DNA of 64,000 nt from an uncultured Flavobacteriaceae bacterium (GTDB lineage: Bacteria > Bacteroidota > Bacteroidia > Flavobacteriales > Flavobacteriaceae). This document shows, in pieces, positions 1 through 64,000 of this stretch. The notes beneath the pieces were generated by a model. It was not told where the DNA came from. It did not search any database and was given only the letters and a program-made list of their open reading frames with translations. Numbering within the stretch: position 1 is the first letter of the stretch; every line of letters starts with the position of its first letter. A program made the translations under genes and the position numbers. Location: the NCBI GenBank assembly GCA_905479095.1, contig CAJQLD010000021.1, forward strand, positions 36,837 to 100,836, written 5' to 3'.

Positions 1-82
1 TAAGCACAAATCATCGCTTCCCCACTATCTGGTAGTAATGCTTTGGTACAGTGCTCACAAACAGGACGCATTTCTAACACGA

Positions 83-1774
83 TTATCTAATTAGCTTTTT
101 ATATTTGATTCGTTTTGGCATTAAATCGCCACCTAATCGTTGCTTTTTATTTTCTTCATATTCACTAAAACTCCCTTCGTAAAAGTAGACTTCAGAATTT
201 CCTTCAAACGCAAGAATATGGGTACAAACACGATCTAAAAACCAACGGTCGTGACTAATCACTACCGCACAGCCCGCGAAATTTTCGAGACCTTCTTCCA
301 AAGCTCGTAAGGTGTTTACATCCAAATCATTGGTTGGCTCATCTAAAAGCAGCACATTGCCTTCTTCTTTGAGGGTCATTGCTAAATGTAATCGGTTACG
401 TTCCCCACCAGAAAGCATATTTACTTTTTTATTTTGTTCACTCCCAGAAAAATTAAAACGACTTAGGTAAGCACGAGAATTTACTTGCCTCCCTCCCATC
501 ATAATTAACTCTTGTTCATCACTAAAATTCTGCCATATAGATTTTTCAGGATCAATGTTAGAATGACTTTGATCTACATAAGCGATTTTAGCAGTTTCAC
601 CGACTTTAAAACTTCCTTTGTCTGAGTTTTCTTCCCCCATAATCATTCGGAAAATAGTGGTTTTACCTGCGCCATTGGGTCCAATAATTCCAACAATACC
701 CGCTTGTGGGAGATTAAAATTTAAATTGTCATATAATAATTTATCATCATAGGCCTTGCTAACGCCTTCTGCTTCAATAACATTGGTTCCTAAACGAGGG
801 CCATTAGGAATGTATATTTCTAATTTTTCATCAAGTTGCTTTTGATCTTGATTCATTAATTTATCGTAGCTATTCAAACGTGCTTTTTGCTTCGTTTGAC
901 GGCCTTTGGCCCCTTGTCGGACCCATTCGAGTTCGCGTTCTAATGTTTTTTGACGTTTAGAAGCGGTTTTGCTTTCTTGAGCTAAACGTTTTGATTTTTG
1001 ATCTAACCATGACGAATAATTTCCTTTCCAAGGAATCCCTTCACCACGATCCAATTCTAAAATCCAACCCGCAACATTATCCAAGAAGTAACGGTCATGC
1101 GTTACCGCAATGACGGTCCCTTTATATTGCGCTAAATGATGTTCTAACCAATGAACCGATTCTGCATCCAAGTGGTTTGTAGGCTCATCTAACAATAAGA
1201 CATCAGGTTCTTGTAGTAGCAAGCGACAAAGGGCTACACGTCGGCGTTCACCTCCAGATAAAACGGCAATTTTTTTAGAACCATCAGGGGTTCTTAAGGC
1301 GTCCATCGCAATTTCTAATTTTGTATCTAACTCCCAAGCATTTGCAGCATCAATTTGATCTTGCAATTCCGCTTGACGGTTCATCAACTTTTCCATTCTA
1401 TCGGCATCAGAATATACTTCTTCTAACCCAAACATGTCATTGATTTTATTATATTCATCTAAAATTGCAACTGTTTCTGCAGCACCTTCACGCACAATTT
1501 CCATCACTGTTTTAGACTCGTCTAATTTTGGTTCTTGTTCTAAGTAGCCTACCGAGTAATCTTGTGAAAAAACCACATCCCCTTGGTAGTTTTTATCAAC
1601 TCCAGCAATAATTTTAAGTAAGGTTGATTTACCAGATCCGTTGAGTCCTAAAATTCCAATTTTAGCCCCATAAAAAAAACTAAGGTATATGTTTTTTAAA
1701 ACTGGCGTGTTTGCACTTTGGTAGGACTTCGTCACACCCGACATTGAAAAAATTATTTTTTTATCATCACTCAT
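83..1774 (-). CDS. ettA: Energy-dependent translational throttle protein EttA (ABC-F ATPase)
   Basis: Two ABC cassettes (GLNGSGKST/LSGGERRR/LLLDEPTNHLD and GPNGAGKTT/LSGGERNR/LLLDEPTNDLD) with inter-ABC linker and no TM segments; IYLSFFYGAKIG N-terminus typical of EttA. Confidence 0.9.
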   Translation of the reverse strand: MSDDKKIIFSMSGVTKSYQSANTPVLKNIYLSFFYGAKIGILGLNGSGKSTLLKIIAGVDKNYQGDVVFSQDYSVGYLEQEPKLDESKTVMEIVREGAAETVAILDEYNKINDMFGLEEVYSDADRMEKLMNRQAELQDQIDAANAWELDTKLEIAMDALRTPDGSKKIAVLSGGERRRVALCRLLLQEPDVLLLDEPTNHLDAESVHWLEHHLAQYKGTVIAVTHDRYFLDNVAGWILELDRGEGIPWKGNYSSWLDQKSKRLAQESKTASKRQKTLERELEWVRQGAKGRQTKQKARLNSYDKLMNQDQKQLDEKLEIYIPNGPRLGTNVIEAEGVSKAYDDKLLYDNLNFNLPQAGIVGIIGPNGAGKTTIFRMIMGEENSDKGSFKVGETAKIAYVDQSHSNIDPEKSIWQNFSDEQELIMMGGRQVNSRAYLSRFNFSGSEQNKKVNMLSGGERNRLHLAMTLKEEGNVLLLDEPTNDLDVNTLRALEEGLENFAGCAVVISHDRWFLDRVCTHILAFEGNSEVYFYEGSFSEYEENKKQRLGGDLMPKRIKYKKLIR

Positions 1775-1956
1775 TATACACGACCTTTTAAAGCATTAAA
1801 CACCCAAGCATTTGCAAAAAACCCAATTCCTACAGCAGCAAAGCCCCATCCTGCTACCTCATTATATCTAAAAGCGCCTAATGCGATTAAAGATATTCCT
1901 GTGAATATCATTATATATGTGGCCCAAGCCAGTACTGTGTTTTTATTCATTGCCAT
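1774..1956 (-). CDS. Small two-TM membrane protein (CAL67264-like flavobacterial family)
   Basis: MAMNKNTVLAWAT...FRYNEVAGWGFAAVGIGFF; start moved to ATG 1956 because the ORF-track start overlaps pirin. Confidence 0.65.
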   Translation of the reverse strand: MAMNKNTVLAWATYIMIFTGISLIALGAFRYNEVAGWGFAAVGIGFFANAWVFNALKGRV

Positions 1957-2005
1957 AATTAAAATTTTTATAATTGCAAATATCGTTAATTTGAGTGTAA
2001 CTTGT

Positions 2006-2737
2006 TTAGCTTTCATTGAAAGTTACAGGAACTTCAATAAATAAGAGCTGTGAATCTTCTGAAGCTTCGATTTTAAAGTCATCTGTTTCAGAAATACCCA
2101 CCGCATCTCTCGATTGTAATTGTGTTGTGTCAATTTTTGAGGCTCCATAAATCTGCATCACATAAACCCCATGATGCGATGATTTCACAGGATAGTCAAA
2201 CGATGTATTCGCAGCTAAATTTAGTCTGGAAATTTGTGCATCCTGATGAATTTTCAAACTCTTGTTAGCAGTTCCTTCATCAATCGATGCCACTAAAACT
2301 TGAAGCTCCCCATCGGATAAGGGTTCAAAATAGTGTTGATCATATCTTGGCGTGACATTATTTTTATTGGGTAGAATCCAAATTTGAAATAAACTTAAAA
2401 ACTCTGAAGCCGATCCGTTTATTTCTGAATGCTGAATCCCTGTACCAGCAGACATCACTTGAACTTCACCTGCTTTGACTTCTTCCCAAACATTTCCCAT
2501 AGAATCTTTATGTTTCAAAAGACCCGATAATGGAATGGTGATAATTTCCATATTGTCATGTGGATGCGTCCCAAATCCCATACTGGGTGCTATTAGATCA
2601 TCATTTAAAACTCTTAGGGCACCAAAATTCATTTTTTCTGGATTATAATAATTCGCAAAACTAAAGGAATGGTTTGCCTGTAACCAGCCATGATTTGCGG
2701 ATCCTCTAGAAGTAGCACTATGGAAAATTAATTTCAT
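2006..2737 (-). CDS. Pirin family protein (YhhW-like bicupin)
   Basis: RGSANHGWL, FSFANYYNP, FGALRVLNDD, GFGTHPHDNMEI, SAGTGIQHSE pirin motifs. Confidence 0.92.
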   Translation of the reverse strand: MKLIFHSATSRGSANHGWLQANHSFSFANYYNPEKMNFGALRVLNDDLIAPSMGFGTHPHDNMEIITIPLSGLLKHKDSMGNVWEEVKAGEVQVMSAGTGIQHSEINGSASEFLSLFQIWILPNKNNVTPRYDQHYFEPLSDGELQVLVASIDEGTANKSLKIHQDAQISRLNLAANTSFDYPVKSSHHGVYVMQIYGASKIDTTQLQSRDAVGISETDDFKIEASEDSQLLFIEVPVTFNES

Positions 2738-2821
2738 TTATAAATATATTTATAATTGTTCGTTAAACAAAAACTTGAAACCAAAGAATATTGTTATTTT
2801 TGTTCCACAAATATAAGAGTC

Positions 2822-4450
2822 ATGGATTTAAACTTCAACAAAAACGAAGATTATAATAAACTACTCGTAAGGGATCTTAACAAGCGTTTAGCTTCTGTTA
2901 AATTGGGTGGTGGAGCCTCCAAAATTACAAAAGAACACACAAAAGGTAAGTTAACCGCTCGAGAACGTATTGATTATTTATTAGATCCAAAATCCAAATC
3001 CATTGAAATTGGAGCCTTTGCTGGCGATAAAATGTATGAATCACACGGTGGCTGTCCTTCGGGTGGTGTAGTTGTTAAAATTGGCTATATCAAAGGGAAA
3101 CAATGCATTGTGGTTGCCAATGATGCCACGGTAAAAGCGGGTGCTTGGTTTCCAATCACGGCTAAAAAAAACCTCCGAGCTCAAGAAATCGCCATAGAAA
3201 ATAAATTACCCATTATTTATTTGGTAGATTCTGCGGGTGTTTACTTGCCATTACAAGACGAAATATTCCCTGATAAAGAACACTTTGGACGAATTTTTAG
3301 AAACAATGCACAAATGAGTAGTATGGGAATCACTCAAATTTCGGCCATCATGGGCAGTTGTGTGGCTGGTGGCGCCTATTTACCCATTATGAGTGACGAA
3401 GCCATTATTGTTGATAAAACGGCCAGTATTTTTTTAGCAGGAAGTTATTTAGTAAAAGCAGCGATTGGTGAGTCTATTGATAATGAAACACTTGGCGGTG
3501 CAACTACCCACTGCGAAATTAGTGGTGTAACCGACTATAAAGCAAAAGATGATGCCGATGCACTCGACAAAATCAAATCCATTATGGATAAAATAGGAGA
3601 TTTTGATTTAGCAGGCTATAACAAAAAAAAACCTAAAAATCCCAAAGAAAATCCTGAAGAACTTTTTGGAATTCTTCCAAAATCAAGAGCAGATCAATAT
3701 GATATGTATGAAATTATCAAACGGTTGGTTGATGGCTCTGAATTAGAAGAATACAAAGCTGATTATGGAAAAACAATCATTACAGGCTATGCACGCATAG
3801 ATGGCTGGGCCGTTGGGATTGTTGCTAATCAGCGTAAATTAGTCAAAACATCGACTGGAGAAATGCAGTTTGGAGGGGTCATATACAATGACAGTGCCGA
3901 TAAATCCACTCGCTTTATCGCAAACTGTAATCAGAAAAAAATACCCTTAGTTTTCATACAAGATGTCACCGGATTTATGGTGGGCAGTAAAAGTGAACAC
4001 AGTGGCATTATAAAAGATGGTGCGAAGATGGTCAATGCAGTCAGTAATAGTGTGGTGCCAAAATTTACAGTTATTATAGGAAATAGCTACGGCGCAGGAA
4101 ATTATGCGATGTGCGGAAAGGCCTATGACCCACGACTGATCGTTGCTTGGCCAAGTGCCGAATTAGCTGTGATGAGTGGAAACAGCGCTGCAAAAGTATT
4201 GTTACAAATCGAGAAAGCCTCTCTAAAGAAAACTGGTGAGACCATTACACCCGAAAAAGAAGCTGAATTATTCGATAAAATTAAAGCGCGCTACGATGAT
4301 CAAGTATCTCCTTATTATGCTGCTGCTAGACTATGGACGGATGCCATCATTGATCCTACTGATACACGTGATTGGATTAGTATGGGGATTGAAGCCGCTA
4401 ACAATGCACCAATTAAAAAAGCATTCAATATGGGGGTGACGCAGGTTTAA
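2822..4450 (+). CDS. Acyl-CoA carboxylase carboxyltransferase beta subunit (methylcrotonyl-CoA carboxylase beta-like)
   Basis: KLTARERI, VANDATVKAGAW, YLVDSAG, GSCVAGGAY, QDVTGFMVG, GNSYGAGNYAMCG; probable start ATG 2822 (MDLNFNKNED) after a TATTTTTG box at 2795-2802. Confidence 0.9.
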   Translation: MDLNFNKNEDYNKLLVRDLNKRLASVKLGGGASKITKEHTKGKLTARERIDYLLDPKSKSIEIGAFAGDKMYESHGGCPSGGVVVKIGYIKGKQCIVVANDATVKAGAWFPITAKKNLRAQEIAIENKLPIIYLVDSAGVYLPLQDEIFPDKEHFGRIFRNNAQMSSMGITQISAIMGSCVAGGAYLPIMSDEAIIVDKTASIFLAGSYLVKAAIGESIDNETLGGATTHCEISGVTDYKAKDDADALDKIKSIMDKIGDFDLAGYNKKKPKNPKENPEELFGILPKSRADQYDMYEIIKRLVDGSELEEYKADYGKTIITGYARIDGWAVGIVANQRKLVKTSTGEMQFGGVIYNDSADKSTRFIANCNQKKIPLVFIQDVTGFMVGSKSEHSGIIKDGAKMVNAVSNSVVPKFTVIIGNSYGAGNYAMCGKAYDPRLIVAWPSAELAVMSGNSAAKVLLQIEKASLKKTGETITPEKEAELFDKIKARYDDQVSPYYAAARLWTDAIIDPTDTRDWISMGIEAANNAPIKKAFNMGVTQV

Positions 4451-5576
4451 TTTGAAGGAGCGTTTCCTGACGCTTTATCTTTCCAGATAAAGTTTCCTTA
4501 AATTGATCTATATAATAAACATGCTTTGGCCGTTTTATTGGATCTATAGTATCAAAATTTAAAGTGTCATAAGGAGATAAACGTTCTATGACCATCACCA
4601 CAACCTCACCTAACTTATCATCTTTTAGAGACGATACAAAAAAACGTTCTTCAATAAACCCTTCGAGTTGTTGCTCTAATTGTTCCGGGGATATTTTAAT
4701 ACCTCCCGAATTAATAATCGAATCATACCGACCTATCCATTCAAAAGAAGTTTTAGAAATCAGTTTTACAATATCATTTGTTTGAATGGGAGTTGAAACT
4801 AATTCGGGTGCCTCAATACTTAAACAACTACGTGAATCTACCTTGATAGAAACTGAAGGAAACACTTCAAAAAACGAAAGTGTAGATCTTATTTTCTTAA
4901 CCGCAATATGACTCACGGTTTCAGTCATCCCAAAAGTTTCATAACAATTTGCCGATGAATTATTTAATTTAATTCTCAAAGTATTGGAAAGTTTTGCACC
5001 GCCAACAATGAGTGTTTTTATCTGATGTAAATGTTGAATTGAATTTTCAAGCTGCAAGGGGACCATCGCACAAAAATCATACGATTTAGACACGGATTTT
5101 AAGGGAGTCGAACTCGGCTCGACTACCTCTAATTCTAAACCTAAAACATAGGCTCTCACAAACATCATTTTAGCAGCGATATAGGAGTATGGCAAACATG
5201 ACAAAGCGGAGTTTCCAGGCCGTAATTTAAAGTAATCTCCTGTCGCAATGGCAGAATTAACCATCGCTTGTTTGGACATTAAAATCTTTTTTGGAGTGCC
5301 GGTTGACCCCGAAGTTTGAAGCGTAATGTCTGAATTTGAATCAATCCATTGGTGAATAAAAAGCCCTATAGGTTCTTGAAAGCCCTCTCCTACTTTGATA
5401 TACCGATCAGCAAGGGTTGACAACCCTAAATTATCATAAAAAATGCCGTTCAATTTGAACGAGGCATGTGGTTGACTGTATGTTCTTTTTCGATTCAACG
5501 CTTTATAAATAGTGATTTGCTTAATTAATCGTCTTTTAGTACGGAGCCTGTTAATTTTTCTTTCCAGTTGGTCCAT
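4425..5576 (-). CDS. menE: O-succinylbenzoate-CoA ligase (short AMP-binding protein)
   Basis: TSGSTGTPK AMP-binding loop, ETFGMTET, GRYDSIINSGGIKISPE, TLSGKIKR; lies in men cluster; true start probably downstream (e.g. TTG 5498) since the track start overlaps the next gene. Confidence 0.8.
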   Translation of the reverse strand: MDQLERKINRLRTKRRLIKQITIYKALNRKRTYSQPHASFKLNGIFYDNLGLSTLADRYIKVGEGFQEPIGLFIHQWIDSNSDITLQTSGSTGTPKKILMSKQAMVNSAIATGDYFKLRPGNSALSCLPYSYIAAKMMFVRAYVLGLELEVVEPSSTPLKSVSKSYDFCAMVPLQLENSIQHLHQIKTLIVGGAKLSNTLRIKLNNSSANCYETFGMTETVSHIAVKKIRSTLSFFEVFPSVSIKVDSRSCLSIEAPELVSTPIQTNDIVKLISKTSFEWIGRYDSIINSGGIKISPEQLEQQLEGFIEERFFVSSLKDDKLGEVVVMVIERLSPYDTLNFDTIDPIKRPKHVYYIDQFKETLSGKIKRQETLLQIKPASPPY

Positions 5577-6454
5577 TTATAGACTTTTGCGAAAATGTAA
5601 ATTAGAATCGGATATATAATTAATACGGAGGTAAATATTTCAACCGATCCAATATCTGGATCTGAAATATCCCTAAGAATCGAATTGGTTTGAAACGCGG
5701 TCCAATCTGCAGTAACTAAAAGGGCTGTGAATAAGTTATTCGCTGCATGAAATCCTAAGGCTAACTCCATCCCTTCATCCATCAAGGTGATAATTCCTAA
5801 AAAGAATCCTGTTCCAATATAATGTACTAATAAGATGTATCCCAATTTTTCAATTTCTGGGTTGGCAATATGAAGGAGTCCAAACGAAACCGAGGTCACC
5901 ACCAAAGGCACCCATTTATTTTTACATAACACCCCAATGCCTTGCATCAGATAGCCTCTAAATAGATATTCTTCAAAACTAGTTTGAAGCGGGACTAAAA
6001 CAATAGCAATGACTGCTAAGGTTAAAAATGGAACCAATTTAAAATTATACACATAATCCTCTGGTGACATCAAATAATCAACTAGGACCAGTCCACTTGA
6101 AATAATTCCCCAAAATAAGAATGAGAACCAAAAACGTTTCCAATCAATTTTTGATCTGGATGTTGTTAAACTTTTTATAGATTGTTTGTGTAAAAATTTC
6201 GCCACAAAAAATACGCCTGCAAGGCCAACGGCGAATGACAAAAGCATGAGGAATAAGTTCAAATTAGACTCTAAAAGTCCCATCATTTCATTCATATCTA
6301 ATTTCGAAAGATCCATTCCGGCCTCCACTGCTTTGGCAATTAAAGCGACTGTATAAGGAATTTGACCTAAAGTGACCGCAATGACAATGATGAGGACGCC
6401 TATGAGGTATAGCCACCAGTCGTGTTTGATATTAAATGCTTGTTTGATATACAT
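5525..6454 (-). CDS. CPBP (Abi/CAAX) family intramembrane metalloprotease
   Basis: Multi-TM; FEEYLFRGY, FGLLH and HAANN catalytic motifs. Confidence 0.88.
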   Translation of the reverse strand: MYIKQAFNIKHDWWLYLIGVLIIVIAVTLGQIPYTVALIAKAVEAGMDLSKLDMNEMMGLLESNLNLFLMLLSFAVGLAGVFFVAKFLHKQSIKSLTTSRSKIDWKRFWFSFLFWGIISSGLVLVDYLMSPEDYVYNFKLVPFLTLAVIAIVLVPLQTSFEEYLFRGYLMQGIGVLCKNKWVPLVVTSVSFGLLHIANPEIEKLGYILLVHYIGTGFFLGIITLMDEGMELALGFHAANNLFTALLVTADWTAFQTNSILRDISDPDIGSVEIFTSVLIIYPILIYIFAKVYKWTNWKEKLTGSVLKDD

Positions 6455-6457
6455 AAA

Positions 6458-7492
6458 TTAAAATTTTAAATTCCACGTTGTTTTTAAATCATAAAATAAT
6501 TGACCCGAGTTGACCATTAAGGGCGCTTGAATGTTATTGTTAAACAAACCGCCTGTTCCTAACCCCTGAGGAAGCGGACTTTTTAGTCCATAGGTCCATT
6601 GCGCAATCGCGTTCAATCCAATGTTACTTTCTAATGCACTAGTCACCCACCACCCAATAGAATTTGATGTTGCTAAGTTAATCCATTCTTGACTGCCACC
6701 AAAACCGCCGACGAGTGTCGGTTTCAGGATTATATATTGAGGGTTGATCGTTTCTAGTAACAGCTGTTTTTTTAGTAGTGGAAATACTCCAATCAGCTCT
6801 TCGTCCAATGCTATAGGCAATGGTGTTTGAGCACATAATCTAGCCATTTCTTGAGGTTGACCCTGTTGAATTGGTTGCTCAATTGAATGTAAGCTATATT
6901 CTGAAAGTCGTTTTAATTTTTCTAAGGCTTCATCTGGTTTGAAAGCGCCATTAGCATCCACACGTATTTCGATGGTTTGCGCATCAAATTCGGTTCGGAT
7001 AGATTTTATAAGTTCGAGTTCACTCTGAAAATCGATGGCACCAATTTTAAGTTTTAAACATGAAAAACCATCCTTAAGTTTATCCTTAATTTGCTGTTTC
7101 ATCTGGTGAGCATCGCCCATCCATATCAAACCATTAATAGGGATTGAGTCCTGACCTCTGGTAAAATCTGACGGAAATAATTCAAAAGAGTCCTTCTGTT
7201 TCAGTGATAAAAATGCCATTTCTAATCCAAATTGAATCGAAGGAAACTCTACTAGATTACTTAGTAAAACCGCAAGACCTAAATTGATGTTTTGACATAC
7301 CCAACTAAGTTTTTCTTCAAAATCGTCACGGTCATCAATGCTCAATCCTCTAAACATTCCACACTCTCCAATCCCTTTTAAAGAATCCGCTTCAAGTTGG
7401 ATAAACCAGGTGTCTTTGTAAGTTAAAACCCCACGAGACGTACCGCTTGGTTGTTTAAATTGAAGTTGGTATTTAAAGAAATTTGCCTGCAT
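6458..7492 (-). CDS. menC: O-succinylbenzoate synthase (enolase superfamily)
   Basis: KLKIG, RVDANG, IEQP, ALDEEL, ILKPTLVGG, SALES; men cluster context. Confidence 0.88.
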   Translation of the reverse strand: MQANFFKYQLQFKQPSGTSRGVLTYKDTWFIQLEADSLKGIGECGMFRGLSIDDRDDFEEKLSWVCQNINLGLAVLLSNLVEFPSIQFGLEMAFLSLKQKDSFELFPSDFTRGQDSIPINGLIWMGDAHQMKQQIKDKLKDGFSCLKLKIGAIDFQSELELIKSIRTEFDAQTIEIRVDANGAFKPDEALEKLKRLSEYSLHSIEQPIQQGQPQEMARLCAQTPLPIALDEELIGVFPLLKKQLLLETINPQYIILKPTLVGGFGGSQEWINLATSNSIGWWVTSALESNIGLNAIAQWTYGLKSPLPQGLGTGGLFNNNIQAPLMVNSGQLFYDLKTTWNLKF

Positions 7493-7551
7493 CTAAGGAA
7501 TTGAAAAAATTGAATTAATTAATTTACAAGTTAAAAATTATAGGTTTGCCT

Positions 7552-8448
7552 CTATAAAAGTGAGACGCTAAACAGCAGTGCTAGACCAAATGTTGAAAGC
7601 GCCAAAACTTTGAGTTGAGGGTCATAATTTTTAGGATCCTCTATTTTGCGAATACTAATGAGGTGAATCCCTAAGGGAACGAAAGCAACTAGAACTAAAA
7701 AGATTGAATTATCGGCATAAAAAAACGAATAAACTCCCATTAGAACCATCGCAATAACCACTAAAAATTGATGATATATTTTAGACCGATTAAAACCTAA
7801 ATAGCCTGCTAAGGTGTGCTTGTTTGATAATTTGTCAGATACTAAATCACGCATATTGTTCAAGTTGAGCACCCCTGCACTTAAAAGTCCGATCGAACTC
7901 GCCGGCAAGAGCATTAAAAAATCAAGTTGTTTGGAATATAAAAAATAGGTACCTAAGACACTAAGCCAACCAAAAAACAAAAAGACCATTACATCACCCA
8001 ATGCTTTATATCCGTAGGCAGAAGCCCCAACCGTATATTTAATTGCTGCCACAATCGCTAAAATTCCAAGAATGATGAACACCAATGACGTTAAAAATTG
8101 ATCAGCTCCAAAAGCATGATAGATTAGAGTCACAACTAAAATGAGACAAATAACAACATTAATAACAATCGCATTTCGCATCTGTTTTGGACTGATGATA
8201 CCACTTTGTAAGGCCCGTTCTGGACCAATACGATTTTCATTGTCAGTACCTTTAACACCATCGCCATAATCGTTTGCAAGATTAGATAGAATTTGTAAAC
8301 TTAAAGTTGTTATGATAGTTAAAACAAATACCGTTTGATTAAAAAACCCCTCTGAATAAGCAACTCCGGACCCTAGTATAGCTCCTGAAATTGAGAGTGG
8401 CAATGTTCTGAGTCGACAGGCAGAAATCCATGCTTTAAATTTTCTCAT
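7552..8448 (-). CDS. menA: 1,4-dihydroxy-2-naphthoate polyprenyltransferase
   Basis: RLRTLPLS, NLANDYGDGVKGTD, LNLNNMRD UbiA-family motifs; start placed at ATG 8448 just after menB stop. Confidence 0.92.
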   Translation of the reverse strand: MRKFKAWISACRLRTLPLSISGAILGSGVAYSEGFFNQTVFVLTIITTLSLQILSNLANDYGDGVKGTDNENRIGPERALQSGIISPKQMRNAIVINVVICLILVVTLIYHAFGADQFLTSLVFIILGILAIVAAIKYTVGASAYGYKALGDVMVFLFFGWLSVLGTYFLYSKQLDFLMLLPASSIGLLSAGVLNLNNMRDLVSDKLSNKHTLAGYLGFNRSKIYHQFLVVIAMVLMGVYSFFYADNSIFLVLVAFVPLGIHLISIRKIEDPKNYDPQLKVLALSTFGLALLFSVSLL

Positions 8449-8449
8449 A

Positions 8450-9289
8450 CTATGGAATCCATTTTTTTTCAAAATTTGGGGGGCGTTTTTCCAAAAAGGC
8501 ATCTCGGCCTTCTTTAGCTTCGTCGGTCATATACGCTAATCGGGTTGCTTCCCCTGCAAATACTTGCTGCCCTACCATACCATCATCGGTAAGGTTCATG
8601 GCAAACTTGAGCATTTTAATCGATATTGGAGATTTTGCTAAAATTTCTTGCGCCCACTCATAGGCCGTTGCTTCTAAATCTGCATGCGGGACCACCGCAT
8701 TAACCATACCCATATCAAACGCTTCTTGGGCGTTATAATTTCTTCCTAAGAAAAATATTTCTCTGGCTTTTTTCTGTCCTACCATTTTAGCTAAGTAGGC
8801 AGATCCATAGCCACCATCGAAACTGGTAACATCGGCATCTGTCTGCTTAAAAATAGCATGTTCTTTACTCGCTAGCGTCAAATCACAAATCACATGTAAA
8901 CTATGACCGCCACCAACAGCCCAACCTGGCACAACTGCAATGACCGCTTTTGGCATGAACCGAATAAGACGTTGAACTTCTAGAATATTTAAGCGGTGGT
9001 ACCCATCATCGCCTACATAGCCTTCGTGACCACGGGCTTTTTGATCGCCGCCACTACAAAATGAATAAATGCCATCTTTTGGAGAAGGACCTTCAGCACT
9101 TAATAAAACCACACCAATGCTTGTATCTTCATTTGCGTCATATAACGCTTGGTATAGCTCAAGAGTTGTTTTGGGTCTAAAAGCATTTCTAACCTCAGGG
9201 CGATTAAATGCAATACGGGCTACGCCATTACATTTTTTATAGGTAATATCTTCATATTCATTAACAGTTTTCCATTGTATACTAGGCAT
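8450..9289 (-). CDS. menB: 1,4-dihydroxy-2-naphthoyl-CoA synthase
   Basis: FNRPEVRNAFRP, FCSGGDQ, GWAVGGGHSLH, SFDGGYGS, QKKAREIFF. Confidence 0.96.
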   Translation of the reverse strand: MPSIQWKTVNEYEDITYKKCNGVARIAFNRPEVRNAFRPKTTLELYQALYDANEDTSIGVVLLSAEGPSPKDGIYSFCSGGDQKARGHEGYVGDDGYHRLNILEVQRLIRFMPKAVIAVVPGWAVGGGHSLHVICDLTLASKEHAIFKQTDADVTSFDGGYGSAYLAKMVGQKKAREIFFLGRNYNAQEAFDMGMVNAVVPHADLEATAYEWAQEILAKSPISIKMLKFAMNLTDDGMVGQQVFAGEATRLAYMTDEAKEGRDAFLEKRPPNFEKKWIP

Positions 9290-9301
9290 GAAAGTACAGT
9301 T

Positions 9302-10138
9302 TTATGTGGTTAAATAAATACCATCTAATTCAATTCGAATTTGACGTTGTTTGTAAAGAGTTCCAACTGCTTTTTTGAAGCTTTTCTTACTCATTTGAAC
9401 TACTGATTTAATCGCTTCTGGTGATGATTTATCGGTTAGTTTCAAACAACCGTCTTCGTTGTTTTCCAAAAACTCTAATATCGCTTGAGCATTTGGCTCA
9501 ATATTTCGATACCCAATTTTATCGAGTGTGATATCTAATTTATTACCTGGACGAATTTTTTTCACTATTCCTTTTAACTTATCACCAATACTAAGATCTT
9601 TAAATAAATCTTGATTAAAAATTAAGCCTAAATGAGATTTATTTACAATGACATTCATTCCTAAATCAGAGGGGTGAGATACGATCAAATCAACTTCATC
9701 GAAAGCGAGTACTGAAAGTTCTTTATTATCTAAAAAACGATTTGTTTTACTCGAAGCTACTAAGCGCTCAGAAGTTTCATCTAAATAACAATACACCAAA
9801 TACCAGCCACCAGCTTTCATTGGAAATGCTTGCTCTCTGAAGGGACAAAATAGTTCTTTAACTAATCCCCAATCTAGAAAGGCTCCAAATTCGTTAACAG
9901 AGTTACAACGAAGCAATGAGAATTCTCCTTTTTTAATGTAAGGATGATCCGTCACAGCGACCAATCGTTCTTCATTATCTAAATAGACAAAAACCTCAAT
10001 GGTATCATCTATTTCAAATGTATCGGGGACATATCGATTTGGAAGTAAAACCTCTTGATCTTCGCCATCTCCCAAAAACAATCCTGGTTCTGTATCTCTT
10101 AGAATTGTAAGCGTATTGTAGTCTCCTATGTGTATCAT
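9302..10138 (-). CDS. cvfB: CvfB family S1 RNA-binding protein
   Basis: Repeated S1-like segments (GLFL..EVLLPNRY, GAFLDWGLVKELFCP), C-terminal SKKSFKKAVGTLYKQRQI winged helix. Confidence 0.85.
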   Translation of the reverse strand: MIHIGDYNTLTILRDTEPGLFLGDGEDQEVLLPNRYVPDTFEIDDTIEVFVYLDNEERLVAVTDHPYIKKGEFSLLRCNSVNEFGAFLDWGLVKELFCPFREQAFPMKAGGWYLVYCYLDETSERLVASSKTNRFLDNKELSVLAFDEVDLIVSHPSDLGMNVIVNKSHLGLIFNQDLFKDLSIGDKLKGIVKKIRPGNKLDITLDKIGYRNIEPNAQAILEFLENNEDGCLKLTDKSSPEAIKSVVQMSKKSFKKAVGTLYKQRQIRIELDGIYLTT

Positions 10139-10142
10139 GCCA

Positions 10143-10150
10143 CAAAGGTA
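10143..10150 (-). promoter_or_regulatory. Bacteroidota sigma-70 -7 box (TACCTTTG) for cvfB
   Basis: Exact TAnnTTTG match just upstream of the start codon. Confidence 0.6.
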
Positions 10151-10171
10151 AGAATAATAGAGGGAGAAAAT

Positions 10172-10200
10172 AAAAAAAGCGTCACAACAAATTGTGACGC
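10172..10200 (-). terminator. Intrinsic terminator after DUF2853 gene
   Basis: GCGTCACAA-caaa-TTGTGACGC 9-bp stem with a T-run on the minus strand. Confidence 0.8.
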
Positions 10201-10224
10201 TAAAGAATTAGATTTAATGGGATA

Positions 10225-10563
10225 TTAATACACTGATTCTTTTCCAAAATGCTTAACCAATAAATAATAAACTACCGCACGGTATTTATTTCGATTAGAG
10301 CGTCCATACTGCTCCAAAACTTTATCAATACCTTCTTTTAATTTGTCATTTCCTGAAAGTCCTAATTTTTTAATTAAAAAATTATTTCGAACGGTATCCA
10401 ACTCTGATTCGTCCGTTCCAGAGACCGTACTAGAATCTTTATTATAGATCGAAGGCCCACATCCTATCGTAACTTTTCGAAGTAAATCCACATCAGGTTT
10501 AACACTACATTTTTCTCTTAAATCACTGGCATACTTTTCAATGAGTTCATCTCTTTTGTTCAT
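10225..10563 (-). CDS. DUF2853 family protein
   Basis: GCGPSIY..D, NFLIKKLGL, RNKYRAVVYYLL pattern recalled for DUF2853. Confidence 0.8.
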   Translation of the reverse strand: MNKRDELIEKYASDLREKCSVKPDVDLLRKVTIGCGPSIYNKDSSTVSGTDESELDTVRNNFLIKKLGLSGNDKLKEGIDKVLEQYGRSNRNKYRAVVYYLLVKHFGKESVY

Positions 10564-10672
10564 AACAAGTTTATTTAAATTAGATTTGATTTAGATGTCA
10601 TTAACACCTTGTATTAGTTAAGACACCGTCTTAAAAATAAAGTCACATTTAAATAAAAATTAATTAGAAATA

Positions 10673-12352
10673 CTATTTAATAAAATCAAAATAAGATAAT
10701 AGAATTTGATCATTTTGAGATGAAGGTGTGAAAATTTCAAGAATTTTGGGACGCGCACTAGAGGAGTAAAAAAATTCTAATTCAGTCGCTAAATCAGTGT
10801 CAGAGCTTGCAGATGTATACTCGAAATCGAAAAGTTTTGAAATCGACTCAGCCGTGAGCGAATGATTGGTTTCAAAAAAAGTGCTAAAATTTTCGGAATT
10901 TTTATTTCCTGGTAGAATCCTAAAGATGCCTCCGCCTCTATTGTTTATAATTATAAGTCTGAAATTTGAAGGAATATAATTATTCCAAAGGGCATTACTA
11001 TCGTAAAAAAAGCTCAGATCACCTGTAATGAAAACGGTCGGTTGTTTTGAAACACAAGCTGCTCCAACTGCCGTACTGGTAGAACCATCGATACCACTCG
11101 TGCCGCGATTGCAAAATACGGAGAGGGTCTTATTCAATTCAAACAACTGTAAGTATCGTATCGTGGAGCTATTTCCTGACTGCAGGTTGTAGTTATCAGG
11201 GATCTGTTTCAAAAGACTATCAAATGCTTTAAAATCACTAAATGGAATCGATTTTATATAATCATGATGTCTTAAGAGACGGTGTGTTTTAACGTGGTTC
11301 CAAGTCTCAAAATAAGTGCTTTCATTTTGTGAATTATCAGAACTTGTGAGTTGACTAAAAAATGAATTTACTGTACATTTATGATGTTTCGTTAAGCAAA
11401 AAAACGTGTCATTTGCTTGCACAGGATCTATATGCCAATGAGTTTTTGGAGAATAGGTCCGTAAAAACGTTTTAATCTTTTTTGAAACAACCATTCCTCC
11501 AAACGTGAGTAGTAACTCAGGTTTTAGGGACTCAAAATCAGTTGAATCTAAAGGGGAAATTAATTGGTCGATACTTGCAAAAAAGTTTGAATGGTGCAAG
11601 TTTGAAGTCGTTTCGGTTAGGACAATCACGGAGGGATTCTCTGCAATCAATTTTAAATAAACTTTTTTAACGTTATCAGGCGGATTCACGCCGACTAAGA
11701 TCATTTTTCGATTTGACGACTTCCAAGTTTTCAGATCTGATTTTGAGAGTGAAAAAGAAGCAATTGGGGTTTTAATATTAAGGGGAGCTAGTCGCTCGGT
11801 GAACCCGTCGACCGTTTCGTACAAGGGTTCTGCAAACGGTACATTTATATGGACTGGGCCTTTTTCTGCTTTTGCAAGTTGCAGTGCCTTATGAATGAGT
11901 GAATTATTACTTTTAGGGACCTTTAAAAACCTTGTCTTAGACAGTTCTTTTAGATTTGCTTCGAATAAAACATGAGCGCCAAAAACATGAGGTTGGGTAA
12001 TGGTTTGACCGTCTCCAATATTGATAAGATGGTCTGGACGGTCGGCAGAAATTATAATTAATGGGATTCGACTATAAAACGCTTCTGTGACCGCAGGATA
12101 ATAATTAACCAACGCACTTCCAGAAGTACAAACCAACGCCACAGGCTGTTGTAATTTCTGTGCCATTCCTAAAGCAAAAAAACCAGCACAACGCTCATCA
12201 ACAATACTATAACAATCAAAAAAGTCATGATTGGTAAACCCAATCGTCAACGGCGCATTTCGACTCCCTGGAGAAATTACAATATGTTGGATATTGTGAT
12301 TTTTACAGAGTTGAATAATCGATTGCGCTAAAAGTTGTTTTGGCTGTATCAT
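10673..12352 (-). CDS. menD: SEPHCHC synthase (ThDP-dependent)
   Basis: ISPGSRNAPL, VDERCAGFFALG, CTSGSA, NRGTSGIDGSTSTAVG, GDLSFFYDSN. Confidence 0.96.
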   Translation of the reverse strand: MIQPKQLLAQSIIQLCKNHNIQHIVISPGSRNAPLTIGFTNHDFFDCYSIVDERCAGFFALGMAQKLQQPVALVCTSGSALVNYYPAVTEAFYSRIPLIIISADRPDHLINIGDGQTITQPHVFGAHVLFEANLKELSKTRFLKVPKSNNSLIHKALQLAKAEKGPVHINVPFAEPLYETVDGFTERLAPLNIKTPIASFSLSKSDLKTWKSSNRKMILVGVNPPDNVKKVYLKLIAENPSVIVLTETTSNLHHSNFFASIDQLISPLDSTDFESLKPELLLTFGGMVVSKKIKTFLRTYSPKTHWHIDPVQANDTFFCLTKHHKCTVNSFFSQLTSSDNSQNESTYFETWNHVKTHRLLRHHDYIKSIPFSDFKAFDSLLKQIPDNYNLQSGNSSTIRYLQLFELNKTLSVFCNRGTSGIDGSTSTAVGAACVSKQPTVFITGDLSFFYDSNALWNNYIPSNFRLIIINNRGGGIFRILPGNKNSENFSTFFETNHSLTAESISKLFDFEYTSASSDTDLATELEFFYSSSARPKILEIFTPSSQNDQILLSYFDFIK

Positions 12353-12359
12353 TAACCCA

Positions 12360-12367
12360 CAAAGTTA
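12360..12367 (-). promoter_or_regulatory. Bacteroidota sigma-70 -7 box (TAACTTTG) for menD
   Basis: Exact TAnnTTTG match just upstream of the start codon. Confidence 0.55.
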
Positions 12368-12420
12368 TTTAAATTTTAGGGTTTAATTAGAAATGAAATA
12401 ATAAATATTTCCTAAAAGGT

Positions 12421-13533
12421 TTAGAGCACCTTTTTAATCGTTTGAATTTTATTTTGAATCTCGATACACTCAGCCTCTGGGTCTGAATCCTCGGTGATAC
12501 CGCCACCGCCATATAAAATTGCTTGAGAATTTTTTAAAGACATACAGCGTAAATTAACCGCTAGATTTGTGAATTTTCGAACTGTTTGATATGCTCTATT
12601 TTCAATGTTTTTTTTAGAGTTCCTAAAAGTGGATGCTGTAGGGACATTTAATTCTCCAAAAAAACCAGCATAAAAAGCACGGTCATAGGATTCATTGGAA
12701 TGGATAAATTTTAAGGCACTCGTTCTTGGTGTACCACAAACAGCTGGAGTTGGATGCATAGCCCGTAATAACTGTTTTAAACTATGATCTGTCGATTTTA
12801 ACCACCCAGAGATATGCGTTTGAAGATGTAGTAATTCGCCCGCTCTAAACGTATATGGACCAGATGTTTTTATAGGATCTAAATAATCAGACAAAATCTC
12901 CAATAAATAATCCGTAACAAAGGCATGTTCTTTTACGTTTTTGGCATCCCATTCGACTTGCTCAGAGGATTGAAATGCTTGGGTTCCTGCAAGTGCCATT
13001 GTGGACACCGACTTTCCTTCGAGCTTCAACAAACTTTCGGGAGAGGCTCCAAGCCAAAATCCTGTTTGAGGGTGAAACCAACAATAGGTAAATGCGGACG
13101 GATAACTTTGTGATAGTTTTTTAAAAATTTCGATAGGGTTTGAAACTTCCATTGAAAATTTAAATTCTTTTGAAAGTACCACCTTTTCTAAATCCGATGA
13201 TTTTATTTCTGCAATCGCCTTAGAGACTCGATTAAAATGATTTTTAGTCGACTCAACCTCATCAAAAAGATTCGTGTTAATTAAGTCCTCAAAGACTGGA
13301 GGGTTTAATTCTAAGATTTTAGATCGCTCAAATGGTATATAATAACTGTCTTTTGTGTGATCAAAAGGAGCAAACACAAATCCACTTTCAGAAAAATCAT
13401 TTATAAGATGTGTTTCCAAATCACTTTGGATGTATGCTTTTATGGATTGTTGATCTGGTTTAGAAAAAAGAACAAACGGATGTTTTGATACTAAGGCGGA
13501 TTCGATTTGATCGAAAAAATCGGTCGAAGTCAT
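12421..13533 (-). CDS. menF: Isochorismate synthase
   Basis: KVVLSK, WLGASPE, TMALAGT, EHAFV, HPTPAVCG, NLRCM, GGGITEDS chorismate-binding motifs. Confidence 0.88.
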   Translation of the reverse strand: MTSTDFFDQIESALVSKHPFVLFSKPDQQSIKAYIQSDLETHLINDFSESGFVFAPFDHTKDSYYIPFERSKILELNPPVFEDLINTNLFDEVESTKNHFNRVSKAIAEIKSSDLEKVVLSKEFKFSMEVSNPIEIFKKLSQSYPSAFTYCWFHPQTGFWLGASPESLLKLEGKSVSTMALAGTQAFQSSEQVEWDAKNVKEHAFVTDYLLEILSDYLDPIKTSGPYTFRAGELLHLQTHISGWLKSTDHSLKQLLRAMHPTPAVCGTPRTSALKFIHSNESYDRAFYAGFFGELNVPTASTFRNSKKNIENRAYQTVRKFTNLAVNLRCMSLKNSQAILYGGGGITEDSDPEAECIEIQNKIQTIKKVL

Positions 13534-13959
13534 CTAGCTGTTTTTAGGCAGTGAAACCGTTGTTAATTTACAAGACGATATTAATTGTTGTTCCCCATCT
13601 GTAACTTCAATATTAAAAATTTGCATGGTTCTTCCTCTGTGAATAAAAGTGGCTTTTGCATATACAAATCCCTCTTTTACACTTTTAATATGTTTGGCAG
13701 AAATATCGATCCCTCTGACAAAAAAGTTGGTAGTATCTAAAAAAATATGAGCGGCAAAACTTCCAACCGTTTCGGCCAGTGCTGCTGTTGCACCGCCATG
13801 TAAAACGCCGTCTGGTTGATACACTCGCTTTGTAACAGGCATTTTAGCAATTACAAAATCCTCCCCTGCATCGACAAATTCAATCTGTAAAGTTTCCATT
13901 AAGGTATCTTTACAAGCTGCGTTTGCAGCTTTCATAATTTGATCTTTAGTTGGACTCAT
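13534..13959 (-). CDS. PaaI/hotdog thioesterase, probable DHNA-CoA thioesterase (MenI-like)
   Basis: YQPDGVLHGGATAALAETVGS hotdog motif; abuts menF. Confidence 0.8.
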   Translation of the reverse strand: MSPTKDQIMKAANAACKDTLMETLQIEFVDAGEDFVIAKMPVTKRVYQPDGVLHGGATAALAETVGSFAAHIFLDTTNFFVRGIDISAKHIKSVKEGFVYAKATFIHRGRTMQIFNIEVTDGEQQLISSCKLTTVSLPKNS

Positions 13960-14032
13960 TGATTCGTTTATTTGATGGTAAAGTTACAAAAAGCAACGAT
14001 GAAGTCAATGACTACATAACGTTAAAAAAGTG

Positions 14033-14066
14033 CAAAAAAAAAGCGCAACCCGAAGGTTGCGCTTTT
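14033..14066 (-). terminator. Intrinsic terminator of the proteorhodopsin gene
   Basis: AAAAGCGCAACC-CGAA-GGTTGCGCTTTT perfect 12-bp stem with a long T-run on the minus strand. Confidence 0.9.
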
Positions 14067-14093
14067 ACAAAATTTAATATCTCCTTGTAATAC

Positions 14094-14819
14094 TTATGCG
14101 GTTTTCTTTACAGCTAAGCTATAAATTACTAAACCGAAACCGATTTTGTTGATTGCATCCGCAATGTTGTATAAGACATCCATGTCTAATCCAAGGTTTG
14201 CAAAAGAAGAATACCACTGTCCATCAGCTGTACCTACTAAGTATCCTAATGGATAAATGATCCATCCAACAAGTACAAACCAACAAAGAATTTTGTGTGC
14301 TGCTAAAACATCTCCACCAGCTTCTTTAGCTAATTTTGCTGCTCCACCTAACCATATTTCGTACACGATAGCAAAGTATGCTACTGCAGAGAAAAAGCCC
14401 CAAAGAGCTGCGCTTCCTGTATAAACAGCTTCTCCTAAGTAACCTGTTACTAACATGATTACTGAAAGAACAATCATTTTAGTTAGTAATGATTTTTTAG
14501 CACCTGCTACTTTTAGTATTAAATAAAATTCAACACACATTAATGGCACCGTAAGAATCCAATCTACATAACGGAAAAACGTTGGAGACTCCATGTTTGA
14601 AGCCCAATAATCTCTCATGTAGAAATAGTGTACTGCTGCAATAAATGTGATTAAACCAGAAACTAGAACGGAAGTTCTCCATTTTTTGTCAAATTGATTT
14701 AATGATAAAAAGAAAAAGGCAGAAGCTGCCATCATTGCCATACATCCTACAAAGAATGTAAACCCTACGTAATCGGTTGGATCCATTTTGGCTACCAGAG
14801 GTAAAAATAAGTTTGTCAT
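14094..14819 (-). CDS. Proteorhodopsin, DTE proton pump, green-absorbing type
   Basis: Seven TM segments; AAVHY (His75 equivalent), RYVDWILTVPLMCVEF (D97/T101/M105/E108 equivalents), DAINKIGFG retinal lysine. Confidence 0.97.
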   Translation of the reverse strand: MTNLFLPLVAKMDPTDYVGFTFFVGCMAMMAASAFFFLSLNQFDKKWRTSVLVSGLITFIAAVHYFYMRDYWASNMESPTFFRYVDWILTVPLMCVEFYLILKVAGAKKSLLTKMIVLSVIMLVTGYLGEAVYTGSAALWGFFSAVAYFAIVYEIWLGGAAKLAKEAGGDVLAAHKILCWFVLVGWIIYPLGYLVGTADGQWYSSFANLGLDMDVLYNIADAINKIGFGLVIYSLAVKKTA

Positions 14820-14841
14820 TTTTTTTAAATTAAGTTAGTTT

Positions 14842-14873
14842 TTGTTTAAACAAATATATAAAAAATTAAACTA
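14842..14873. promoter_or_regulatory. Proteorhodopsin -7 box overlapped by a candidate operator
   Basis: TATATTTG on minus strand at 14851-14858; perfect palindrome TTTGTTTAAACAAA 14841-14854; TTGTTTAA-N16-TTAAACTA inverted repeat 14842-14873. Confidence 0.55.
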
Positions 14874-14889
14874 ATTGTTGCGTATTTCG

Positions 14890-14897
14890 TAAATTTG
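14890..14897 (+). promoter_or_regulatory. Bacteroidota sigma-70 -7 box (TAAATTTG) for blh
   Basis: Exact TAnnTTTG match 31 bp before the ATG. Confidence 0.55.
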
Positions 14898-14928
14898 TAG
14901 CTTCACACCACGTATTTAACACTATTTT

Positions 14929-15825
14929 ATGAAGAATGTTTTTAATTTCTCAATCGTCGCTAGCTTCATTGGACTGTGGATTACTACACATGTTCCAGAG
15001 AGTTTTGAACTTATCTTGGGATTTATTTTAATTTTTACTTTTGGGATGGTTCACGGCTCGAATGATTTATTAATAGTTAACAAACTTTTAATAAATACTA
15101 AACACTATTCAAAACTCACACTATTGACAGCTTACTTGTTTGTGGTGTCATTTGCTATTTTGATTTTTTATTGGGCGCCAGCCTTAGCAATGATTCTGTT
15201 TATGTTATTTAGTGCTTACCATTTTGGAGAGCAACATTGGGAACATCGTTTTTCTAAATTAAACTCCTATCGAAAATCAATCTTCTATTTTTCATACGGA
15301 ATGTTTATTCTGTATTTGTTGTTTGCATTTAACGACACAGGCGTGAAATCGATCGTATTTGAAATTACTAGTTATGAGATTACTCGTTTATACAGTCAAA
15401 TCGTTCTCATTGTTTTGGGAAGTATTATAGGACTTGTTTTGATAACAGAATTTCTTACGAAACGTCTTGCTATAGAGGCGATCCTTAAAGAACTATTTAC
15501 ACTAGTAGTGTTGGCTATGATTTTTTCATCCTCATCCCTTATATGGGGCTTTGCTATTTACTTCATCCTTTGGCATAGTATTCCTTCATTATTAGAACAA
15601 ATTAAATTTATATATGGCGATGTCAAAACAGTATCTGCTTTAAACTATTGTAAAGCAGCACTCCCCTATTGGATTATTTCATTGGTTGGCATGGTGATTT
15701 TATATGCGATTTTTAGTAGTGAAAAACAGTTCTATTCGCTCTTCTTTGCATTCATTGCAGCAGTCACATTTCCGCATGCGATTGTGATGGTGAAAATGTT
15801 TTCCAAAAAAAAAGCACAACCATAA
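14929..15825 (+). CDS. blh: Brp/Blh beta-carotene 15,15'-dioxygenase
   Basis: GMVHGSND, SAYHFGEQH, LWHSIPS, VTFPHA (four His iron ligands); multi-TM; divergent from proteorhodopsin. Confidence 0.95.
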   Translation: MKNVFNFSIVASFIGLWITTHVPESFELILGFILIFTFGMVHGSNDLLIVNKLLINTKHYSKLTLLTAYLFVVSFAILIFYWAPALAMILFMLFSAYHFGEQHWEHRFSKLNSYRKSIFYFSYGMFILYLLFAFNDTGVKSIVFEITSYEITRLYSQIVLIVLGSIIGLVLITEFLTKRLAIEAILKELFTLVVLAMIFSSSSLIWGFAIYFILWHSIPSLLEQIKFIYGDVKTVSALNYCKAALPYWIISLVGMVILYAIFSSEKQFYSLFFAFIAAVTFPHAIVMVKMFSKKKAQP

Positions 15826-15840
15826 ATTGATTGTGCTTTT
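15810..15840. terminator. Bidirectional terminator between blh and dnaK
   Basis: AAAAGCACAA...TTGTGCTTTT inverted repeat with A/T runs on both sides, between convergent genes. Confidence 0.7.
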
Positions 15841-15862
15841 CAGTATTAAACAAAACTAAGGG

Positions 15863-17758
15863 TTATTTCACTTCTTCGAAATCAACATCTTCAACATTGT
15901 CTTCTTGAGACGCTTCTGCATCAGCAGCACCTTCTGGAGCAGCACCTTCAGCACCTTCTTGGGCTTTGTACATTTCCTCACTAGCGACTTTCCATGCTTC
16001 GTTGATTTTCTCTAAAGCAGGATCAATAATCGCGATGTCTTTAGACTCATAGGCCGCTTTTAATTCTTCCAAAGCAGCTTCTATGGGTTGTTTTTTATCA
16101 TCTGATAATTTATCACCAAATTCTTTTAACTGATTCTCAGTTTGAAAAATCATCCCATCTGCAGCATTTAATTTGTCTGCTGTTTCTTTGGCTTTCGCAT
16201 CTGCGTCGGCATTCGCTTCAGCATCTTGTTTCATTTTTTGGATCTCTTCTTCAGTTAACCCAGAAGATGCTTCAATACGAATATCTTGTGTTTTATTCGT
16301 TGCTTTGTCTGTTGCAGAAACTTTGATAATTCCATTGGCATCAATATCAAACGTGACTTCGATTTGAGGCGTTCCACGTTGTGCTGGTGGAAGACCATCT
16401 AAATGAAAACGTCCAATTGTTTTATTATCCGCAGCCATGGCACGCTCGCCTTGAAGGACGTGAATTTCAACCGACGGCTGATTGTCAGCAGCTGTTGAAA
16501 ATACTTGAGATTTTTTGGTTGGAATGGTCGTGTTAGACTCAATCAATTTGGTTAACACATTCCCCATTGTTTCGATTCCTAAAGATAATGGTGTGACATC
16601 TAATAATAAGACATCTTTCACATCTCCAGATAATACACCACCTTGAATTGCAGCACCTACAGCGACAACCTCATCAGGATTAACTCCTTTATTTGGTTTT
16701 TTTCCGAAGAATTTCTCAACCGCTTCTTGAACTGCAGGAATTCGAGTCGAACCTCCTACTAGGATAATTTCATCAATATCACTTGTTGATAAACCAGCTG
16801 CTTTTAAAGCAGTTTGACAAGGCTCAATGGTTCTTTTTACTAAATCGTCTATTAATTGCTCAAACTTTGCTTTTGAAAGTGAACGTACCAAGTGTTTTGG
16901 GCCACTCGCAGTTGCCGTTACATAGGGTAAGTTAATTTCTGTTTGTGCAGAAGATGATAACTCGATTTTAGCTTTTTCAGCGGCTTCTTTCAAACGTTGA
17001 AGCGCCATAGGATCTTTACGTAAGTCTAAATTTTCTTCGGCTTTGAATTCTTCTGCTAACCAGTTGATGATTTTTTCATCAACATCATCACCACCTAAGT
17101 GAGTGTCTCCGTCAGTAGCAAGCACTTCAAAGACGCCATCTCCTAATTCTAATACAGAAACATCATGTGTTCCTCCACCAAAATCAAAAACAACGATTGT
17201 TTGATCTTTTCCTTTTTTGTCCATTCCGTATGCCAATGCAGCCGCTGTCGGCTCGTTGATAATACGTCGTACTTTTAAACCTGCAATTTCACCCGCTTCT
17301 TTCGTAGCTTGACGTTGTGCATCATTAAAATATGCAGGAACTGTAATCACCGCTTCAGTCACTTCTTGATCTAAAAACTCTTCAGCTGTTTTTTTCATTT
17401 TCTGAAGTACCATCGCCGATAATTCTTGTGGCGTATACAAACGACCATCGATATCGACACGAGGTGTGTCATTATCTCCTTTAACCACTTTGTAAGGGAC
17501 ACGACCAACTTCTTGATTCGATTCTGAGAATTTATTTCCCATAAAACGTTTAATCGAATAAACGGTTTTTGTTGGATTAGTGACCGCTTGACGTTTGGCA
17601 GGATCTCCTACTTTGATTTCACCACCTTCAACGAAAGCGATAACAGACGGCGTAGTACGTCGTCCTTCTGCATTAGTAATCACGACTGGCTCATTACCTT
17701 CCATTACTGAAACACAAGAGTTCGTAGTTCCTAAATCGATTCCAATTATTTTACTCAT
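15863..17758 (-). CDS. dnaK: Chaperone DnaK (Hsp70)
   Basis: [40 protein letters not shown]-like, LVGGSTRIP signatures. Confidence 0.99.
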
Positions 17759-17804
17759 AATATAGTTATTGTTAAAATTGAATTTTTTATTTACAACTCA
17801 ACAT

Positions 17805-17847
17805 AGTCAATCATTATGCCAATACAACACGACTGACACGATGTCAG
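17805..17847 (-). promoter_or_regulatory. Sigma54-like -24/-12 element and CTGACA-N3-TGTCAG inverted repeat upstream of dnaK
   Basis: Minus strand TTGGCATAATGATTGAC with canonical GG-to-G spacing of 12; perfect 6-bp inverted repeat at 17833-17847. Confidence 0.4.
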
Positions 17848-17993
17848 ATTCAGAAAAAATTAAAAAATGTTTATTAAAATCAAACTTTGGTACGTGCTTT
17901 GTATTTAAAGAAGAAAATCAATAATTATATAACTAAAAACATCTTCATATGGATGTGCTATATTACCTTTGAAAACATTTAAACTATTTAAAC

Positions 17994-18506
17994 ATGAAAC
18001 GTATATTCTCTTTTGTTACCCTGATTACTTTAGTATTAACCGCCTGTGAAGGGGCTCCCGGACCTCCTGGGTTTGATGGCCTAGATGGTTTAAATGGTCA
18101 AGATGGAGAAGAAACTATAGCAGATGCTTTTCAATTAAGAGATGTTGATTTTATATCCAGTGATGATTTTCAAGTTACCTATGAAGGTTTTGATTTTATA
18201 GAATCTGACGTGGCTTTGGTATATCTAAAATGGGAACTTGAAGATGGCACAATAACTTGGAGACAGTTGCCTCAAACTATATTTTTTGATAATGATATTC
18301 TCGTCTATAATTTTGACTTTACACAAGACACTGTTACGTTATTTTTAGATGGAACAATTGACTTTAACTCTCTAGATAATTCCTGGACACAAAATCAAGA
18401 ATTCAGAGTTGTAATTGTCCCAGCCAATCAAGTTAGTGGAGTTGACACTTCTGATATCAGCATAGTAATGGCGTTAGGAAATATTGAAACTTTTGAAGTG
18501 AGATAA
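17994..18506 (+). CDS. Lipoprotein with a short collagen-like (GXY) linker
   Basis: Signal peptide and lipobox LTAC, then EGAPGPPGFDGLDGLNGQDG; acidic beta-rich C-terminal domain. Confidence 0.7.
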   Translation: MKRIFSFVTLITLVLTACEGAPGPPGFDGLDGLNGQDGEETIADAFQLRDVDFISSDDFQVTYEGFDFIESDVALVYLKWELEDGTITWRQLPQTIFFDNDILVYNFDFTQDTVTLFLDGTIDFNSLDNSWTQNQEFRVVIVPANQVSGVDTSDISIVMALGNIETFEVR

Positions 18507-18528
18507 AACCAAACTACGACATATATAT

Positions 18529-18559
18529 AGCTCGAAAATTAAATTTTTCGAGCTTTTTT
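18529..18559 (+). terminator. Intrinsic terminator
   Basis: AGCTCGAAAA-ttaaat-TTTTCGAGCT stem followed by a T-run. Confidence 0.85.
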
Positions 18560-18714
18560 GTGCTTTATTTTCTTTTTCTAACTTCTTAATATCCTAAATA
18601 TCTATTTTGAGATTGTTATTTACGTTCCTAAGCTCAAAGTCTTAGTTCTCACATAAAAAGCCAAAATCATATACTAATTTAGTACTTTTACACCCTATCA
18701 TAAATTATACGATC

Positions 18715-19533
18715 ATGTCAGCATCAAAAAAAGAATACAAAAGAGTGACGGTTAAATCGCTCATTGAAATGAAATCATTAGGGGAAAAAATCTCCATGTT
18801 GACGGCTTACGATTATACGATGGCTAAAATCGTAGATGGCGCAGGCATTGACGTCATATTAGTAGGCGATTCTGCCAGTAACGTGATGGCAGGTCATGAA
18901 ACGACGCTTCCTATTACACTGGATCAAATGATTTACCATGCATCCTCTGTGGTGCGCGCCATCGACCGGGCTCTTGTGGTGGTTGATTTACCTTTTGGAA
19001 CCTATCAAAGCGACCCAAAAGAAGCCCTTCGCTCTGCAATTCGCATCATGAAAGAAAGCGGTGGACACGCTGTTAAACTCGAAGGTGGCAAAGAAATTAA
19101 AGATTCAATTAAAAAAATATTAAATGCAGGAATTCCTGTCATGGGGCATTTGGGACTCACCCCACAATCGATCTATAAATTTGGAACTTATACGGTCAGA
19201 GCCAAGGAAGAAGAAGAGGCTTTACAACTAATTGAAGATGCCAAACTCTTGGAACGTTTGGGATGTTTCGCTTTAGTTCTTGAAAAAATCCCTGCGGCCT
19301 TAGCACAGCAAGTTGCTGAGAGTATTAGCATCCCAGTCATTGGCATTGGTGCTGGCGGCGGCGTCGACGGACAAGTTCTGGTGTTACACGATATGCTAGG
19401 AATGACCCAAGAATTTCATCCGAGATTTTTACGACGCTATATGAGTTTACACGAAGAAATGACAACGGCGATCAATCAATACATTGACGATGTAAAATCT
19501 TCTGATTTTCCAAGTGAAAACGAACAGTATTAA
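18715..19533 (+). CDS. panB: 3-methyl-2-oxobutanoate hydroxymethyltransferase
   Basis: [40 protein letters not shown]. Confidence 0.97.
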
Positions 19534-19534
19534 A

Positions 19535-20248
19535 ATGATGGAAAAGATTGTTTCAACTACTGACAACCTTCAAGTTCTCCATGAAGACAATCATTTAATC
19601 ATTATTAATAAACGCTCTGGTGACCTTGTTCAAGGGGATAAAACGGGCGACACCCCTCTTAGTGATATTGTAAAGGGGTATATTAAAAAAAAGTATAACA
19701 AACCTGGTGCAGTGTATCTTGGTGTCACGCATCGATTGGACCGTCCCACAACTGGGATTGTCATATTCGCAAAAACCTCTAAAGCGCTCACCAGAATGAA
19801 TGCGTTGTTTTTAAATAAAAAAATAGCCAAAACCTATTGGGCGATGGTGAAAAATAAGCCTTCAAAATCAAAAGACACACTTATTAATTGGCTTAAAAAA
19901 AATCCGAAAAACAATAAATCAACGGCCTACAAAAAAGAAGTGGATCAAAGTAAAAAAGCGATTTTACATTATGAATTAATTCATAGCTTAGACCGCTACC
20001 ACCTTCTAGAAGTGAATCTTGAAACTGGACGGCATCATCAAATTAGATGTCAGCTATCCACTGTAGGAAGTCCTGTAAAAGGCGATTTAAAGTATGGATT
20101 CGATCGAAGCAATCCAGATGGTAGCATCCATCTTCATGCTCGTAATATTTCATTTATACACCCTGTAAATGACCAGATAATAATAATTTCTGCACCCCCT
20201 CCAAACGAAGTGCTATGGAACGAATGTATGAGGAAAATCGACGTATAA
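19535..20248 (+). CDS. RluA family pseudouridine synthase
   Basis: INKRSG, THRLDRPTTG catalytic Asp motif, ETGRHHQIR, GDLKYG; start moved to ATG 19535. Confidence 0.92.
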   Translation: MMEKIVSTTDNLQVLHEDNHLIIINKRSGDLVQGDKTGDTPLSDIVKGYIKKKYNKPGAVYLGVTHRLDRPTTGIVIFAKTSKALTRMNALFLNKKIAKTYWAMVKNKPSKSKDTLINWLKKNPKNNKSTAYKKEVDQSKKAILHYELIHSLDRYHLLEVNLETGRHHQIRCQLSTVGSPVKGDLKYGFDRSNPDGSIHLHARNISFIHPVNDQIIIISAPPPNEVLWNECMRKIDV

Positions 20249-20250
20249 TT

Positions 20251-21627
20251 ATGGAAGCAAAATTAATCATAGAAAACCAACGACAGTATTTTCAAACGCG
20301 GGCAACTCGCGATATTGAACTGCTAAAAAGCCGATTAATTAAACTTCGTGTCGAAATTCTCAAAAGAGAAGACGCCATTTACGAAGCACTTTACAAAGAT
20401 TTTAAAAAATCTAAATTTGAAACTTATTTTAGCGAAATAGGCATTGTGATTTCAGAAATTGACGCCACACTAAAACATATAAATACTTGGTCTAAACCTA
20501 AGAAAGTAAGAGCCTCAGGACTCAACTTCCCTTCAAGAGATTACATCTATAGCGAACCTTATGGCTGTGTCTTGGTTATTGCCCCATGGAATTACCCTTT
20601 TCAGCTTGCTATCGCACCTGTTATTTCGGCCATTTCAGCAGGAAATACCGTGGTCTTAAAACCAAGCGAACATACGGCTCATACCTCACAATTATTAGAA
20701 GATATCCTGACAACTGTTTTTCCAACAGAGCATGTTAAGGTTATTCAAGGAGGAATTCCAGAAACGACCTTGCTCTTAAAAGAACGCTGGGACTACATCT
20801 TTTTTACTGGCAGTGTTGCCGTCGGGAAAATTGTAGCCAAAGCAGCAGCGCCTTTCTTAACGCCGCTTACCCTCGAATTAGGTGGGAAAAATCCGTGCAT
20901 CATCGATCCAACAATGTCTACGAAATTAATTGCAAAACGATTGGTATGGGGGAAATTTGTGAATGCGGGCCAAACCTGTATCGCTCCTGATTACTTATTG
21001 GTTCATAAATCTATAAAAGCACAGTTGATTTCTGATTTAAAATCGGAGATCATCAAAGCGTACGGCGAAAACCCACAAGAATCTGAGGATTACCCTCGAA
21101 TTGTTAATTCTAAAAACTTAGCAAGACTCACCAACATGTTGCAAGACTCCGAAGTGGTGTTTGGTGGCGTATCAGATACAGACGATTGCTACTTAGCGCC
21201 GACGCTTATTAACGAACCAGCATTCGATTCCGCCGTTATGAAAGACGAAATCTTTGGGCCCATCTTACCGATTTTATCGTATGAAACAGAAAAAGACATC
21301 CATTCTGTTTTGAGTCACTATGACAAACCACTTGGGTTTTATGTGTTTTCAAACAACACATCCTTTTACAAAAAAATGATTGAAACTTATAGTTTTGGAG
21401 GGGGCACAATTAACGATACAATGATTCATTTTGGGAACTCTAATTTACCTTTTGGCGGGGTTGGCGAAAGCGGTATTGGCGCCTATCATGGCCGCCTAGG
21501 TTTTGATACTTTTTCACACAAAAAAGGAATTGTAATTAAAGGAAATTGGTTGGATATTCCACTGCGTTACGCACCCTACACAAACAAACTTAATGCCCTT
21601 AAAAAGTTATTTAAATTCTTAGGATAA
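20251..21627 (+). CDS. Aldehyde dehydrogenase (ALDH3/YwdH-like)
   Basis: APWNYP, FTGS, LELGGKNP, NAGQTCIAPD catalytic Cys, EIFGPILP; start moved to ATG 20251. Confidence 0.93.
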   Translation: MEAKLIIENQRQYFQTRATRDIELLKSRLIKLRVEILKREDAIYEALYKDFKKSKFETYFSEIGIVISEIDATLKHINTWSKPKKVRASGLNFPSRDYIYSEPYGCVLVIAPWNYPFQLAIAPVISAISAGNTVVLKPSEHTAHTSQLLEDILTTVFPTEHVKVIQGGIPETTLLLKERWDYIFFTGSVAVGKIVAKAAAPFLTPLTLELGGKNPCIIDPTMSTKLIAKRLVWGKFVNAGQTCIAPDYLLVHKSIKAQLISDLKSEIIKAYGENPQESEDYPRIVNSKNLARLTNMLQDSEVVFGGVSDTDDCYLAPTLINEPAFDSAVMKDEIFGPILPILSYETEKDIHSVLSHYDKPLGFYVFSNNTSFYKKMIETYSFGGGTINDTMIHFGNSNLPFGGVGESGIGAYHGRLGFDTFSHKKGIVIKGNWLDIPLRYAPYTNKLNALKKLFKFLG

Positions 21628-21745
21628 ATCGTCCAAATACCCTATTTAAGTCGATAGCTTTTATTTATAGTGACAATTCAATAATCTGTATATCAATATT
21701 TTATAAAGATCATTTAAACTAAAAATTTAGGGGTGCATTAAAACA

Positions 21746-22846
21746 CTATCGAATTGAGTTAAGTGCGTAAATTGCGAAGCTAGCCAACCAGTGTCCGCCC
21801 TCATAACTATCCCCTACTACGCTCGGTAATGAATACTTAATATGGGTATTCGCGATTACTTTTAAGTGTTGAAATTTAGTGCTGTTTTCCGCAATGGTAT
21901 TCAGACTCCAAGCTCGCGAAAAATTAACCCCATCAAGGTGTACTAACTTGCCATCATTTCGGTCTGAAACAATACCTGGTTCTATAGAAAAATTTGGGTC
22001 TTTTAGTTGTGGTAAAAACCCTTCAATCCAGTTTTCAAATTCCTTAAACGTAAGAATCCGTTTCATTAATGCAGCTTCTTCTAAACATGGCGACAAAAAA
22101 TCATAGCCCCCAGGCTCCCAAACAATCGGACACGCTTGGTCGTTAAGATAAAAGTCTTTGGCACGCGTTTGAATCACTGTCTTTAGTTCGGAATGATTTA
22201 CGGAAACAGCATAATCCCACGCAAAACTCAACCCAAAAGCAGTATTTGGATGCTCCCCTACTCTAATTGGATAATTTAATTTTGGTAAGAATTCAATATA
22301 CTTAAACACTATCAAATCTGTTAATGGTTTTAAATTCAATTCGATTTTCCTTGCAACAGAATCTTCCCAAGAGTGAAGTTCTTCTGCTAACTTTAATAAC
22401 CAAGCCCATCCGTATGTACGCTCAAAAGAGGAATTATGTTGTCCTTCAAAATACGAGACTTCTTTTAATATGTTTTCTTCAGAGATACTCTGTAATAATT
22501 GAATTTTAATTGTTTCGTAGTTGTCAATTTCAGGAAATCGCTTCAACAAACTCACCAAACTCCAGTGACCATGAACCGCAGAATGCCAATCAAAACAACC
22601 ATAAAACGTAGGATGCAATGTTTTAGGAGATAATAAATCGGCTTCACTCCCTAAGGTTTGTCCCAACCTGTACGGGTATTCGGTCTCCATACAATGCAAT
22701 GGCAATTGCGCTAAGCGATTAGCTTCTATCAAACTTAAAACAGGTGAATTTAAAGCCAATTCTACTGGAGGCAAGCTGGCTTTACGTTGATTACACCCCA
22801 TTAGTGAAGTCATGACAATGGCTGTAAATATGTGTTTAAGTTTCAT
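21746..22846 (-). CDS. DUF2891 family lipoprotein
   Basis: FYGCFDWHSAVHGHW, SFERTYGWAW, YEGGHWLASFA; lipobox LMGC from ATG 22846. Confidence 0.8.
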   Translation of the reverse strand: MKLKHIFTAIVMTSLMGCNQRKASLPPVELALNSPVLSLIEANRLAQLPLHCMETEYPYRLGQTLGSEADLLSPKTLHPTFYGCFDWHSAVHGHWSLVSLLKRFPEIDNYETIKIQLLQSISEENILKEVSYFEGQHNSSFERTYGWAWLLKLAEELHSWEDSVARKIELNLKPLTDLIVFKYIEFLPKLNYPIRVGEHPNTAFGLSFAWDYAVSVNHSELKTVIQTRAKDFYLNDQACPIVWEPGGYDFLSPCLEEAALMKRILTFKEFENWIEGFLPQLKDPNFSIEPGIVSDRNDGKLVHLDGVNFSRAWSLNTIAENSTKFQHLKVIANTHIKYSLPSVVGDSYEGGHWLASFAIYALNSIR

Positions 22847-22919
22847 AGGTTTTGAGTTTCTATACAAAGTGAAATTACCTTTTTTTTTATAATATCTTAA
22901 TTTTCACATCAAAAATATT

Positions 22920-23001
22920 GATCCAAACTTCGGTATTGAATGGCTTCTAACTTGGCAACTCATCTAAAAATAAACTTCATTATAAGATAGTGAAAGCTCA
23001 C
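22920..23001 (-). pseudogene. Collapsed relic of comM/yifB
   Basis: 22920-22947 matches comM 38705-38732 at 27/28 nt (EAIQYRSLD); 22953-23001 matches comM 39297-39346 at 40/50 with a 1-nt deletion (GEISLSHNGVLFLDELP region). Confidence 0.85.
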
Positions 23002-23180
23002 TTTAGAGATGGCAATTCCCTGCACAGGCAAAAACGAACAAGATTACAGAGTGCATTCCTGCTAACTTTGCTTCATGAGTCGCATTCACAGATACACGCA
23101 TGATACATCCTTAGTAGCGAGCTCAAGTTGCGTATACAAAATGTTAAGTGTTTCATTTAACCATATAAAAAGACAAAAAA

Positions 23181-25244
23181 TTAATGTGTTTCGTTTTTTG
23201 ATTTCATAAATAGAGGGGTTGCACATAAATACCATTTTAACTTAAAACCAATTTCGCTAAAGTTGAAACCTGCAGCAGTTGCTGATGCAATATCACTATG
23301 CAAGCCAAAGAGATTAGCTGTAAACCTATTGGAGATATTGTAACCTAATTTACCCTGAAATCTAAATGTATTTTGCCGCTCTTGGTCTTCAACAAACTGT
23401 AATCCAGTTGCAAGGTTTAGATTGTAAAACCATTTTCCAGTTTGATTTTTCACAAGATCCACAAATACCTCAACAACATTAAATTTTTCTGGGCTAAAAT
23501 AAATAACCGGCACTTGATCTTTAAATGTTATGTATTGGTAATTTAAGCCTGTTTTAAGCAACGGTTTATCAAAAAGGTTATAATACACCGAAGTGAATAG
23601 TAAATGCTTCTGGTTGCTGTCATTTTGCCAAGAGTAATTGTATTGCGTATACCAACCTAAATTAAAATTAGAATTTACATTGTAATTTGCATATAAGGTG
23701 TTTTGCACAATTTCTCGGTTTAGTAAATCGGCATTAAAATCTTGCCATTCGCGTTTATAGCCAAGGTCTAAAGTTTGCAGTTTAAACGGTTTTGTTTTAA
23801 AAACGATATTTGTTAAAAACTGTGTGTAATTAGTTGTTTTTGCATTCACATCAGTCACACCAATATTTGTTTTAATAGCTATTTTTGGATGCAGTAAGTA
23901 GTTAAAACCAAATAACAAATTATTTGCTTTGGCTTTGTTAGTGGTGACTTTGTTTTTAGAATTTCTATAACTATACAAACCATTGACTTGTAACTTTGTA
24001 GATAATGGCACAGTGACGTTTGTTGTTTCGGTAAAAGCCTCATTATTTCCATTGTCAAAACTATAGGTCGTTTTTGTTTCAAAAAAAGGCGTAAACTGTT
24101 TGTCTAATATGTTTACAAAGTTTTCAGCATCTTTTTGGTTTTTAAAAATGGACAATGTTTTATAAACTGCTCGATAAGCGTCGTTGTACAAACCGAGCGC
24201 TTTTTGTGCATTGGCCTTCCCTAGATTTCCATCAAAAGAGATGCTGTCGTTTGTTAAAATGGTGTTGTAATCTTTAAGACTTTTTTTGAAATCTCCTTTA
24301 TAGGTATTTAAAGTGGCACGTAAGGCTAAAACCCAATTTTGGTTTGGCTTTGTGAGTATTAAATCCCTAATTAATGATCTAGCTGTTTTATACTTTTTAT
24401 TCCAAATTAAAGCTTGTATGTAACGTTCTGTTGTTTGTTGTGTTTGTGCTTCATTCATAGACGTTAATCCATCAAAAGCTTCTTTACTTATTTTAAGTGC
24501 ATCCTTTTCTTTTCTATTTAAATGCGAGACTAATGCCAAACCATTTAATGCTGTGATTTTTTGACCTGGTTGTTCTGCGATAAGATTATAGCACTCTTTT
24601 GCTTTTTCTAATTGATCTGAAATTAAATATAAATTAGCAAGATTCAGTAAGGTATCGATATCATTATTAAAGAGACGTAAATTTTCTTTTAACAAGTTTT
24701 CTGCTTGCGTATATTCTTGTTGCTGTTGTTTTTGGTAAGCATATCCTAAATACATGTATTTTTTAGAATTCAATGCATTTAAATTATTGGGCTTTACAAC
24801 TAATGCTTTATCAACATATATTAAGGCATTTTCGTATTCTTTTAAATTTGATAATGTGTTTGCATAACTTAAGAGTGCTGGAAAACTTTTAGGCTCTTCA
24901 TTTACTAATATTTTAAAATATTTCTTAGCTTCTTCAAACTTATCATTCCATAACAAAGATTCTCCATAATTCAATTTTACTTCAAAATCATCATTATAAT
25001 TTTCCAATAAATTTATAAAAATCGCAGTGGCTTTTTCAGGATTCCCGTTTAAACCAACAGCACGTCCAAAACACAAACGAGCCGTTTTATTTTGGGCATG
25101 ATCATTTAAGATATTTTGAAAAAATAATTCAGCGTTTTGATATTCTCCAGCTTCTAAATAAGCAAAACCTTTTTGCATATCTTGAGAGAACATAAATAGA
25201 GAAAACGTCGTGCAAAAAAGCAAGAGATAGGGATTGATTTTCAT
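23181..25244 (-). CDS. Secreted TPR protein with probable C-terminal outer-membrane beta-barrel
   Basis: Signal peptide MKINPYLLLFCTTFSLF from ATG 25244; multiple TPR-like helical repeats; last ~280 aa have an alternating aromatic/hydrophobic beta-strand pattern ending GFKLKWY. Confidence 0.7.
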   Translation of the reverse strand: MKINPYLLLFCTTFSLFMFSQDMQKGFAYLEAGEYQNAELFFQNILNDHAQNKTARLCFGRAVGLNGNPEKATAIFINLLENYNDDFEVKLNYGESLLWNDKFEEAKKYFKILVNEEPKSFPALLSYANTLSNLKEYENALIYVDKALVVKPNNLNALNSKKYMYLGYAYQKQQQQEYTQAENLLKENLRLFNNDIDTLLNLANLYLISDQLEKAKECYNLIAEQPGQKITALNGLALVSHLNRKEKDALKISKEAFDGLTSMNEAQTQQTTERYIQALIWNKKYKTARSLIRDLILTKPNQNWVLALRATLNTYKGDFKKSLKDYNTILTNDSISFDGNLGKANAQKALGLYNDAYRAVYKTLSIFKNQKDAENFVNILDKQFTPFFETKTTYSFDNGNNEAFTETTNVTVPLSTKLQVNGLYSYRNSKNKVTTNKAKANNLLFGFNYLLHPKIAIKTNIGVTDVNAKTTNYTQFLTNIVFKTKPFKLQTLDLGYKREWQDFNADLLNREIVQNTLYANYNVNSNFNLGWYTQYNYSWQNDSNQKHLLFTSVYYNLFDKPLLKTGLNYQYITFKDQVPVIYFSPEKFNVVEVFVDLVKNQTGKWFYNLNLATGLQFVEDQERQNTFRFQGKLGYNISNRFTANLFGLHSDIASATAAGFNFSEIGFKLKWYLCATPLFMKSKNETH

Positions 25245-25287
25245 TGGTAATTTTTGATAGTTCAAGTTAAACATTATAAGCGATTCA

Positions 25288-25317
25288 TTCATCTATAGAT
25301 AATGTCCTCTCATCGAA
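25288..25317 (+). promoter_or_regulatory. Candidate LytTR-type tandem box A
   Basis: TTCATCTAT-N12-CTCATCGAA, 21-bp period, in the divergent TPR/flippase promoter. Confidence 0.6.
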
Positions 25318-25499
25318 ATTAAATTGATTTCTAAAGATATCTGGGTAATATTTATACCTGAAATTAACCTAAATACAATTTTGGTTTATACGTTTTGAAG
25401 CACAATCCCCTATATCATTTTTAGCATAAAGAATAGTGATTGAATTTAGAAACACTACGAATGTATTAACCAAGGCTAATTTCTTAATCAAAATAAAAA

Positions 25500-26738
25500 A
25501 TGCAAATCATCTCATTTATACGTTCAAAAAAGATATCGGATGAACAATTATTTATGTTGAGCGTACTGGTTGTTAATGCAGGTAATTATATATACAATCT
25601 TATTCTTGGTCGAATTTTAGATCCAGGACAATTTGCAGATGCAGCGGTCTTAATTACTTTTTTATCTGTTCTATCCTTTGTCGCGATGACTTTTCAATTA
25701 GTAACTGCAAAATTTTCAGTCGTATTTGAAACTAATTTATTTATGATTTTTATTTCAAAGGTTTATAAGAATGCTCTTTTTGTCGGAATTAGTTTTGGAG
25801 GTATCATTATTATTTTTTCAAAACAATTACAACAAATATTAAATACTTCATCTTCAAATATGTTTACTGTTTTCGGAATTGGGATGCCATTATACTTTTT
25901 AATGAGTGTCAATAGAGGCGTTTTTCAAGGAAAAAAAGCATTCAAGTATTTATCAATTACCTATCAATCTGAAATGTTGAGCAGACTGGTCATCACATTA
26001 GGATTGCTACTCGCATTTAACATACAATCGTCACTCGTAATCGCTCTTGGAATTTTCTTCTCCTTTTGTTTTGGTTTAATCCCGTTTAACTTTAAAAGTT
26101 TAAGCTTTAAAACATCTTTAGGCATTGCCCAAAATCAATTAAAATTAGTGAGAAAATTTTTTATAATTACTGCCTTTTATGAATTAACTCAAATTATAAT
26201 TAACAACAGTGACATTCTTTTAGTGAAGCATTATTTTGAATCGTATGAAGCTGGGTTGTATGCCTCTTTGGCAATAATTGGTAGAATTGTATACTTTATA
26301 GCTTGGATGTTTGTGATGTTATTACTCCCTACCGTTGTTGAACTTAAAAAAGAGGGAAAAGCAACAGCTCCAGTTTTATTTAAATATGTTGGGTATATAA
26401 CTATTGTAGCAGCTGTAATTATTTTGAGTTATGCATTATTTCCAAAAACAGCAATTAGCTTATTATTTGGTGAGAGTTATTTAGCGATGGCTCCCTTACT
26501 TTGGAAATATGCTTTAGCAACTGGGTTATTCGCCATTTCAAACATTTTTGCTTATTACTATTTGTCATTAGATCGATTTATGCCTGTTGTGTTGTCTGGT
26601 ATTTTTGGAATGTTACAAATGGGGCTCATCATATTTTTTCATGATACTTTAGAACAAGTCGTTCACATTCAAATTATAGCAATGATGTTATTACTCGTTT
26701 TTCAAATTATTTATTTCGCTTTAGATTCTAAATCATAA
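25500..26738 (+). CDS. Oligosaccharide flippase (Wzx/MOP-like)
   Basis: About 12 TM segments; NYIYNLILGRILDP, NNSDILLVKHYF, AGLYASLAIIGRIV flippase-like motifs. Confidence 0.8.
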   Translation: MQIISFIRSKKISDEQLFMLSVLVVNAGNYIYNLILGRILDPGQFADAAVLITFLSVLSFVAMTFQLVTAKFSVVFETNLFMIFISKVYKNALFVGISFGGIIIIFSKQLQQILNTSSSNMFTVFGIGMPLYFLMSVNRGVFQGKKAFKYLSITYQSEMLSRLVITLGLLLAFNIQSSLVIALGIFFSFCFGLIPFNFKSLSFKTSLGIAQNQLKLVRKFFIITAFYELTQIIINNSDILLVKHYFESYEAGLYASLAIIGRIVYFIAWMFVMLLLPTVVELKKEGKATAPVLFKYVGYITIVAAVIILSYALFPKTAISLLFGESYLAMAPLLWKYALATGLFAISNIFAYYYLSLDRFMPVVLSGIFGMLQMGLIIFFHDTLEQVVHIQIIAMMLLLVFQIIYFALDSKS

Positions 26739-26792
26739 TTATCATGACGTTAAACCCACAATTCAATTGCTATTATAAATAGAAAAAAAAGC

Positions 26793-28010
26793 ATGAAACT
26801 AGCTATCGTAACAGCATTTCCGCCAAGTAAAGTCACATTAAATGAATATGCTTACCATTTAGTAAAACACTTCAGACTAAAAAAAGACATTTCAGAAATT
26901 ATTTTGTTAACGGATAAAACAAAAGGTAAAAAAGATATTTTATTTACTAAAAAAGGGTGTGGCATTACAATCAAAGAATGTTGGTCGTTTAATAGCTATG
27001 CTAACATTATTAATATCACAAAAGCAATTAATAAAACAAAACCAGACGCCGTATTATTTAACTTACAGTTCATGAAATTTGGGGATAAAAAAATAGCTGC
27101 TGCATTAGGGTTATTTTTACCTTTTGTCTGTAAGTTAAAAGGAATCCCAAACATTGTTTTACTGCACAACATATTAGAAGAAGTCGATTTAGAATCTGCT
27201 GGATTTACAACTAACAAATTTCTACAAAAAATATACGGTTTTATAGGGACGACATTAACAAAAATAATATTACTAGCAGATGTTGTTTCGGTCACCATTC
27301 AAAAATATGCTACGACTTTGGAAGAAAAGTATAGTGCTAAAAACGTGATTTTAATACCACATGGAACCTTTGAAGTATCTGACGAAAAACCAGATTTTAC
27401 GGTTCCTAAAGGACCTTTACAAATAATGACTTTTGGGAAATTTGGAACTTACAAAAAAGTAGAGTTATTAATTGAAGCCGTAGAGGTTGTAAGAGATTCT
27501 ACTGGATTAGATCTAGAAGTGGTGATCGCAGGCACCGATAATCCAAATGTAAAAGGGTACTTGGCAAAAGTACAACAAGAGTATAACCATGTACCCCAAA
27601 TCAGATTTACAGGATACGTGAAAGAGTCTGAGGTGCCTACTCTGTTTAAAGAAAGTGCTGTAGTTGTATTCCCATATACATCTACTACAGGAAGTTCTGG
27701 TGTATTACATCAGGCAGGAAGTTATGGCAAAGCTGTTGTAATGCCCTATTTAGGGGACTTAGCATTACTAGTAAAAGATGAAGGTTATCTAGGTGAGTTC
27801 TTTGAACCAAGATCAGTTGAAAGCTTAGCAAAAGCAATAGAAGCAATTGTAACTAATGACTACTACAGAAAAGATTTAGGAAAGGCTAATTATAAAGCTG
27901 CGACGGCATATCCCATGAGTAAAATTACAGACATGTATCTCAATGAGTTCAATTCAATTATAAACAACAAAAAGCAGAGAAAAATACAATCCATTACTGG
28001 CCGGAGATAA
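26793..28010 (+). CDS. GT4 family glycosyltransferase (GT-B)
   Basis: LIPHG, FGKFGTYKKVELLIEA, RFTGYV, VVFPYTSTTGSSGVLHQAGSYGKAVV. Confidence 0.85.
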   Translation: MKLAIVTAFPPSKVTLNEYAYHLVKHFRLKKDISEIILLTDKTKGKKDILFTKKGCGITIKECWSFNSYANIINITKAINKTKPDAVLFNLQFMKFGDKKIAAALGLFLPFVCKLKGIPNIVLLHNILEEVDLESAGFTTNKFLQKIYGFIGTTLTKIILLADVVSVTIQKYATTLEEKYSAKNVILIPHGTFEVSDEKPDFTVPKGPLQIMTFGKFGTYKKVELLIEAVEVVRDSTGLDLEVVIAGTDNPNVKGYLAKVQQEYNHVPQIRFTGYVKESEVPTLFKESAVVVFPYTSTTGSSGVLHQAGSYGKAVVMPYLGDLALLVKDEGYLGEFFEPRSVESLAKAIEAIVTNDYYRKDLGKANYKAATAYPMSKITDMYLNEFNSIINNKKQRKIQSITGRR

Positions 28011-29511
28011 ACTTAAATGCCGCTTTTTTTGTTCCATTGTCATCAATAAATCCATAATATTTTTGAGCATTTTTACGCCAAGGTAGCCCTCCTACAACTT
28101 CATTTGGAATGTTTACAAAGTCATATAAGGTCCAAGACATAAATTGTATATCATTTTCAGAGATGATCTTTTGAGCTTTTTCATAATAATCGGCTTGATC
28201 ATTATTAGAATTTCCAAATGGGTTCCATAAACCACTATAAGAGGACATTCCAAATTCACCCATAACTAAAGGCTTGTTTGGAGCTTTTGCTTTAAGAGAT
28301 TTTATGGAGGCGGCAAGGTTATCTAAATCTTCATAATAATGAAAAGAGATAAAGTCAACTTTATCTTTTAAAATTGCTGCGCTTTGTATGTCGGACCATC
28401 CAATAGTGACTGCATGAGCGGAATCTATAGATTTAACCAAATCAATCAAAGCATTTAACCATGCGATAACATTCAATTCACCTCTTGAATCAAAGTCTAA
28501 GTTAGGCTCATTTTTAATATCCCAAGCAATAATTGCTTCATGATCTTTTAGTTCAGATACAATCGTTTTTGCATGCTGCATATTCAAGGTCCAATTTAAG
28601 ACTGAATAATCACCATAAAAGTCAAAAAGAGTGACCACAACTTTTAAATCATTTTCCTCTGCTGCATCTAATGTTTGCTTTAATTTATCTAATTTTTCTG
28701 TAATAACATTTGCTTTACCAAAATCATCATATTGCACAAAAATACGAACCGTAGTTAATCCGCTATCTCTAATAATCTTAAAGTCGTTTGAAATCGTGTT
28801 TTTTGAAAAAGCACCTCCAAACATATCCCATGGTGTATCTTTTGGATAATAATTAATCCCTCTTATGTTTAAATTGCTCGATGCAACTTTAGCGTTTTCT
28901 TTCTGATAATTTTCTGTGGATACTTTTACCATATGCCTAATTCTCCAAAAACCGTCTTCCAATAAAAGTATGATTTTGTAAGTGGATTTTTCTGTGGTTT
29001 CAAAAATTAATTTTTCATCTTTAAATACACGTTTGTACTCTAAAACATCAGTATCTGTAAGTATTGCTAAGTGTCCATCTTCGCTATAAAAATTTAAAGT
29101 TGGATGGTGCTCTAAAGTTGTAGATTCAATGGTGATTCTATTTTTTATATTTAAATCAATAAAATCAAACCTATTTTCACGAGCGTTATCCGTAAAGTAG
29201 TCCTTAATGACGTCTTTGGTATTCGTCTTATAAGCAACCAGGCTTACATACCATGCATCTAAATAATCATTTTCTAAAGTGTTTAGCGTTACTTCGTCCA
29301 TTGATCTTCCTTCATTATTTAAGGGAGTCCAATCAACTTTAGGGATGTATTGCTCTATTTTTTTTAATTCTGTATGAAGCATTTTACTTCTATCTGCTCC
29401 TGTATTTAGATATACAAACACTGCACTAATCCCAGATATAATAATTACAATAACTAGGAGATATGAGCCTAATAAAAGACTACGTACTATATTTTTATTT
29501 AAACCTACCAT
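27994..29511 (-). CDS. Membrane-anchored clan GH-A glycoside hydrolase (GH5/GH2-like TIM barrel)
   Basis: N-terminal TM anchor; RGINYYP, WDIKNEP acid/base Glu, ISFHYY, VMGEFG nucleophile Glu. Confidence 0.8.
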   Translation of the reverse strand: MVGLNKNIVRSLLLGSYLLVIVIIISGISAVFVYLNTGADRSKMLHTELKKIEQYIPKVDWTPLNNEGRSMDEVTLNTLENDYLDAWYVSLVAYKTNTKDVIKDYFTDNARENRFDFIDLNIKNRITIESTTLEHHPTLNFYSEDGHLAILTDTDVLEYKRVFKDEKLIFETTEKSTYKIILLLEDGFWRIRHMVKVSTENYQKENAKVASSNLNIRGINYYPKDTPWDMFGGAFSKNTISNDFKIIRDSGLTTVRIFVQYDDFGKANVITEKLDKLKQTLDAAEENDLKVVVTLFDFYGDYSVLNWTLNMQHAKTIVSELKDHEAIIAWDIKNEPNLDFDSRGELNVIAWLNALIDLVKSIDSAHAVTIGWSDIQSAAILKDKVDFISFHYYEDLDNLAASIKSLKAKAPNKPLVMGEFGMSSYSGLWNPFGNSNNDQADYYEKAQKIISENDIQFMSWTLYDFVNIPNEVVGGLPWRKNAQKYYGFIDDNGTKKAAFKFISGQ

Positions 29512-30722
29512 AGGATTTTAGAATTAAACGTTTTCTTTAATCCAGCCGTTTTAAGAACTATAGAATAAGTATCGTTTTTAAATACATCTGGTTTTAAATA
29601 GAAATCTACAAATCCATTAAAGGACGTTTTGGTCATCGTTTCAAGTACTCTATTGTTTTTATAAACGAACAGTTTAACTTCCAATCCATCAGGAATCATT
29701 TGATTCATAAAACTTTGTAGAGGTCCAACCGATATTCCTCTATTCGTTTCTGAAAATTCAACTTTAAAATCTTTCACAACCTGACTGTAGTTTAATGTGA
29801 TTGTATTACTTTCTGCAATACCCTCCACATAAGCCTTAACAGTCCATTGCGTACCATAATCAGGATGTATCATTTTAGAAGTTGCAACTCCGTTAATGGT
29901 CGTGCCGGAAGTATTTAAAATACTTCCTTTATCATTGGTTATAAAAAAAGAAACAAATGTACCATCACTAATAATATTGTTCTGTACATCTGTTAGAACA
30001 GACGTAGAAAATGTAGTAACCTGATTGCCATCGGCATACGCATGTGAGCGACTCGCTAAAATTTTAAAATCAATTGGAATCGCTGGAAAAACAGTGATAG
30101 AAAATTCTTTAGAATTTGTATGTAATGCTTCAGAAGAGACTAAGATGCGACCGCTTTTATTTTGAGAATATATATTTTTATAAGCAATAAAATTTTTAGT
30201 ATAAATATCATCTTGTTTTTCTAAATTCAAAAATTGATACTTTGTTTTTACGAGTGTGTTTTCGGCTAATGGATTGTCTAATGAATCGGTTGGAATCACA
30301 ACCAACATGGAATAATCCATTCCACCAGCTTCAATACTGGGAGGTCCAATATAAGTTTCCATCGAAGAAACAACTTGCTTTGGATGGATATTGAATTCCC
30401 CAGATATTGATGACTCTTCATGAATTAATTCCCATTTTATGACACCAATTTTACTGGAAATATTGGAAGGGAATGTATAGCTTAGTATTTTGTTCTCGTA
30501 AATTGGAGTTAACAAGGTAGAACCATAACTATTTGAGCAATATAAAAGTGGTTTTATTTCTTTTGTAGTTGCTACTTTTAAAACGATAGTTGTTCCTGCT
30601 TCAAATGCTGTTTGAGTCGTTTCTAAAGTGAAGCTTAAAGCGACTTCACTATTTTTAACGACTACAAATGAGGAGGATAAAATCAAGATCAATAGGAATA
30701 TGTATGTGAATTTATGCTGCAT
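29505..30722 (-). CDS. Secreted hypothetical protein, beta-rich (possible Ig-like domains)
   Basis: N-terminal signal/TM; HAYADGNQVTTFSTSVLTDVQNNIISDGTFV resembles invasin/Big_1 Ig segments; translationally coupled to neighbours. Confidence 0.6.
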   Translation of the reverse strand: MQHKFTYIFLLILILSSSFVVVKNSEVALSFTLETTQTAFEAGTTIVLKVATTKEIKPLLYCSNSYGSTLLTPIYENKILSYTFPSNISSKIGVIKWELIHEESSISGEFNIHPKQVVSSMETYIGPPSIEAGGMDYSMLVVIPTDSLDNPLAENTLVKTKYQFLNLEKQDDIYTKNFIAYKNIYSQNKSGRILVSSEALHTNSKEFSITVFPAIPIDFKILASRSHAYADGNQVTTFSTSVLTDVQNNIISDGTFVSFFITNDKGSILNTSGTTINGVATSKMIHPDYGTQWTVKAYVEGIAESNTITLNYSQVVKDFKVEFSETNRGISVGPLQSFMNQMIPDGLEVKLFVYKNNRVLETMTKTSFNGFVDFYLKPDVFKNDTYSIVLKTAGLKKTFNSKILW

Positions 30723-33700
30723 TAATTTAGGTTTCCAATGTAAGAGTTCATTTCAATTTTTATATAACTAAAGTCTGGATGCTTGATTTTTTGTAATTCA
30801 GAACTTGAATGATTTTCGATTCTATTCGGTATTATTTTATTTGAAATATGGGCATTAGGCAACCCATTTACAAAAACATTCTCCATAGACTCACTAATGA
30901 TTTTTATTTTACCATTCTTCAAAATTTGATATTCAAAACCTTTTTTTCGCTGTTGTCTGATCCCCTCTTTTAGAAATAAATGATCGACCCAAAGCATTGT
31001 TTTGTTTTGGTCGTAATAAGAGATTAAAAGTTGAGGCACTGTAATCTCCTGAATGCCGCTATTAAATAAATTTCCGCTAATAATGTCTCCATTTATATCT
31101 AATTGACTTAAGACACTCTTTTTATATAAATCAGATCCAGAAACATTTCCCGCTACTTGTAAATTGAATTTTGTAGGATGTTCTTTAAAATCAACAGGCG
31201 TAAATTCATCTGGATTAAAGGTGTCGGGTATAGAATCTTGCGTTTTTGACCATGCAATACCTTCAAAATTAATTCTAAAAGCACTTGACTCTTTAGGAAA
31301 TAATTTATGTTTAACATGGTATTTAGCGTTATACGTTGCAAGCTCTTTATTGTGATCATCATACAATGTGCCTTTAAGCACAATATCAGCAGGTACATTA
31401 TCTATATTTTGAATTTCTCCAATGATGGCAAAATGAGTCCCGTATTTTACAAGTCTTGCTGATAACACTTCTAAAACAGGTTGTTTTAAAATATCTTCAT
31501 GATGCGTTTGTTCTGTTGTTATACGTCTTCTTCCTTGATTAAAATAACTAGTCGTATTATTTGAAAAAAGTTGATCGGGTGGTAAATCAGTGTCTAAGCC
31601 TTCTGATTTTATATACCATTTCTTATGATATTTAGATACTGACTTATAATCAATTTTTCGTATTTTTTCGAGAGGTGTAATCCAATCAGCAATTACTTTG
31701 ACGGTTGCCAAACTATCATTTCTACTCGTAATAATTGTTTCAATGGCATCCAGTTTTGCATAACTATTTAGCAAACCTCCTGAGAGGGAGGTCTCAAGCA
31801 TATATTGTGAAATTGAAATATTACTTGTGGGATCTATCAAACTATATGCTATTTCAAACTCTTTGAAATCTAACGCGTCATAATAGGCAATTATAGCGTT
31901 TTCTGGACTTCGTTGTGAGTCATTTTTTAAATAGAATTGATAAAGATTATAAAAGACAATTACAACTAAAAAAATTGACCAAAAGTGTGTGATTTTCAGG
32001 ATTGATTTTGAGAACTTCGAATAACGATTAGAAAATTTTAAAAATTCAGGTGTTTTTTTATGTCTTGTTTTTAAAGTATTTACCAATAACATTTGTATGT
32101 TTAAAATAAACGCTATTAATACCGTTAAAAATGGCACTATTCCCCATACAATTTTTTGCCATTTTGCGACATCATCCTTGGGTAAAATAGATGAAATTGG
32201 TGATACATTCAATCGCTCCCAAACCATAATTCCATTTTCTAATTTCTGCAATCGTTGCCAACCACAGAAATAGAGTATCGGATCATAAAACTTATCATTA
32301 GAGAAAATATATTTAAGATTATATTTATCTGGAGTTGTCAAAAACTGCTGTAATGAACCAATTCCTGCGACCCCTTTAAATTTTGAGTTTTCTAAACGCT
32401 CTATAGGTCTAGTGGTTAGTTCTGGTAATCTTCGCGCCGAATGATAATTTCCGTCGACTGTCATTGCATTAGTTTGCGCACTTAACCATGCCATTTGATC
32501 ACCAAAACCTAAAGTTAAAAACCGCCATTTATCGTGATCATCTTGATTTAAGAAGTTCACAATAGGGAGCATCTCAATTTTTTGCGGCTGGAATGGCCTA
32601 AAGTAACCAAGACTCATGGTGAAAACAGTCATAAAGATAAATAGTCCAGCAAGGATTCCTCCAATAATACGATGGTAAATTGCTCCAAAACGCACTCGAA
32701 TCAAGGCTTTTAAATCCCCTTCTACAAAACGATACGCAAATTCACCTAGTAGGGGTAACGACATAATAGAAGCCCAAAGCGTAAATCTATCTAATGTAAG
32801 AATGTTAAATGCTGTTTCACCTAAAACCATTCTTGGAATTGGGGTCGTTCCGCCAGTTCCTAAAATCGTTAGTAGTGTTATCGATAAACCGAAAAAGAGA
32901 TAACGTTTACTATAATATCTATAAAAAATATATGGCAATAGGATGAGTAGAATTCCCCAAGGGATTAAAAAGAACATTAGACCAGAAGACGTAATTTCTA
33001 AAAAATTATCTCTTGATCCGTGCGGAATGGGTACTTGAGTTATTGGATTATTTTTTGAATTAATCCAATATGGAAAAATACAGCCAATAATAATAACTAG
33101 TGAAGCCATTCCAAAACTAATAATCCTGTTAAAGAGTTTAAAGAAACTATTTAGAAAAATTTTAAACGAAACTTCTTTTAGTGTGTCTACTTGATCTCGA
33201 GACACATCTAAAATAACCATTCCTATTAATGGAAAGACAAAAAATACCATTCCGAATATAGGGGTCACATGATGAGAAGTAACAGTCACAGCAATTAATG
33301 ACAAGGAAGTTGCTAAATATCTTGATCTACCTGTTTTAAGCCATAAATAAATTTCTGGTAACGCATGCATTAAAATAGAAATCCCAACAATACTTGGCAA
33401 TTGACCAAATACGTGAAGCGTTTCAACAAATGATGACGAAAATACTGCTAAAATAGAGGCATAACCCGCAACCGTTTTATTTGATGTAATTAATAACGAA
33501 AACCGATACACTCCAGTTATAAAAAGGACTATTGAAATTAGAGCGACCGAGAACAATCCAAACTTTAACCCCCCCATCATCGACAGTAGTCCAATAGATT
33601 GATGAACTAAAGGAGGATAGCTCATAACCGTAAAGCCTGTATACCACTCATAATTCCAAGGTTCAAACCAACTATTGGCATAATGGTCCGAAAAAAATAA

Positions 33701-33811
33701 ATGGATCAAAGCATCATAGGTACTTTCTAAAGTGAAAAACATGGAAGTACCATGAAACACAACCCCAATTAGTAGTGCAACAATCAAATATTTATTGGTG
33801 GTTTCTTTCAT
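30722..33811 (-). CDS. Large polytopic membrane protein, GT-C-like N-terminus with extracytoplasmic C-terminal domains
   Basis: A dozen or more TM segments in the first ~630 aa; YDALIH...WNYEWYTGFTVMSYPPLVHQ first loop resembles PTPS-related/YfhO-like GT-C proteins. Confidence 0.6.
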   Translation of the reverse strand: MKETTNKYLIVALLIGVVFHGTSMFFTLESTYDALIHLFFSDHYANSWFEPWNYEWYTGFTVMSYPPLVHQSIGLLSMMGGLKFGLFSVALISIVLFITGVYRFSLLITSNKTVAGYASILAVFSSSFVETLHVFGQLPSIVGISILMHALPEIYLWLKTGRSRYLATSLSLIAVTVTSHHVTPIFGMVFFVFPLIGMVILDVSRDQVDTLKEVSFKIFLNSFFKLFNRIISFGMASLVIIIGCIFPYWINSKNNPITQVPIPHGSRDNFLEITSSGLMFFLIPWGILLILLPYIFYRYYSKRYLFFGLSITLLTILGTGGTTPIPRMVLGETAFNILTLDRFTLWASIMSLPLLGEFAYRFVEGDLKALIRVRFGAIYHRIIGGILAGLFIFMTVFTMSLGYFRPFQPQKIEMLPIVNFLNQDDHDKWRFLTLGFGDQMAWLSAQTNAMTVDGNYHSARRLPELTTRPIERLENSKFKGVAGIGSLQQFLTTPDKYNLKYIFSNDKFYDPILYFCGWQRLQKLENGIMVWERLNVSPISSILPKDDVAKWQKIVWGIVPFLTVLIAFILNIQMLLVNTLKTRHKKTPEFLKFSNRYSKFSKSILKITHFWSIFLVVIVFYNLYQFYLKNDSQRSPENAIIAYYDALDFKEFEIAYSLIDPTSNISISQYMLETSLSGGLLNSYAKLDAIETIITSRNDSLATVKVIADWITPLEKIRKIDYKSVSKYHKKWYIKSEGLDTDLPPDQLFSNNTTSYFNQGRRRITTEQTHHEDILKQPVLEVLSARLVKYGTHFAIIGEIQNIDNVPADIVLKGTLYDDHNKELATYNAKYHVKHKLFPKESSAFRINFEGIAWSKTQDSIPDTFNPDEFTPVDFKEHPTKFNLQVAGNVSGSDLYKKSVLSQLDINGDIISGNLFNSGIQEITVPQLLISYYDQNKTMLWVDHLFLKEGIRQQRKKGFEYQILKNGKIKIISESMENVFVNGLPNAHISNKIIPNRIENHSSSELQKIKHPDFSYIKIEMNSYIGNLN

Positions 33812-33873
33812 CGATAATCTTCACAGTATCAGCAATGTAAATATAAATTATTCTAATAGCATTTCAATTGCTT

Positions 33874-33903
33874 GTCATCTAAAGCAATTGACCATTCGTC
33901 TAC
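33874..33903 (+). promoter_or_regulatory. Candidate LytTR-type tandem box B
   Basis: GTCATCTAA-N12-TTCGTCTAC, 21-bp period, in the divergent GT-C/REC-GT2 promoter. Confidence 0.6.
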
Positions 33904-33986
33904 ACATAATAATTAATTAATCTAAAGAACAATTTTAGACCCCTCTTGTATAGTATTTTAGAAGTCTCTAAATAAAATATCATACT

Positions 33987-35201
33987 TTGAAAATATTAGC
34001 GATAGATGATCAAAAACTAGTGTTGCTTCCAATAGAAAAGCGGTTAAATGAACTTGAATATAAAGTCAAAACTGAAACAAACTCTATTAAAGCAATAGGC
34101 ATTTATCATTCGTTTAAACCCGATTTGGTAATCGTTGATATTAACATGCCTAAAATTTCAGGATTAGAAATTGTGAAATATATTAGAAATTCCGAAAATC
34201 CGAAAACACCTATATTAATTTTATCTGGCGATACAAATGATAACGTCATAATTGAAGGGTTTGATTTAGGAATTAATGATTACATGAAAAAACCAATAAG
34301 CTTAAATGAAATATGTGTTCGAATAAAAAAATTAATTGGAATTCCAAAACAAGTAAATACCGTGAAAACGATCAGTCAAGTAATCATCCAACAACGCTGC
34401 GTAGGAGTCGTAATTCCCTGTTATAACGAAGAGCAACGTTTGTTAAGTAAAAAGTTTACTAATTATATTGATAAAAACTCTGGCTATCATCTATGTTTTG
34501 TAAATGATGGTAGTAAAGACAAAACTTTAGAAGTCCTTAAGAAATTACAAAAAGGCAGAGAAGAGTTTATAACGATTTATGATTGCAAAAAAAATGGTGG
34601 AAAAGCCGAAGCTGTTCGTTTGGGAATGCTCTACATGGCTAAAAAAGAAGATATCGATTATATAGGTTTCCTAGATGCCGATTTATCGACCAATCTAACC
34701 GATTTTGATGATCTAGTAAAAACAATAGAACATTCTGATTTCAAAATAGTGAGCGGGTCTAGAATTACACGAATGGGAGCAAATATCACAAAAGAGTCCG
34801 CTAGAACCGTTATAAGTTTTACAATTAATTTTATAATTAGAAAAATTTTATCCATGGATTTTAAAGACACACAATGTGGTGCGAAAATATTTCATAAGGA
34901 TATTATCTCAATCGTTTTTAGAGATAAATTTATAACAAAGTGGATTTTTGATGTTGAAATATTTAAAAGAATGTCACAATATTATGGTCTAAAAAAAGCC
35001 AAAACAATGCTTTGTGAACAACCGTTAAAAAAATGGATACATGCTGATGGCTCAAAATTATCTTTAAAAGACTCGTTTAGAATTATAAGTGACTTAGCAC
35101 TAATTGCTTGGGTTTATAGATCAAAAAAAATAAAAAATAAAGCTTTAGCAGAAGCTTTATATACTGACCAAACAGGATCCTACTCCCCTACGGATTATTA
35201 G
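33987..35201 (+). CDS. Receiver domain-GT2 glycosyltransferase fusion
   Basis: TTG start; REC motifs IDD, VIVD51INMP, ILS, KKP; GT2 motifs VVIPCYNEE, FVNDGSKD, NGGKAEAV, FLDADL, DTQCGAK (polyprenol-phosphate sugar synthase-like). Confidence 0.9.
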   Translation: MKILAIDDQKLVLLPIEKRLNELEYKVKTETNSIKAIGIYHSFKPDLVIVDINMPKISGLEIVKYIRNSENPKTPILILSGDTNDNVIIEGFDLGINDYMKKPISLNEICVRIKKLIGIPKQVNTVKTISQVIIQQRCVGVVIPCYNEEQRLLSKKFTNYIDKNSGYHLCFVNDGSKDKTLEVLKKLQKGREEFITIYDCKKNGGKAEAVRLGMLYMAKKEDIDYIGFLDADLSTNLTDFDDLVKTIEHSDFKIVSGSRITRMGANITKESARTVISFTINFIIRKILSMDFKDTQCGAKIFHKDIISIVFRDKFITKWIFDVEIFKRMSQYYGLKKAKTMLCEQPLKKWIHADGSKLSLKDSFRIISDLALIAWVYRSKKIKNKALAEALYTDQTGSYSPTDY

Positions 35202-35247
35202 TACCATTTGAATACTGGATTAAACTATAAATAAATACAGTTAAGTT

Positions 35248-35266
35248 TCAAGCTTTAACAGCTTGA
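35248..35266. terminator. Hairpin between convergent REC-GT2 and LytTR genes
   Basis: TCAAGCT-ttaac-AGCTTGA 7-bp stem. Confidence 0.55.
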
Positions 35267-35277
35267 GAGAACGTATC

Positions 35278-35991
35278 TTATAATAAATTAAGCAGCTTCA
35301 TTAGCTGAGGTCTGTTGGAGCGACTTACGGGAATTACATCTCTTTTTATCAACACACTATTGTCTTCAATATCAATGATTTTTTTGATATTTATAATATA
35401 AGAGCGATGAATTTTTAAAAACAAATGGTCTGGAAGTTTATCTTCTATTTTTTTTAAAGTAGAATGTACCATATAGTTTTTGTTCTCTGTTTTTACATGA
35501 ATATAATCCCCTTTTGCTTCAATGAGGTATATACTAGGAATATCAATTTTAATAAGCCTTCTGTCAATATTAATATACAAATCGTCTGCAGAAGTCCTTT
35601 CTGTTTTTTTTGATGAATCATAAGAATCAACCGATGAATTCTGTTTGTCTGTTGCTTTTTGTAGTGCCTTTTGAAAACGCTCAGGAGCTATTGGTTTCAC
35701 TAAGTAATCTAAAATACAATCGTATTCAAAAGCTTGTATAGCAAAATTTGAATCTGAAGTCGTCAATATTATTTTTGGAGGATTTTTTAATGTTTCAATA
35801 AAATCAAACCCTGTGAAATCTGGCATGTGAATATCTAAGAAAATTAAATCAACCGTATGTTGATTTAAATATTTAATGGCTTGAATTGCATTTGGAAACT
35901 CTTCAATAACATTAAGATTTTCAACTTTAGAACATAACTGTCCAATAATAGCTCTTGCAGTAACCTCATCATCAATAATAATACAATTCAT
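35278..35991 (-). CDS. LytTR family DNA-binding response regulator
   Basis: REC (IIDDE, IFLDIHMP, DYLVKP) plus LytTR (IYLIEAKGDY, FLKIHRSYIIN, IPVSRS). Confidence 0.95.
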   Translation of the reverse strand: MNCIIIDDEVTARAIIGQLCSKVENLNVIEEFPNAIQAIKYLNQHTVDLIFLDIHMPDFTGFDFIETLKNPPKIILTTSDSNFAIQAFEYDCILDYLVKPIAPERFQKALQKATDKQNSSVDSYDSSKKTERTSADDLYINIDRRLIKIDIPSIYLIEAKGDYIHVKTENKNYMVHSTLKKIEDKLPDHLFLKIHRSYIINIKKIIDIEDNSVLIKRDVIPVSRSNRPQLMKLLNLL

Positions 35992-36000
35992 AAATACTAA

Positions 36001-36318
36001 CTATAGTTGTTGTAAATAATTTGTTATGTTAATTAATATAGATTTGAATTCTTGATTAAGGCTTGTATTTCCTTTTAATAAATCGTTTTCAAAAGCTGAA
36101 GCAATTTCATAACTTTTATCAAGACCCAATATACTAATTTTATGCTTAAGTTTATGCACATTATCTGCAGTCAACTTAAAGTTTTTAGCTTTAAAGTTTT
36201 TTAAATATTCTTCTTTCTCTAAAGGAAACTCCATTTTAATTATATTAATTATCTTTTTCTCAAAGGCCGTATCTCCTCCTGACATATTATATATATAAGA
36301 TAAGTTTGGTGTTTCCAT
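36001..36318 (-). CDS. Stand-alone Hpt histidine phosphotransfer protein
   Basis: 105 aa helical protein with VHKLKHKISILG Hpt motif. Confidence 0.85.
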   Translation of the reverse strand: METPNLSYIYNMSGGDTAFEKKIINIIKMEFPLEKEEYLKNFKAKNFKLTADNVHKLKHKISILGLDKSYEIASAFENDLLKGNTSLNQEFKSILINITNYLQQL

Positions 36319-36320
36319 AT

Positions 36321-37535
36321 TTATTTTTTTAACGTAAAATGGAATGTAGTTCCTTTTCCATAATCAGATTCTATCCATATATTTCCATTATAAAGATCTA
36401 TAATTTTTTTGACAATTGAAAGTCCTATTCCTGTAGAATCTTTATGATCATTTAGTGAATGGAAAATTTTGAAAATTTTATCATGGTATTTTTTTTCTAT
36501 TCCAACGCCGTTATCCTTAATTGAAAATTGATAAAACGATTTTTTTTCAGAAACGTCAATTTCTATTAAACCGTTTTTTTTATTATTAAATTTAATCGCA
36601 TTACCAATTAAGTTTTGAAACAATTGCTGAAATTTTGTTCGTTCACCAAAGACAACTGGCAATTTATTCTTAACATTAATTTTAATATGACTTGGAATAA
36701 AAATAATTTTTTTCAAGTCTTCAATAACTATATTTAAATCAACATTTAGTTTTTTAGATTCGTCCAAACTAACACTAGAATACAATAATACATCCGAAAT
36801 CAACAGCTCCATCTTTTCTAAAGTGGATTCGATATGACCAAAGTTTTGAAGACTGTTTTTATCAAATTTTCCTATATTATCTTCTTTTAGCCAACTTACT
36901 AAGGCGTAAATACTACTTAGCGGTGATTTTAAATCATGGGATACAATGTGTGCATATTCTTGAAGTTCATCATTACTCTTTCCAAGTTTCAAAAGTAACT
37001 TTTCTTTTTGGAGTTCAAGGTTTTTAATTTCAGTAATATCCCTAACAATTCCTTGTGCAGCTATGGCTTTATGGTTTTCATCATAAATGATACTTGCATT
37101 AATATGAACTAATTTTTGATCATTTGATTTTGTATTTATTTTAACTTGAAAATTTGTGATCGATCCATTATTAATTAATTTACTGTAACTTTTTTTGACT
37201 TTTTCAACCTCTGAAACATCGACGAGAGTAAAAAGATTAATATTTTCTTGATTGTTGTCATAGCCAAGCAAACTGGTTGCAGGTTCATTCATTTTTATAA
37301 CATTGCCCCTAAGATCCATAACAACATATGCATCTACTATATTTTCAAATACACCTCTCAGTTCAGATGATTTTTCAGCAATTAATTTCTCTAATTTAAA
37401 ATTAGATTTTTTTAGTTTTTGGGTAAGGTCATAGAATTCGGTAGATTTTCCTTCTAAAATTTTTTCAGCAGCTTTTCTCGCCCCTTTCTCACGTTTTAAA
37501 GCTCTTAATAAGATGCCTTCTAGTTGTTGATTCAT
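36321..37535 (-). CDS. Soluble PAS-domain sensor histidine kinase
   Basis: N-terminal coiled coil (REKGARKAAEKILE), PAS, H-box SHDLKSPL, N-box NLIGNAIKF, KDNGVGI, GIGLSIV, GKGTTF; no TM segment. Confidence 0.93.
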   Translation of the reverse strand: MNQQLEGILLRALKREKGARKAAEKILEGKSTEFYDLTQKLKKSNFKLEKLIAEKSSELRGVFENIVDAYVVMDLRGNVIKMNEPATSLLGYDNNQENINLFTLVDVSEVEKVKKSYSKLINNGSITNFQVKINTKSNDQKLVHINASIIYDENHKAIAAQGIVRDITEIKNLELQKEKLLLKLGKSNDELQEYAHIVSHDLKSPLSSIYALVSWLKEDNIGKFDKNSLQNFGHIESTLEKMELLISDVLLYSSVSLDESKKLNVDLNIVIEDLKKIIFIPSHIKINVKNKLPVVFGERTKFQQLFQNLIGNAIKFNNKKNGLIEIDVSEKKSFYQFSIKDNGVGIEKKYHDKIFKIFHSLNDHKDSTGIGLSIVKKIIDLYNGNIWIESDYGKGTTFHFTLKK

Positions 37536-38074
37536 TTATTCTTTGTGATGCTAAATTTGACTTCAGTTCCATCCTCTTTGATTTTTTCTAAATCAATGAC
37601 TGCTGTAGAATTAAAATACTCAAAGGTTTTATTCATCAGACCTAAGCCAAAATGATGCATAGCCCTACTAGACTTGTAAATCATTATTAATGAATTTTCT
37701 GTTTTTTCAATGACCTCAAATGTTGGTAATTCCGCATCTGGGTAAATTTTTCTAACCTCAACATGAATATGGTTTTCAATAGATGAAATCATTTCTATAG
37801 GGTCTTTATAAATTGCTAAAAGTCCAGGATAACTACTTTCAATTACACTAAAAAAATGCTCCGCATACACAAGTAAAAGGGCGTCTATAGAAATTTTTGT
37901 ATGCGCACTTAGATGCTGAAGTAATTGTAACATTTCAGAAAATTCATAGGTGCCAACAGAAGTATAGATGCCTTCAGACTCTAGTTTTGAAGCACTGATA
38001 ATTTTATCAACAACTTCCAATCCAAATTTAGTTTCTACAAGCTCTAAAAATTCAGTAAGTACGATTCCTTTCAT
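37532..38074 (-). CDS. H-NOX (heme NO/O2-binding) sensor
   Basis: MKGIV N-terminus, YTSVGTY, proximal His104 in HIHVEVRKIYP, Y133-x-S-x-R137 heme motif. Confidence 0.93.
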   Translation of the reverse strand: MKGIVLTEFLELVETKFGLEVVDKIISASKLESEGIYTSVGTYEFSEMLQLLQHLSAHTKISIDALLLVYAEHFFSVIESSYPGLLAIYKDPIEMISSIENHIHVEVRKIYPDAELPTFEVIEKTENSLIMIYKSSRAMHHFGLGLMNKTFEYFNSTAVIDLEKIKEDGTEVKFSITKNK

Positions 38075-38483
38075 TTGTGTTTTTTAATTCATTTATACTC
38101 CAATACGCTAATAGTTTTTCAATTTTAGATACATAATCTTCATATTTTAGAGGTTTGAGTACGTAGCCTGCAATCCCAATTTCATAACAAGCAATCAAAT
38201 CTTTTTGATTATTGGAGGTCGTTAGTATTATTGTTGGGATATATTTTAATGTATCATCATTTTTTAAAATAGATAAAAACTCGATCCCATTTATTTTGGG
38301 CATGTTTAAGTCTAATAAAATAATATTCGGGAGATTGGTTTTTTGTGCTAATAGTTTTAAATCATCTTCGACATTATTAGCGCCAATGATTTCATGATTT
38401 AGTTTTAATTTTGAGATGGTTCTATTAAACTTCATAACTTCAATAGCATCATCTTCAATAAGTAGGATTTTAAGGGTTTTCAT
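38052..38483 (-). CDS. Single-domain response regulator (Rcp1-like)
   Basis: LLIEDD, ILLDLNMPKING, ILTTS, YVLKP. Confidence 0.93.
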   Translation of the reverse strand: MKTLKILLIEDDAIEVMKFNRTISKLKLNHEIIGANNVEDDLKLLAQKTNLPNIILLDLNMPKINGIEFLSILKNDDTLKYIPTIILTTSNNQKDLIACYEIGIAGYVLKPLKYEDYVSKIEKLLAYWSINELKNTNERNRTY

Positions 38484-38563
38484 TTCAATAAAAAATTAAA
38501 TAATTTCTAAAATAAATATATCCTACGGGTGGTCCTATATATTTTGTTTGATGGTTGGGAAGT

Positions 38564-38594
38564 GTCGATGAATAGCTAAAATATGGCGATGAAT
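38564..38594 (-). promoter_or_regulatory. Candidate LytTR-type tandem box C
   Basis: Minus strand ATTCATCGCC-N11-ATTCATCGAC (9/10 identical, 21-bp period), 80 bp upstream of the signalling operon. Confidence 0.65.
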
Positions 38595-38684
38595 TGTAAT
38601 GCTGATTTTGGCGGTTTATTTGAAACTCGATTTATAAGTCTATTTCTTAGTTGTCTACTTAGTTGCTCAATTTTAAGAAGCACC

Positions 38685-40223
38685 TTATCCCAACCACCCA
38701 TCACGATCCAAACTTCTGTATTGAATGGCTTCACTAATATGGGCACTTTCTATAGACGAAGCGCCTTCTAAATCGGCAATGGTTCTGGAAACTTTTAAAA
38801 TACGATCATAGGCTCGCGCTGACAAACCGAGGCGTTCCATAGCGGTTTTTAAAAGCTGCATTGAATTCGCATCTAATTTACAATAAGCACGTATTTGCTT
38901 CACATTCATTTGTGCGTTGTAATGTACACTACTCGATTTTTCAAAACGCTGTGTTTGTAATTCACGTGCTTTAGTCACCCGTTTTCTTATATCCACGGAG
39001 GACTCCCCTTTGCGCTCGTCTGACAGTTTTTCAAACGGGACCGGTGTCACCTCTATATGGATATCAATACGATCCAATAATGGTCCCGAAATTTTACCCA
39101 AATACCGTTGCATTTCCCCCGCAGATGACATCGTAGGCGCATTTGGGTCATTAAAATACCCACTAGGACTTGGGTTCATACTGGCCACCAACATAAAACT
39201 ACTTGGATAGGTGACTGTAAACTTGGCACGTGAAATGGTCACCTCTCGATCTTCTAAGGGCTGACGCATGACTTCTAATACCTCCCGTTTAAATTCTGGT
39301 AATTCATCTAAAAACAACACCCCATTATGAGACAGTGAAATTTCACCGGGTTGCGGGTAACTTCCCCCACCCACGAGGGCTACATTTGAAATCGTATGAT
39401 GGGGCGACCGAAATGGACGTTGTGCAATTAATCCTTTTTGAGCACCAACCCGCCCTACTACAGAATGTATTTTAGTCGTTTCCAAGGCTTCGTGCAAGGT
39501 CATCGGAGGCAGAATTGATGGCAAGCGCTTGGCGAGCATGGTTTTTCCCGCGCCCGGTGGCCCAATTAATATAATGTTATGTCCACCAGCAGCAGCAATT
39601 TCCATACAGCGTTTGATGCTCTCCTGCCCTTTGACATCAGAAAAATCAAATTCAGGATGCTCTAAGTTTTTTTGAAACTCGGCATGGGTATCTACTATGG
39701 TTTGCTCTAAGGCTTTGTTTTTATCAAAATAATTAATCACTTCCGAAATGTGTTCCACACCATACACTTTCAACCCGTCGACAATGGCAGCTTCTTTTGC
39801 ATTTTCTTTAGGTAGAATAAATCCTTCAAAACCATCCTCTAGAGCTTTAATCGCAATTGGCAACGCCCCTTTGATGGGCTGTACTGATCCATCTAAGGAG
39901 AGTTCTCCCATAATGACATACCGATCAATGTTGACCTCTTTTATTTGATTGGAGGCCGTTAAGATCCCCATTGCCAACGACAAGTCATAGGCAGCCCCTT
40001 CTTTGCGCATATCCGCAGGCGACATATTGATGATGAGTTTTTTACCGGGAATTTTATAACCATTATTTTGAAGCGCAGCCGCAATTCGGAAGTTACTTTC
40101 TTTAATGGCGTTATCTGGTAATCCCACCAAATGGTAGCCGATGCCTTTATCGACATTGACTTCGATTGTGATGGTATGTGCTTCCACGCCAAAGACGGCG
40201 CTTCCATAGACTTTTTTGAGCAT
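38685..40223 (-). CDS. comM: YifB/ComM Mg-chelatase-like AAA+ ATPase
   Basis: Lon-like N-domain (GLPDNAIKES, YDLSLAMG), Walker A GPPGAGKT, PFRSPHH, LFLDELPEF, GPLLDRID, YRSLD. Confidence 0.95.
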   Translation of the reverse strand: MLKKVYGSAVFGVEAHTITIEVNVDKGIGYHLVGLPDNAIKESNFRIAAALQNNGYKIPGKKLIINMSPADMRKEGAAYDLSLAMGILTASNQIKEVNIDRYVIMGELSLDGSVQPIKGALPIAIKALEDGFEGFILPKENAKEAAIVDGLKVYGVEHISEVINYFDKNKALEQTIVDTHAEFQKNLEHPEFDFSDVKGQESIKRCMEIAAAGGHNIILIGPPGAGKTMLAKRLPSILPPMTLHEALETTKIHSVVGRVGAQKGLIAQRPFRSPHHTISNVALVGGGSYPQPGEISLSHNGVLFLDELPEFKREVLEVMRQPLEDREVTISRAKFTVTYPSSFMLVASMNPSPSGYFNDPNAPTMSSAGEMQRYLGKISGPLLDRIDIHIEVTPVPFEKLSDERKGESSVDIRKRVTKARELQTQRFEKSSSVHYNAQMNVKQIRAYCKLDANSMQLLKTAMERLGLSARAYDRILKVSRTIADLEGASSIESAHISEAIQYRSLDRDGWLG

Positions 40224-40278
40224 TTTAGTAAATTTGAGAATTTAAAACTACTAAATATTAAGGAATAATAAAATTATT

Positions 40279-41265
40279 GTATATCCGTAATTATTCATAA
40301 TGCAGTAATATTAGCAATAACAAGTCTTTCAAAGATTCTCTCTCCAAAGTATCTACGATTAAGCTTGTAAACAAATTCATTAAGGTATAATTGCAAGTAT
40401 TTTTTCTTAATTTTATGGTAATTACCTACAAAGTTTCTTTTTGCATTACTAATTGCAATATGTACCCATTTTAGGGTTTCTTTAGTTGTTTGTTCATTTG
40501 ATTTTTCGCTCATATGTATTTCAACGTAGTCAGCAATATTAACGTAGGAGGTGCTTTTGTCTGTAAATACAATGGTTTGCTCGTCATCAATAGCATTCTC
40601 AAGAGTATCATCTGTTCCCTCAGCCTTATGATCCTCTAATACTTTAGCTTTAAAATAGCGACATTGTCTTTCTACTTTACCTGTTTCTATATCTTCAAGA
40701 ATAGTGCTCTCTGCCATGATCATAACATTCGATTTTGTTTTACTTCCTCGTCCTGATTTTTGGGTTTTATGTTGATACTCTGAAGCTTCAATGGTAAAAT
40801 AGCCTTCATCCATTTCTATCATGCCTTCTAATGTGTAGCGGTCATCTCGCTGTCCCATGGCTTTTCGTAATTTATGAACCATTGCCCAAACTGGTTCATA
40901 GCGCTTTAAACCTAATTGGCGTTGTATTTCTTTACTCGAAAAACCCTTCTTTGTTGCCGTTAATAAGAACATGGTTTTGTACCAAATCAAAAATGATAAA
41001 TTTGAACTCTGCATTATGGTTCCGCTTCTCAAAGAGGTACGACTTCTACATTGTTTACATTCATAACTCCATTGACTCTTTATCCAATAATGAGTCGTAT
41101 TTGAACACCTTTTACAAATAACGCCTATTTTATCGCGTTCCCCTTTAAAATGAGTTCGGCAAGATTCTTCACTATCAAATTCTGCTGTAAAACTAAAAAT
41201 ATTCATACCTTTATTTTTTTTAAATATAATAAATAATTAACTGTTATTAGTATTTACGGACATAC
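40279..41265 (-). mobile_element. IS1595-family insertion sequence (~987 bp)
   Basis: Imperfect terminal inverted repeats GTATATCCGTAATTATTCATAA / GTATGTCCGTAAATACTAATAA (18/22) around a single transposase; no clean 8-bp target duplication. Confidence 0.85.
40295..41206 (-). CDS. IS1595 family transposase
   Basis: Zn ribbon CKRC...CKQC, HTH (FSSKEIQRQLG), EMDEGYF, VFTDKSTSY, YLQLYLNEFVYKLNRR. Confidence 0.92.
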   Translation of the reverse strand: MNIFSFTAEFDSEESCRTHFKGERDKIGVICKRCSNTTHYWIKSQWSYECKQCRSRTSLRSGTIMQSSNLSFLIWYKTMFLLTATKKGFSSKEIQRQLGLKRYEPVWAMVHKLRKAMGQRDDRYTLEGMIEMDEGYFTIEASEYQHKTQKSGRGSKTKSNVMIMAESTILEDIETGKVERQCRYFKAKVLEDHKAEGTDDTLENAIDDEQTIVFTDKSTSYVNIADYVEIHMSEKSNEQTTKETLKWVHIAISNAKRNFVGNYHKIKKKYLQLYLNEFVYKLNRRYFGERIFERLVIANITAL

Positions 41266-41320
41266 AAATAACATTTACTTGAATTACAATAATCCTAAAT
41301 TAAGAATAAAAATTAGATTG

Positions 41321-41328
41321 TATCTTTG
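41321..41328 (+). promoter_or_regulatory. Bacteroidota sigma-70 -7 box (TATCTTTG) for the aquaporin
   Basis: Exact TAnnTTTG match 13 bp before the ATG. Confidence 0.55.
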
Positions 41329-41341
41329 AAAAAAAAATGAA

Positions 41342-42001
41342 ATGAAAAAATACCTTTCAGAAATCATAGGAACCTTTAGCATGATTTTTTGTGGCTGTGG
41401 CGCCATGGTGATCAATGATTTTACAGGGGGTACCATTACCCATCCTGGGGTGGCCATCACATGGGGATTGATTGTCATGACGATGATTTATGCGTTTGGA
41501 GACATTTCAGGAGCGCATTTTAATCCGGCGGTGACCGTTGGGTTTGCAGTCGCTAAAAAATTCAGATGGAAAGAAGTTCCAAAATACATAGTAGCCCAAT
41601 TTACTGGCGCAATTGCCGCTTCGCTGCTCCTACTCTATCTATTTCCGGACAGTGACTTAGGAGCCACCATTCCCACTATTGAACCCTTAAAAGTATTTAT
41701 CATCGAATTGCTTCTTAGCTTTTTCTTAATGGTGGTCATTATAAATGTGTCCACTGGCAGTAAAGAAATTGGGCCTATTGCTGGGATTGCCGTCGGAAGC
41801 GTGATTCTCTTAGAAGCCATGTTTGCTGGGCCATTAACAAAAGCGTCTATGAATCCCATTCGTTCGTTAGCGCCTGCCCTAGCTTCCGGAAATTTTACCG
41901 ACTTGTGGGTGTATCTGACTGCACCATTCTTGGGGATGCTATTAGCAGTCTTTAGTTGCAAACTTGTAAAAGATGACAATTGCTGTGATGAAAAATGTTA
42001 A
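41342..42001 (+). CDS. MIP-family channel, NIP-like (AqpN-type)
   Basis: SGAHFNPAVT and ASMNPIRS boxes, six TM segments, Cys-rich tail CKLVKDDNCCDEKC. Confidence 0.9.
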   Translation: MKKYLSEIIGTFSMIFCGCGAMVINDFTGGTITHPGVAITWGLIVMTMIYAFGDISGAHFNPAVTVGFAVAKKFRWKEVPKYIVAQFTGAIAASLLLLYLFPDSDLGATIPTIEPLKVFIIELLLSFFLMVVIINVSTGSKEIGPIAGIAVGSVILLEAMFAGPLTKASMNPIRSLAPALASGNFTDLWVYLTAPFLGMLLAVFSCKLVKDDNCCDEKC

Positions 42002-42016
42002 TATTTGTTTAATTGT
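41991..42016 (+). repeat. Exact 26-bp direct repeat, copy 1
   Basis: AAAAATGTTAATATTTGTTTAATTGT, identical to 47637-47662; upstream of the TetR-like/ABC1/cryptochrome operon. Confidence 0.85.
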
Positions 42017-42068
42017 ATCTATAATATCTTAGACAAAATGTATTTTTACGCTATAAATAAAACATGTT

Positions 42069-42725
42069 ATGGCGAAAAAAAAACCTCTCACACAAAACAC
42101 ACTTGTAAAGCTTTATATGGACTATGTTTTAGAACATAACCATCCTCCAAAATCTATTTACACCTTTTCAAAATCTAACGGATTTGAAGAAGCTGATTTT
42201 TATCAGTTTTTTGCAAATTTCGAAGTTTTAGAAAGCGCTATTTTTAGTTTATTCTTTACAAACACACTTGAAACTTTAGAGACAAGTAAAGACTACCCTA
42301 CTTACGATTCTAGAAATCAATTATTGAGTTTTTACTTTACATTTTTCGAGAACCTAACCGCCAACAGAAGTTATGTGGTCTATGCATTAAACGAAAGTTC
42401 TAATCAACTCGAAAATTTAAAAAAATTAAAAGGCTTACGTTCAAAGTTCTTGAATTATATCGATCAATTAGATATTGAAGTATTGCAAATCAAAAACAAG
42501 CAATTAGAGCAAATTAAAGATAATGTCGTTCAAGAAACCTATTGGATTCAACTGATGCTAACCTTAAAGTTTTGGTTAGATGATACGTCTACTTCCTTTG
42601 AAAAAACAGATATTTTTATTGAAAAATCAATCAATGCTAGCTTTGATCTCATTAACATTTCCCCATTAAAAAGTTTCGTTGATTTCGGCAAATTTTTGAT
42701 TAAGGAAAAAATCAGCATGAACTAA
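42069..42725 (+). CDS. TetR-like protein (C-terminal ligand domain, COQ9-like fold)
   Basis: Helical N-terminus (PKSIYTFSKSNGFEEADFYQFF) and FWLDDTSTSFEKTDIFIEKS C-terminus recalled from flavobacterial TetR_C proteins. Confidence 0.65.
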   Translation: MAKKKPLTQNTLVKLYMDYVLEHNHPPKSIYTFSKSNGFEEADFYQFFANFEVLESAIFSLFFTNTLETLETSKDYPTYDSRNQLLSFYFTFFENLTANRSYVVYALNESSNQLENLKKLKGLRSKFLNYIDQLDIEVLQIKNKQLEQIKDNVVQETYWIQLMLTLKFWLDDTSTSFEKTDIFIEKSINASFDLINISPLKSFVDFGKFLIKEKISMN

Positions 42726-42726
42726 T

Positions 42727-44037
42727 ATGAAGTCCATCGACAAAATACCAACCTCAAAAATACAACGTGCCGGGAAACTTGTTTCTACGGGTGCAAAGGT
42801 TGGGGTGAATTATTTAAAATACTATGGTGAGAAAATCACTAAATCAGAAGCCGTTGCAAAAGAAAATCTCAATAAAAATAATGCCGAAGATATTTATTCG
42901 GGATTAAAACAACTCAAAGGAAGTGCTTTAAAAGTAGCGCAAATGTTGAGCATGGAGAAAAGCATTTTACCGCAAGCTTACGTAGATAAATTTTCATTAG
43001 CTCAATTTTCTGTTCCGCCACTGTCGCCTCCACTAGTGATCAAGACCTTTAAAAAATATTTTGGACAACACCCCAACGAAATTTTTGACGAATTTGATTC
43101 TGAATCCGTCAATGCTGCCAGTATTGGACAAGTCCACAAAGCAGAAAAAGATGGCAAAAAATTGGCTGTAAAAATCCAGTATCCAGGCGTGGCTGATAGT
43201 ATCAAATCGGACTTATCTCTGGTGAAACCGATTGCCATAAAAATGTTTAACATTAAAGGGACAGATTCTGACAAATACTTTCAAGAAGTAGAAGATAAAT
43301 TGGTAGAAGAAACCAATTACGATCTTGAAATCTCTCAAAGTAAAGAAATAGCAAAAGCCTGCGTTCACATTCCTAATTTATTATTTCCAGAATATTATGA
43401 TGATTATTCTTCGGATCGCATCATCACAATGGATTTTATGAAAGGGGAGCATCTTTCAGAATTTGCAAAATATAATACCGATACGCAGAAGGCGAATCAA
43501 CTTGGCCAAGCGCTTTGGGATTTTTATATGTTTCAAATTCATACCCTAAAAAAAGTACATGCAGATCCACATCCTGGAAATTTTCTGATTAATGAGGATG
43601 CACAGTTGATTGCTTTAGATTTTGGTTGTATGAAATCTATACCAGATGAGTTTTACATTCCTTACTTTGAATTATCGGATAAAAAAATTATTGATACTCC
43701 CAAATTATTTAAGGAGAAGTTGTTTGAGTTAGAAATTTTAACTCCAACAGATACTCCCGAAGAATTATCATTTTTCACCGCGATGTTTCATGATCTATTG
43801 AGTGTGTTTACGTTGCCATTTCACGAAGCAGTGTTTGACTTTTCTAACTCAGAGTTTTTTAATAAAATTGGAGATTTAGCCGATCGTTACAGCAAAAGCA
43901 CAGAGCTCAGGAAGTTTAATGGAAATCGTGGGTCAAAACATTTTATATATATCAATCGAACCTTTTTTGGACTCTATAATTTGATGTTTGATTTAAAAGC
44001 ATCATCTGTAAAAATTAACCAATTCAACAATTACTAA
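42727..44037 (+). CDS. ABC1/AarF/UbiB (COQ8-like) atypical kinase
   Basis: LKVAQ (KxGQ-like), AASIGQVH, AVKIQYPG, HADPHPGNF, LDFG. Confidence 0.92.
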   Translation: MKSIDKIPTSKIQRAGKLVSTGAKVGVNYLKYYGEKITKSEAVAKENLNKNNAEDIYSGLKQLKGSALKVAQMLSMEKSILPQAYVDKFSLAQFSVPPLSPPLVIKTFKKYFGQHPNEIFDEFDSESVNAASIGQVHKAEKDGKKLAVKIQYPGVADSIKSDLSLVKPIAIKMFNIKGTDSDKYFQEVEDKLVEETNYDLEISQSKEIAKACVHIPNLLFPEYYDDYSSDRIITMDFMKGEHLSEFAKYNTDTQKANQLGQALWDFYMFQIHTLKKVHADPHPGNFLINEDAQLIALDFGCMKSIPDEFYIPYFELSDKKIIDTPKLFKEKLFELEILTPTDTPEELSFFTAMFHDLLSVFTLPFHEAVFDFSNSEFFNKIGDLADRYSKSTELRKFNGNRGSKHFIYINRTFFGLYNLMFDLKASSVKINQFNNY

Positions 44038-44658
44038 ATGTTACACTTAAAACGCCAAGATTTTGATGATTTAGACCATGTTTACAGAATAAACATGATG
44101 AATAGTTGTTCGGGATTTAAGTCGGCAAATCTCATCGGAACCAAATCAAATGACGGCGTTCCAAACGTAGCGGTTTTTAGTTCCGTAACGCACTTAGGAT
44201 CCAACCCTCCCCTTCTTGGAATCGTATTTAGACCCGTAAGTGATGTGCCCAGAAATACGTACGAAAACATCAAAGAAACAGGCCAATTCACAGTGAATCA
44301 CATCCATTTAGATATTATTGAGCAGGCACACCATACCTCTGCTAAATATGATAAAGGTATCTCAGAATTTGACATTACAAAACTTGAAGAAGAATATAAA
44401 AACGATTGGCATGCACCATTTGTAAAAGGCGCGCCCATTCAAATGGCACTCACCTTTTGTGAGGAATACATCATCAAAGCCAACAATACGGTCCAACTTA
44501 TTGCCGAGATAAAAGATTTATATATCAAAGATGATATTGTAGAAGCAGATGGATTTGTCAATTTAGCCAAAGCAAATATTGTGGCCATTAACGGCTTAGA
44601 CGGCTATGCTCTGCCATCGCTTAAACAACGAATCGAATACCAACGTCCAAAAAAATAA
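44038..44658 (+). CDS. Flavin reductase family (DIM6/NTAB) protein
   Basis: NVAVFSSVTHLGSNPPLLG, RNTYENIKETGQFTVNH. Confidence 0.85.
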   Translation: MLHLKRQDFDDLDHVYRINMMNSCSGFKSANLIGTKSNDGVPNVAVFSSVTHLGSNPPLLGIVFRPVSDVPRNTYENIKETGQFTVNHIHLDIIEQAHHTSAKYDKGISEFDITKLEEEYKNDWHAPFVKGAPIQMALTFCEEYIIKANNTVQLIAEIKDLYIKDDIVEADGFVNLAKANIVAINGLDGYALPSLKQRIEYQRPKK

Positions 44659-44671
44659 AGATTCATTCACA

Positions 44672-44812
44672 TTGAAAAAACAGTTTCTCCCTAGCAAAAT
44701 TTGCATTCAATGCAATCGACCCTTTACATGGCGAAAGAAATGGGAGAAAAATTGGGAATCCGTCAAATATTGTAGTAAAAAATGCAGCAGTCTTCGAAAA
44801 AAACAAGCTTAG
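44672..44812 (+). CDS. DUF2256 small zinc-finger protein
   Basis: LPSKICIQCNRPFTWRKKWEKNWESVKYCSKKC; probable TTG start 44672. Confidence 0.85.
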   Translation: MKKQFLPSKICIQCNRPFTWRKKWEKNWESVKYCSKKCSSLRKKQA

Positions 44813-46092
44813 TTTGGTTTGGAAATGATTTAAGAACAGTCGATAACTACGTCCTTAATGCAGCCGTAGAATCGTCTGAAAAAGTCATCGGTGTTTATTT
44901 TTTAAATCCAAAATTTTTCATACCCACTAAATATGGGTTTAAAAAAACAGCCGTATTTCGCGTTCAATTTCTTCTTGAAACATTAGAAGATCTTAAACAA
45001 CAATTACAACACCTCAATATTTCGTTAATTGTTTTACACGAAACTCCAGAAAACAGTCTAAATAAACTAATTTCAGAGTATGAAATTACAAGCGTATATC
45101 GTCAAAATGAATGGACAACTGAGGAAGTGAAAACTTATCAATCGAGCCTCAATACAATTTCAAAAACGGTTGATTTTAAATCTTATTACAATCAATTTTT
45201 ATACCACCCAGAAGATCTTCATTTTGAAGCAAAGGATACGCCTCGAGTATTTACTCATTTTAGAAAAGCCATTGAGAAATCGGTTAAAATTCGTCCTTTA
45301 GTGGTTCCTAAACAAATGCCCAAAGAAAATCTTTTAGAAAACACACCTAACGTCCCGACTCTTGATTTTTTAGGCTATCAAACGCCTCATCAAGTTCCGG
45401 AATCGGCGTTTCCATTTAAAGGTGGAGAAACACAAGCAAACCAGCGAATTGAATCCTATGTTTTTGAAAGTAAAGCCTTAGGTATTTATAAAAAAACTAG
45501 GAATGGATTGATAGGTATCAATTATAGTTCGAAATTTTCTGCTTGGCTGGCAAATGGGAGTCTTTCCCCTCGAACTATCTACTGGAATGTTAAAAAATTT
45601 GAAGCTACTTACGGATCAAATGACTCAACGTATTGGATGATTTTTGAATTAATTTGGCGCGATTATTTCAAATTTATTTCGTTAAAACATGGCTCTCATA
45701 TTTTTAAAATCGGAGGGATTCTAGAAAAAACATATGATTGGAATCAGGACGCTTCGCTTGTAGACCAATGGATCAACGGCACCACTTCAAATGACTTTGT
45801 AAATGCAAATATGCTTGAATTACAAAAAACAGGTTGGATGAGTAATCGAGGTCGGCAAAATGTCGCTTCCTATTTTTCCAAAACACTTCAATTGGATTGG
45901 CGCATTGGTGCGGCCTACTTTGAAGCACTTTTAATCGATTATGATGTACATAGTAATTATGGCAATTGGATGTACGTCTCAGGGGTCGGAAATGACCCTC
46001 GAAATCGAACGTTTAATGTCAAACTTCAAGCCGAGCGCTATGACTCCAATGGAGCGTATCGCAAAAAATGGCTTCAAACAAAATTATTTTAA
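44782..46092 (+). CDS. Cryptochrome DASH
   Basis: VWFGNDLRTVDN, FKGGETQA, YKKTRNGLIG..YSSKFSAWLANG, ELIWRDYF, GWMSNRGRQNVASY, GVGNDPR. Confidence 0.92.
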   Translation: MQQSSKKTSLVWFGNDLRTVDNYVLNAAVESSEKVIGVYFLNPKFFIPTKYGFKKTAVFRVQFLLETLEDLKQQLQHLNISLIVLHETPENSLNKLISEYEITSVYRQNEWTTEEVKTYQSSLNTISKTVDFKSYYNQFLYHPEDLHFEAKDTPRVFTHFRKAIEKSVKIRPLVVPKQMPKENLLENTPNVPTLDFLGYQTPHQVPESAFPFKGGETQANQRIESYVFESKALGIYKKTRNGLIGINYSSKFSAWLANGSLSPRTIYWNVKKFEATYGSNDSTYWMIFELIWRDYFKFISLKHGSHIFKIGGILEKTYDWNQDASLVDQWINGTTSNDFVNANMLELQKTGWMSNRGRQNVASYFSKTLQLDWRIGAAYFEALLIDYDVHSNYGNWMYVSGVGNDPRNRTFNVKLQAERYDSNGAYRKKWLQTKLF

Positions 46093-47625
46093 ATGAAAAC
46101 ACTACGTCTTATACTAGGAGATCAACTCAACGCACAACATTCATGGTATACATCTGTTACAGAATCTACCGTGTATTGTATGTTTGAAATGCGGCAAGAA
46201 ACCGATTATGTCAAACACCACATTCAAAAAGTGGTTGGATTTTTCGCGGCCATGCGAGCGTTTTCAGAAGAACTAAAATCGCAAGGGCATACCGTGATTT
46301 ATGTTACCTTAGACGAGGCTTCAAATCATCAGGACTTAAGAGAAAACATAACGGCTCTGATCGCTTCTCAGAGTGTTGAGAAATTTGAATACCAATCGCC
46401 CGATGAATACCGGTTGGACGAGCAACTTAAAACTATTTGCAAGTTGGTATCCATTCCAACTCAAGAATTTGATACGGAACATTTCTATACCACTCGCGAT
46501 GAACTTTCGATATTCTTTGAAGGAAAAAAGCAGTTGTTAATGGAACGCTTTTATCGATATATGCGTAAAAAACATCACATTTTAATGGAAGGCGAACAGC
46601 CTGAAGGTGGTGAATGGAACTATGATAAAAGCAATCGAAATAAATGGAAAGGATCTCCAGGAATTCCACCCTTTATTCAGTTTAACACCAACGTAGAATC
46701 GATTTTAAACGCCATTCAATCGTCTGGAGTTGAAACCATTGGGCGTTTCAAAGAAACCACGTTTTCGTATCCAGTAAATAGGGCGCAATCGTTGCAACAA
46801 CTCGAGTATTTTAATCAGCATTTATTAGTTCATTTTGGGGATTACCAAGATGCATTACATACCGATGAAGTGTATCTGTTTCACTCTCGGTTATCGTTTG
46901 CAATGAACCTTAAAATTATTAGCCCAAAAGAAATTATAACGTCTGTTTTATCCCATTATCGATCTCATAGTGATGAAATTTCTATTTCACAAGTTGAAGG
47001 ATTTATCCGACAAGTGATTGGATGGCGAGAATATATGCGTGGGATGTATTGGGCACAAATGCCGGAGTATAAAACTTTAAATACGCTCGATAATCATCAG
47101 CCAATTCCTGAATTCTTTTGGACTGGAGAGACCAAAATGAATTGCTTAAACAAAACCATTAATAACTCATTAGACAATGCCTATGCACATCACATTCAAC
47201 GTTTGATGATTACGGGGAATTATTTGCTATTGACCCAAACAAACCCCGATGACGTGGATGCTTGGTATTTAGGTATTTATATCGATGCCTTAGAATGGGT
47301 TCAACTCCCCAATACTCGGGGGATGAGTCAGTTTGCCGATGGTGGACTGATTGCGACTAAACCTTATGTTTCATCTGGGAGCTATATCAATAAAATGAGT
47401 AATTATTGTGGTGACTGTCAGTATAATGTCAAAGAGCGCTTGGGAGAAAATGCCTGTCCATTTAATAGCTTATACTGGAATTTTCTGGATGATAAGCGAT
47501 CTCAATTGGCCAGTAATTTTCGTATGAAGATGATGTATTCTGTATTGAATAAATTTTCTACTGAGGAACTCATTTCGATGAAATTGAGAGCTTCCAATAT
47601 AATGGAAACTCCAGAGAATTTTTAG
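46093..47625 (+). CDS. FeS-BCP/CryPro cryptochrome-photolyase (bacterial (6-4) photolyase type)
   Basis: LILGDQL, HHIQK, QVIGWREY, YAHHIQRLM; four FeS Cys (KMNC, NYCGDC, ACPF). Confidence 0.92.
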   Translation: MKTLRLILGDQLNAQHSWYTSVTESTVYCMFEMRQETDYVKHHIQKVVGFFAAMRAFSEELKSQGHTVIYVTLDEASNHQDLRENITALIASQSVEKFEYQSPDEYRLDEQLKTICKLVSIPTQEFDTEHFYTTRDELSIFFEGKKQLLMERFYRYMRKKHHILMEGEQPEGGEWNYDKSNRNKWKGSPGIPPFIQFNTNVESILNAIQSSGVETIGRFKETTFSYPVNRAQSLQQLEYFNQHLLVHFGDYQDALHTDEVYLFHSRLSFAMNLKIISPKEIITSVLSHYRSHSDEISISQVEGFIRQVIGWREYMRGMYWAQMPEYKTLNTLDNHQPIPEFFWTGETKMNCLNKTINNSLDNAYAHHIQRLMITGNYLLLTQTNPDDVDAWYLGIYIDALEWVQLPNTRGMSQFADGGLIATKPYVSSGSYINKMSNYCGDCQYNVKERLGENACPFNSLYWNFLDDKRSQLASNFRMKMMYSVLNKFSTEELISMKLRASNIMETPENF

Positions 47626-47636
47626 TCTTTTTGATA

Positions 47637-47662
47637 AAAAATGTTAATATTTGTTTAATTGT
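47637..47662 (+). repeat. Exact 26-bp direct repeat, copy 2
   Basis: Identical to 41991-42016; upstream of the folE/tspO/phr operon. Confidence 0.85.
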
Positions 47663-47712
47663 TAATGTAAATGACTCAACATTATGTATGTTTGATTACT
47701 TAAACATTACTA

Positions 47713-48141
47713 TTGGTTCTAGATACAACATACTACAACAAGGAACATCGACAAATATTTGAAAATTTTGTTGGCAAACCTTACACTTTCTTTGAAGCTA
47801 TAAAACGCCGTGGCGTTGGCTCAAAACGGATGATTGTCGACAAAGTAAGTGTAAACTTAAATCCAATTTTAAATACGGTTTCCGATCTAAATTATGCTAA
47901 TATTGAAATGCGAAAAAAAGGCATTTTAATTCATATCACTAAAGGACAACAGAATTTCACATGGGCCATCCCATTTTATCATTTGGTAGTATACAAAACA
48001 GATGGGATGAGTATTCATGCTCAAGGAAAGTTCATCCACTTCAAAAAGTCGAGAAATTTCTATGAAAATAAGAATTTTTTAAGATCTTTATTGGAAGAAA
48101 AAATACAGTTTGACGAACAATATAAACTTCCTGTATCATGA
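47713..48141 (+). CDS. Hypothetical protein
   Basis: 142-aa ORF, first gene of the operon, stop overlaps next start; no motif recognised. Confidence 0.7.
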   Translation: MVLDTTYYNKEHRQIFENFVGKPYTFFEAIKRRGVGSKRMIVDKVSVNLNPILNTVSDLNYANIEMRKKGILIHITKGQQNFTWAIPFYHLVVYKTDGMSIHAQGKFIHFKKSRNFYENKNFLRSLLEEKIQFDEQYKLPVS

Positions 48142-48410
48142 ATTTTAATACTGTAGAATTGGATCGAATTATAGAAATGGCTTGGGAAGATCGCACGACT
48201 TTTGAAGCGATTGAACATCAATTCAAATTGAGTGAACAAGAAGTAATCAAAATTATGCGTACCTACATGAAACCCAAAAGTTTCCGATTGTGGCGAGCAC
48301 GGGTTCAAGGTAGAAAAACAAAACACCAAAAATTAAGATCATTTGAATCTGGAAGATTTAAATGCACGAGACAACGACAAATAACTCATAACAAAATATC
48401 AAAGCGTTAA
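48138..48410 (+). CDS. TIGR03643/DUF2805 family protein
   Basis: RIIEMAWEDRTTFEAI, SFRLWRARVQGRKTKH. Confidence 0.88.
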   Translation: MNFNTVELDRIIEMAWEDRTTFEAIEHQFKLSEQEVIKIMRTYMKPKSFRLWRARVQGRKTKHQKLRSFESGRFKCTRQRQITHNKISKR

Positions 48411-48418
48411 AATAAATT

Positions 48419-49108
48419 ATGAATAATCAAGTTACTGAAGATGAAAAGGATCTGTTAAATGGATTTTCGAACCATGAAATTGGTGATGACCACCTTTTTA
48501 CGGGCTTAGAAACGCCAATGAAGAAAGACGCTTTTAAAGTATCCGACCAAGAAAAGAAAAAGAAAATTGCTGTTTTATTTGAAGAAATAATGGATGTTTT
48601 AGGATTAGACCTTACAGACGATTCTCTTAAGGGAACTCCTGAACGTGTTGCAAAAATGTATATTGATGAAATATTTTCTGGATTAAACTCTAAAAATAAA
48701 CCAAAAGTTGCGTTATTTGAAAATAAATATCGATACAACCAGATGTTGGTTGAAAAAGACATTACTTTTTATTCGAACTGTGAACATCACTTTGTTCCCA
48801 TTATTGGGAAAGCGCATGTTGCCTACATTTCATCAGGAAAAGTAATTGGTTTATCAAAATTGAACCGAATTGTACAGTATTACGCCAAAAGGCCACAAGT
48901 TCAAGAACGATTGACCAATCAAATTGCAGAAGAATTAAAAGGCATATTAGGAACCGAAGATGTAGCTGTCATTATTGACGCGAAGCATTTATGTGTTTCC
49001 TCTAGAGGAATTAAAGACGATACCTCTGCAACTGTTACCGCTTTTTATGGTGGTGCATTTAATACCTCAGCAAAAATTGCTGAATTACAAAATTATTTAA
49101 AACTATAA
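48419..49108 (+). CDS. folE: GTP cyclohydrolase I
   Basis: TPERVAKMY, SNCEHHFVP, GLSKLNRIV, RPQVQERLT, HLCVSSRG. Confidence 0.97.
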   Translation: MNNQVTEDEKDLLNGFSNHEIGDDHLFTGLETPMKKDAFKVSDQEKKKKIAVLFEEIMDVLGLDLTDDSLKGTPERVAKMYIDEIFSGLNSKNKPKVALFENKYRYNQMLVEKDITFYSNCEHHFVPIIGKAHVAYISSGKVIGLSKLNRIVQYYAKRPQVQERLTNQIAEELKGILGTEDVAVIIDAKHLCVSSRGIKDDTSATVTAFYGGAFNTSAKIAELQNYLKL

Positions 49109-49110
49109 CT

Positions 49111-49335
49111 ATGGATGTTATTAAACAAGCTGAAGCTTTTGAACTCAAACCACTCACATTTAAAACGACGAGTGAGCGAATCGAAGCATCAAGAGAAGTA
49201 AAAGGATTAATATTGGGAATCAACGAGATTTATAAAACCAGTCAAGATCCTAAATTAATGGATCAAATGAAACGCTTAACTGCGATAAAACAAAAAATTG
49301 AAAAACGTTTAAAAGGGCGTCCACTAAGAGCATGA
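49111..49335 (+). CDS. Small hypothetical protein
   Basis: 74-aa helical ORF tightly packed in the operon. Confidence 0.65.
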   Translation: MDVIKQAEAFELKPLTFKTTSERIEASREVKGLILGINEIYKTSQDPKLMDQMKRLTAIKQKIEKRLKGRPLRA

Positions 49336-50015
49336 AAAAAATTATTATTATTGGGGGGAGTAAAGGCATTGGAAAAGCAATTACCGAAAATCTTCTTAAG
49401 GAGTATGAAGTCGTCAACATCAGCCGAACCCCACCAGATTTCCAACATGCTAATTTATCGCACCATACTTGTGATATATTAACGGATGAATTACCAGAAA
49501 TTGAAGCAGCGGATAGCTTAATCTACTGTCCAGGAAGCATCAACTTAAAACCTTTTAATAGGCTAAAATTAGATGATTTTAGAACGGATTTTGAAATCAA
49601 TGTGATTGGTGCCGTTAAATCAATTCAAGCCTATACAAAAGCTCTGTCACAGAGTGAATCGGCTTCAATTGTGTTGTTTAGTACGGTTGCCACAAAATTA
49701 GGAATGCCTTTTCATGCAAGTGTCGCCACGGCAAAATCCGCAGTTGAAGGACTCACAAAATCAGTGGCTGCTGACTTAGCACCTACCATTCGAGTGAATG
49801 CAATTGCGCCAACGATTACAGACACGGAATTAGCAGCTAAATTTCTTAGAAATGAACGTATGATTGAAAGTACAATTCAGCGTCATCCTCTCAAAAAATA
49901 TTTAGCACCTTCAGAAGTCGCTGCAATGGCTGAATACCTAATTTCGGATGTGTCTAAATCAATTTCAGGACAAATATTTAACTTAGATTGCGGGATTGTG
50001 TCTCTAAAATTATAA
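49332..50015 (+). CDS. Short-chain dehydrogenase/reductase, atypical active site
   Basis: GGSKGIG nucleotide motif, RVNAIAP; YxxxK appears as VATAK. Confidence 0.85.
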   Translation: MKKIIIIGGSKGIGKAITENLLKEYEVVNISRTPPDFQHANLSHHTCDILTDELPEIEAADSLIYCPGSINLKPFNRLKLDDFRTDFEINVIGAVKSIQAYTKALSQSESASIVLFSTVATKLGMPFHASVATAKSAVEGLTKSVAADLAPTIRVNAIAPTITDTELAAKFLRNERMIESTIQRHPLKKYLAPSEVAAMAEYLISDVSKSISGQIFNLDCGIVSLKL

Positions 50016-50016
50016 A

Positions 50017-50571
50017 ATGAGATTATTAATAGTAGTGGTTATCATAGCTGTAATAACATTTTCAATTCAATCTAAATCGCAATCAAAAATTAACCAAAGT
50101 ATGTCTTTATATAACATTGAAATAAATAGTATTGATGGCAGTCCCATCAATCTAAACGAGTACAAAGGAAAACACCTTCTGTTTGTGAATGTTGCATCTG
50201 AATGTGGCTTTACTGGACAATATGAAGACCTTCAAAAACTATACGATACGTATCAAGATAAGTTGATGGTAATAGGAGTTCCTTGCAATCAATTTGGTGG
50301 CCAAGAACCTGGGAATTCTGATGAGATTCAATCCTTTTGTCAAAAAAACTACGGTGTTACATTTTTAATGACTGAGAAAATTGATGTTAATGGAGATTCG
50401 CAACACCCACTCTATCAATGGTTAACTAAAAAAGATATGAATGGTGTTAAAAGCACTTCCGTTAAATGGAATTTTCAAAAGTATTTGATCGATGGAAACG
50501 GACAGTTTGTAGATTACTTTTATTCAATCACAAAACCATTAAGTAGTAAAATAACCCGCCAATTTAAATAA
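50017..50571 (+). CDS. Glutathione peroxidase family protein
   Basis: FVNVASECGFT, VPCNQFGGQEPG, KWNFQKYLI; N-terminal hydrophobic segment. Confidence 0.93.
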   Translation: MRLLIVVVIIAVITFSIQSKSQSKINQSMSLYNIEINSIDGSPINLNEYKGKHLLFVNVASECGFTGQYEDLQKLYDTYQDKLMVIGVPCNQFGGQEPGNSDEIQSFCQKNYGVTFLMTEKIDVNGDSQHPLYQWLTKKDMNGVKSTSVKWNFQKYLIDGNGQFVDYFYSITKPLSSKITRQFK

Positions 50572-50574
50572 ATC

Positions 50575-50742
50575 ATGTTTGGAATTTTTAAGAAAAAATC
50601 ACCGATTGAAAAACTTCAGGAACGTTACAAAAAATTAATGTCAGAATGGCATCAACTTTCATCTACAGATCGCTCTGCGAGTGACGCTAAATATGCAGAA
50701 GCACAGTCGATTTTAAATGAAATCGAAAATCTTAGAGATTAA
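50575..50742 (+). CDS. Small protein, Lacal_2735-like (missing from ORF track)
   Basis: Manually translated 55 aa MFGIFKKKSPIEKLQERYKKLMSEWHQLSSTDRSASDAKYAEAQSILNEIENLRD; fills the gap exactly between gpx and tspO. Confidence 0.85.
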   Translation: MFGIFKKKSPIEKLQERYKKLMSEWHQLSSTDRSASDAKYAEAQSILNEIENLRD

Positions 50743-51204
50743 ATGAAATTTTACAAAGGATTAATCCTTTTTATAATCATTAATTTTAGTGCACTTGGTA
50801 TTGGAACTTGGCTCATGAACGGTGGTCCACAATCAGATTGGTACATTCTTCTTAATAAAGCGCCTTGGACGCCTCATGGATGGGTTTTTGGTGTGGCCTG
50901 GAGTAGTATTATGCTGCTGTTCTCTGTGTATATGGCGTATCTCATTCAAACAGACCGATCTCAAAAAGTAATTCTATTATTTAGTTTTCAATTTGTATTA
51001 AACGTGTTCTGGAACTACCTGTTTTTCAACCAACAACTCATCACCTTAGGCTTGCTTAATATTCTTTTTTTAACCTTACTGATGTTCTATTTTCTTGTGG
51101 CGTTTAAACATTCGCTTAAAAACAAAACTTTTTATGTCCTCCCCTATTGCATCTGGTTATTAATAGCGACTTCTTTAAATTTATACATCGCATTATACAA
51201 TTAA
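50743..51204 (+). CDS. tspO: TspO/MBR tryptophan-rich sensory protein
   Basis: WYILLNKAPWTPHGWVFGVAW, LNVFWNYLFF, PYCIWLLIATSLN. Confidence 0.92.
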   Translation: MKFYKGLILFIIINFSALGIGTWLMNGGPQSDWYILLNKAPWTPHGWVFGVAWSSIMLLFSVYMAYLIQTDRSQKVILLFSFQFVLNVFWNYLFFNQQLITLGLLNILFLTLLMFYFLVAFKHSLKNKTFYVLPYCIWLLIATSLNLYIALYN

Positions 51205-51205
51205 A

Positions 51206-51667
51206 ATGAAATTATACCGATTACATAAAAAGCAAAATTTCCCTATTAGTGTGGAAACAGCTTGGGAATTTTTATCAAATCCAAAAAATCTAAAAACCAT
51301 TACGCCAGAGTATATGAGTTTTGATATCATATCGGGGGCCGATCGTCCCATGTATGCAGGACAAATCATCCAATATATTGTAACACCAATTTTAGGAATC
51401 AAAACCAAATGGGTCACTGAAATTACCCAAGTTAAAGACCAACACTATTTTGTAGATGAACAACGGTATGGACCCTACGCGCTTTGGCATCACAAGCATT
51501 TTATTAAAGCAATTGATGGCGGTGTAGAAATGGAAGATATCATTGACTATAAAGTGCCACTTGGTTGGCTTGGGCAATTGGTACACCCGTTTATTGTGAA
51601 GCCTAAATTAGAAGAGATTTTTGCCCACAGACAAAAGAAATTAATCGAATTATTTGGAGTGTACTAA
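51206..51667 (+). CDS. SRPBCC family protein
   Basis: WEFLSNPKNLKTITP, FVDEQRYGPYALWHHKH. Confidence 0.88.
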   Translation: MKLYRLHKKQNFPISVETAWEFLSNPKNLKTITPEYMSFDIISGADRPMYAGQIIQYIVTPILGIKTKWVTEITQVKDQHYFVDEQRYGPYALWHHKHFIKAIDGGVEMEDIIDYKVPLGWLGQLVHPFIVKPKLEEIFAHRQKKLIELFGVY

Positions 51668-52971
51668 TGAAAAAAAAAGTTTCCCTATTTTGGTTTAGAA
51701 GAGATTTAAGACTGCACGATAACCACGGATTATTTGAAGCTTTACAGGCCAAGGAAGCGGTACTTCCTATTTTCATTTTTGATCCTGCTATTTTGGAATC
51801 CTTACCTAAAAATGACGCAAGAGTTGAATTTATTCACCACCAGCTAACTGAAATCAATGCAAGTTTACAAACACACGGAAGTGGTGTGGCTGTTTACCAT
51901 GGATCACCAGAAGTTATATTAGATAAAATTACAAATGAGTTTGATGTGAGTGCCGTGTATTACAATCATGATTATGAGCCCTATGCACTTGAAAGAGACG
52001 CCGCTATTTCAAAATTATTAGAATCAAAATCGATCGCTTTTAAATCCTACAAAGATCAGGTTATATTTGAGAAAAATCAAATTACAAAAGACGATGGACT
52101 GCCATATAAAGTCTATACACCCTTCTCTAAAAAATGGTTAGCAGCCTTTAATTCAGAAGACTGTAGGGCGTTTGATTCGGAGAACTTATTGGACCATACA
52201 CATAAATCAAAGTCATTGAATTGGGTCGATTTGAATGCTATAGGATTTGAACCCAATCCCGTTAAAGTTGCGCCCTACAAGGTTGAAAAAGAGATTATAG
52301 AGAATTATGAAGCCACACGAAATTTCCCTGCAGTTGATGGGACTTCAAAATTAGGGCCTCACTTACGATTTGGAACCGTGAGTGTTCGGGAAATCGTCGC
52401 TAAAGCGATTCGACATGAAAATATCACCTTTTTAAAAGAATTAATCTGGCGTGAGTTTTTTATGCAGATTTTATGGCATTTTCCGCATACCGTTACACGG
52501 AGTTTTAAACCACAATATGATGCCATTAAATGGCGTAATGATCCCGAAGAATTTAAAAAATGGTGTGATGGTACTACCGGCTATCCACTAGTAGATGCTG
52601 GCATGCGAGAGTTAAATCAAACTGGATTTATGCACAACCGCGTTCGTATGTTGGTGGGTAGTTTTTTGTGTAAGCACCTTTTGATCGATTGGCGTTTGGG
52701 TGAAGCTTATTTTGCAGAAAAGCTCCATGACTTTGAACTTTCAAGCAATGTAAGTAATTGGCAATGGGTGGCTGGATGTGGGGTTGATGCTGCGCCGTAT
52801 TTTAGAATTTTCAATCCGACGACACAAGTCACTAATTTCGACAAAGCGCATACATACATTAAAAAATGGGTGCCAGAGTATCAGGAGTTAACGTATCCTA
52901 CGCCAATGGTGGATCATAAATTTGCTAGAGAACGTTGCCTCACAACGTATAAAGAAGCCCTAGCGAAGTAG
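51667..52971 (+). CDS. phr: CPD (deoxyribodipyrimidine) photolyase
   Basis: FWFRRDLRLHDN, YKVYTPF, TSKLGPHLRFG, ELIWREF, GTTGYPLVDAGMR, MHNRVRM, DAAPYFRIFNP. Confidence 0.94.
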   Translation: MKKKVSLFWFRRDLRLHDNHGLFEALQAKEAVLPIFIFDPAILESLPKNDARVEFIHHQLTEINASLQTHGSGVAVYHGSPEVILDKITNEFDVSAVYYNHDYEPYALERDAAISKLLESKSIAFKSYKDQVIFEKNQITKDDGLPYKVYTPFSKKWLAAFNSEDCRAFDSENLLDHTHKSKSLNWVDLNAIGFEPNPVKVAPYKVEKEIIENYEATRNFPAVDGTSKLGPHLRFGTVSVREIVAKAIRHENITFLKELIWREFFMQILWHFPHTVTRSFKPQYDAIKWRNDPEEFKKWCDGTTGYPLVDAGMRELNQTGFMHNRVRMLVGSFLCKHLLIDWRLGEAYFAEKLHDFELSSNVSNWQWVAGCGVDAAPYFRIFNPTTQVTNFDKAHTYIKKWVPEYQELTYPTPMVDHKFARERCLTTYKEALAK

Positions 52972-53550
52972 CTATAGTTTTTTGACATATTGAGTGATAA
53001 TCACAATGTGCTTCCCATCAACTTTCCCTTCAATATAAGTCTCATTTTCATGATCTAATGAGATGCGTCTCACTGCGGTCCCTTGTTTGGCAACCATACT
53101 CGTCCCTTTGACTTTCAAATCTTTAATTAGAACCACACTATCGCCTGTTTCTAAAATAACGCCATTCACATCTCTGTGAATAAGTTTGGTCCCTTCTTCC
53201 ACACCATCGCCAAGCGCCTTTGCCAGCTCTAATGTTTCATCGTCCAAATACATCATGTCTATCAAATCTTGAGACCAACCGGCTGAAATGACGCGATTTA
53301 ACATGCGCCATGCGATAATTTGTACAGGAATAAATTCACTCCACATACTGTCATTAAGACACCGCCAGTGGTTGGGATTAATTAAATCTGAATCTTCGAT
53401 TTGTGAGGTACACGTTTTACATGCATAAATACTATCCGTAAGGTCTATTTTCTTGGAGGGTTGAAGCGTATAAACGTTTAGGTTTTCAGTGGCTTTACAA
53501 AGCTCACAGGCCTGCTGGCTACGTTCTTGAAGTGCTTTTTCTATGTTCAT
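52972..53550 (-). CDS. PhnA domain protein (zinc ribbon plus C-terminal PhnA domain)
   Basis: CELC...CKTC, HWRCLNDSMWS, DVNGVILETGDSVVLIKDLKVKG. Confidence 0.85.
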   Translation of the reverse strand: MNIEKALQERSQQACELCKATENLNVYTLQPSKKIDLTDSIYACKTCTSQIEDSDLINPNHWRCLNDSMWSEFIPVQIIAWRMLNRVISAGWSQDLIDMMYLDDETLELAKALGDGVEEGTKLIHRDVNGVILETGDSVVLIKDLKVKGTSMVAKQGTAVRRISLDHENETYIEGKVDGKHIVIITQYVKKL

Positions 53551-54860
53551 GAGTCAATGCGTTCAATCTTGGCACCAATAGCACGCAAGCGATCATCAAT
53601 ATTTTCGTAACCACGATCAATTTGTTCAATATTGTGGATTGTTGAGGTTCCTTTGGCAGAAAGTGCCGCGATTAATAAAGAGACGCCCGCTCTAATATCT
53701 GGAGAGGTCATAGTCGTTGCTTTTAGGCTTGATTTAAAATCATGTCCAATCACAGACGCACGGTGTGGGTCACAAAGGATAATTTTTGCGCCCATATCAA
53801 TCAACTTATCGACAAAGAATAAACGGCTTTCAAACATTTTTTGATGGATAAGAACACTGCCTCTTGCTTGTGTTGCAACCACCAAAATAATACTTAATAA
53901 ATCGGGGGTAAATCCAGGCCAAGGGGCATCAGAAATGGTTAAAATTGAACCATCAATATAGTTTTGAATTTCATAGCCGTCTGTATGGGCAGGAATAAAA
54001 ATATCCTCGCCTTTTCTTTCAATAGTAATTCCTAATTTTCCAAACACATTTGGAATCACACCTAAATCATCCCAACTGACATTTTTAATCGTTAATTCAC
54101 TTTTGGTCATTGCCGCTAATCCGATCCAACTTCCAATTTCAATCATATCGGGCAACATCGTATGTTCGGTACCTCCCAAGATTTTAACCCCTTCAATGGT
54201 GAGCATATTTGAGCCAATCCCCGAAATTTTGGCGCCCATTCTATTGAGCATTTTACAAAGTTGCTGTAGATACGGTTCACAAGCAGCATTGTATATAGTG
54301 GTGGTTCCTGTGGCTAAAACAGCAGCCATCACAATATTGGCAGTCCCTGTAACAGAGGCTTCGTCGAGCAACATATAAGTCCCCTTAAGTTCTTTTGCCT
54401 CGACCCCATAGAAATGATCTTCTCGGTTGTATCTAAAGTTGGCTCCTAGTTTAATAAACCCTTCAAAATGCGTATCTAAACGTCTACGTCCAATTTTATC
54501 ACCGCCTGGTTTTGGAATATATCCTTTTCCGAAGCGCGCTAAAAGCGGCCCTACAATCATGATGGATCCACGTAAACCACGACCATCGACTTTAAAAGCT
54601 TCCGTTTCTAAATACTCTAAATTAATCGCATCGGCCTGAAAAGAATAACTGCCTTTTGCTAACTTTTCAACTTTAACGCCCAGTTTTCCTAATAAAACAA
54701 TAAGCTTATTGACATCAATAATATCGGGGATATTGTGAATCGTAATTTTATCGGGAGATAATATAACGGCACATAATATTTGAAGGGCTTCATTTTTGGC
54801 ACCTTGTGGCTGAATGGCCCCTTTTAATTGGTGTCCGCCTTCAATTTTAAAAGTTTTCAA
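53547..54860 (-). CDS. murA: UDP-N-acetylglucosamine 1-carboxyvinyltransferase
   Basis: GAKNEAL, LRGSI, PGGDKIGRR (Asp at the Cys115-equivalent site), SVTGTAN, DIRAG, IDRGYE; TTG start. Confidence 0.96.
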   Translation of the reverse strand: MKTFKIEGGHQLKGAIQPQGAKNEALQILCAVILSPDKITIHNIPDIIDVNKLIVLLGKLGVKVEKLAKGSYSFQADAINLEYLETEAFKVDGRGLRGSIMIVGPLLARFGKGYIPKPGGDKIGRRRLDTHFEGFIKLGANFRYNREDHFYGVEAKELKGTYMLLDEASVTGTANIVMAAVLATGTTTIYNAACEPYLQQLCKMLNRMGAKISGIGSNMLTIEGVKILGGTEHTMLPDMIEIGSWIGLAAMTKSELTIKNVSWDDLGVIPNVFGKLGITIERKGEDIFIPAHTDGYEIQNYIDGSILTISDAPWPGFTPDLLSIILVVATQARGSVLIHQKMFESRLFFVDKLIDMGAKIILCDPHRASVIGHDFKSSLKATTMTSPDIRAGVSLLIAALSAKGTSTIHNIEQIDRGYENIDDRLRAIGAKIERIDS

Positions 54861-54912
54861 TGTTGAGTGATTTTAATGAGTAGTTAGCGTTACGTTCTAT
54901 TCTTTCTTCGTC

Positions 54913-55566
54913 CTAGTAACGTTTTCGATTTTTTTGATGGTTGTTGTTCTTTTTGGCTGGTTTCTTTTGAGAGGTAAATTTGCGTTGTACCTTAAGTAAA
55001 CTAGACACTTCACTTAACGCTTCCTTGCTATTACGTAAGTCAATTTTTCCATCCGATAATTCAAAAAGATGTCCAAAAATAACCACATCTTCTACTGTAT
55101 CTTTATTCCAATTTAGGAATGATTTTTTCATGTGATTGGCAATGGTATATTCCAAAGCTTCTTTCATTTCACCAGCTTCCCAAGTATTGGCTACATCAAT
55201 CATGGTTTTGATGTTATTTCCGTAAAAACGATATTTCGGAAAGTTTTGAGGATACTTTAAAGGCGCTGGCTTTATGCTTAACATTTCCTCTGTTGGCTTC
55301 TCAAAAGGGGAATCTGCATCTAATTTTAAATCAGACATGATAAATAATTGATCCCAAAGTTTGTGTTGAAAATCAGGCACATCACGTAAGTGAGGTTGCA
55401 TGTTTCCCATAACAGAAATAATAGCCTTTGCGAGGCGATTCCGTTCTTCTTTAGAGTCTTGAGCCACAGCATGGTTAATCATTTTCTGTAAATGTCTTCC
55501 ATATTCAGGAATGATTAAGTGTTCTCGTTCTGTATTATATTCTAGTTGATCTGTTAACGCTGTCAT
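54913..55566 (-). CDS. DUF4290 family protein
   Basis: LEYNTEREHLIIPEYGRHLQKM, KLWDQLFIMS; conserved Bacteroidota gene upstream of murA. Confidence 0.85.
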   Translation of the reverse strand: MTALTDQLEYNTEREHLIIPEYGRHLQKMINHAVAQDSKEERNRLAKAIISVMGNMQPHLRDVPDFQHKLWDQLFIMSDLKLDADSPFEKPTEEMLSIKPAPLKYPQNFPKYRFYGNNIKTMIDVANTWEAGEMKEALEYTIANHMKKSFLNWNKDTVEDVVIFGHLFELSDGKIDLRNSKEALSEVSSLLKVQRKFTSQKKPAKKNNNHQKNRKRY

Positions 55567-55663
55567 GTAGGCGATCTTTGTTTTAAAAAATTAAGTGCTT
55601 GCAAAATACAAAAAAATAGTGTGAGTCTAATAGTATTTTAAAAGTTGATTAAAAGCAGTGAAT

Positions 55664-55957
55664 TTACAGGGAAATAACGCCTTCAACTTGGCTTCCAACT
55701 TCTTTATATTTTACTATTACGTCCTCAGGGGTACGCATTACTACGTTAATTGAAACGCTGGTGTAATTCCCTTTTTTAGAAGGAATTGTATGGATTACCG
55801 CTCCCAGATTATCAAAAATAGACTCAATCGTTTTGATTTTTGAAAGGTCTGTTTTAACAATAAACTTATACAAATATTCAGAAGGCCATACGGAAGTGTC
55901 ATATAGCTTTTCCTTTAAATTATTATAAAACGCTTCTGGGTTAGATGATTTATCCAT
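55664..55957 (-). CDS. DUF493 (YbeD-like) protein
   Basis: WPSEYLYKFIV, SKKGNYTSVSI. Confidence 0.85.
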   Translation of the reverse strand: MDKSSNPEAFYNNLKEKLYDTSVWPSEYLYKFIVKTDLSKIKTIESIFDNLGAVIHTIPSKKGNYTSVSINVVMRTPEDVIVKYKEVGSQVEGVISL

Positions 55958-56047
55958 TGTTTAACTCTAAGTCCGCAAATATACATTATATCTGATTTTT
56001 TATTTCCCTTTTAAATCACGAATTTTACAAGAATTAAACAAAACAAC

Positions 56048-56593
56048 TTGAATACTCAAAAAATAGCATTGATTGGTGGTCCTAGTACAGGCAAAACAAC
56101 TTTAATTAACGCCCTTAAGGCAAAAGGCTATTATTGTATGGAAGAAATTTCTAGGCAAATCACCCTCGAAGCACAAGAAAAAGGCATTGAGCAATTGTTT
56201 TTGGAAGATCCTTTATTATTTAGTGAACAACTCTTATTGGGACGTCAAAAACAGTTTTTAGATGCAGACAAACTTTCTGATAAATTGGTGTTTTTTGATC
56301 GTGGCCTCCCAGATGTTGTGGCGTATTTAGACTATTTAAAAAGCAGCTATCCAGAATCTTTTAAAACGATTTGCAATCAACACCAGTATGACAAGGTATT
56401 CATCTTAAAACCCTGGAAAGCAATTTATGAGCAAGACAATGAACGTTACGAAACATTTGAACAAGCCCTTATCATTCATGACTTTCTAGTTAAATCTTAT
56501 ACGGAACACGGATATACCATTATTGACACTCCTTTTGGAACCATTGAAGAACGCATTGAATTTATTAAAAATCATTTAAATTCTCATGAATGA
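56048..56593 (+). CDS. AAA_28/NadR-like nucleotide kinase-fold ATPase
   Basis: GGPSTGKTT, FFDRGLPD, YEQDNERYE; TTG start. Confidence 0.8.
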   Translation: MNTQKIALIGGPSTGKTTLINALKAKGYYCMEEISRQITLEAQEKGIEQLFLEDPLLFSEQLLLGRQKQFLDADKLSDKLVFFDRGLPDVVAYLDYLKSSYPESFKTICNQHQYDKVFILKPWKAIYEQDNERYETFEQALIIHDFLVKSYTEHGYTIIDTPFGTIEERIEFIKNHLNSHE

Positions 56594-58488
56594 AGCATCC
56601 AATTGAATTATTGGAACACTATTGGGGGTTTTCAGAATTTAAACCCCAGCAAGAAGCGATCATAGAAGCGGTTTTAGCGAATGAAGACTGTATTGCACTT
56701 CTACCAACGGGTGGTGGAAAATCGGTTTGTTTTCAAATACCGGCACTTATCAAAGACGGTATTTGTATTGTGGTATCGCCACTCATTGCATTGATGCAAG
56801 ATCAAGTCAATACACTGAAAGCAAAAGGGATTAAAGCCATGGCCCTTACGAGTGGTTTTAGTTACGATGATATTGATCGAATGTTGGATAATTGTATTTA
56901 TGGGAATTATAAATTTCTCTACTTGTCTCCCGAACGGCTGCAACAAGATTTAGTTCAAGAACGCATCAAACAAATGAATGTTAATCTAATTGCGGTCGAC
57001 GAAGCGCATTGTATTAGTCAATGGGGACATGATTTTAGACCCGCTTATAGAGAGATTAAATCCCTCAGAACCTTACACCCTACTGTGAATGTCATTGGAT
57101 TGACGGCCTCTGCAACGTCTAAAGTAGTCAACGATATTTGTACTCAATTGGATTGTATTGCCCCACAGATTTTGAAGACGTCGTTTTTACGCCCTAACTT
57201 GGCTTATTTGACCTTGGATTGTGAAGATAAATACTTCAAAACGGTTCAAATTTTAAAAAAATATTCGGGAGCTTCTATTATATATGTTCGAAACCGAAAA
57301 GCAACGCTTGAAATTTCAAACTATTTAAATAAAATTGGAGTTACAAGCGGCTACTATCACGGCGGGTTAAGTCCGAAAGAAAAAGACACCCAATTTGATC
57401 TTTGGACCACGAATCAAAATCAAGTCATGGTGGCTACCAATGCCTTTGGAATGGGAATTGATAAAGCAAATGTACAAACCGTGATTCATCATAATTTACC
57501 TGAAAGTTTAGAAAGCTATTACCAAGAAGCTGGACGAGCGGGACGAAATAATGAAAATGCATACGCTGTGATTCTTCGGAATACTTCGGATGAAACGGAT
57601 TCTAAAAACCAATATATTAATGCTTTACCAGATATAAACTATTTAAAAACTATTTATAAGCGACTGTGTAATTATTTCCAGATTTCATACGGAGAAGGTG
57701 TAAATGCAGTTCATAGTTTTAACTTTAAATTATTTTGCAGCACCTATAAACTCCCTTCTGCATTGACTTATAATGCGCTCCGAATTCTAGATCGTACCAG
57801 TATTATTACGTTAGAAGAACGATTTAAAAACACGGCCTTTATTCAGATTAAAATTGGAAATACGGCCTTGTTCAATTACCTTGAAAAACATCCAAAACAA
57901 GCTCTAATTATTAAGGTTATTTTAAGAACGCATGAAGGGGTCTTTGAGCATTCAACAGAAATTTACACCCAGGTCATTGCTAAAAAAACAAACCTAACAG
58001 AAGCTCAAGTCATTGCAGAATTAACGGCTTTAAATACCGCTGAAATTGTGGCATTCGAATCTTCTAAAACCGATGCTCAAATTACGTTTATAGAACCGCG
58101 AGAAGACGATAAAACAATTCATAGAATTTCAAAAATTGTAACCCAACAACACGATTTAAAAAAAGCACAGCTTCAATCCGTATTTGATTATGTCAAAAAT
58201 GATGGCCTTTGTAAAAGTCAAAAACTACTTTCATATTTTGAAGAAACAGATTCAAAAGCATGTGGAATTTGTTCGAGTTGTTTGGAACGTTCAAAAAACA
58301 ATTCATTTTCTAAAAATGATACACAAACAATCTTAACTTTGCTAAAAAAAGATTCGCTCTCGTCTCGAAAACTTGAAACCTTAAGTTCATTTGGTCGTGA
58401 CACATTAACCGCTATTTTAGCAAATCTTTTGGAAAGAGGGCTAATTGAAATTACAGAAAGAAATACATACCAACTCAAAACGTTATGA
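56590..58488 (+). CDS. recQ: RecQ family ATP-dependent DNA helicase
   Basis: LPTGGGKS, DEAHCISQWGHDFRP, ATNAFGMGIDK, YYQEAGRAGR, C-terminal Zn Cys cluster. Confidence 0.93.
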   Translation: MKHPIELLEHYWGFSEFKPQQEAIIEAVLANEDCIALLPTGGGKSVCFQIPALIKDGICIVVSPLIALMQDQVNTLKAKGIKAMALTSGFSYDDIDRMLDNCIYGNYKFLYLSPERLQQDLVQERIKQMNVNLIAVDEAHCISQWGHDFRPAYREIKSLRTLHPTVNVIGLTASATSKVVNDICTQLDCIAPQILKTSFLRPNLAYLTLDCEDKYFKTVQILKKYSGASIIYVRNRKATLEISNYLNKIGVTSGYYHGGLSPKEKDTQFDLWTTNQNQVMVATNAFGMGIDKANVQTVIHHNLPESLESYYQEAGRAGRNNENAYAVILRNTSDETDSKNQYINALPDINYLKTIYKRLCNYFQISYGEGVNAVHSFNFKLFCSTYKLPSALTYNALRILDRTSIITLEERFKNTAFIQIKIGNTALFNYLEKHPKQALIIKVILRTHEGVFEHSTEIYTQVIAKKTNLTEAQVIAELTALNTAEIVAFESSKTDAQITFIEPREDDKTIHRISKIVTQQHDLKKAQLQSVFDYVKNDGLCKSQKLLSYFEETDSKACGICSSCLERSKNNSFSKNDTQTILTLLKKDSLSSRKLETLSSFGRDTLTAILANLLERGLIEITERNTYQLKTL

Positions 58489-59435
58489 AAAAAGAAGACA
58501 TCCGTATTGTATTTATGGGGACTCCAGAATTTGCAGTCACTATATTAGAGGGGCTTTTGAAACATAAATACACGATTGTAGGGGTTATCACTGCTCCTGA
58601 TCGGCCTGCAGGAAGAGGTCAAAAACTTCATGAATCGGCCATCAAAGTGTTTTCTAAGTCTAAAGGGTTGACCATTTTACAGCCAACTAACTTAAAAGAA
58701 GATTCTTTTTTGAATGATTTAAAAAATTTAAAAGCCAATCTTCAAATTGTAGTGGCCTTTAGAATGCTCCCAAAAGTTGTGTGGCAAATGCCCGCTTTAG
58801 GAACCTTTAATTTACACGCTTCTTTACTCCCTGATTATCGTGGGGCTGCTCCCATAAATTGGGCGATTATCAACGGAGAAAATGAAACGGGTGCTACCAC
58901 CTTTTTTATTGATGAAAAAATTGATACAGGTGCGGTTATTTTACAATCTAAAATTGACATTCATCCTACAGAAAATGCAGGAGAATTACATGATAAACTG
59001 ATGCATTTAGGAAGTGAATTGGTCTTAAAAACCATCAAAACCATTGAAGATGGAACCGTAAAAACCACGACGCAACCTCTAAAAGAAACCAAAACGGCTT
59101 ATAAGTTAAATAAGGAAAATTGTAAAGTGGATTGGAATACTACAATGGACGCGATTTATAACCAGGTTCGGGGACTCCATCCCTACCCTGCTGCTTGGGG
59201 ACTTTTGTCCAATGGCGAGGCCCTTTTAAATGTTAAACTGTATGAGGTTGTGAAACATTCTGAACCACACGAATTTAAAGCTGGACACCTCATAATTTCT
59301 AAAAAAGCAATTAAGGTCGCCGTTAAGGGTGGATTTATTGAACTCATCAATTTTAAATTCCCTGGAAAACGACAAATGGATGCCGTCTCTTTTTTAAATG
59401 GGTTTACATTTGATGAAAATGCTAAAATGATTTAA
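58485..59435 (+). CDS. fmt: Methionyl-tRNA formyltransferase
   Basis: FMGTPEFA, PDRPAGRG, NLHASLLPDYRGAAPINWA. Confidence 0.97.
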   Translation: MKKEDIRIVFMGTPEFAVTILEGLLKHKYTIVGVITAPDRPAGRGQKLHESAIKVFSKSKGLTILQPTNLKEDSFLNDLKNLKANLQIVVAFRMLPKVVWQMPALGTFNLHASLLPDYRGAAPINWAIINGENETGATTFFIDEKIDTGAVILQSKIDIHPTENAGELHDKLMHLGSELVLKTIKTIEDGTVKTTTQPLKETKTAYKLNKENCKVDWNTTMDAIYNQVRGLHPYPAAWGLLSNGEALLNVKLYEVVKHSEPHEFKAGHLIISKKAIKVAVKGGFIELINFKFPGKRQMDAVSFLNGFTFDENAKMI

Positions 59436-59447
59436 TAACTAGTACAC

Positions 59448-59723
59448 ATGACAAAAAACGACTTGATTGACCAAATGGCACTGAATGCAGGTATTTCTCG
59501 ATCCGCTGCGAACAAAGCACTAGAAGCCTTGGTAACCGGCATAAGTGAGACTTTAATGGATGGTAAACGAATGAGTCTGCAAGGGTTTGGAAGTTGGTCT
59601 GTTTATGAAAGAACCGCTCGTAATGGAAGAAATCCGAGAACCAACGCCCCTATTTTCATACCTTCTAAACAAGTAGTTCGGTTTAAACCAAGCAGCCAAC
59701 TCACCAAAAAAATAAACCCATAG
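59448..59723 (+). CDS. hup: DNA-binding protein HU
   Basis: MTKNDLI, GFGSW, RNGRNPRT, VRFKPS. Confidence 0.93.
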   Translation: MTKNDLIDQMALNAGISRSAANKALEALVTGISETLMDGKRMSLQGFGSWSVYERTARNGRNPRTNAPIFIPSKQVVRFKPSSQLTKKINP

Positions 59724-59844
59724 TCACTCTAAAATTTACGCGACAGGTGGTTAGACAAAATCTAAACGGTTCAAAAATATTAAACAATAAAATCCGAAGG
59801 TTCTGATTTTTTAATTAACTTTCGATAAAATAAATTTTTAGATT

Positions 59845-60417
59845 ATGAAAAAATTAATTTCCTTAATTACTCTTAGTGTATTCGTCATAGCATGTAAATC
59901 TGAACCTAAAAAATCAGATTCAAAAACATCCAAAACAATAGAGAATATTGAAAACGCTCAAAAATCAAAAACACTTTCTATTAGCTTAAACCCAAAAAGT
60001 GACAGTAATGTCAGTGGGGTCGTTCTTTTTACCGAAACGAATGGCATGGTAAAAATGAATGCCAAAGTTTCAGGATTATCAGATGGCTTACACGCAATTC
60101 ATATTCACCAAACGAGTGATTGTAGCTCTGTTGATGGGAAATCTGCTGGTGGCCATTGGAATCCCACCAACCAACCACATGGAAAATGGGGCGTTGAAAC
60201 CGGGTACCACAAAGGGGATATTGGTAATTTTATGGTGAATTCAGAAACAGAAACGGTCGTTGAATTTAGTACTGATGAATGGTGTATTGGTTGTGGCGAT
60301 CCCACTAAAGATATTCTTGGAAAAGGCGTCATTATCCATCAAGGAACCGATGATTATAGCTCCCAACCCTCTGGTGCTGCAGGAAGTAGAGTCAGTTGTG
60401 CAGGAATTATCGAGTAA
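59845..60417 (+). CDS. sodC: Cu/Zn superoxide dismutase lipoprotein
   Basis: Lipobox VIAC; HAIHIH, GGHWNP, PHG, HKGDIGN, IIH, GSRVSC metal ligands intact. Confidence 0.93.
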   Translation: MKKLISLITLSVFVIACKSEPKKSDSKTSKTIENIENAQKSKTLSISLNPKSDSNVSGVVLFTETNGMVKMNAKVSGLSDGLHAIHIHQTSDCSSVDGKSAGGHWNPTNQPHGKWGVETGYHKGDIGNFMVNSETETVVEFSTDEWCIGCGDPTKDILGKGVIIHQGTDDYSSQPSGAAGSRVSCAGIIE

Positions 60418-60563
60418 GCAGCACAGAAATTGAATCTTTAGACTGATACTACCAATTCAGAAAATTATTTAAAATCAATTAAAGTTTTTTTTTAACTTTA
60501 AAGCTCATCATTTGACATCAATCCAGTTGATTAATACGTTTTAAAAATACTACCTTTGTTGCT

Positions 60564-60821
60564 ATGGGATTAAATAATAACGATATTTTTAAAAAACTTA
60601 GAGTCGCTCATAAATTAAGAGACGATGATATTGTAAAAATTTGCGGTTTGAAAGACTTCAAAATCACTAAAAGTGAACTTAATGCAATTTTCAGAAATGA
60701 AAACCACGAAAAATACATGGAATGTGGTGATCAATTTTTGAGAAACTTCTTAGACGGTTTAATTATTCACTTAAGAGGACCTATGCCGCCAAAAGGGGCG
60801 AATACCACCCCGAAAAAATAA
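60564..60821 (+). CDS. DUF1456 family protein
   Basis: NNDIFKKLRVA, CGDQFLRNFLDGLI. Confidence 0.85.
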   Translation: MGLNNNDIFKKLRVAHKLRDDDIVKICGLKDFKITKSELNAIFRNENHEKYMECGDQFLRNFLDGLIIHLRGPMPPKGANTTPKK

Positions 60822-60826
60822 GAGCT

Positions 60827-61714
60827 ATGAAAAAGTATTTTATAATCAGTTTACTTATAGGACTCTTTTTCAATTGTAATCACACAACAAATAAAAAAGC
60901 ATCATTAGATTCAGACTATTTAAATACGCTGAACCAAAATCGAGAACTGAGATCCAAAAATCGTGTCAAATACTTAGAATTGACAGGATTATTTAAATTA
61001 GATTCTATTTCTAACTCCTTTGGAAAAGCAGCGTCAAATCAATTCGTTTTGAATATTGAATACTTACCTTCCTCTGTTGGTAGCATCCATTTATCAGAAA
61101 AAGGTCTTAAATTTCAAGCTGCAAAAAACATAAAAGTGTCCACTGAAACTGGCGATCAAATCGAAACTTTAGCCCTGCCAATTGATGCCTATGGAAATTC
61201 TGTACAACTAACTTACAAAGCCCTAAAATGGCAAGTCATCACCCGTTCTGGCTCACTGTATCTAAGAGTTTGGGATTCTAAAAACTCCGCTATAAAAGCG
61301 TTTAAGGGGTTTAAAAGTTCTGATGTAAATTCAGATTTTATTTTCGATGCTAACTTTAAATACTTTGAAACCGCTCAGCAAGAAACCGTCGCTTCAAAAT
61401 TAGGGATCAAGGAGGTCACTAATTTTATTGGACAAGTTCATTTTACCTACAAAAAAAATAATTACACATTAGATGTTGGAAGTGAAGGCATCCTCATGGT
61501 TGCCGATTTAACCTCCGGAGAAACTACGTATGGCGGTGGACGTTATATGTATCTTGAGTTGCCCGATACAAATGGCAGCATTCGTTTAGATTTTAACTAC
61601 CTATACAATCCTCCTTGTGCGTTCTCTGAATTCACGACTTGTTTATATCCACCTCGACAAAATCAATTACCATTCAAGATTGAAGCGGGAGAACTTCTTA
61701 AAAAAGATTTATAA
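60827..61714 (+). CDS. DUF1684 family lipoprotein
   Basis: Lipobox FFNC; DLTSGETTYGGGRY, LDFNYLYNPPCAF, CLYPP. Confidence 0.85.
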   Translation: MKKYFIISLLIGLFFNCNHTTNKKASLDSDYLNTLNQNRELRSKNRVKYLELTGLFKLDSISNSFGKAASNQFVLNIEYLPSSVGSIHLSEKGLKFQAAKNIKVSTETGDQIETLALPIDAYGNSVQLTYKALKWQVITRSGSLYLRVWDSKNSAIKAFKGFKSSDVNSDFIFDANFKYFETAQQETVASKLGIKEVTNFIGQVHFTYKKNNYTLDVGSEGILMVADLTSGETTYGGGRYMYLELPDTNGSIRLDFNYLYNPPCAFSEFTTCLYPPRQNQLPFKIEAGELLKKDL

Positions 61715-61778
61715 TTTTTAATAATAAGTGTAACAAATTAGTAAATTGAGATACTAATATTTCAACTAGATAACCAAT

Positions 61779-62273
61779 TTGAAATCAGTAACAGAACAAA
61801 ATTTTGTAACCCTTTTACAGGAACACCAGAACATTGTACATAAGATCTGTAGGATCTACACAAATGATTCTGATGCTCATAAAGATCTGTTTCAGGAAAT
61901 TACAATTCAGTTATGGAAAGCGTTTCCTAAATTTAGAGGCGACTCAAAATTTAGTACTTGGATGTATCGCGTCGGATTAAATACGGCTATTACTTTATAT
62001 CGAAAATCCTTACGACACGTACAAAGTCAACGGATCGAATCGGTGAAATATAAATTATCCTATGAAGAATATGATGATACCAAGGACGAACAACTGAAAC
62101 TTATATATGGTGCCGTACGAAAACTAAACGATATCGATAAAGGAATTGTTTTCTTGTATTTAGAAAACAAAAATTATAAAGAAATTAGTGAAACACTAGG
62201 AATTAGCGAAGTCAATGCACGCGTACGTATGAATCGTATTAAAACGAAATTAAAAACCCAGTTAAATTCTTAA
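61779..62273 (+). CDS. ECF sigma-70 factor
   Basis: DLFQEI, KFSTWMYRVGLNTA, YKEISETLGISEVNARVRMNRIK; TTG start. Confidence 0.93.
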   Translation: MKSVTEQNFVTLLQEHQNIVHKICRIYTNDSDAHKDLFQEITIQLWKAFPKFRGDSKFSTWMYRVGLNTAITLYRKSLRHVQSQRIESVKYKLSYEEYDDTKDEQLKLIYGAVRKLNDIDKGIVFLYLENKNYKEISETLGISEVNARVRMNRIKTKLKTQLNS

Positions 62274-62275
62274 TT

Positions 62276-62929
62276 ATGGATGAATTAGAACTACTAAAAA
62301 AAGATTGGGATAAGTCTTCTACGAACTATCCAACCCTAAATAATGAACAACTTTATAAATTAATTAATAAGAAATCGTCTTCGATCGTGAAGTGGATCTT
62401 TATTATTAGTCTTTTAGAATTTGTCGTATGGACCTTGATTTCATTTCTTTTTGACGGATCAGAGAGTTTAGAAAAAATGAAAAGCTATAATGTTGAACAC
62501 ATTTTTTATCCTCTGACTATTTTTGGATACTTGGTTTTATTTGTTTTTTTCAATTTGTTTTATAAAAACTACAAAAGTATTTCAGCAACAGACAATACAA
62601 AAATGTTGATGGAACAAATTTTAAAAACACGTAAAACAGTTAAGCAATACGTGATTTTCAATCTTGGGTTTATGTGTATTTCTATTGTTTTGGGAGTCTA
62701 TATCGAACTGACAAACAACCCAGAAGTTCAAACGATGCTTACGAATATCAAATCTGAGGGCGCCAATAATATTTATATATTTTATTTAATAGTTGTGGGA
62801 TTAAGTGTGCTCGCAATGGCCGTCATTGCAGCCGTTTTGATAGGGTTTTATTATCTGATTTATGGGCTTTTACTAAAGCGATTGAAATCGAACTACAAAG
62901 ATTTGAAAGTGCTAGAAAAAGCATTCTAA
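62276..62929 (+). CDS. Membrane protein, possible anti-sigma partner
   Basis: MDELELLKKDW N-terminus then four TM segments; coupled to the ECF sigma gene. Confidence 0.65.
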   Translation: MDELELLKKDWDKSSTNYPTLNNEQLYKLINKKSSSIVKWIFIISLLEFVVWTLISFLFDGSESLEKMKSYNVEHIFYPLTIFGYLVLFVFFNLFYKNYKSISATDNTKMLMEQILKTRKTVKQYVIFNLGFMCISIVLGVYIELTNNPEVQTMLTNIKSEGANNIYIFYLIVVGLSVLAMAVIAAVLIGFYYLIYGLLLKRLKSNYKDLKVLEKAF

Positions 62930-62931
62930 AA

Positions 62932-63729
62932 TTACCAGTTTCTTTTTTTATTAAGAGACTCCGTTTCTAAAAGGTCTTTTTGAGAAATAACCTTTAAGAA
63001 TGAAGGATGTTGCTCGATAGCATACTCAATTTTTTCTACGATTTGATCGATTGATGTGTTCTCATAATCTATCTCCAAAGGGGCTTTAATTTCCATAGTT
63101 TGAAGAATATTTTTCTTCTTTACACGAATCCCCTTTTTGTCAAATGAACGTCGAAACCCATCAATTACAATCGGGACAACAATAGGCTTGTAGTGTTTAA
63201 TAATATGAGCCGTTCCTTTTCGAATGGGCTTAAAAGGCGTTGTGGTTCCTTGTGGGAACGTAATAACCCACCCATCATTTAAGGCTTTATTAATATTAGA
63301 AATATCACTCATTTTAACTTGTCGATTGACATTTTCACCAGAAGCGCGCCAAGTACGTTCAATACTTATAGAACCCGCATACGCAAATATTTTTGGAAGT
63401 AATCCAGACTTCATCGTCTCCTTAGCAGCCACAAAATAGACATTCAATTTCGGGTTCCATAAATAACCTACATTTTTAATATTGTCATCGCGCCCACTCA
63501 GGGCTGCATTAAATACATGAAACATCGCCATCACATCTGCGAAATACGTTTGATGATTAGAAATAAACAAAACGTTGTTATGAGGTAAATTTCGTAAAAT
63601 ATCAGACCCTTCTATTTGAAGCTCATTAAACCCTCGATAGCGTCGGTGACTTAATACACCTGCAAGACGAATGACCCATTTTTTGAGAAATAGATATTGA
63701 CCGAAAATATTTTTTTTTAAAAGCCCCAT
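62932..63729 (-). CDS. Lysophospholipid (PlsC-like) acyltransferase
   Basis: SNHQTYFAD (HxxxxD), FPQGT block. Confidence 0.88.
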   Translation of the reverse strand: MGLLKKNIFGQYLFLKKWVIRLAGVLSHRRYRGFNELQIEGSDILRNLPHNNVLFISNHQTYFADVMAMFHVFNAALSGRDDNIKNVGYLWNPKLNVYFVAAKETMKSGLLPKIFAYAGSISIERTWRASGENVNRQVKMSDISNINKALNDGWVITFPQGTTTPFKPIRKGTAHIIKHYKPIVVPIVIDGFRRSFDKKGIRVKKKNILQTMEIKAPLEIDYENTSIDQIVEKIEYAIEQHPSFLKVISQKDLLETESLNKKRNW

Positions 63730-63757
63730 AAAGATTGTTAAAATTGGTTTTGCAAAC

Positions 63758-64000
63758 CTACGCTATTTTTTTAAAAATTTTATTTAACATCGTTTTAATT
63801 TCCATGAGCATCATGGCGGTAGCCCCCCAAACAATATGGTTGTTTAAATTAAATGCAGGAACCTCCGTAGAAGATCCAGAAGCTATTTCGACTTCTGAAG
63901 TTACTTCAAAGGAATCATTCAAAAAGTCTGTTAAGGACACTTCGAGAACAGCATCAACTTCTGAAGCCTGAAGTGTAAAACGAAGCAGATCCTTTGAAAT
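63758..64000 (-). CDS. Nudix CoA pyrophosphatase, C-terminal part (runs off the window end)
   Basis: SEVDAVLEVSL...VPAF...VWGATAMML C-terminal signature; frame open to the window edge. Confidence 0.75.
   Translation of the reverse strand: MSKDLLRFTLQASEVDAVLEVSLTDFLNDSFEVTSEVEIASGSSTEVPAFNLNNHIVWGATAMMLMEIKTMLNKIFKKIA

Follow-up and report, generated by a model that had tools for sequence, protein, structure and literature searches.

A receiver–glycosyltransferase fusion in Flavobacteriaceae: a candidate response regulator of lipid-linked sugar supply

REC-GT2, a protein in which a response-regulator receiver domain is joined to a GT2 glycosyltransferase domain, is a real, conserved and uncharacterised enzymatic response regulator, and a previously undescribed variant of this type of protein. 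It is encoded in a 64,000-nucleotide stretch of the genome of an uncultured Flavobacteriaceae bacterium (the window; Table 1), between a sugar-polymer export cluster and an operon for an H-NOX sensor and a phosphorelay. The reading we favour, to which we give a probability of about 50%, is that REC-GT2, fed by this relay, controls the supply of an undecaprenyl-phosphate (Und-P)-linked sugar for an adjoining membrane protein of predicted GT-C fold and the polymer cluster. A literature search found no study of the REC-GT2 family.

Table 1 Features of the REC-GT2 locus, in window coordinates
Feature	Position	Strand	Basis
703-aa TPR protein with PgaA-like outer-membrane porin part	23181..25292	-	TPR families; TIGR03939
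MOP/Wzx-type flippase-like membrane protein	25500..26738	+	PF13440 2e-10; 70/80 loci
GT4 glycosyltransferase	26793..28010	+	PF00534 1.4e-18; 71/80 loci
505-aa TIM-barrel glycoside hydrolase	27994..29511	-	Pfam Glyco_hydro_2_C 5e-8, Glyco_hydro_cc; 74/80 loci
405-aa secreted Ig-like (invasin D3-like) protein	29505..30722	-	Weak Pfam match; 75/80 loci
1029-aa polytopic membrane protein, predicted GT-C fold, presumed consumer of lipid-linked sugar	30722..33811	-	Conserved adjacency, fold matches
Direct-repeat element, candidate LytTR operator	33872..33905	+	TCATC/TCGTC cores 21 bp apart; divergent intergenic region
REC-GT2 gene, 404 aa, TTG start	33987..35201	+	ORF, Pfam REC and GT2 domains, orthologues
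Receiver domain, residues 3-113	33993..34325	+	PF00072 E 1.8e-24; conserved key residues; NCBIfam OmpR/PhoB-type
Asp51 codon, predicted phospho-acceptor	34137-34139	+	Receiver domain
GT2 catalytic domain, residues 137-385, polyprenyl-phosphate sugar synthase type (predicted)	34395..35141	+	PF00535, PDB sequence and Foldseek matches
DxD (D230, D232) codons	34674-34682	+	Within GT2 domain
REC-LytTR response regulator, last H-NOX operon gene, convergent to REC-GT2	35278..35991	-	Pfam; orthologues in relatives' superclusters
105-aa Hpt phosphotransfer protein, His55 in VHKLKHK	36001..36318	-	PF01627, conserved His motif
PAS histidine kinase without own receiver domain	36321..37535	-	Pfam PAS, HisKA, HATPase_c
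H-NOX haem NO/O2 sensor, stop overlaps kinase start	37532..38074	-	PF07700 6.9e-38
Single-domain receiver (REC143), 143 aa, first H-NOX operon gene	38052..38483	-	PF00072 7.5e-19; first gene in relatives too

The fusion protein and its receiver domain

Both domains lie in one open reading frame, as an earlier note on this DNA had proposed, and the Pfam models Response_reg and Glycos_transf_2 match well over their curated cut-offs. The motifs named in that note were all recovered at their positions, namely D7/D8, D51, S80 and K102 in the receiver and FLDADL (residues 228-233) and DTQCGAK (residues 294-300) in the GT2 domain, as was the short linker (about residues 114-136). Full-length orthologues with 60-79% identity were found at 80 loci in many Flavobacteriaceae genera, so the fusion is no assembly artefact; orthologues are present in about 58 of the 300 genera sampled. 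The AlphaFold model of the protein is confident (pLDDT 92.5, pTM 0.89).

The receiver scores 86.5 bits on PF00072, whose cut-off is 30.2, and covers positions 1-110 of the 111 in the profile. In the model it has the (beta-alpha)5 topology, with TM-scores of 0.90-0.94 to the CheY4, Spo0F and YycF receivers in Foldseek, and its best NCBIfam matches are receivers of the OmpR/PhoB type. An aromatic switch residue, Y99, accompanies the acidic pair, D51, S80 and K102. Across 20 diverse full-length relatives, with identity down to 33%, D8 is invariant and D7, D51, S80, Y99 and K102 are each kept in at least 90%. With the full set of acidic pair, Asp, Ser and Lys intact and conserved, the receiver looks phosphorylatable, as had been claimed for it.

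No transmembrane helix was found in REC-GT2 (maximum 19-residue hydropathy 1.18), and two moderately hydrophobic helices of the model, residues 271-288 and 360-378, could sit at the membrane interface. In view of this topology, REC-GT2 is presumed to associate with the membrane in the way of DPM1 and Ppm1, members of the polyprenyl-phosphate synthase class that also lack transmembrane helices and that are among the Swiss-Prot fold matches of the GT2 domain.

The H-NOX relay and the proposed control of REC-GT2

The H-NOX gene of the relay operon is the only one in the genome, and the operon's Hpt protein is likewise the sole Hpt-like match. PF01627 is sub-threshold for the local Hpt protein (E 0.008) and matches 11 of 11 orthologues (best 1.2e-5), in which the His motif is invariant; a profile search with the Hpt alignment against PDB sequences returned nothing useful, the best Hpt match being YojN (E 0.64).

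The earlier note had placed REC-GT2 under the control of the neighbouring kinase and Hpt. Judged from gene order in relatives, which was mapped in 11 genomes, the immediate adjacency at the present locus is a local rearrangement: the H-NOX operon normally lies at the far end of the cluster from REC-GT2, and REC-GT2 is never inside the operon itself. What stands of the claim is the conserved linkage and co-occurrence. With 10-kb flanks the kinase operon was seen near REC-GT2 at 2 of 80 loci, and whole-genome searches revealed it conserved at 9-35 kb on the other side; in 57 genomes the operon and REC-GT2 share a contig and lie within 36 kb of each other (median 18 kb). H-NOX is present in 67 of 71 GT2-positive genomes versus 45 of 230 others. 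In Urechidicola, a degenerate REC-GT2 still adjoins the H-NOX operon, and many relatives carry an additional FIST sensor and a second kinase. Also in favour of the link are the single Hpt-like match, the small number of HisKA kinases in the genome (nine), the absence of any GGDEF match there, and a conserved direct repeat upstream of REC-GT2. From these genomic patterns, the H-NOX relay is on balance the probable phosphodonor of REC-GT2.

Against the relay-fed reading, such linkage could stem from transcriptional control alone. The direct repeat in the divergent intergenic region occupies positions -115 to -82 relative to the start of REC-GT2, and its boxes, ATTATCTACA and ATTCGTCTACA with 11 bases between them, recur at equal distance in most orthologous loci. 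The strict pattern is found at 13 of 76 loci where 0.25 would be expected; the aligned upstream regions show wider conservation, with a looser first box. Through this candidate operator the LytTR regulator probably provides parallel transcriptional control. A scan for sigma-70 promoters and terminators was uninformative for this Bacteroidota locus.

This arrangement also accommodates a less likely reading, in which the enzyme and pathway are as proposed, one of the eight other HisKA or hybrid kinases or acetyl phosphate is the phosphodonor, and the H-NOX relay acts on the cluster only via LytTR at the direct repeats. Such a division of labour is consistent with the upstream repeat, with the nine HisKA kinases in the genome, several of them hybrid, and with the gene order in relatives, where REC-GT2 is transcribed on its own and the whole cluster lies between it and the relay. 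The alpha-1 helix of a receiver usually determines partner specificity, and that of REC-GT2 is unlike those of the LytTR receiver and REC143, a further point for a separate donor; the helix differs among all three receivers of the cluster, so that no shared phosphodonor can be inferred from the comparison. The very strong H-NOX linkage and co-occurrence (57 pairs within 36 kb, and the genome counts above) nevertheless argue for the relay, as does the lack of any other conserved kinase gene near REC-GT2 in the 80 loci. Moreover, a free Hpt, a non-hybrid kinase and a single-domain receiver make up the layout of a branched relay serving several receivers.

GT2 orthologues without a receiver were identified in about 13 genera, within the same cluster and with the relay, including Hpt, retained. 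The pathway can therefore run without the switch, making the receiver an added layer, and the relay does not depend on the REC-GT2 receiver, which again suits a donor other than the relay. The receiver had been proposed to gate production of the lipid-linked sugar; these relatives are compatible with an optional extra layer of control and speak against a sole gate.

The same receiver-less orthologues would fit a receiver whose task is constitutive dimerisation or docking, such as holding the GT2 domain at a GT-C/membrane complex, by analogy with atypical response regulators that act independently of phosphorylation. The GT2 domain has no membrane anchor of its own, the receiver occupies the N-terminal place of the ALG5 anchor, and the model packs both domains confidently (pTM 0.89), all of which would agree with docking. 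We nevertheless consider it improbable, because D7, D8, D51, S80, Y99 and K102 are kept in at least 90% of relatives even at 33-46% identity, and a receiver with conserved phosphorylation and Y/T-switch residues is unlike one that has lost phosphorylation.

Elsewhere in the family the context varies. P0125, a REC-GT2 from a different lineage, keeps the motifs intact and lies among housekeeping genes without such a cluster, and distant paralogues have degenerate catalytic motifs and different neighbours, which points to functional drift in the wider family.

The predicted glycosyltransferase reaction, its probable GT-C-fold partner and the export cluster

Within the GT2 domain, PF00535 matches residues 141-307 (E 8e-21), and D230-A-D232 is retained throughout the orthologue group and in standalone homologues. 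A sequence search of the PDB gave seven matches with E no higher than 0.001, all of them to ArnC (6.7e-7), GtrB and DPMS, and the NCBIfam matches include ArnC, PgfS, PpgS and AglJ. By fold, the top 16 Foldseek matches in the PDB are polyprenyl-phosphate enzymes (ArnC, GtrB, DPMS), and the best 30 in Swiss-Prot are without exception glycosyltransferases acting on polyprenyl phosphate; ALG5 comes first (24-28% identity, E ~1e-17), and DPM1, AglD and Ppm1 are other Swiss-Prot matches. DPM1, ALG5, GtrB and ArnC take a single sugar from its nucleotide donor and attach it to polyprenyl (undecaprenyl) phosphate. Since the nearest relatives by sequence and by predicted fold all belong to this class, the earlier assignment of the GT2 domain to the polyprenyl-phosphate sugar synthases appears sound, and its acceptor is very probably polyprenyl phosphate.

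A different acceptor, whether a soluble phospho-metabolite (as for glucosyl-3-phosphoglycerate synthase), a glycolipid or a nascent polymer made by the GT4 enzyme, would accord with the GpgS structures among the Foldseek matches (E ~6e-9), the absence of a transmembrane segment and the drift in distant paralogues, but seems improbable given that the best 30 Swiss-Prot and best 16 PDB fold matches are all polyprenyl-phosphate enzymes, that the class includes DPM1 and Ppm1 without transmembrane helices, and that a GT-C-fold protein is paired with REC-GT2 at 75 of 80 loci while a related GT2 is fused to a GT-C-like domain.

REC-GT2 is not ALG5 in the strict sense: ALG5, an enzyme specific for UDP-glucose, carries an N-terminal transmembrane anchor where REC-GT2 has its receiver, and the identity is just 24-28%. 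The UniRef name 'dolichyl-phosphate beta-glucosyltransferase' is an automatic label, and we do not assign REC-GT2 to ALG5 on its strength. Mannose as the transferred sugar, suggested by manA 3' of REC-GT2 in about 28-33 of 80 relatives, was rejected as well; manA is a housekeeping gene and absent from the 64-kb window, and is thus no evidence for mannose.

The gene of the 1029-residue protein adjoins REC-GT2, in divergent orientation, at 75 of 80 Flavobacteriaceae loci. The N-terminal 650 residues are 82-89% identical between genera, with E29 and D33, just after the first helix, invariant, where GT-C enzymes have a conserved acidic residue in their first periplasmic loop; about 400 additional residues, an NTF2-like domain among them, are periplasmic. 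The protein has no Pfam family and no PDB sequence match, and a GT-C alignment profile search against PDB sequences was empty. Its language-model neighbours are GT-C families only. The membrane-protein fold matches are likewise all GT-C (Z 12-16; the best, at Z 13-16, being STT3, AglB, ALG12, ArnT, AftD and PglB), read from a low-confidence model (pLDDT 57.8) and on a scale where helical bundles may score high by chance; in AFDB the matches are to RgtA-like and PTPS-related proteins and to YfhO. The pairing with a GT-C enzyme that is expected of the GT2 class is seen at the genome level, both in the 75 loci and in Polaribacter, where P0266 joins a related GT2 domain (38% identity) to DUF6311, a GT-C-like domain. 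The 1029-residue protein is likely to be the consumer of the lipid-linked sugar.

Within the TPR protein, residues 277-605 are matched by TIGR03939, the model of the PgaA porin (E 5.8e-8), and a TPR/PgaA-like gene occupies the same place in 10 of 10 mapped superclusters bearing the glycan cluster. Membership of the Pel system was considered and rejected, there being no PelD-like protein and no match to a specific Pel model, PelF and PelG included. A search of the genome, which is 90% complete, gave no GGDEF domain.

Proposed mechanism and relation to known systems

In the mechanism we propose, REC-GT2 would be a response regulator whose output is a peripheral-membrane GT2 enzyme that charges polyprenyl phosphate with one sugar. 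The lipid-linked sugar would be flipped to the periplasmic face and consumed there by the GT-C-fold protein, which would build or decorate a polysaccharide, while the GT4 enzyme, MOP-like protein, TIM-barrel hydrolase, Ig-like protein and TPR/PgaA-like porin would serve polymer processing and outer-membrane export. H-NOX would modulate the PAS kinase, with phosphate passing to the single-domain receiver, on to Hpt, and from there both to the LytTR regulator, for transcription, and to Asp51 of REC-GT2, for enzyme activity. Fast post-translational control of donor supply would in this way be added to transcriptional control. Given a receiver of OmpR/PhoB type, we prefer a mechanism in which phosphorylation-driven dimerisation would assemble an active GT2 oligomer, by analogy with tetrameric GtrB and ArnC.

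The GT2 domain shares with the GtrB/ArnC/DPM1/ALG5/Ppm1 class the GT-A fold with DxD, and is nearest to it by sequence and structure; DPM1 and Ppm1 resemble REC-GT2 in having no transmembrane helix. Enzymes of the class pair with GT-C enzymes (GtrC, ArnT, PMT, ALG6, PimE; CsbB with YfhO), just as REC-GT2 adjoins a GT-C-fold protein. REC-GT2 differs in its N-terminal receiver, a domain we found in no described member of the class, in its identity of 18-28% to characterised members, and in a GT-C partner outside any Pfam family with about 400 extra periplasmic residues.

Few response regulators have an enzyme as their output, and we know of no glycosyltransferase that has been shown to be such an output. 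CheB, PleD/WspR, RpfG and PorX each combine an N-terminal canonical receiver with a C-terminal enzyme, as REC-GT2 does, and PorX, a Foldseek match, illustrates that such regulators exist in Bacteroidota. A receiver joined to a GT2 domain is also on record in MTH_548 of Methanobacteriaceae, a fusion with a BcsA-like GT2 catalogued by Galperin and co-workers (PMC5847659). The GT2 of MTH_548 is processive and resembles cellulose synthase (PF13641), and the fusion occurs in only three genera of archaea, whereas REC-GT2 is bacterial and, by its sequence relationships, of the non-processive type that would charge a lipid carrier. No experimental study of an MTH_548-type or REC-GT2 fusion was found in the literature.

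The Pel (PelA-G, with PelD), PNAG (PgaABCD), cellulose (BcsA PilZ) and alginate (Alg44) systems are under post-translational control by c-di-GMP. These synthase-dependent systems share with the REC-GT2 cluster a TPR and porin exporter, a periplasmic hydrolase and a GT4 with a MOP-like protein (cf. PelF and PelG), and also a regulatory domain placed directly on the biosynthetic machinery. In the REC-GT2 cluster, however, the regulatory module is a receiver rather than a c-di-GMP receptor, and there is an extra pair of polyprenyl-phosphate synthase and GT-C protein.

For the sensory side, NO signalling through H-NOX and HnoK provides a precedent in the Shewanella HnoX-HnoK-HnoB/C/D and Vibrio H-NOX-HqsK-LuxU systems (PMC8738867). 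As in the present locus, the H-NOX gene abuts a kinase gene; and as proposed for it, a multi-step Hpt relay serves several receivers and the output concerns the surface or biofilm. Those systems belong to Proteobacteria and end in c-di-GMP enzymes or quorum-sensing regulators, whereas the candidate outputs here, in Flavobacteriaceae, are a LytTR regulator and a glycosyltransferase.

Flavobacteriaceae are largely without c-di-GMP signalling, as is the phylum, which has little or none, and its marine members rank among the main settlers on algae and particles. Tentatively, and with the odds somewhat against it, a receiver fused to a lipid-carrier-charging enzyme may in these bacteria have taken the place that the c-di-GMP receptor holds in synthase-dependent exopolysaccharide systems, with an H-NOX and FIST phosphorelay switching polymer synthesis within seconds at the enzyme, parallel to LytTR-driven transcription. 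On that reading REC-GT2 would be the first glycosyltransferase shown to act as a direct two-component output, and the route from NO to polysaccharide would be the first to do without a second messenger. The system lends itself to study, offering a soluble protein, a small relay and natural receiver-less orthologues as controls. If phosphorylation of Asp51 controls Und-P-sugar synthesis, REC-GT2 would represent a new class of direct two-component output. A GT-C-fold protein of very high conservation, outside any described family, would then acquire a role, H-NOX signalling in marine Flavobacteriaceae would have its first assigned function, and it would be seen how exopolysaccharide or envelope glycan is controlled after translation in a phylum with little or no c-di-GMP.

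Architecture and enzyme class of the fusion

The REC-GT2 protein joins a complete receiver domain (PF00072, E = 1.8e-24, residues 3-113) to a GT2 glycosyltransferase domain (PF00535, E = 8e-21, residues 141-307), as an earlier note on this DNA had read it; Pfam finds both domains, and all the motifs named there are in place. The key receiver residues are D7/D8, D51 (nt 34137-34139), S80 and K102, and the GT2 domain carries FLDADL at 228-233 and DTQCGAK at 294-300. Among 20 aligned full-length relatives, with identities down to 33%, D8 is invariant and D7, D51, S80, the switch residue Y99 and K102 are retained in at least 90%, so that the receiver looks fully competent for phosphorylation. Its top NCBIfam matches are OmpR/PhoB-type receivers. 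The AlphaFold2 model, built on a 65-sequence alignment, is confident and two-domain (pLDDT 92.5, pTM 0.89). No transmembrane helix was found in the whole protein (19-residue hydropathy maximum 1.18).

A PDB sequence search with REC-GT2 returned seven matches at E ≤ 0.001, all ArnC (6.7e-7), GtrB (1.4e-5) or archaeal Dol-P-Man synthase, and the NCBIfam matches spanning the catalytic domain are ArnC, PgfS, PpgS and AglJ. Foldseek searches of the model against the PDB rank ArnC, GtrB and DPMS first (E = 2e-12 to 2e-10), while all of the 30 best matches among Swiss-Prot models are polyprenyl-phosphate glycosyltransferases, led by ALG5 (E about 1e-17, 24-28% identity, residues 137-385) and followed by AglD, DPM1, Ppm1 and ArnC. 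Since these searches all agree, the predicted membership of the lipid-carrier-charging (polyprenyl-phosphate sugar synthase) class is well supported, in keeping with the dolichol/undecaprenol-phosphate sugar synthase assignment made previously. ALG5 membership cannot be claimed at so low a sequence identity and without the ALG5 anchor; identity to characterised enzymes is likewise too low for a sugar to be assigned. Database entries label the protein ‘response regulator’ or give it an automatic ALG5 name. Metagenomes contain very large numbers of standalone GT2 homologues (about 245 aa, about 40% identity).

Enzyme-type response regulators are known, including PorX in Bacteroidota, and polyprenyl-phosphate GT2/GT-C pairs are textbook knowledge. 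A fusion of REC with a BcsA-like GT2 has been catalogued in three archaeal genera (PMC5847659). Our literature searches turned up neither a receiver joined to a GT2 that charges a lipid carrier nor any work on this glycan/relay cluster or on H-NOX in Flavobacteriaceae. Judged from sequence, REC-GT2 is a real, conserved fusion that combines known kinds; as far as the literature searched shows, it is new in its combination.

The glycan cluster and its putative GT-C-fold protein

Gene neighbourhoods were compared in 80 loci with 10-kb flanks, drawn from many Flavobacteriaceae genera and carrying REC-GT2 orthologues of 60-79% identity (Table). Next in the cluster is a 703-aa TPR protein that over residues 277-605 matches the PgaA porin region (E = 5.8e-8). 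The remaining cluster parts around REC-GT2 resemble the synthase-dependent exopolysaccharide export layout of Pel and PNAG.

Table. Features of the window and of related loci
Feature	Position	Strand	Detail	Divergent side of REC-GT2, loci
REC-GT2	33987-35201	+	TTG start, 404 aa	
Putative GT-C-fold membrane protein	30722-33811	-	1029 aa	75/80
Ig-like protein				75/80
TIM-barrel hydrolase				74/80
GT4				71/80
MOP flippase-like protein				70/80
Direct repeat	33872-33905		115-82 bp upstream of REC-GT2	
Similar box	25288-25317		ahead of flippase/TPR pair	
Similar box	38564-38594		ahead of relay operon	
PAS kinase	36321-37535		404 aa, single	
comM 3'-end copies	22920-22947 and 38705-38732		28 bp	
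Block noted with IS1595 and comM	35278-41206			
164-aa ORF, relative	L001:11212-11706			
Mannose-6-phosphate isomerase, relative	L001:11718-12719		class I	
Double-PAS kinase to second kinase, relative	L084:5035-8810			
Urechidicola croceus paralogue	L100:3139-4275			

The 1029-aa membrane protein matched no family in a Pfam search. It is unusually conserved: residues 1-650 are 82-89% identical across genera, most orthologues are 1029 aa long (range 1026-1049), and E29 and D33 are invariant just past the first helix. The membrane part is followed by an NTF2-like domain (about residues 630-738) and by beta-rich domains. Among its protein-language-model neighbours, those assigned to a Pfam family all belong to GT-C families (PTPS_related, PMT_2, STT3, DUF6311). 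The AlphaFold model is poor (pLDDT 57.8); in a PDB-wide structural search with this model, every membrane-protein match was a GT-C enzyme, with Z scores of 15.9 for STT3, 15.8 for AglB, 15.5 for ALG12 and 13.8 for ArnT, and further matches to AftD, PglB, AftA, PMTs and ALG3/6/9. AFDB cluster matches were RgtA-like, PTPS-related and YfhO. In addition, in a 963-aa Polaribacter protein (P0266 / P0394), a GT2 domain related to that of REC-GT2 (38% identity) is joined to a GT-C-like DUF6311. Taken together, the GT2 class, the GT-C fold matches and this fusion make REC-GT2 and the 1029-aa protein look like a classical polyprenyl-phosphate sugar synthase/GT-C pair, in which the GT-C partner may either polymerise the exported polymer or only decorate it.

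One Polaribacter sejongensis record has the GT2-DUF6311 gene in two parts, of 369 aa and 589 aa. Directly after REC-GT2, 46-47 of the 80 relatives carry a 164-aa ORF similar only to the N-terminal GT2 half, followed in about 28-33 by a mannose-6-phosphate isomerase gene; both are absent from the window, where the relay operon stands in their place.

Linkage to the H-NOX relay

The relay operon encodes a single-domain receiver (REC143), H-NOX, a PAS kinase, a 105-aa Hpt and REC-LytTR. All 11 orthologues of the 105-aa protein match the Hpt family PF01627 (best E = 1.2e-5) with an invariant VHKLKHK motif, and the genome of the window yielded no other Hpt-like match. This genome (2.23 Mb, 102 contigs, 90% complete) holds 17 receiver domains and nine HisKA kinases, and a search of the whole assembly found no GGDEF domain; the signalling repertoire is small, without detectable c-di-GMP synthesis. 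The set is laid out as a branched phosphorelay would be: its kinase is non-hybrid, its Hpt is free, and a single-domain receiver is accompanied by two others. The alpha-1 helices differ among the three receivers.

With 10-kb flanks, the H-NOX operon lay beside REC-GT2 in only two of the 80 loci. Whole-genome searches, in 300 Flavobacteriaceae genomes, nearly all of different genera, plus that of the window, gave a different picture. The full fusion occurs in about 58 and a REC-less GT2 orthologue (44-49% identity) in about 13. H-NOX is present in 112/301 genomes, comprising 67/71 GT2-positive genomes versus 45/230 others; any P value for this comparison is inflated by relatedness among the genomes. 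The REC-GT2/GT2 and H-NOX genes share a contig in 57 genomes, 1.8-35 kb apart (median 18 kb). Gene order, mapped in 11 genomes, is in most of them, with local variations, REC143, H-NOX, PAS kinase, Hpt and REC-LytTR, then the TPR/porin gene, the flippase-like gene and GT4, the hydrolase, Ig-like and GT-C genes and finally REC-GT2; a FIST protein and second kinase are often inserted between PAS kinase and Hpt.

In the window, by contrast, the relay operon sits at the REC-GT2 end and converges on that gene, and it lacks the FIST and second-kinase genes. The comM 3'-end copies, in the same orientation and 27/28 identical, flank the glycan cluster and H-NOX operon. The intact comM is followed by an IS1595 transposase gene. 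Because the operon sits at the other cluster end in relatives, the block here is a rearranged, possibly island-like, copy. The adjacency of REC-GT2 and relay is thus derived, given the non-standard relay position and the flanking comM copies, while the underlying functional linkage is old and widespread. Of the link to the neighbouring kinase and Hpt drawn in the earlier note, comparative genomics bears out linkage and co-occurrence, but not the adjacency as an ancestral arrangement.

In many relatives, H-NOX and Hpt are separated by a longer, double-PAS kinase of 529 aa, a FIST-domain protein of 377 aa and a second kinase of 349 aa; with one PAS kinase and no FIST gene, the relay in the window has lost one of two sensory inputs.

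The direct repeat upstream of REC-GT2 reads, in relatives, ATTATCTACA, 11 bases, ATTCGTCTACA, and its position and sequence are kept in most orthologous loci. Its 21-bp period is that known for LytTR operators. It is a likely LytTR operator, implying autoregulation, and this period makes transcriptional control by the relay likely in any case. Similar boxes occur twice more in the window (Table).

An optional receiver and its proposed role

REC-less orthologues share this cluster and its relay; one of them, of 282 aa, opens directly with the GT2 core and retains NDGS, IDADL and DTQCGAK. The receiver is thus an optional addition, and serving it cannot be the reason why the Hpt exists. That phosphorylation gates REC-GT2 we infer, the link to the relay resting on comparative genomics.

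Distant paralogues have lost DxD and DTQCGAK but keep the receiver residues (P0124, P0126-P0128, P0131, P0134, P0138, P0139, P0142, P0178 and that of Urechidicola croceus, G155). The Urechidicola paralogue is still beside the H-NOX operon, but its other neighbours differ and the 22 kb mapped contain no GT-C gene; it may act as a pseudo-enzyme adaptor. Its position is further evidence that relay and receiver belong together, even though the output has drifted. Its gene is the last of an operon of unknown proteins, among them a FadL-like outer-membrane protein of 835 aa. Intact motifs are seen in P0125, a REC-GT2 from a different lineage, whose gene is surrounded by housekeeping genes.

In Shewanella and Vibrio, NO-bound H-NOX inhibits its partner kinase (PMC8738867). 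By analogy, less phosphate would pass via REC143 and Hpt to the LytTR regulator and Asp51 of REC-GT2 when NO is bound. Given that GtrB and ArnC are active as tetramers and that the receiver is of the OmpR/PhoB type, we favour a model in which phosphorylation-driven dimerisation would assemble the active GT2 or bring it to the membrane. REC-GT2 would thereby determine how much Und-P-sugar is available to the GT-C enzyme.

Follow-up and report, generated by a model that had tools for sequence, protein, structure and literature searches.

A repeat shared by two photoprotection operons of a Flavobacteriaceae genome is probably part of a CarH/LitR-type operator

The window analysed here, a stretch of 64,000 nucleotides from the genome of an uncultured Flavobacteriaceae bacterium, contains two neighbouring photoprotection operons on the plus strand. 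Operon 1 (42069–47625) starts with a TetR_C_23 protein, followed by an ABC1/UbiB-type kinase, a flavin reductase, a photolyase/Cry-DASH-like protein and DPRP, a photolyase-related protein. Operon 2 (47713–52971) encodes a 142-aa protein with a TTG start, a DUF2805 protein, GTP cyclohydrolase I, a 74-aa protein, an SDR, glutathione peroxidase, TspO, an SRPBCC protein and a CPD photolyase. The 142-aa protein was considered as a regulator and rejected as a DNA binder, since it has no Pfam match and its only lead is to a PH-like fold. The third cry-like gene is intra-operonic in most species, and a comparison of its orthologous upstream sites was uninformative. Elsewhere in the window lie the divergent genes for proteorhodopsin (14094–14819, minus strand) and blh (14929–15825, plus strand).

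Both operons are preceded by the same 26 bp, at 41991–42016 and 47637–47662, on the plus strand and with no mismatch, as the first-pass annotation of this DNA had described. Its further observations are borne out as well: 52 and 50 nt separate the copies from the first start codons of the operons, at 42069 (ATG) and 47713 (TTG), and copy 1 overlaps the stop codon of an aquaporin gene, the TAA at 41999–42001 of the MIP aquaporin ORF (41342–42001) lying inside copy 1. The in-register similarity between the two upstream regions spans 62 nt with 76% identity. No further match with up to three mismatches occurs in the window (dinucleotide shuffles with any such match: 0 of 100), and the genome-wide search that had been proposed as a check found just the two copies in the whole 2.23-Mb assembly with up to four mismatches allowed. 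Candidate additional copies with up to seven mismatches are weak; the best of them (five mismatches, 37230–37255) falls within a 404-aa ORF and was dropped. Matches to the 26-mer with three mismatches recur in relatives.

We found that the 26-mer does not stand alone: it belongs to an inverted repeat found throughout the family, TGTTTAAC-N14-GTTAAACA, and holds two of its three TnnACA-type half-sites. Upstream of operon 1, half-site a (41996–42001, minus strand) reads TGTTAA on the plus strand and TTAACA on the minus strand and is intact in all genomes of the genus, and half-site b (42006–42013, minus strand, TGTTTAAT as compared with the family consensus TGTTTAAC) forms the left arm of the inverted repeat and includes TGTTTA (42006–42011), the complement of TAAACA; these are the two minus-strand TnnACA hexamers, 10 bp apart, of the earlier annotation. 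The right arm, half-site c (42028–42035, plus strand), reads CTTAGACA here and ATTAAACA in most of the genus, contains TAGACA, and lies outside the 26-mer, 14 bp 3′ of arm b and adjoining a Bacteroidota-type −7 box. At operon 2, copy 2 provides half-sites a (47642–47647) and b (47652–47659), while half-site c (47674–47681, plus strand, ACTCAACA) includes TCAACA. Together, b and c make up the inverted repeat TGTTTAAY-N14-RTTAAACA, in which the half-site centres are 22 bp, i.e. two helical turns, apart. The 26-mer, which had been taken for the shared operator, would thus be its upstream (distal) part and not the whole. Likewise, the assignment to CarH-type TnnACA repeats with one-turn spacing stands for the TnnACA sites but not for the arrangement: half-sites a and b do follow each other in tandem, but with a spacing of 10 bp, c is inverted and the spacer has no conserved fourth repeat, so that an inverted repeat with an extra site takes the place of tandem, same-orientation repeats with an 11-bp period. 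A third operator of the same family (14843–14872, TGTTTAAA-N14-ATTAAACT) lies between proteorhodopsin and blh.

The sigma-A promoters of Bacteroidota combine a −33 element, TTTG, with a −7 element, TAnnTTTG. A predicted −7 box, conserved in genus and family, lies 5 nt 3′ of arm c on the plus strand at operon 1 (42041–42048, TATTTTTA, 7 of 8 positions of TAnnTTTG) and at operon 2 (47687–47694, TATGTTTG, a perfect match), in both cases at the distance from a short leader that is expected of sigma-A promoters, about 10–20 nt. The predicted −7 box of proteorhodopsin (14851–14858, minus strand, TATATTTG, perfect) is situated within the spacer of the third operator, and a −7-like box is found within the spacer or shortly downstream in 80 of 102 distinct repeats. 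The near −7 box previously noted within the 26-mer, AATATTTG, is present, but the conserved downstream TAnnTTTG is the likelier −7 element. No −33 TTTG was found at its expected place some 19 nt upstream of the −7 box, where the variable 14-bp spacer lies; the TTTG within the 26-mer is 33 nt away from the box. A sigma-70 promoter scan, which is ill-suited to Bacteroidota, did not outperform shuffled sequences, and no terminator was detected. Public metatranscriptome contigs (four runs with the locus) span both intergenic regions with flat depth and neither show a start nor prove transcription.

Is this arrangement maintained beyond a single genome? The first-pass annotation had made its proposal depend on conservation of the motif upstream of orthologous operons, and this is what we found. 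In 18 of 18 same-genus genomes that have the operons, a 21-bp core with 0–1 mismatch precedes both of them, whereas the flanks, the spacer and the leader are variable. The same layout, with an invariant spacer length of 14 bp, recurs upstream of TetR_C_23 orthologs (55–64% amino acid identity) in about 65 other genera. Outside the genus, the repeat is also located at the carH-crtI junction, in the proteorhodopsin/blh intergenic region, before other rhodopsins and before both types of photolyase operon. Across marine Flavobacteriaceae, the repeat precedes genes that protect from light or harvest it; each genome contains few sites, all of them at light-related genes. Half-site a is mostly limited to the two operon types and missing from the crtI and rhodopsin sites.

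Which protein reads this operator-promoter? The comparative evidence favours CarH, a B12-dependent photoreceptor repressor. The genome under study (G000) encodes a canonical CarH outside the window, on contig C16, where its gene is the first of carH-crtI-crtB. This protein has a MerR-type HTH (PF13411, E 3.8e-12; PF00376, E 5e-8) and a four-helix-bundle B12-binding_2 domain (PF02607, E 3.4e-7), while PF02310 did not reach an E of 1. Its best PDB match is Thermus thermophilus CarH (5C8D/3WHP, E 5e-14), with which the Wx9EH motif of the four-helix bundle and the ExHxxG motif of the Rossmann-type B12 domain pair in an alignment of residues 5–226. When we tabulated the repeat over 110 genera at up to one mismatch (reversed-pattern control near 0), 80 of the 86 genomes that encode an intact CarH ortholog had it, as against 5 of the 24 that do not (odds ratio 51, p = 6e-12 in a Fisher test whose significance is overstated by the relatedness of the genomes). 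The association persists among genomes with the TetR gene (p = 6e-6) and among those lacking it (p = 7e-5), the genomes being again related. The exceptions are six genera with an intact CarH ortholog that lack the canonical repeat, and five without an ortholog that have one to three matches. At least 15 genomes have the repeat no farther than about 100 bp from carH; no canonical repeat was found upstream of carH itself in the genus studied here. Genomes with only a distant class of CarH (33–39% identity) carry a co-varied repeat, TGTCTAA-N16-TTAGACA, before the carH-like gene and the TetR operon, and this version occurs in class-1 genomes at noise level only. The earlier suggestion of a promoter-operator shared by both operons and read by a light-responsive regulator from outside the window is thus supported comparatively.

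We consider it probable, at roughly 0.7, that the 26-mer represents the distal two thirds of a CarH/LitR-type operator that overlaps the predicted promoters of both operons and confers repression in the dark and induction in the light. The data establish sequence conservation, regulon content, operator–regulator co-occurrence, adjacency and co-variation; CarH binding, the sign of regulation, its dependence on light and B12, and the transcription start are inferred. By analogy with characterised CarH proteins, an AdoCbl-bound CarH oligomer would occupy the half-sites in the dark and exclude RNA polymerase. In the light, AdoCbl would be photolysed and the oligomer would disassemble, leading to derepression of both operons and, likewise, of proteorhodopsin/blh and, in other genera, of crtI.

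CarH had initially been rejected because the box survives in CarH-less genomes. Five genomes of the genus lack a working carH, which is deleted in G008, G016 and G018 and decayed in G001 and G019, and their 21-mers show at most one change per site. In G001, the carH remnant (79% identity, 51 gaps) stands against unchanged boxes, so that part of the box seems to be constrained without CarH; G099, a member of another genus with a carH pseudogene, retains the box as well. We reinstated CarH because of the family-wide tabulation, the co-varied operator of the second CarH class and the decay of the TnnACA cores, which in the genus are intact in 72 of 72 cases where carH is intact versus 25 of 30 where it is deleted or a pseudogene (p = 0.0017, with related genomes). 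We tentatively speculate, while regarding it as rather unlikely, that the box outlives its presumed reader in this Hel1_33_131-type genus and in G099 through a second, CarH-independent reader, either another factor or an obligatory promoter role, and that the operator would have been re-wired and not abandoned.

A rival explanation, to which we assign a low probability, is that another transcription factor co-distributing with carH reads the box, or that a second factor reads it alongside or instead of CarH in the genus. Besides the near-constancy of the 21-mer where carH is deleted or long decayed, and in G099, it can draw on the near-restriction of half-site a to the two operon types and on these CarH-less genomes, which have no other MerR-type protein save one conserved small one. 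However, no candidate factor was found, and the adjacency of the repeat to carH, its co-variation with CarH class and the core decay in CarH-less genomes favour CarH itself. That the box is only a promoter element, i.e. an A/T-rich UP-like or sigma recognition sequence with no dedicated regulator, appears very unlikely. It would fit the A/T-richness of the box, its location some 62 to 40 nt ahead of the predicted start, its persistence after carH loss and the −7-like boxes that accompany most distinct repeats, but not the confinement to a handful of light-related sites per genome, nor the strict inverted symmetry around a spacer of fixed length. Moreover, the register to the −7 box differs, the box being within the spacer at proteorhodopsin and crtI and downstream at operons 1 and 2, and the repeat is missing in CarH-less genomes even where the same operon is present.

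We give still less credence to the alternative of the first-pass annotation, in which the TetR-like first gene of operon 1 controls its own operon and operon 2. The box is found immediately upstream of this gene in the same roughly 65 genera, in many genera half-sites a and b combine into a palindrome, GTTAAA-N5-TTTAAC, whose 17 bp are a TetR-like size, and an N-terminal HTH-like region of the protein is conserved. Nevertheless, 19 genera have the repeat without the gene, CarH-less genomes that possess the gene have no repeat upstream of it, the orthologs in G107, G056 and G132 lack an upstream repeat, and the gene makes no difference when CarH is controlled for (p = 0.14 and 0.61). The protein has no TetR_N Pfam match at E up to 1, and a weak COQ9-like match, together with the neighbouring ABC1/COQ8-type kinase, is suggestive of a protein that binds lipids or quinones. 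Finally, a functionless relic of local duplication, gene conversion or a small mobile repeat, as the exact identity over 26 bp of sites 5.6 kb apart might evoke, is hardly credible given only two genomic copies, both in positions conserved in 18 species, and a consensus form that is family-wide.

How does the predicted CarH operator compare with known systems? Characterised CarH reads TnnACA-containing repeats over promoter elements, in the form of three to four tandem 11-bp direct repeats, nnnnTnnACAn (PMC9304148). As in the CarH/LitR operators of T. thermophilus, Bacillus megaterium and myxobacteria, several TnnACA half-sites are phased at about one helical turn or multiples thereof, the operator is predicted to overlap core promoter elements, and the regulator combines a MerR HTH with a B12-binding module bearing Wx9EH and ExHxxG and is linked to crt genes. 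Unlike those tandem 11-bp operators, the one described here is an 8-bp inverted repeat with an invariant 14-bp spacer and an extra site 10 bp upstream. The CarA/CarH operator at Pcrt of Myxococcus xanthus spans about 55 bp, including the −35 region, and contains both inverted and TnnACA repeats (PMC9304148). It shares with ours the combination of inverted repeats and TnnACA sites, but differs in sequence, phylum and promoter type (sigma-70 −35/−10 there, Bacteroidota −33/−7 here), and in contrast to M. xanthus there is no evidence here for a CarS-type antirepressor. The predicted regulon is wider than carotenogenesis and takes in rhodopsins, blh, three photolyase/cryptochrome types, FolE, glutathione peroxidase and TspO. 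In the class II LitR regulons of Pseudomonas (phrB, folE, cfa), a LitR-family regulator jointly controls photolyase and GTP cyclohydrolase I; this likeness, to another LitR class in another phylum, is one of gene content. A transcriptomic study of Dokdonia sp. MED134 saw light induction of proteorhodopsin, crtB/I, a MerR regulator, a class I photolyase and a Cry-DASH/DPRP/photolyase operon (bioRxiv 10.1101/2023.12.25.573297), the same gene set as here, reported at the level of expression with no cis element or regulator–operator link described.

Transcriptomes of marine Flavobacteriia have repeatedly shown that light induces proteorhodopsin, carotenoid and photolyase/cryptochrome genes. Our searches of the accessible literature returned no match to the motif strings, no described operator of a flavobacterial light regulon and no cis element or regulator–operator link for this induction. 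A 30-bp inverted repeat that tracks CarH over more than 100 genera provides a testable model in which one B12-dependent photoreceptor would govern phototrophy, pigment and DNA-repair genes, and which predicts regulon members by sequence alone. The comparative data also suggest that CarH can read inverted besides tandem half-sites, and the two operator/regulator specificity classes may be of use for building optogenetic tools. A streamlined genus in which carH has been lost repeatedly supplies natural knock-outs. For the abundant bloom-associated flavobacteria, the model would link the response to light to the supply of vitamin B12.

The first-pass annotation had placed an exact 26-bp repeat before two photoprotection operons, and the window sequence bears this out: the copies lie at 41991-42016 and 47637-47662 and end 52 nt (operon 1) and 50 nt (operon 2) before the first start codon, copy 1 overlapping the stop codon (TAA) of the gene for a MIP aquaporin. 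An IS1595-family transposase gene (40295-41206) is located just 5' of this aquaporin gene, which adjoins operon 1. Operon 1 (42069-47625) encodes a TetR_C_23 protein, an ABC1/UbiB-type kinase, a flavin reductase, a photolyase/Cry-DASH-like protein and a DPRP photolyase-related protein; operon 2 (47713-52971) encodes a 142-aa protein, DUF2805, GTP cyclohydrolase I, a 74-aa protein, an SDR, glutathione peroxidase, TspO, an SRPBCC protein and a CPD photolyase. The 142-aa gene (47713-48141) has a TTG start in the source genome and ATG in some relatives and other genera; its product has no Pfam family, and the protein atlas gives only a lead to a PH-like fold. At up to three mismatches, no further match to the 26-mer was found in the window or in 100 shuffles, and the genome-wide search that had been proposed, run on the whole source assembly (2.23 Mb, 36.5% GC, 90% complete; the window is on contig C21), recovered only these two copies at up to four mismatches.

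Conservation before the orthologous operons was also found. A 21-mer core, AATGTTAATATTTGTTTAATT, precedes both operons with 0-1 mismatch in 18 same-genus genomes, and variation is seen in its flanks, in the next 14 nt and in the leaders. After the core, in fixed register, comes a second conserved block with an AAACA/GAACA element plus a Bacteroidota-type -7 box, the latter predicted at 42041-42048 (TATTTTTA, operon 1) and 47687-47694 (TATGTTTG, operon 2) and conserved in the genus. Orthologs of the TetR_C_23 protein with 55-64% identity occur in ~65 other Flavobacteriaceae genera, including Olleya, Mariniflexile, Arenibacter, Psychroserpens, Lacinutrix and Winogradskyella, and upstream of them the same layout is more sharply defined: (T)GTTAAATTTTGTTTAAC and GTTAAACATTTTGTATCTTTA, separated by 14 A/T-rich bases that vary. 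Invariant is an 8-bp inverted repeat, TGTTTAAC-N14-GTTAAACA, with an extra GTTAAA 10 bp upstream at many sites. It follows that the 26-mer consists of the extra site (a) and the left arm (b), and that the box, previously read as a shared promoter-operator, is only part of one; the operator reading is kept, with the right arm (c) outside the 26-mer on the plus strand at 42028-42035 (CTTAGACA, operon 1) and 47674-47681 (ACTCAACA, operon 2). All three half-sites contain TnnACA; a and b carry it on the minus strand, c on the plus strand.

Which protein reads this operator? A light-responsive regulator encoded outside the window and the TetR-like product of the first gene had both been considered, and co-occurrence across genera favours a CarH/LitR-type protein over the TetR-like one. 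The source genome encodes one CarH-like protein (299 aa; contig C16, locus L085 9161-10060, minus strand) that combines a MerR HTH with a B12-binding_2 domain; its closest match in the PDB, T. thermophilus CarH, aligns with it at the Wx9EH and ExHxxG motifs. A B12-dependent enzyme is also encoded. The carH gene heads a carH-crtI-crtB-(149 aa)-lycopene cyclase cluster just after two tRNA genes. Across 110 genomes, one per genus and each at least 95% complete, the repeat was present in 80 and absent from 6 genomes with an intact ortholog of this protein (class 1), and present in 5 and absent from 19 in which CarH was absent, a pseudogene or only a 33-39% identical paralog (odds ratio 51, Fisher p = 6e-12, a significance overstated by the relatedness of the genomes). 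For the TetR_C_23 homolog, the corresponding counts were 66 genomes with and 10 without the repeat where the homolog is present, and 19 and 15 where it is absent; an effect of this gene could be seen in neither CarH class (p = 0.14 and 0.61), and on this distribution we rejected its product as the reader. The CarH effect holds in genomes with (p = 6e-6) and without (p = 7e-5) the TetR gene, kinship again overstating the significance of both. No repeat was found upstream of the TetR gene in two genomes with a TetR ortholog and no CarH ortholog (G107, G056), nor in G132.

The TetR_C_23 protein itself (gene within 42069-44037) gave no TetR_N Pfam match, carries two conserved glutamates at the expected recognition-helix position and shows a faint COQ9 match (E 0.15). 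Its gene is followed by the ABC1/UbiB (COQ8-like) kinase gene in 64/66 loci, a pairing that resembles eukaryotic COQ9/COQ8. These features suggest that the protein handles a lipid or quinone instead of acting as a regulator.

The CarH association extends to gene neighbourhood: in 15 genomes or more, no more than ~100 bp separate the repeat from carH, and in Arenibacter carH is directly upstream of the TetR operon. Genomes with only the distant CarH class, 33-39% identical to the source-genome protein (G088, G144, G083, G023; loci L286, L287, L292, L295, L297, L299), carry a co-varied repeat, TGTCTAA-N16-TTAGACA, before the carH-like gene and the TetR operon; in class-1 genomes this variant was found at noise level only. 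The two CarH classes and their repeats would make a natural pair of operator/regulator specificities. We consider it probable (about 0.7) that the operator is read by a CarH/LitR-type regulator.

The genus has lost carH more than once (loci L212-L229). It is cleanly deleted before an intact crtI in G008, G016 and G018, with different deletion extents and the last ~20 bp left; in G019 it is a frameshifted pseudogene, and in G001 it is heavily decayed (79% identity, 51 gaps), as is crtI. Besides one conserved small protein, no other MerR-type proteins were found in these carH-less genomes. In all of them the 21-mer nevertheless survives, no site differing by more than one change, which exceeds the expectation of neutral decay at least in G001; the box is also kept in G099, a genome of another genus with a carH pseudogene. 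Elsewhere in the carH-less genus genomes no canonical repeats were found, and most carH-bearing congeners have some. Where carH is intact, the two operators retain every TnnACA core (72/72), whereas 5/30 are disrupted where it is lost, two at the arm b TGT and three at arm c (p = 0.0017, overstated since the genomes are related). We read this as a likely relaxation of constraint on the CarH contacts after carH loss, and the residual constraint on the rest of the box as perhaps due to a role in the promoter or to another reader.

In five other genomes, a scan at up to one mismatch returned a few sites per genome: upstream of the TetR/ABC1/flavin-reductase/cry operon and of the 142-aa/DUF2805/FolE-type operon, in the 44 bp where carH and crtI meet, across the whole gap between divergent proteorhodopsin and blh genes, and before another rhodopsin. 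A third operator in the window (14843-14872) likewise lies between divergent proteorhodopsin and blh genes, with a perfect proteorhodopsin -7 box in its spacer; its right arm is one A shorter in the G015/G016/G018/G008 group (ATTAACTT). A weaker site of the family precedes a third cry/photolyase-family gene on contig C23 and is present in the source genome, G010 and G009 only. At this locus (L196 942-6171) there follow genes for an amine-oxidase-like flavoprotein, a PAS hybrid histidine kinase, whose PAS domain is PAS_9 and possibly LOV-type, and a single-domain receiver. A 1-mismatch repeat at C23:40642-40671 (L196 ~10643), kept in G006 and G010, precedes the gene of an 884-aa T9SS-sorted BNR/sortilin-like protein, an unexpected regulon candidate. 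Contigs from four runs of a single marine metatranscriptome study cover 88-97% of 41300-49300 and bridge intergenic regions at a flat depth that possibly reflects read-through or DNA carry-over; they yielded no indication of where transcription begins.

Because the register between repeat and -7-like box differs between targets, the box lying inside the spacer at some and just downstream of the repeat at others, a promoter-occluding repressor would fit better than a fixed-geometry activator. The repeats bound by the CarH proteins characterised so far are 11 bp long, contain TnnACA, overlap promoter elements and are markedly plastic in number (PMC9304148). Known CarH/LitR operators are tandem 11-bp direct repeats; here that arrangement is missing, since a 14-bp spacer separates half-sites in inverted orientation, and the element would resemble a CarH/LitR operator in its working, minus one defining feature. 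We found no description of it in the searchable literature. Light-induced genes of Dokdonia sp. MED134 include those for proteorhodopsin, CrtB/I, a MerR regulator and a photolyase as well as a Cry-DASH/DPRP/photolyase operon (bioRxiv 10.1101/2023.12.25.573297), and the set carrying the repeat here matches them. In the dark, AdoCbl-CarH would bind a, b and c, covering a region from ~-57 to -18 relative to the predicted start; as this stretch would lie beside the -33 region and directly against the -7 box, both operons would be repressed, and light would release CarH. The regulon would also be wider than in the known systems, taking in rhodopsins, blh, photolyases/cryptochromes, FolE and oxidative-stress genes.
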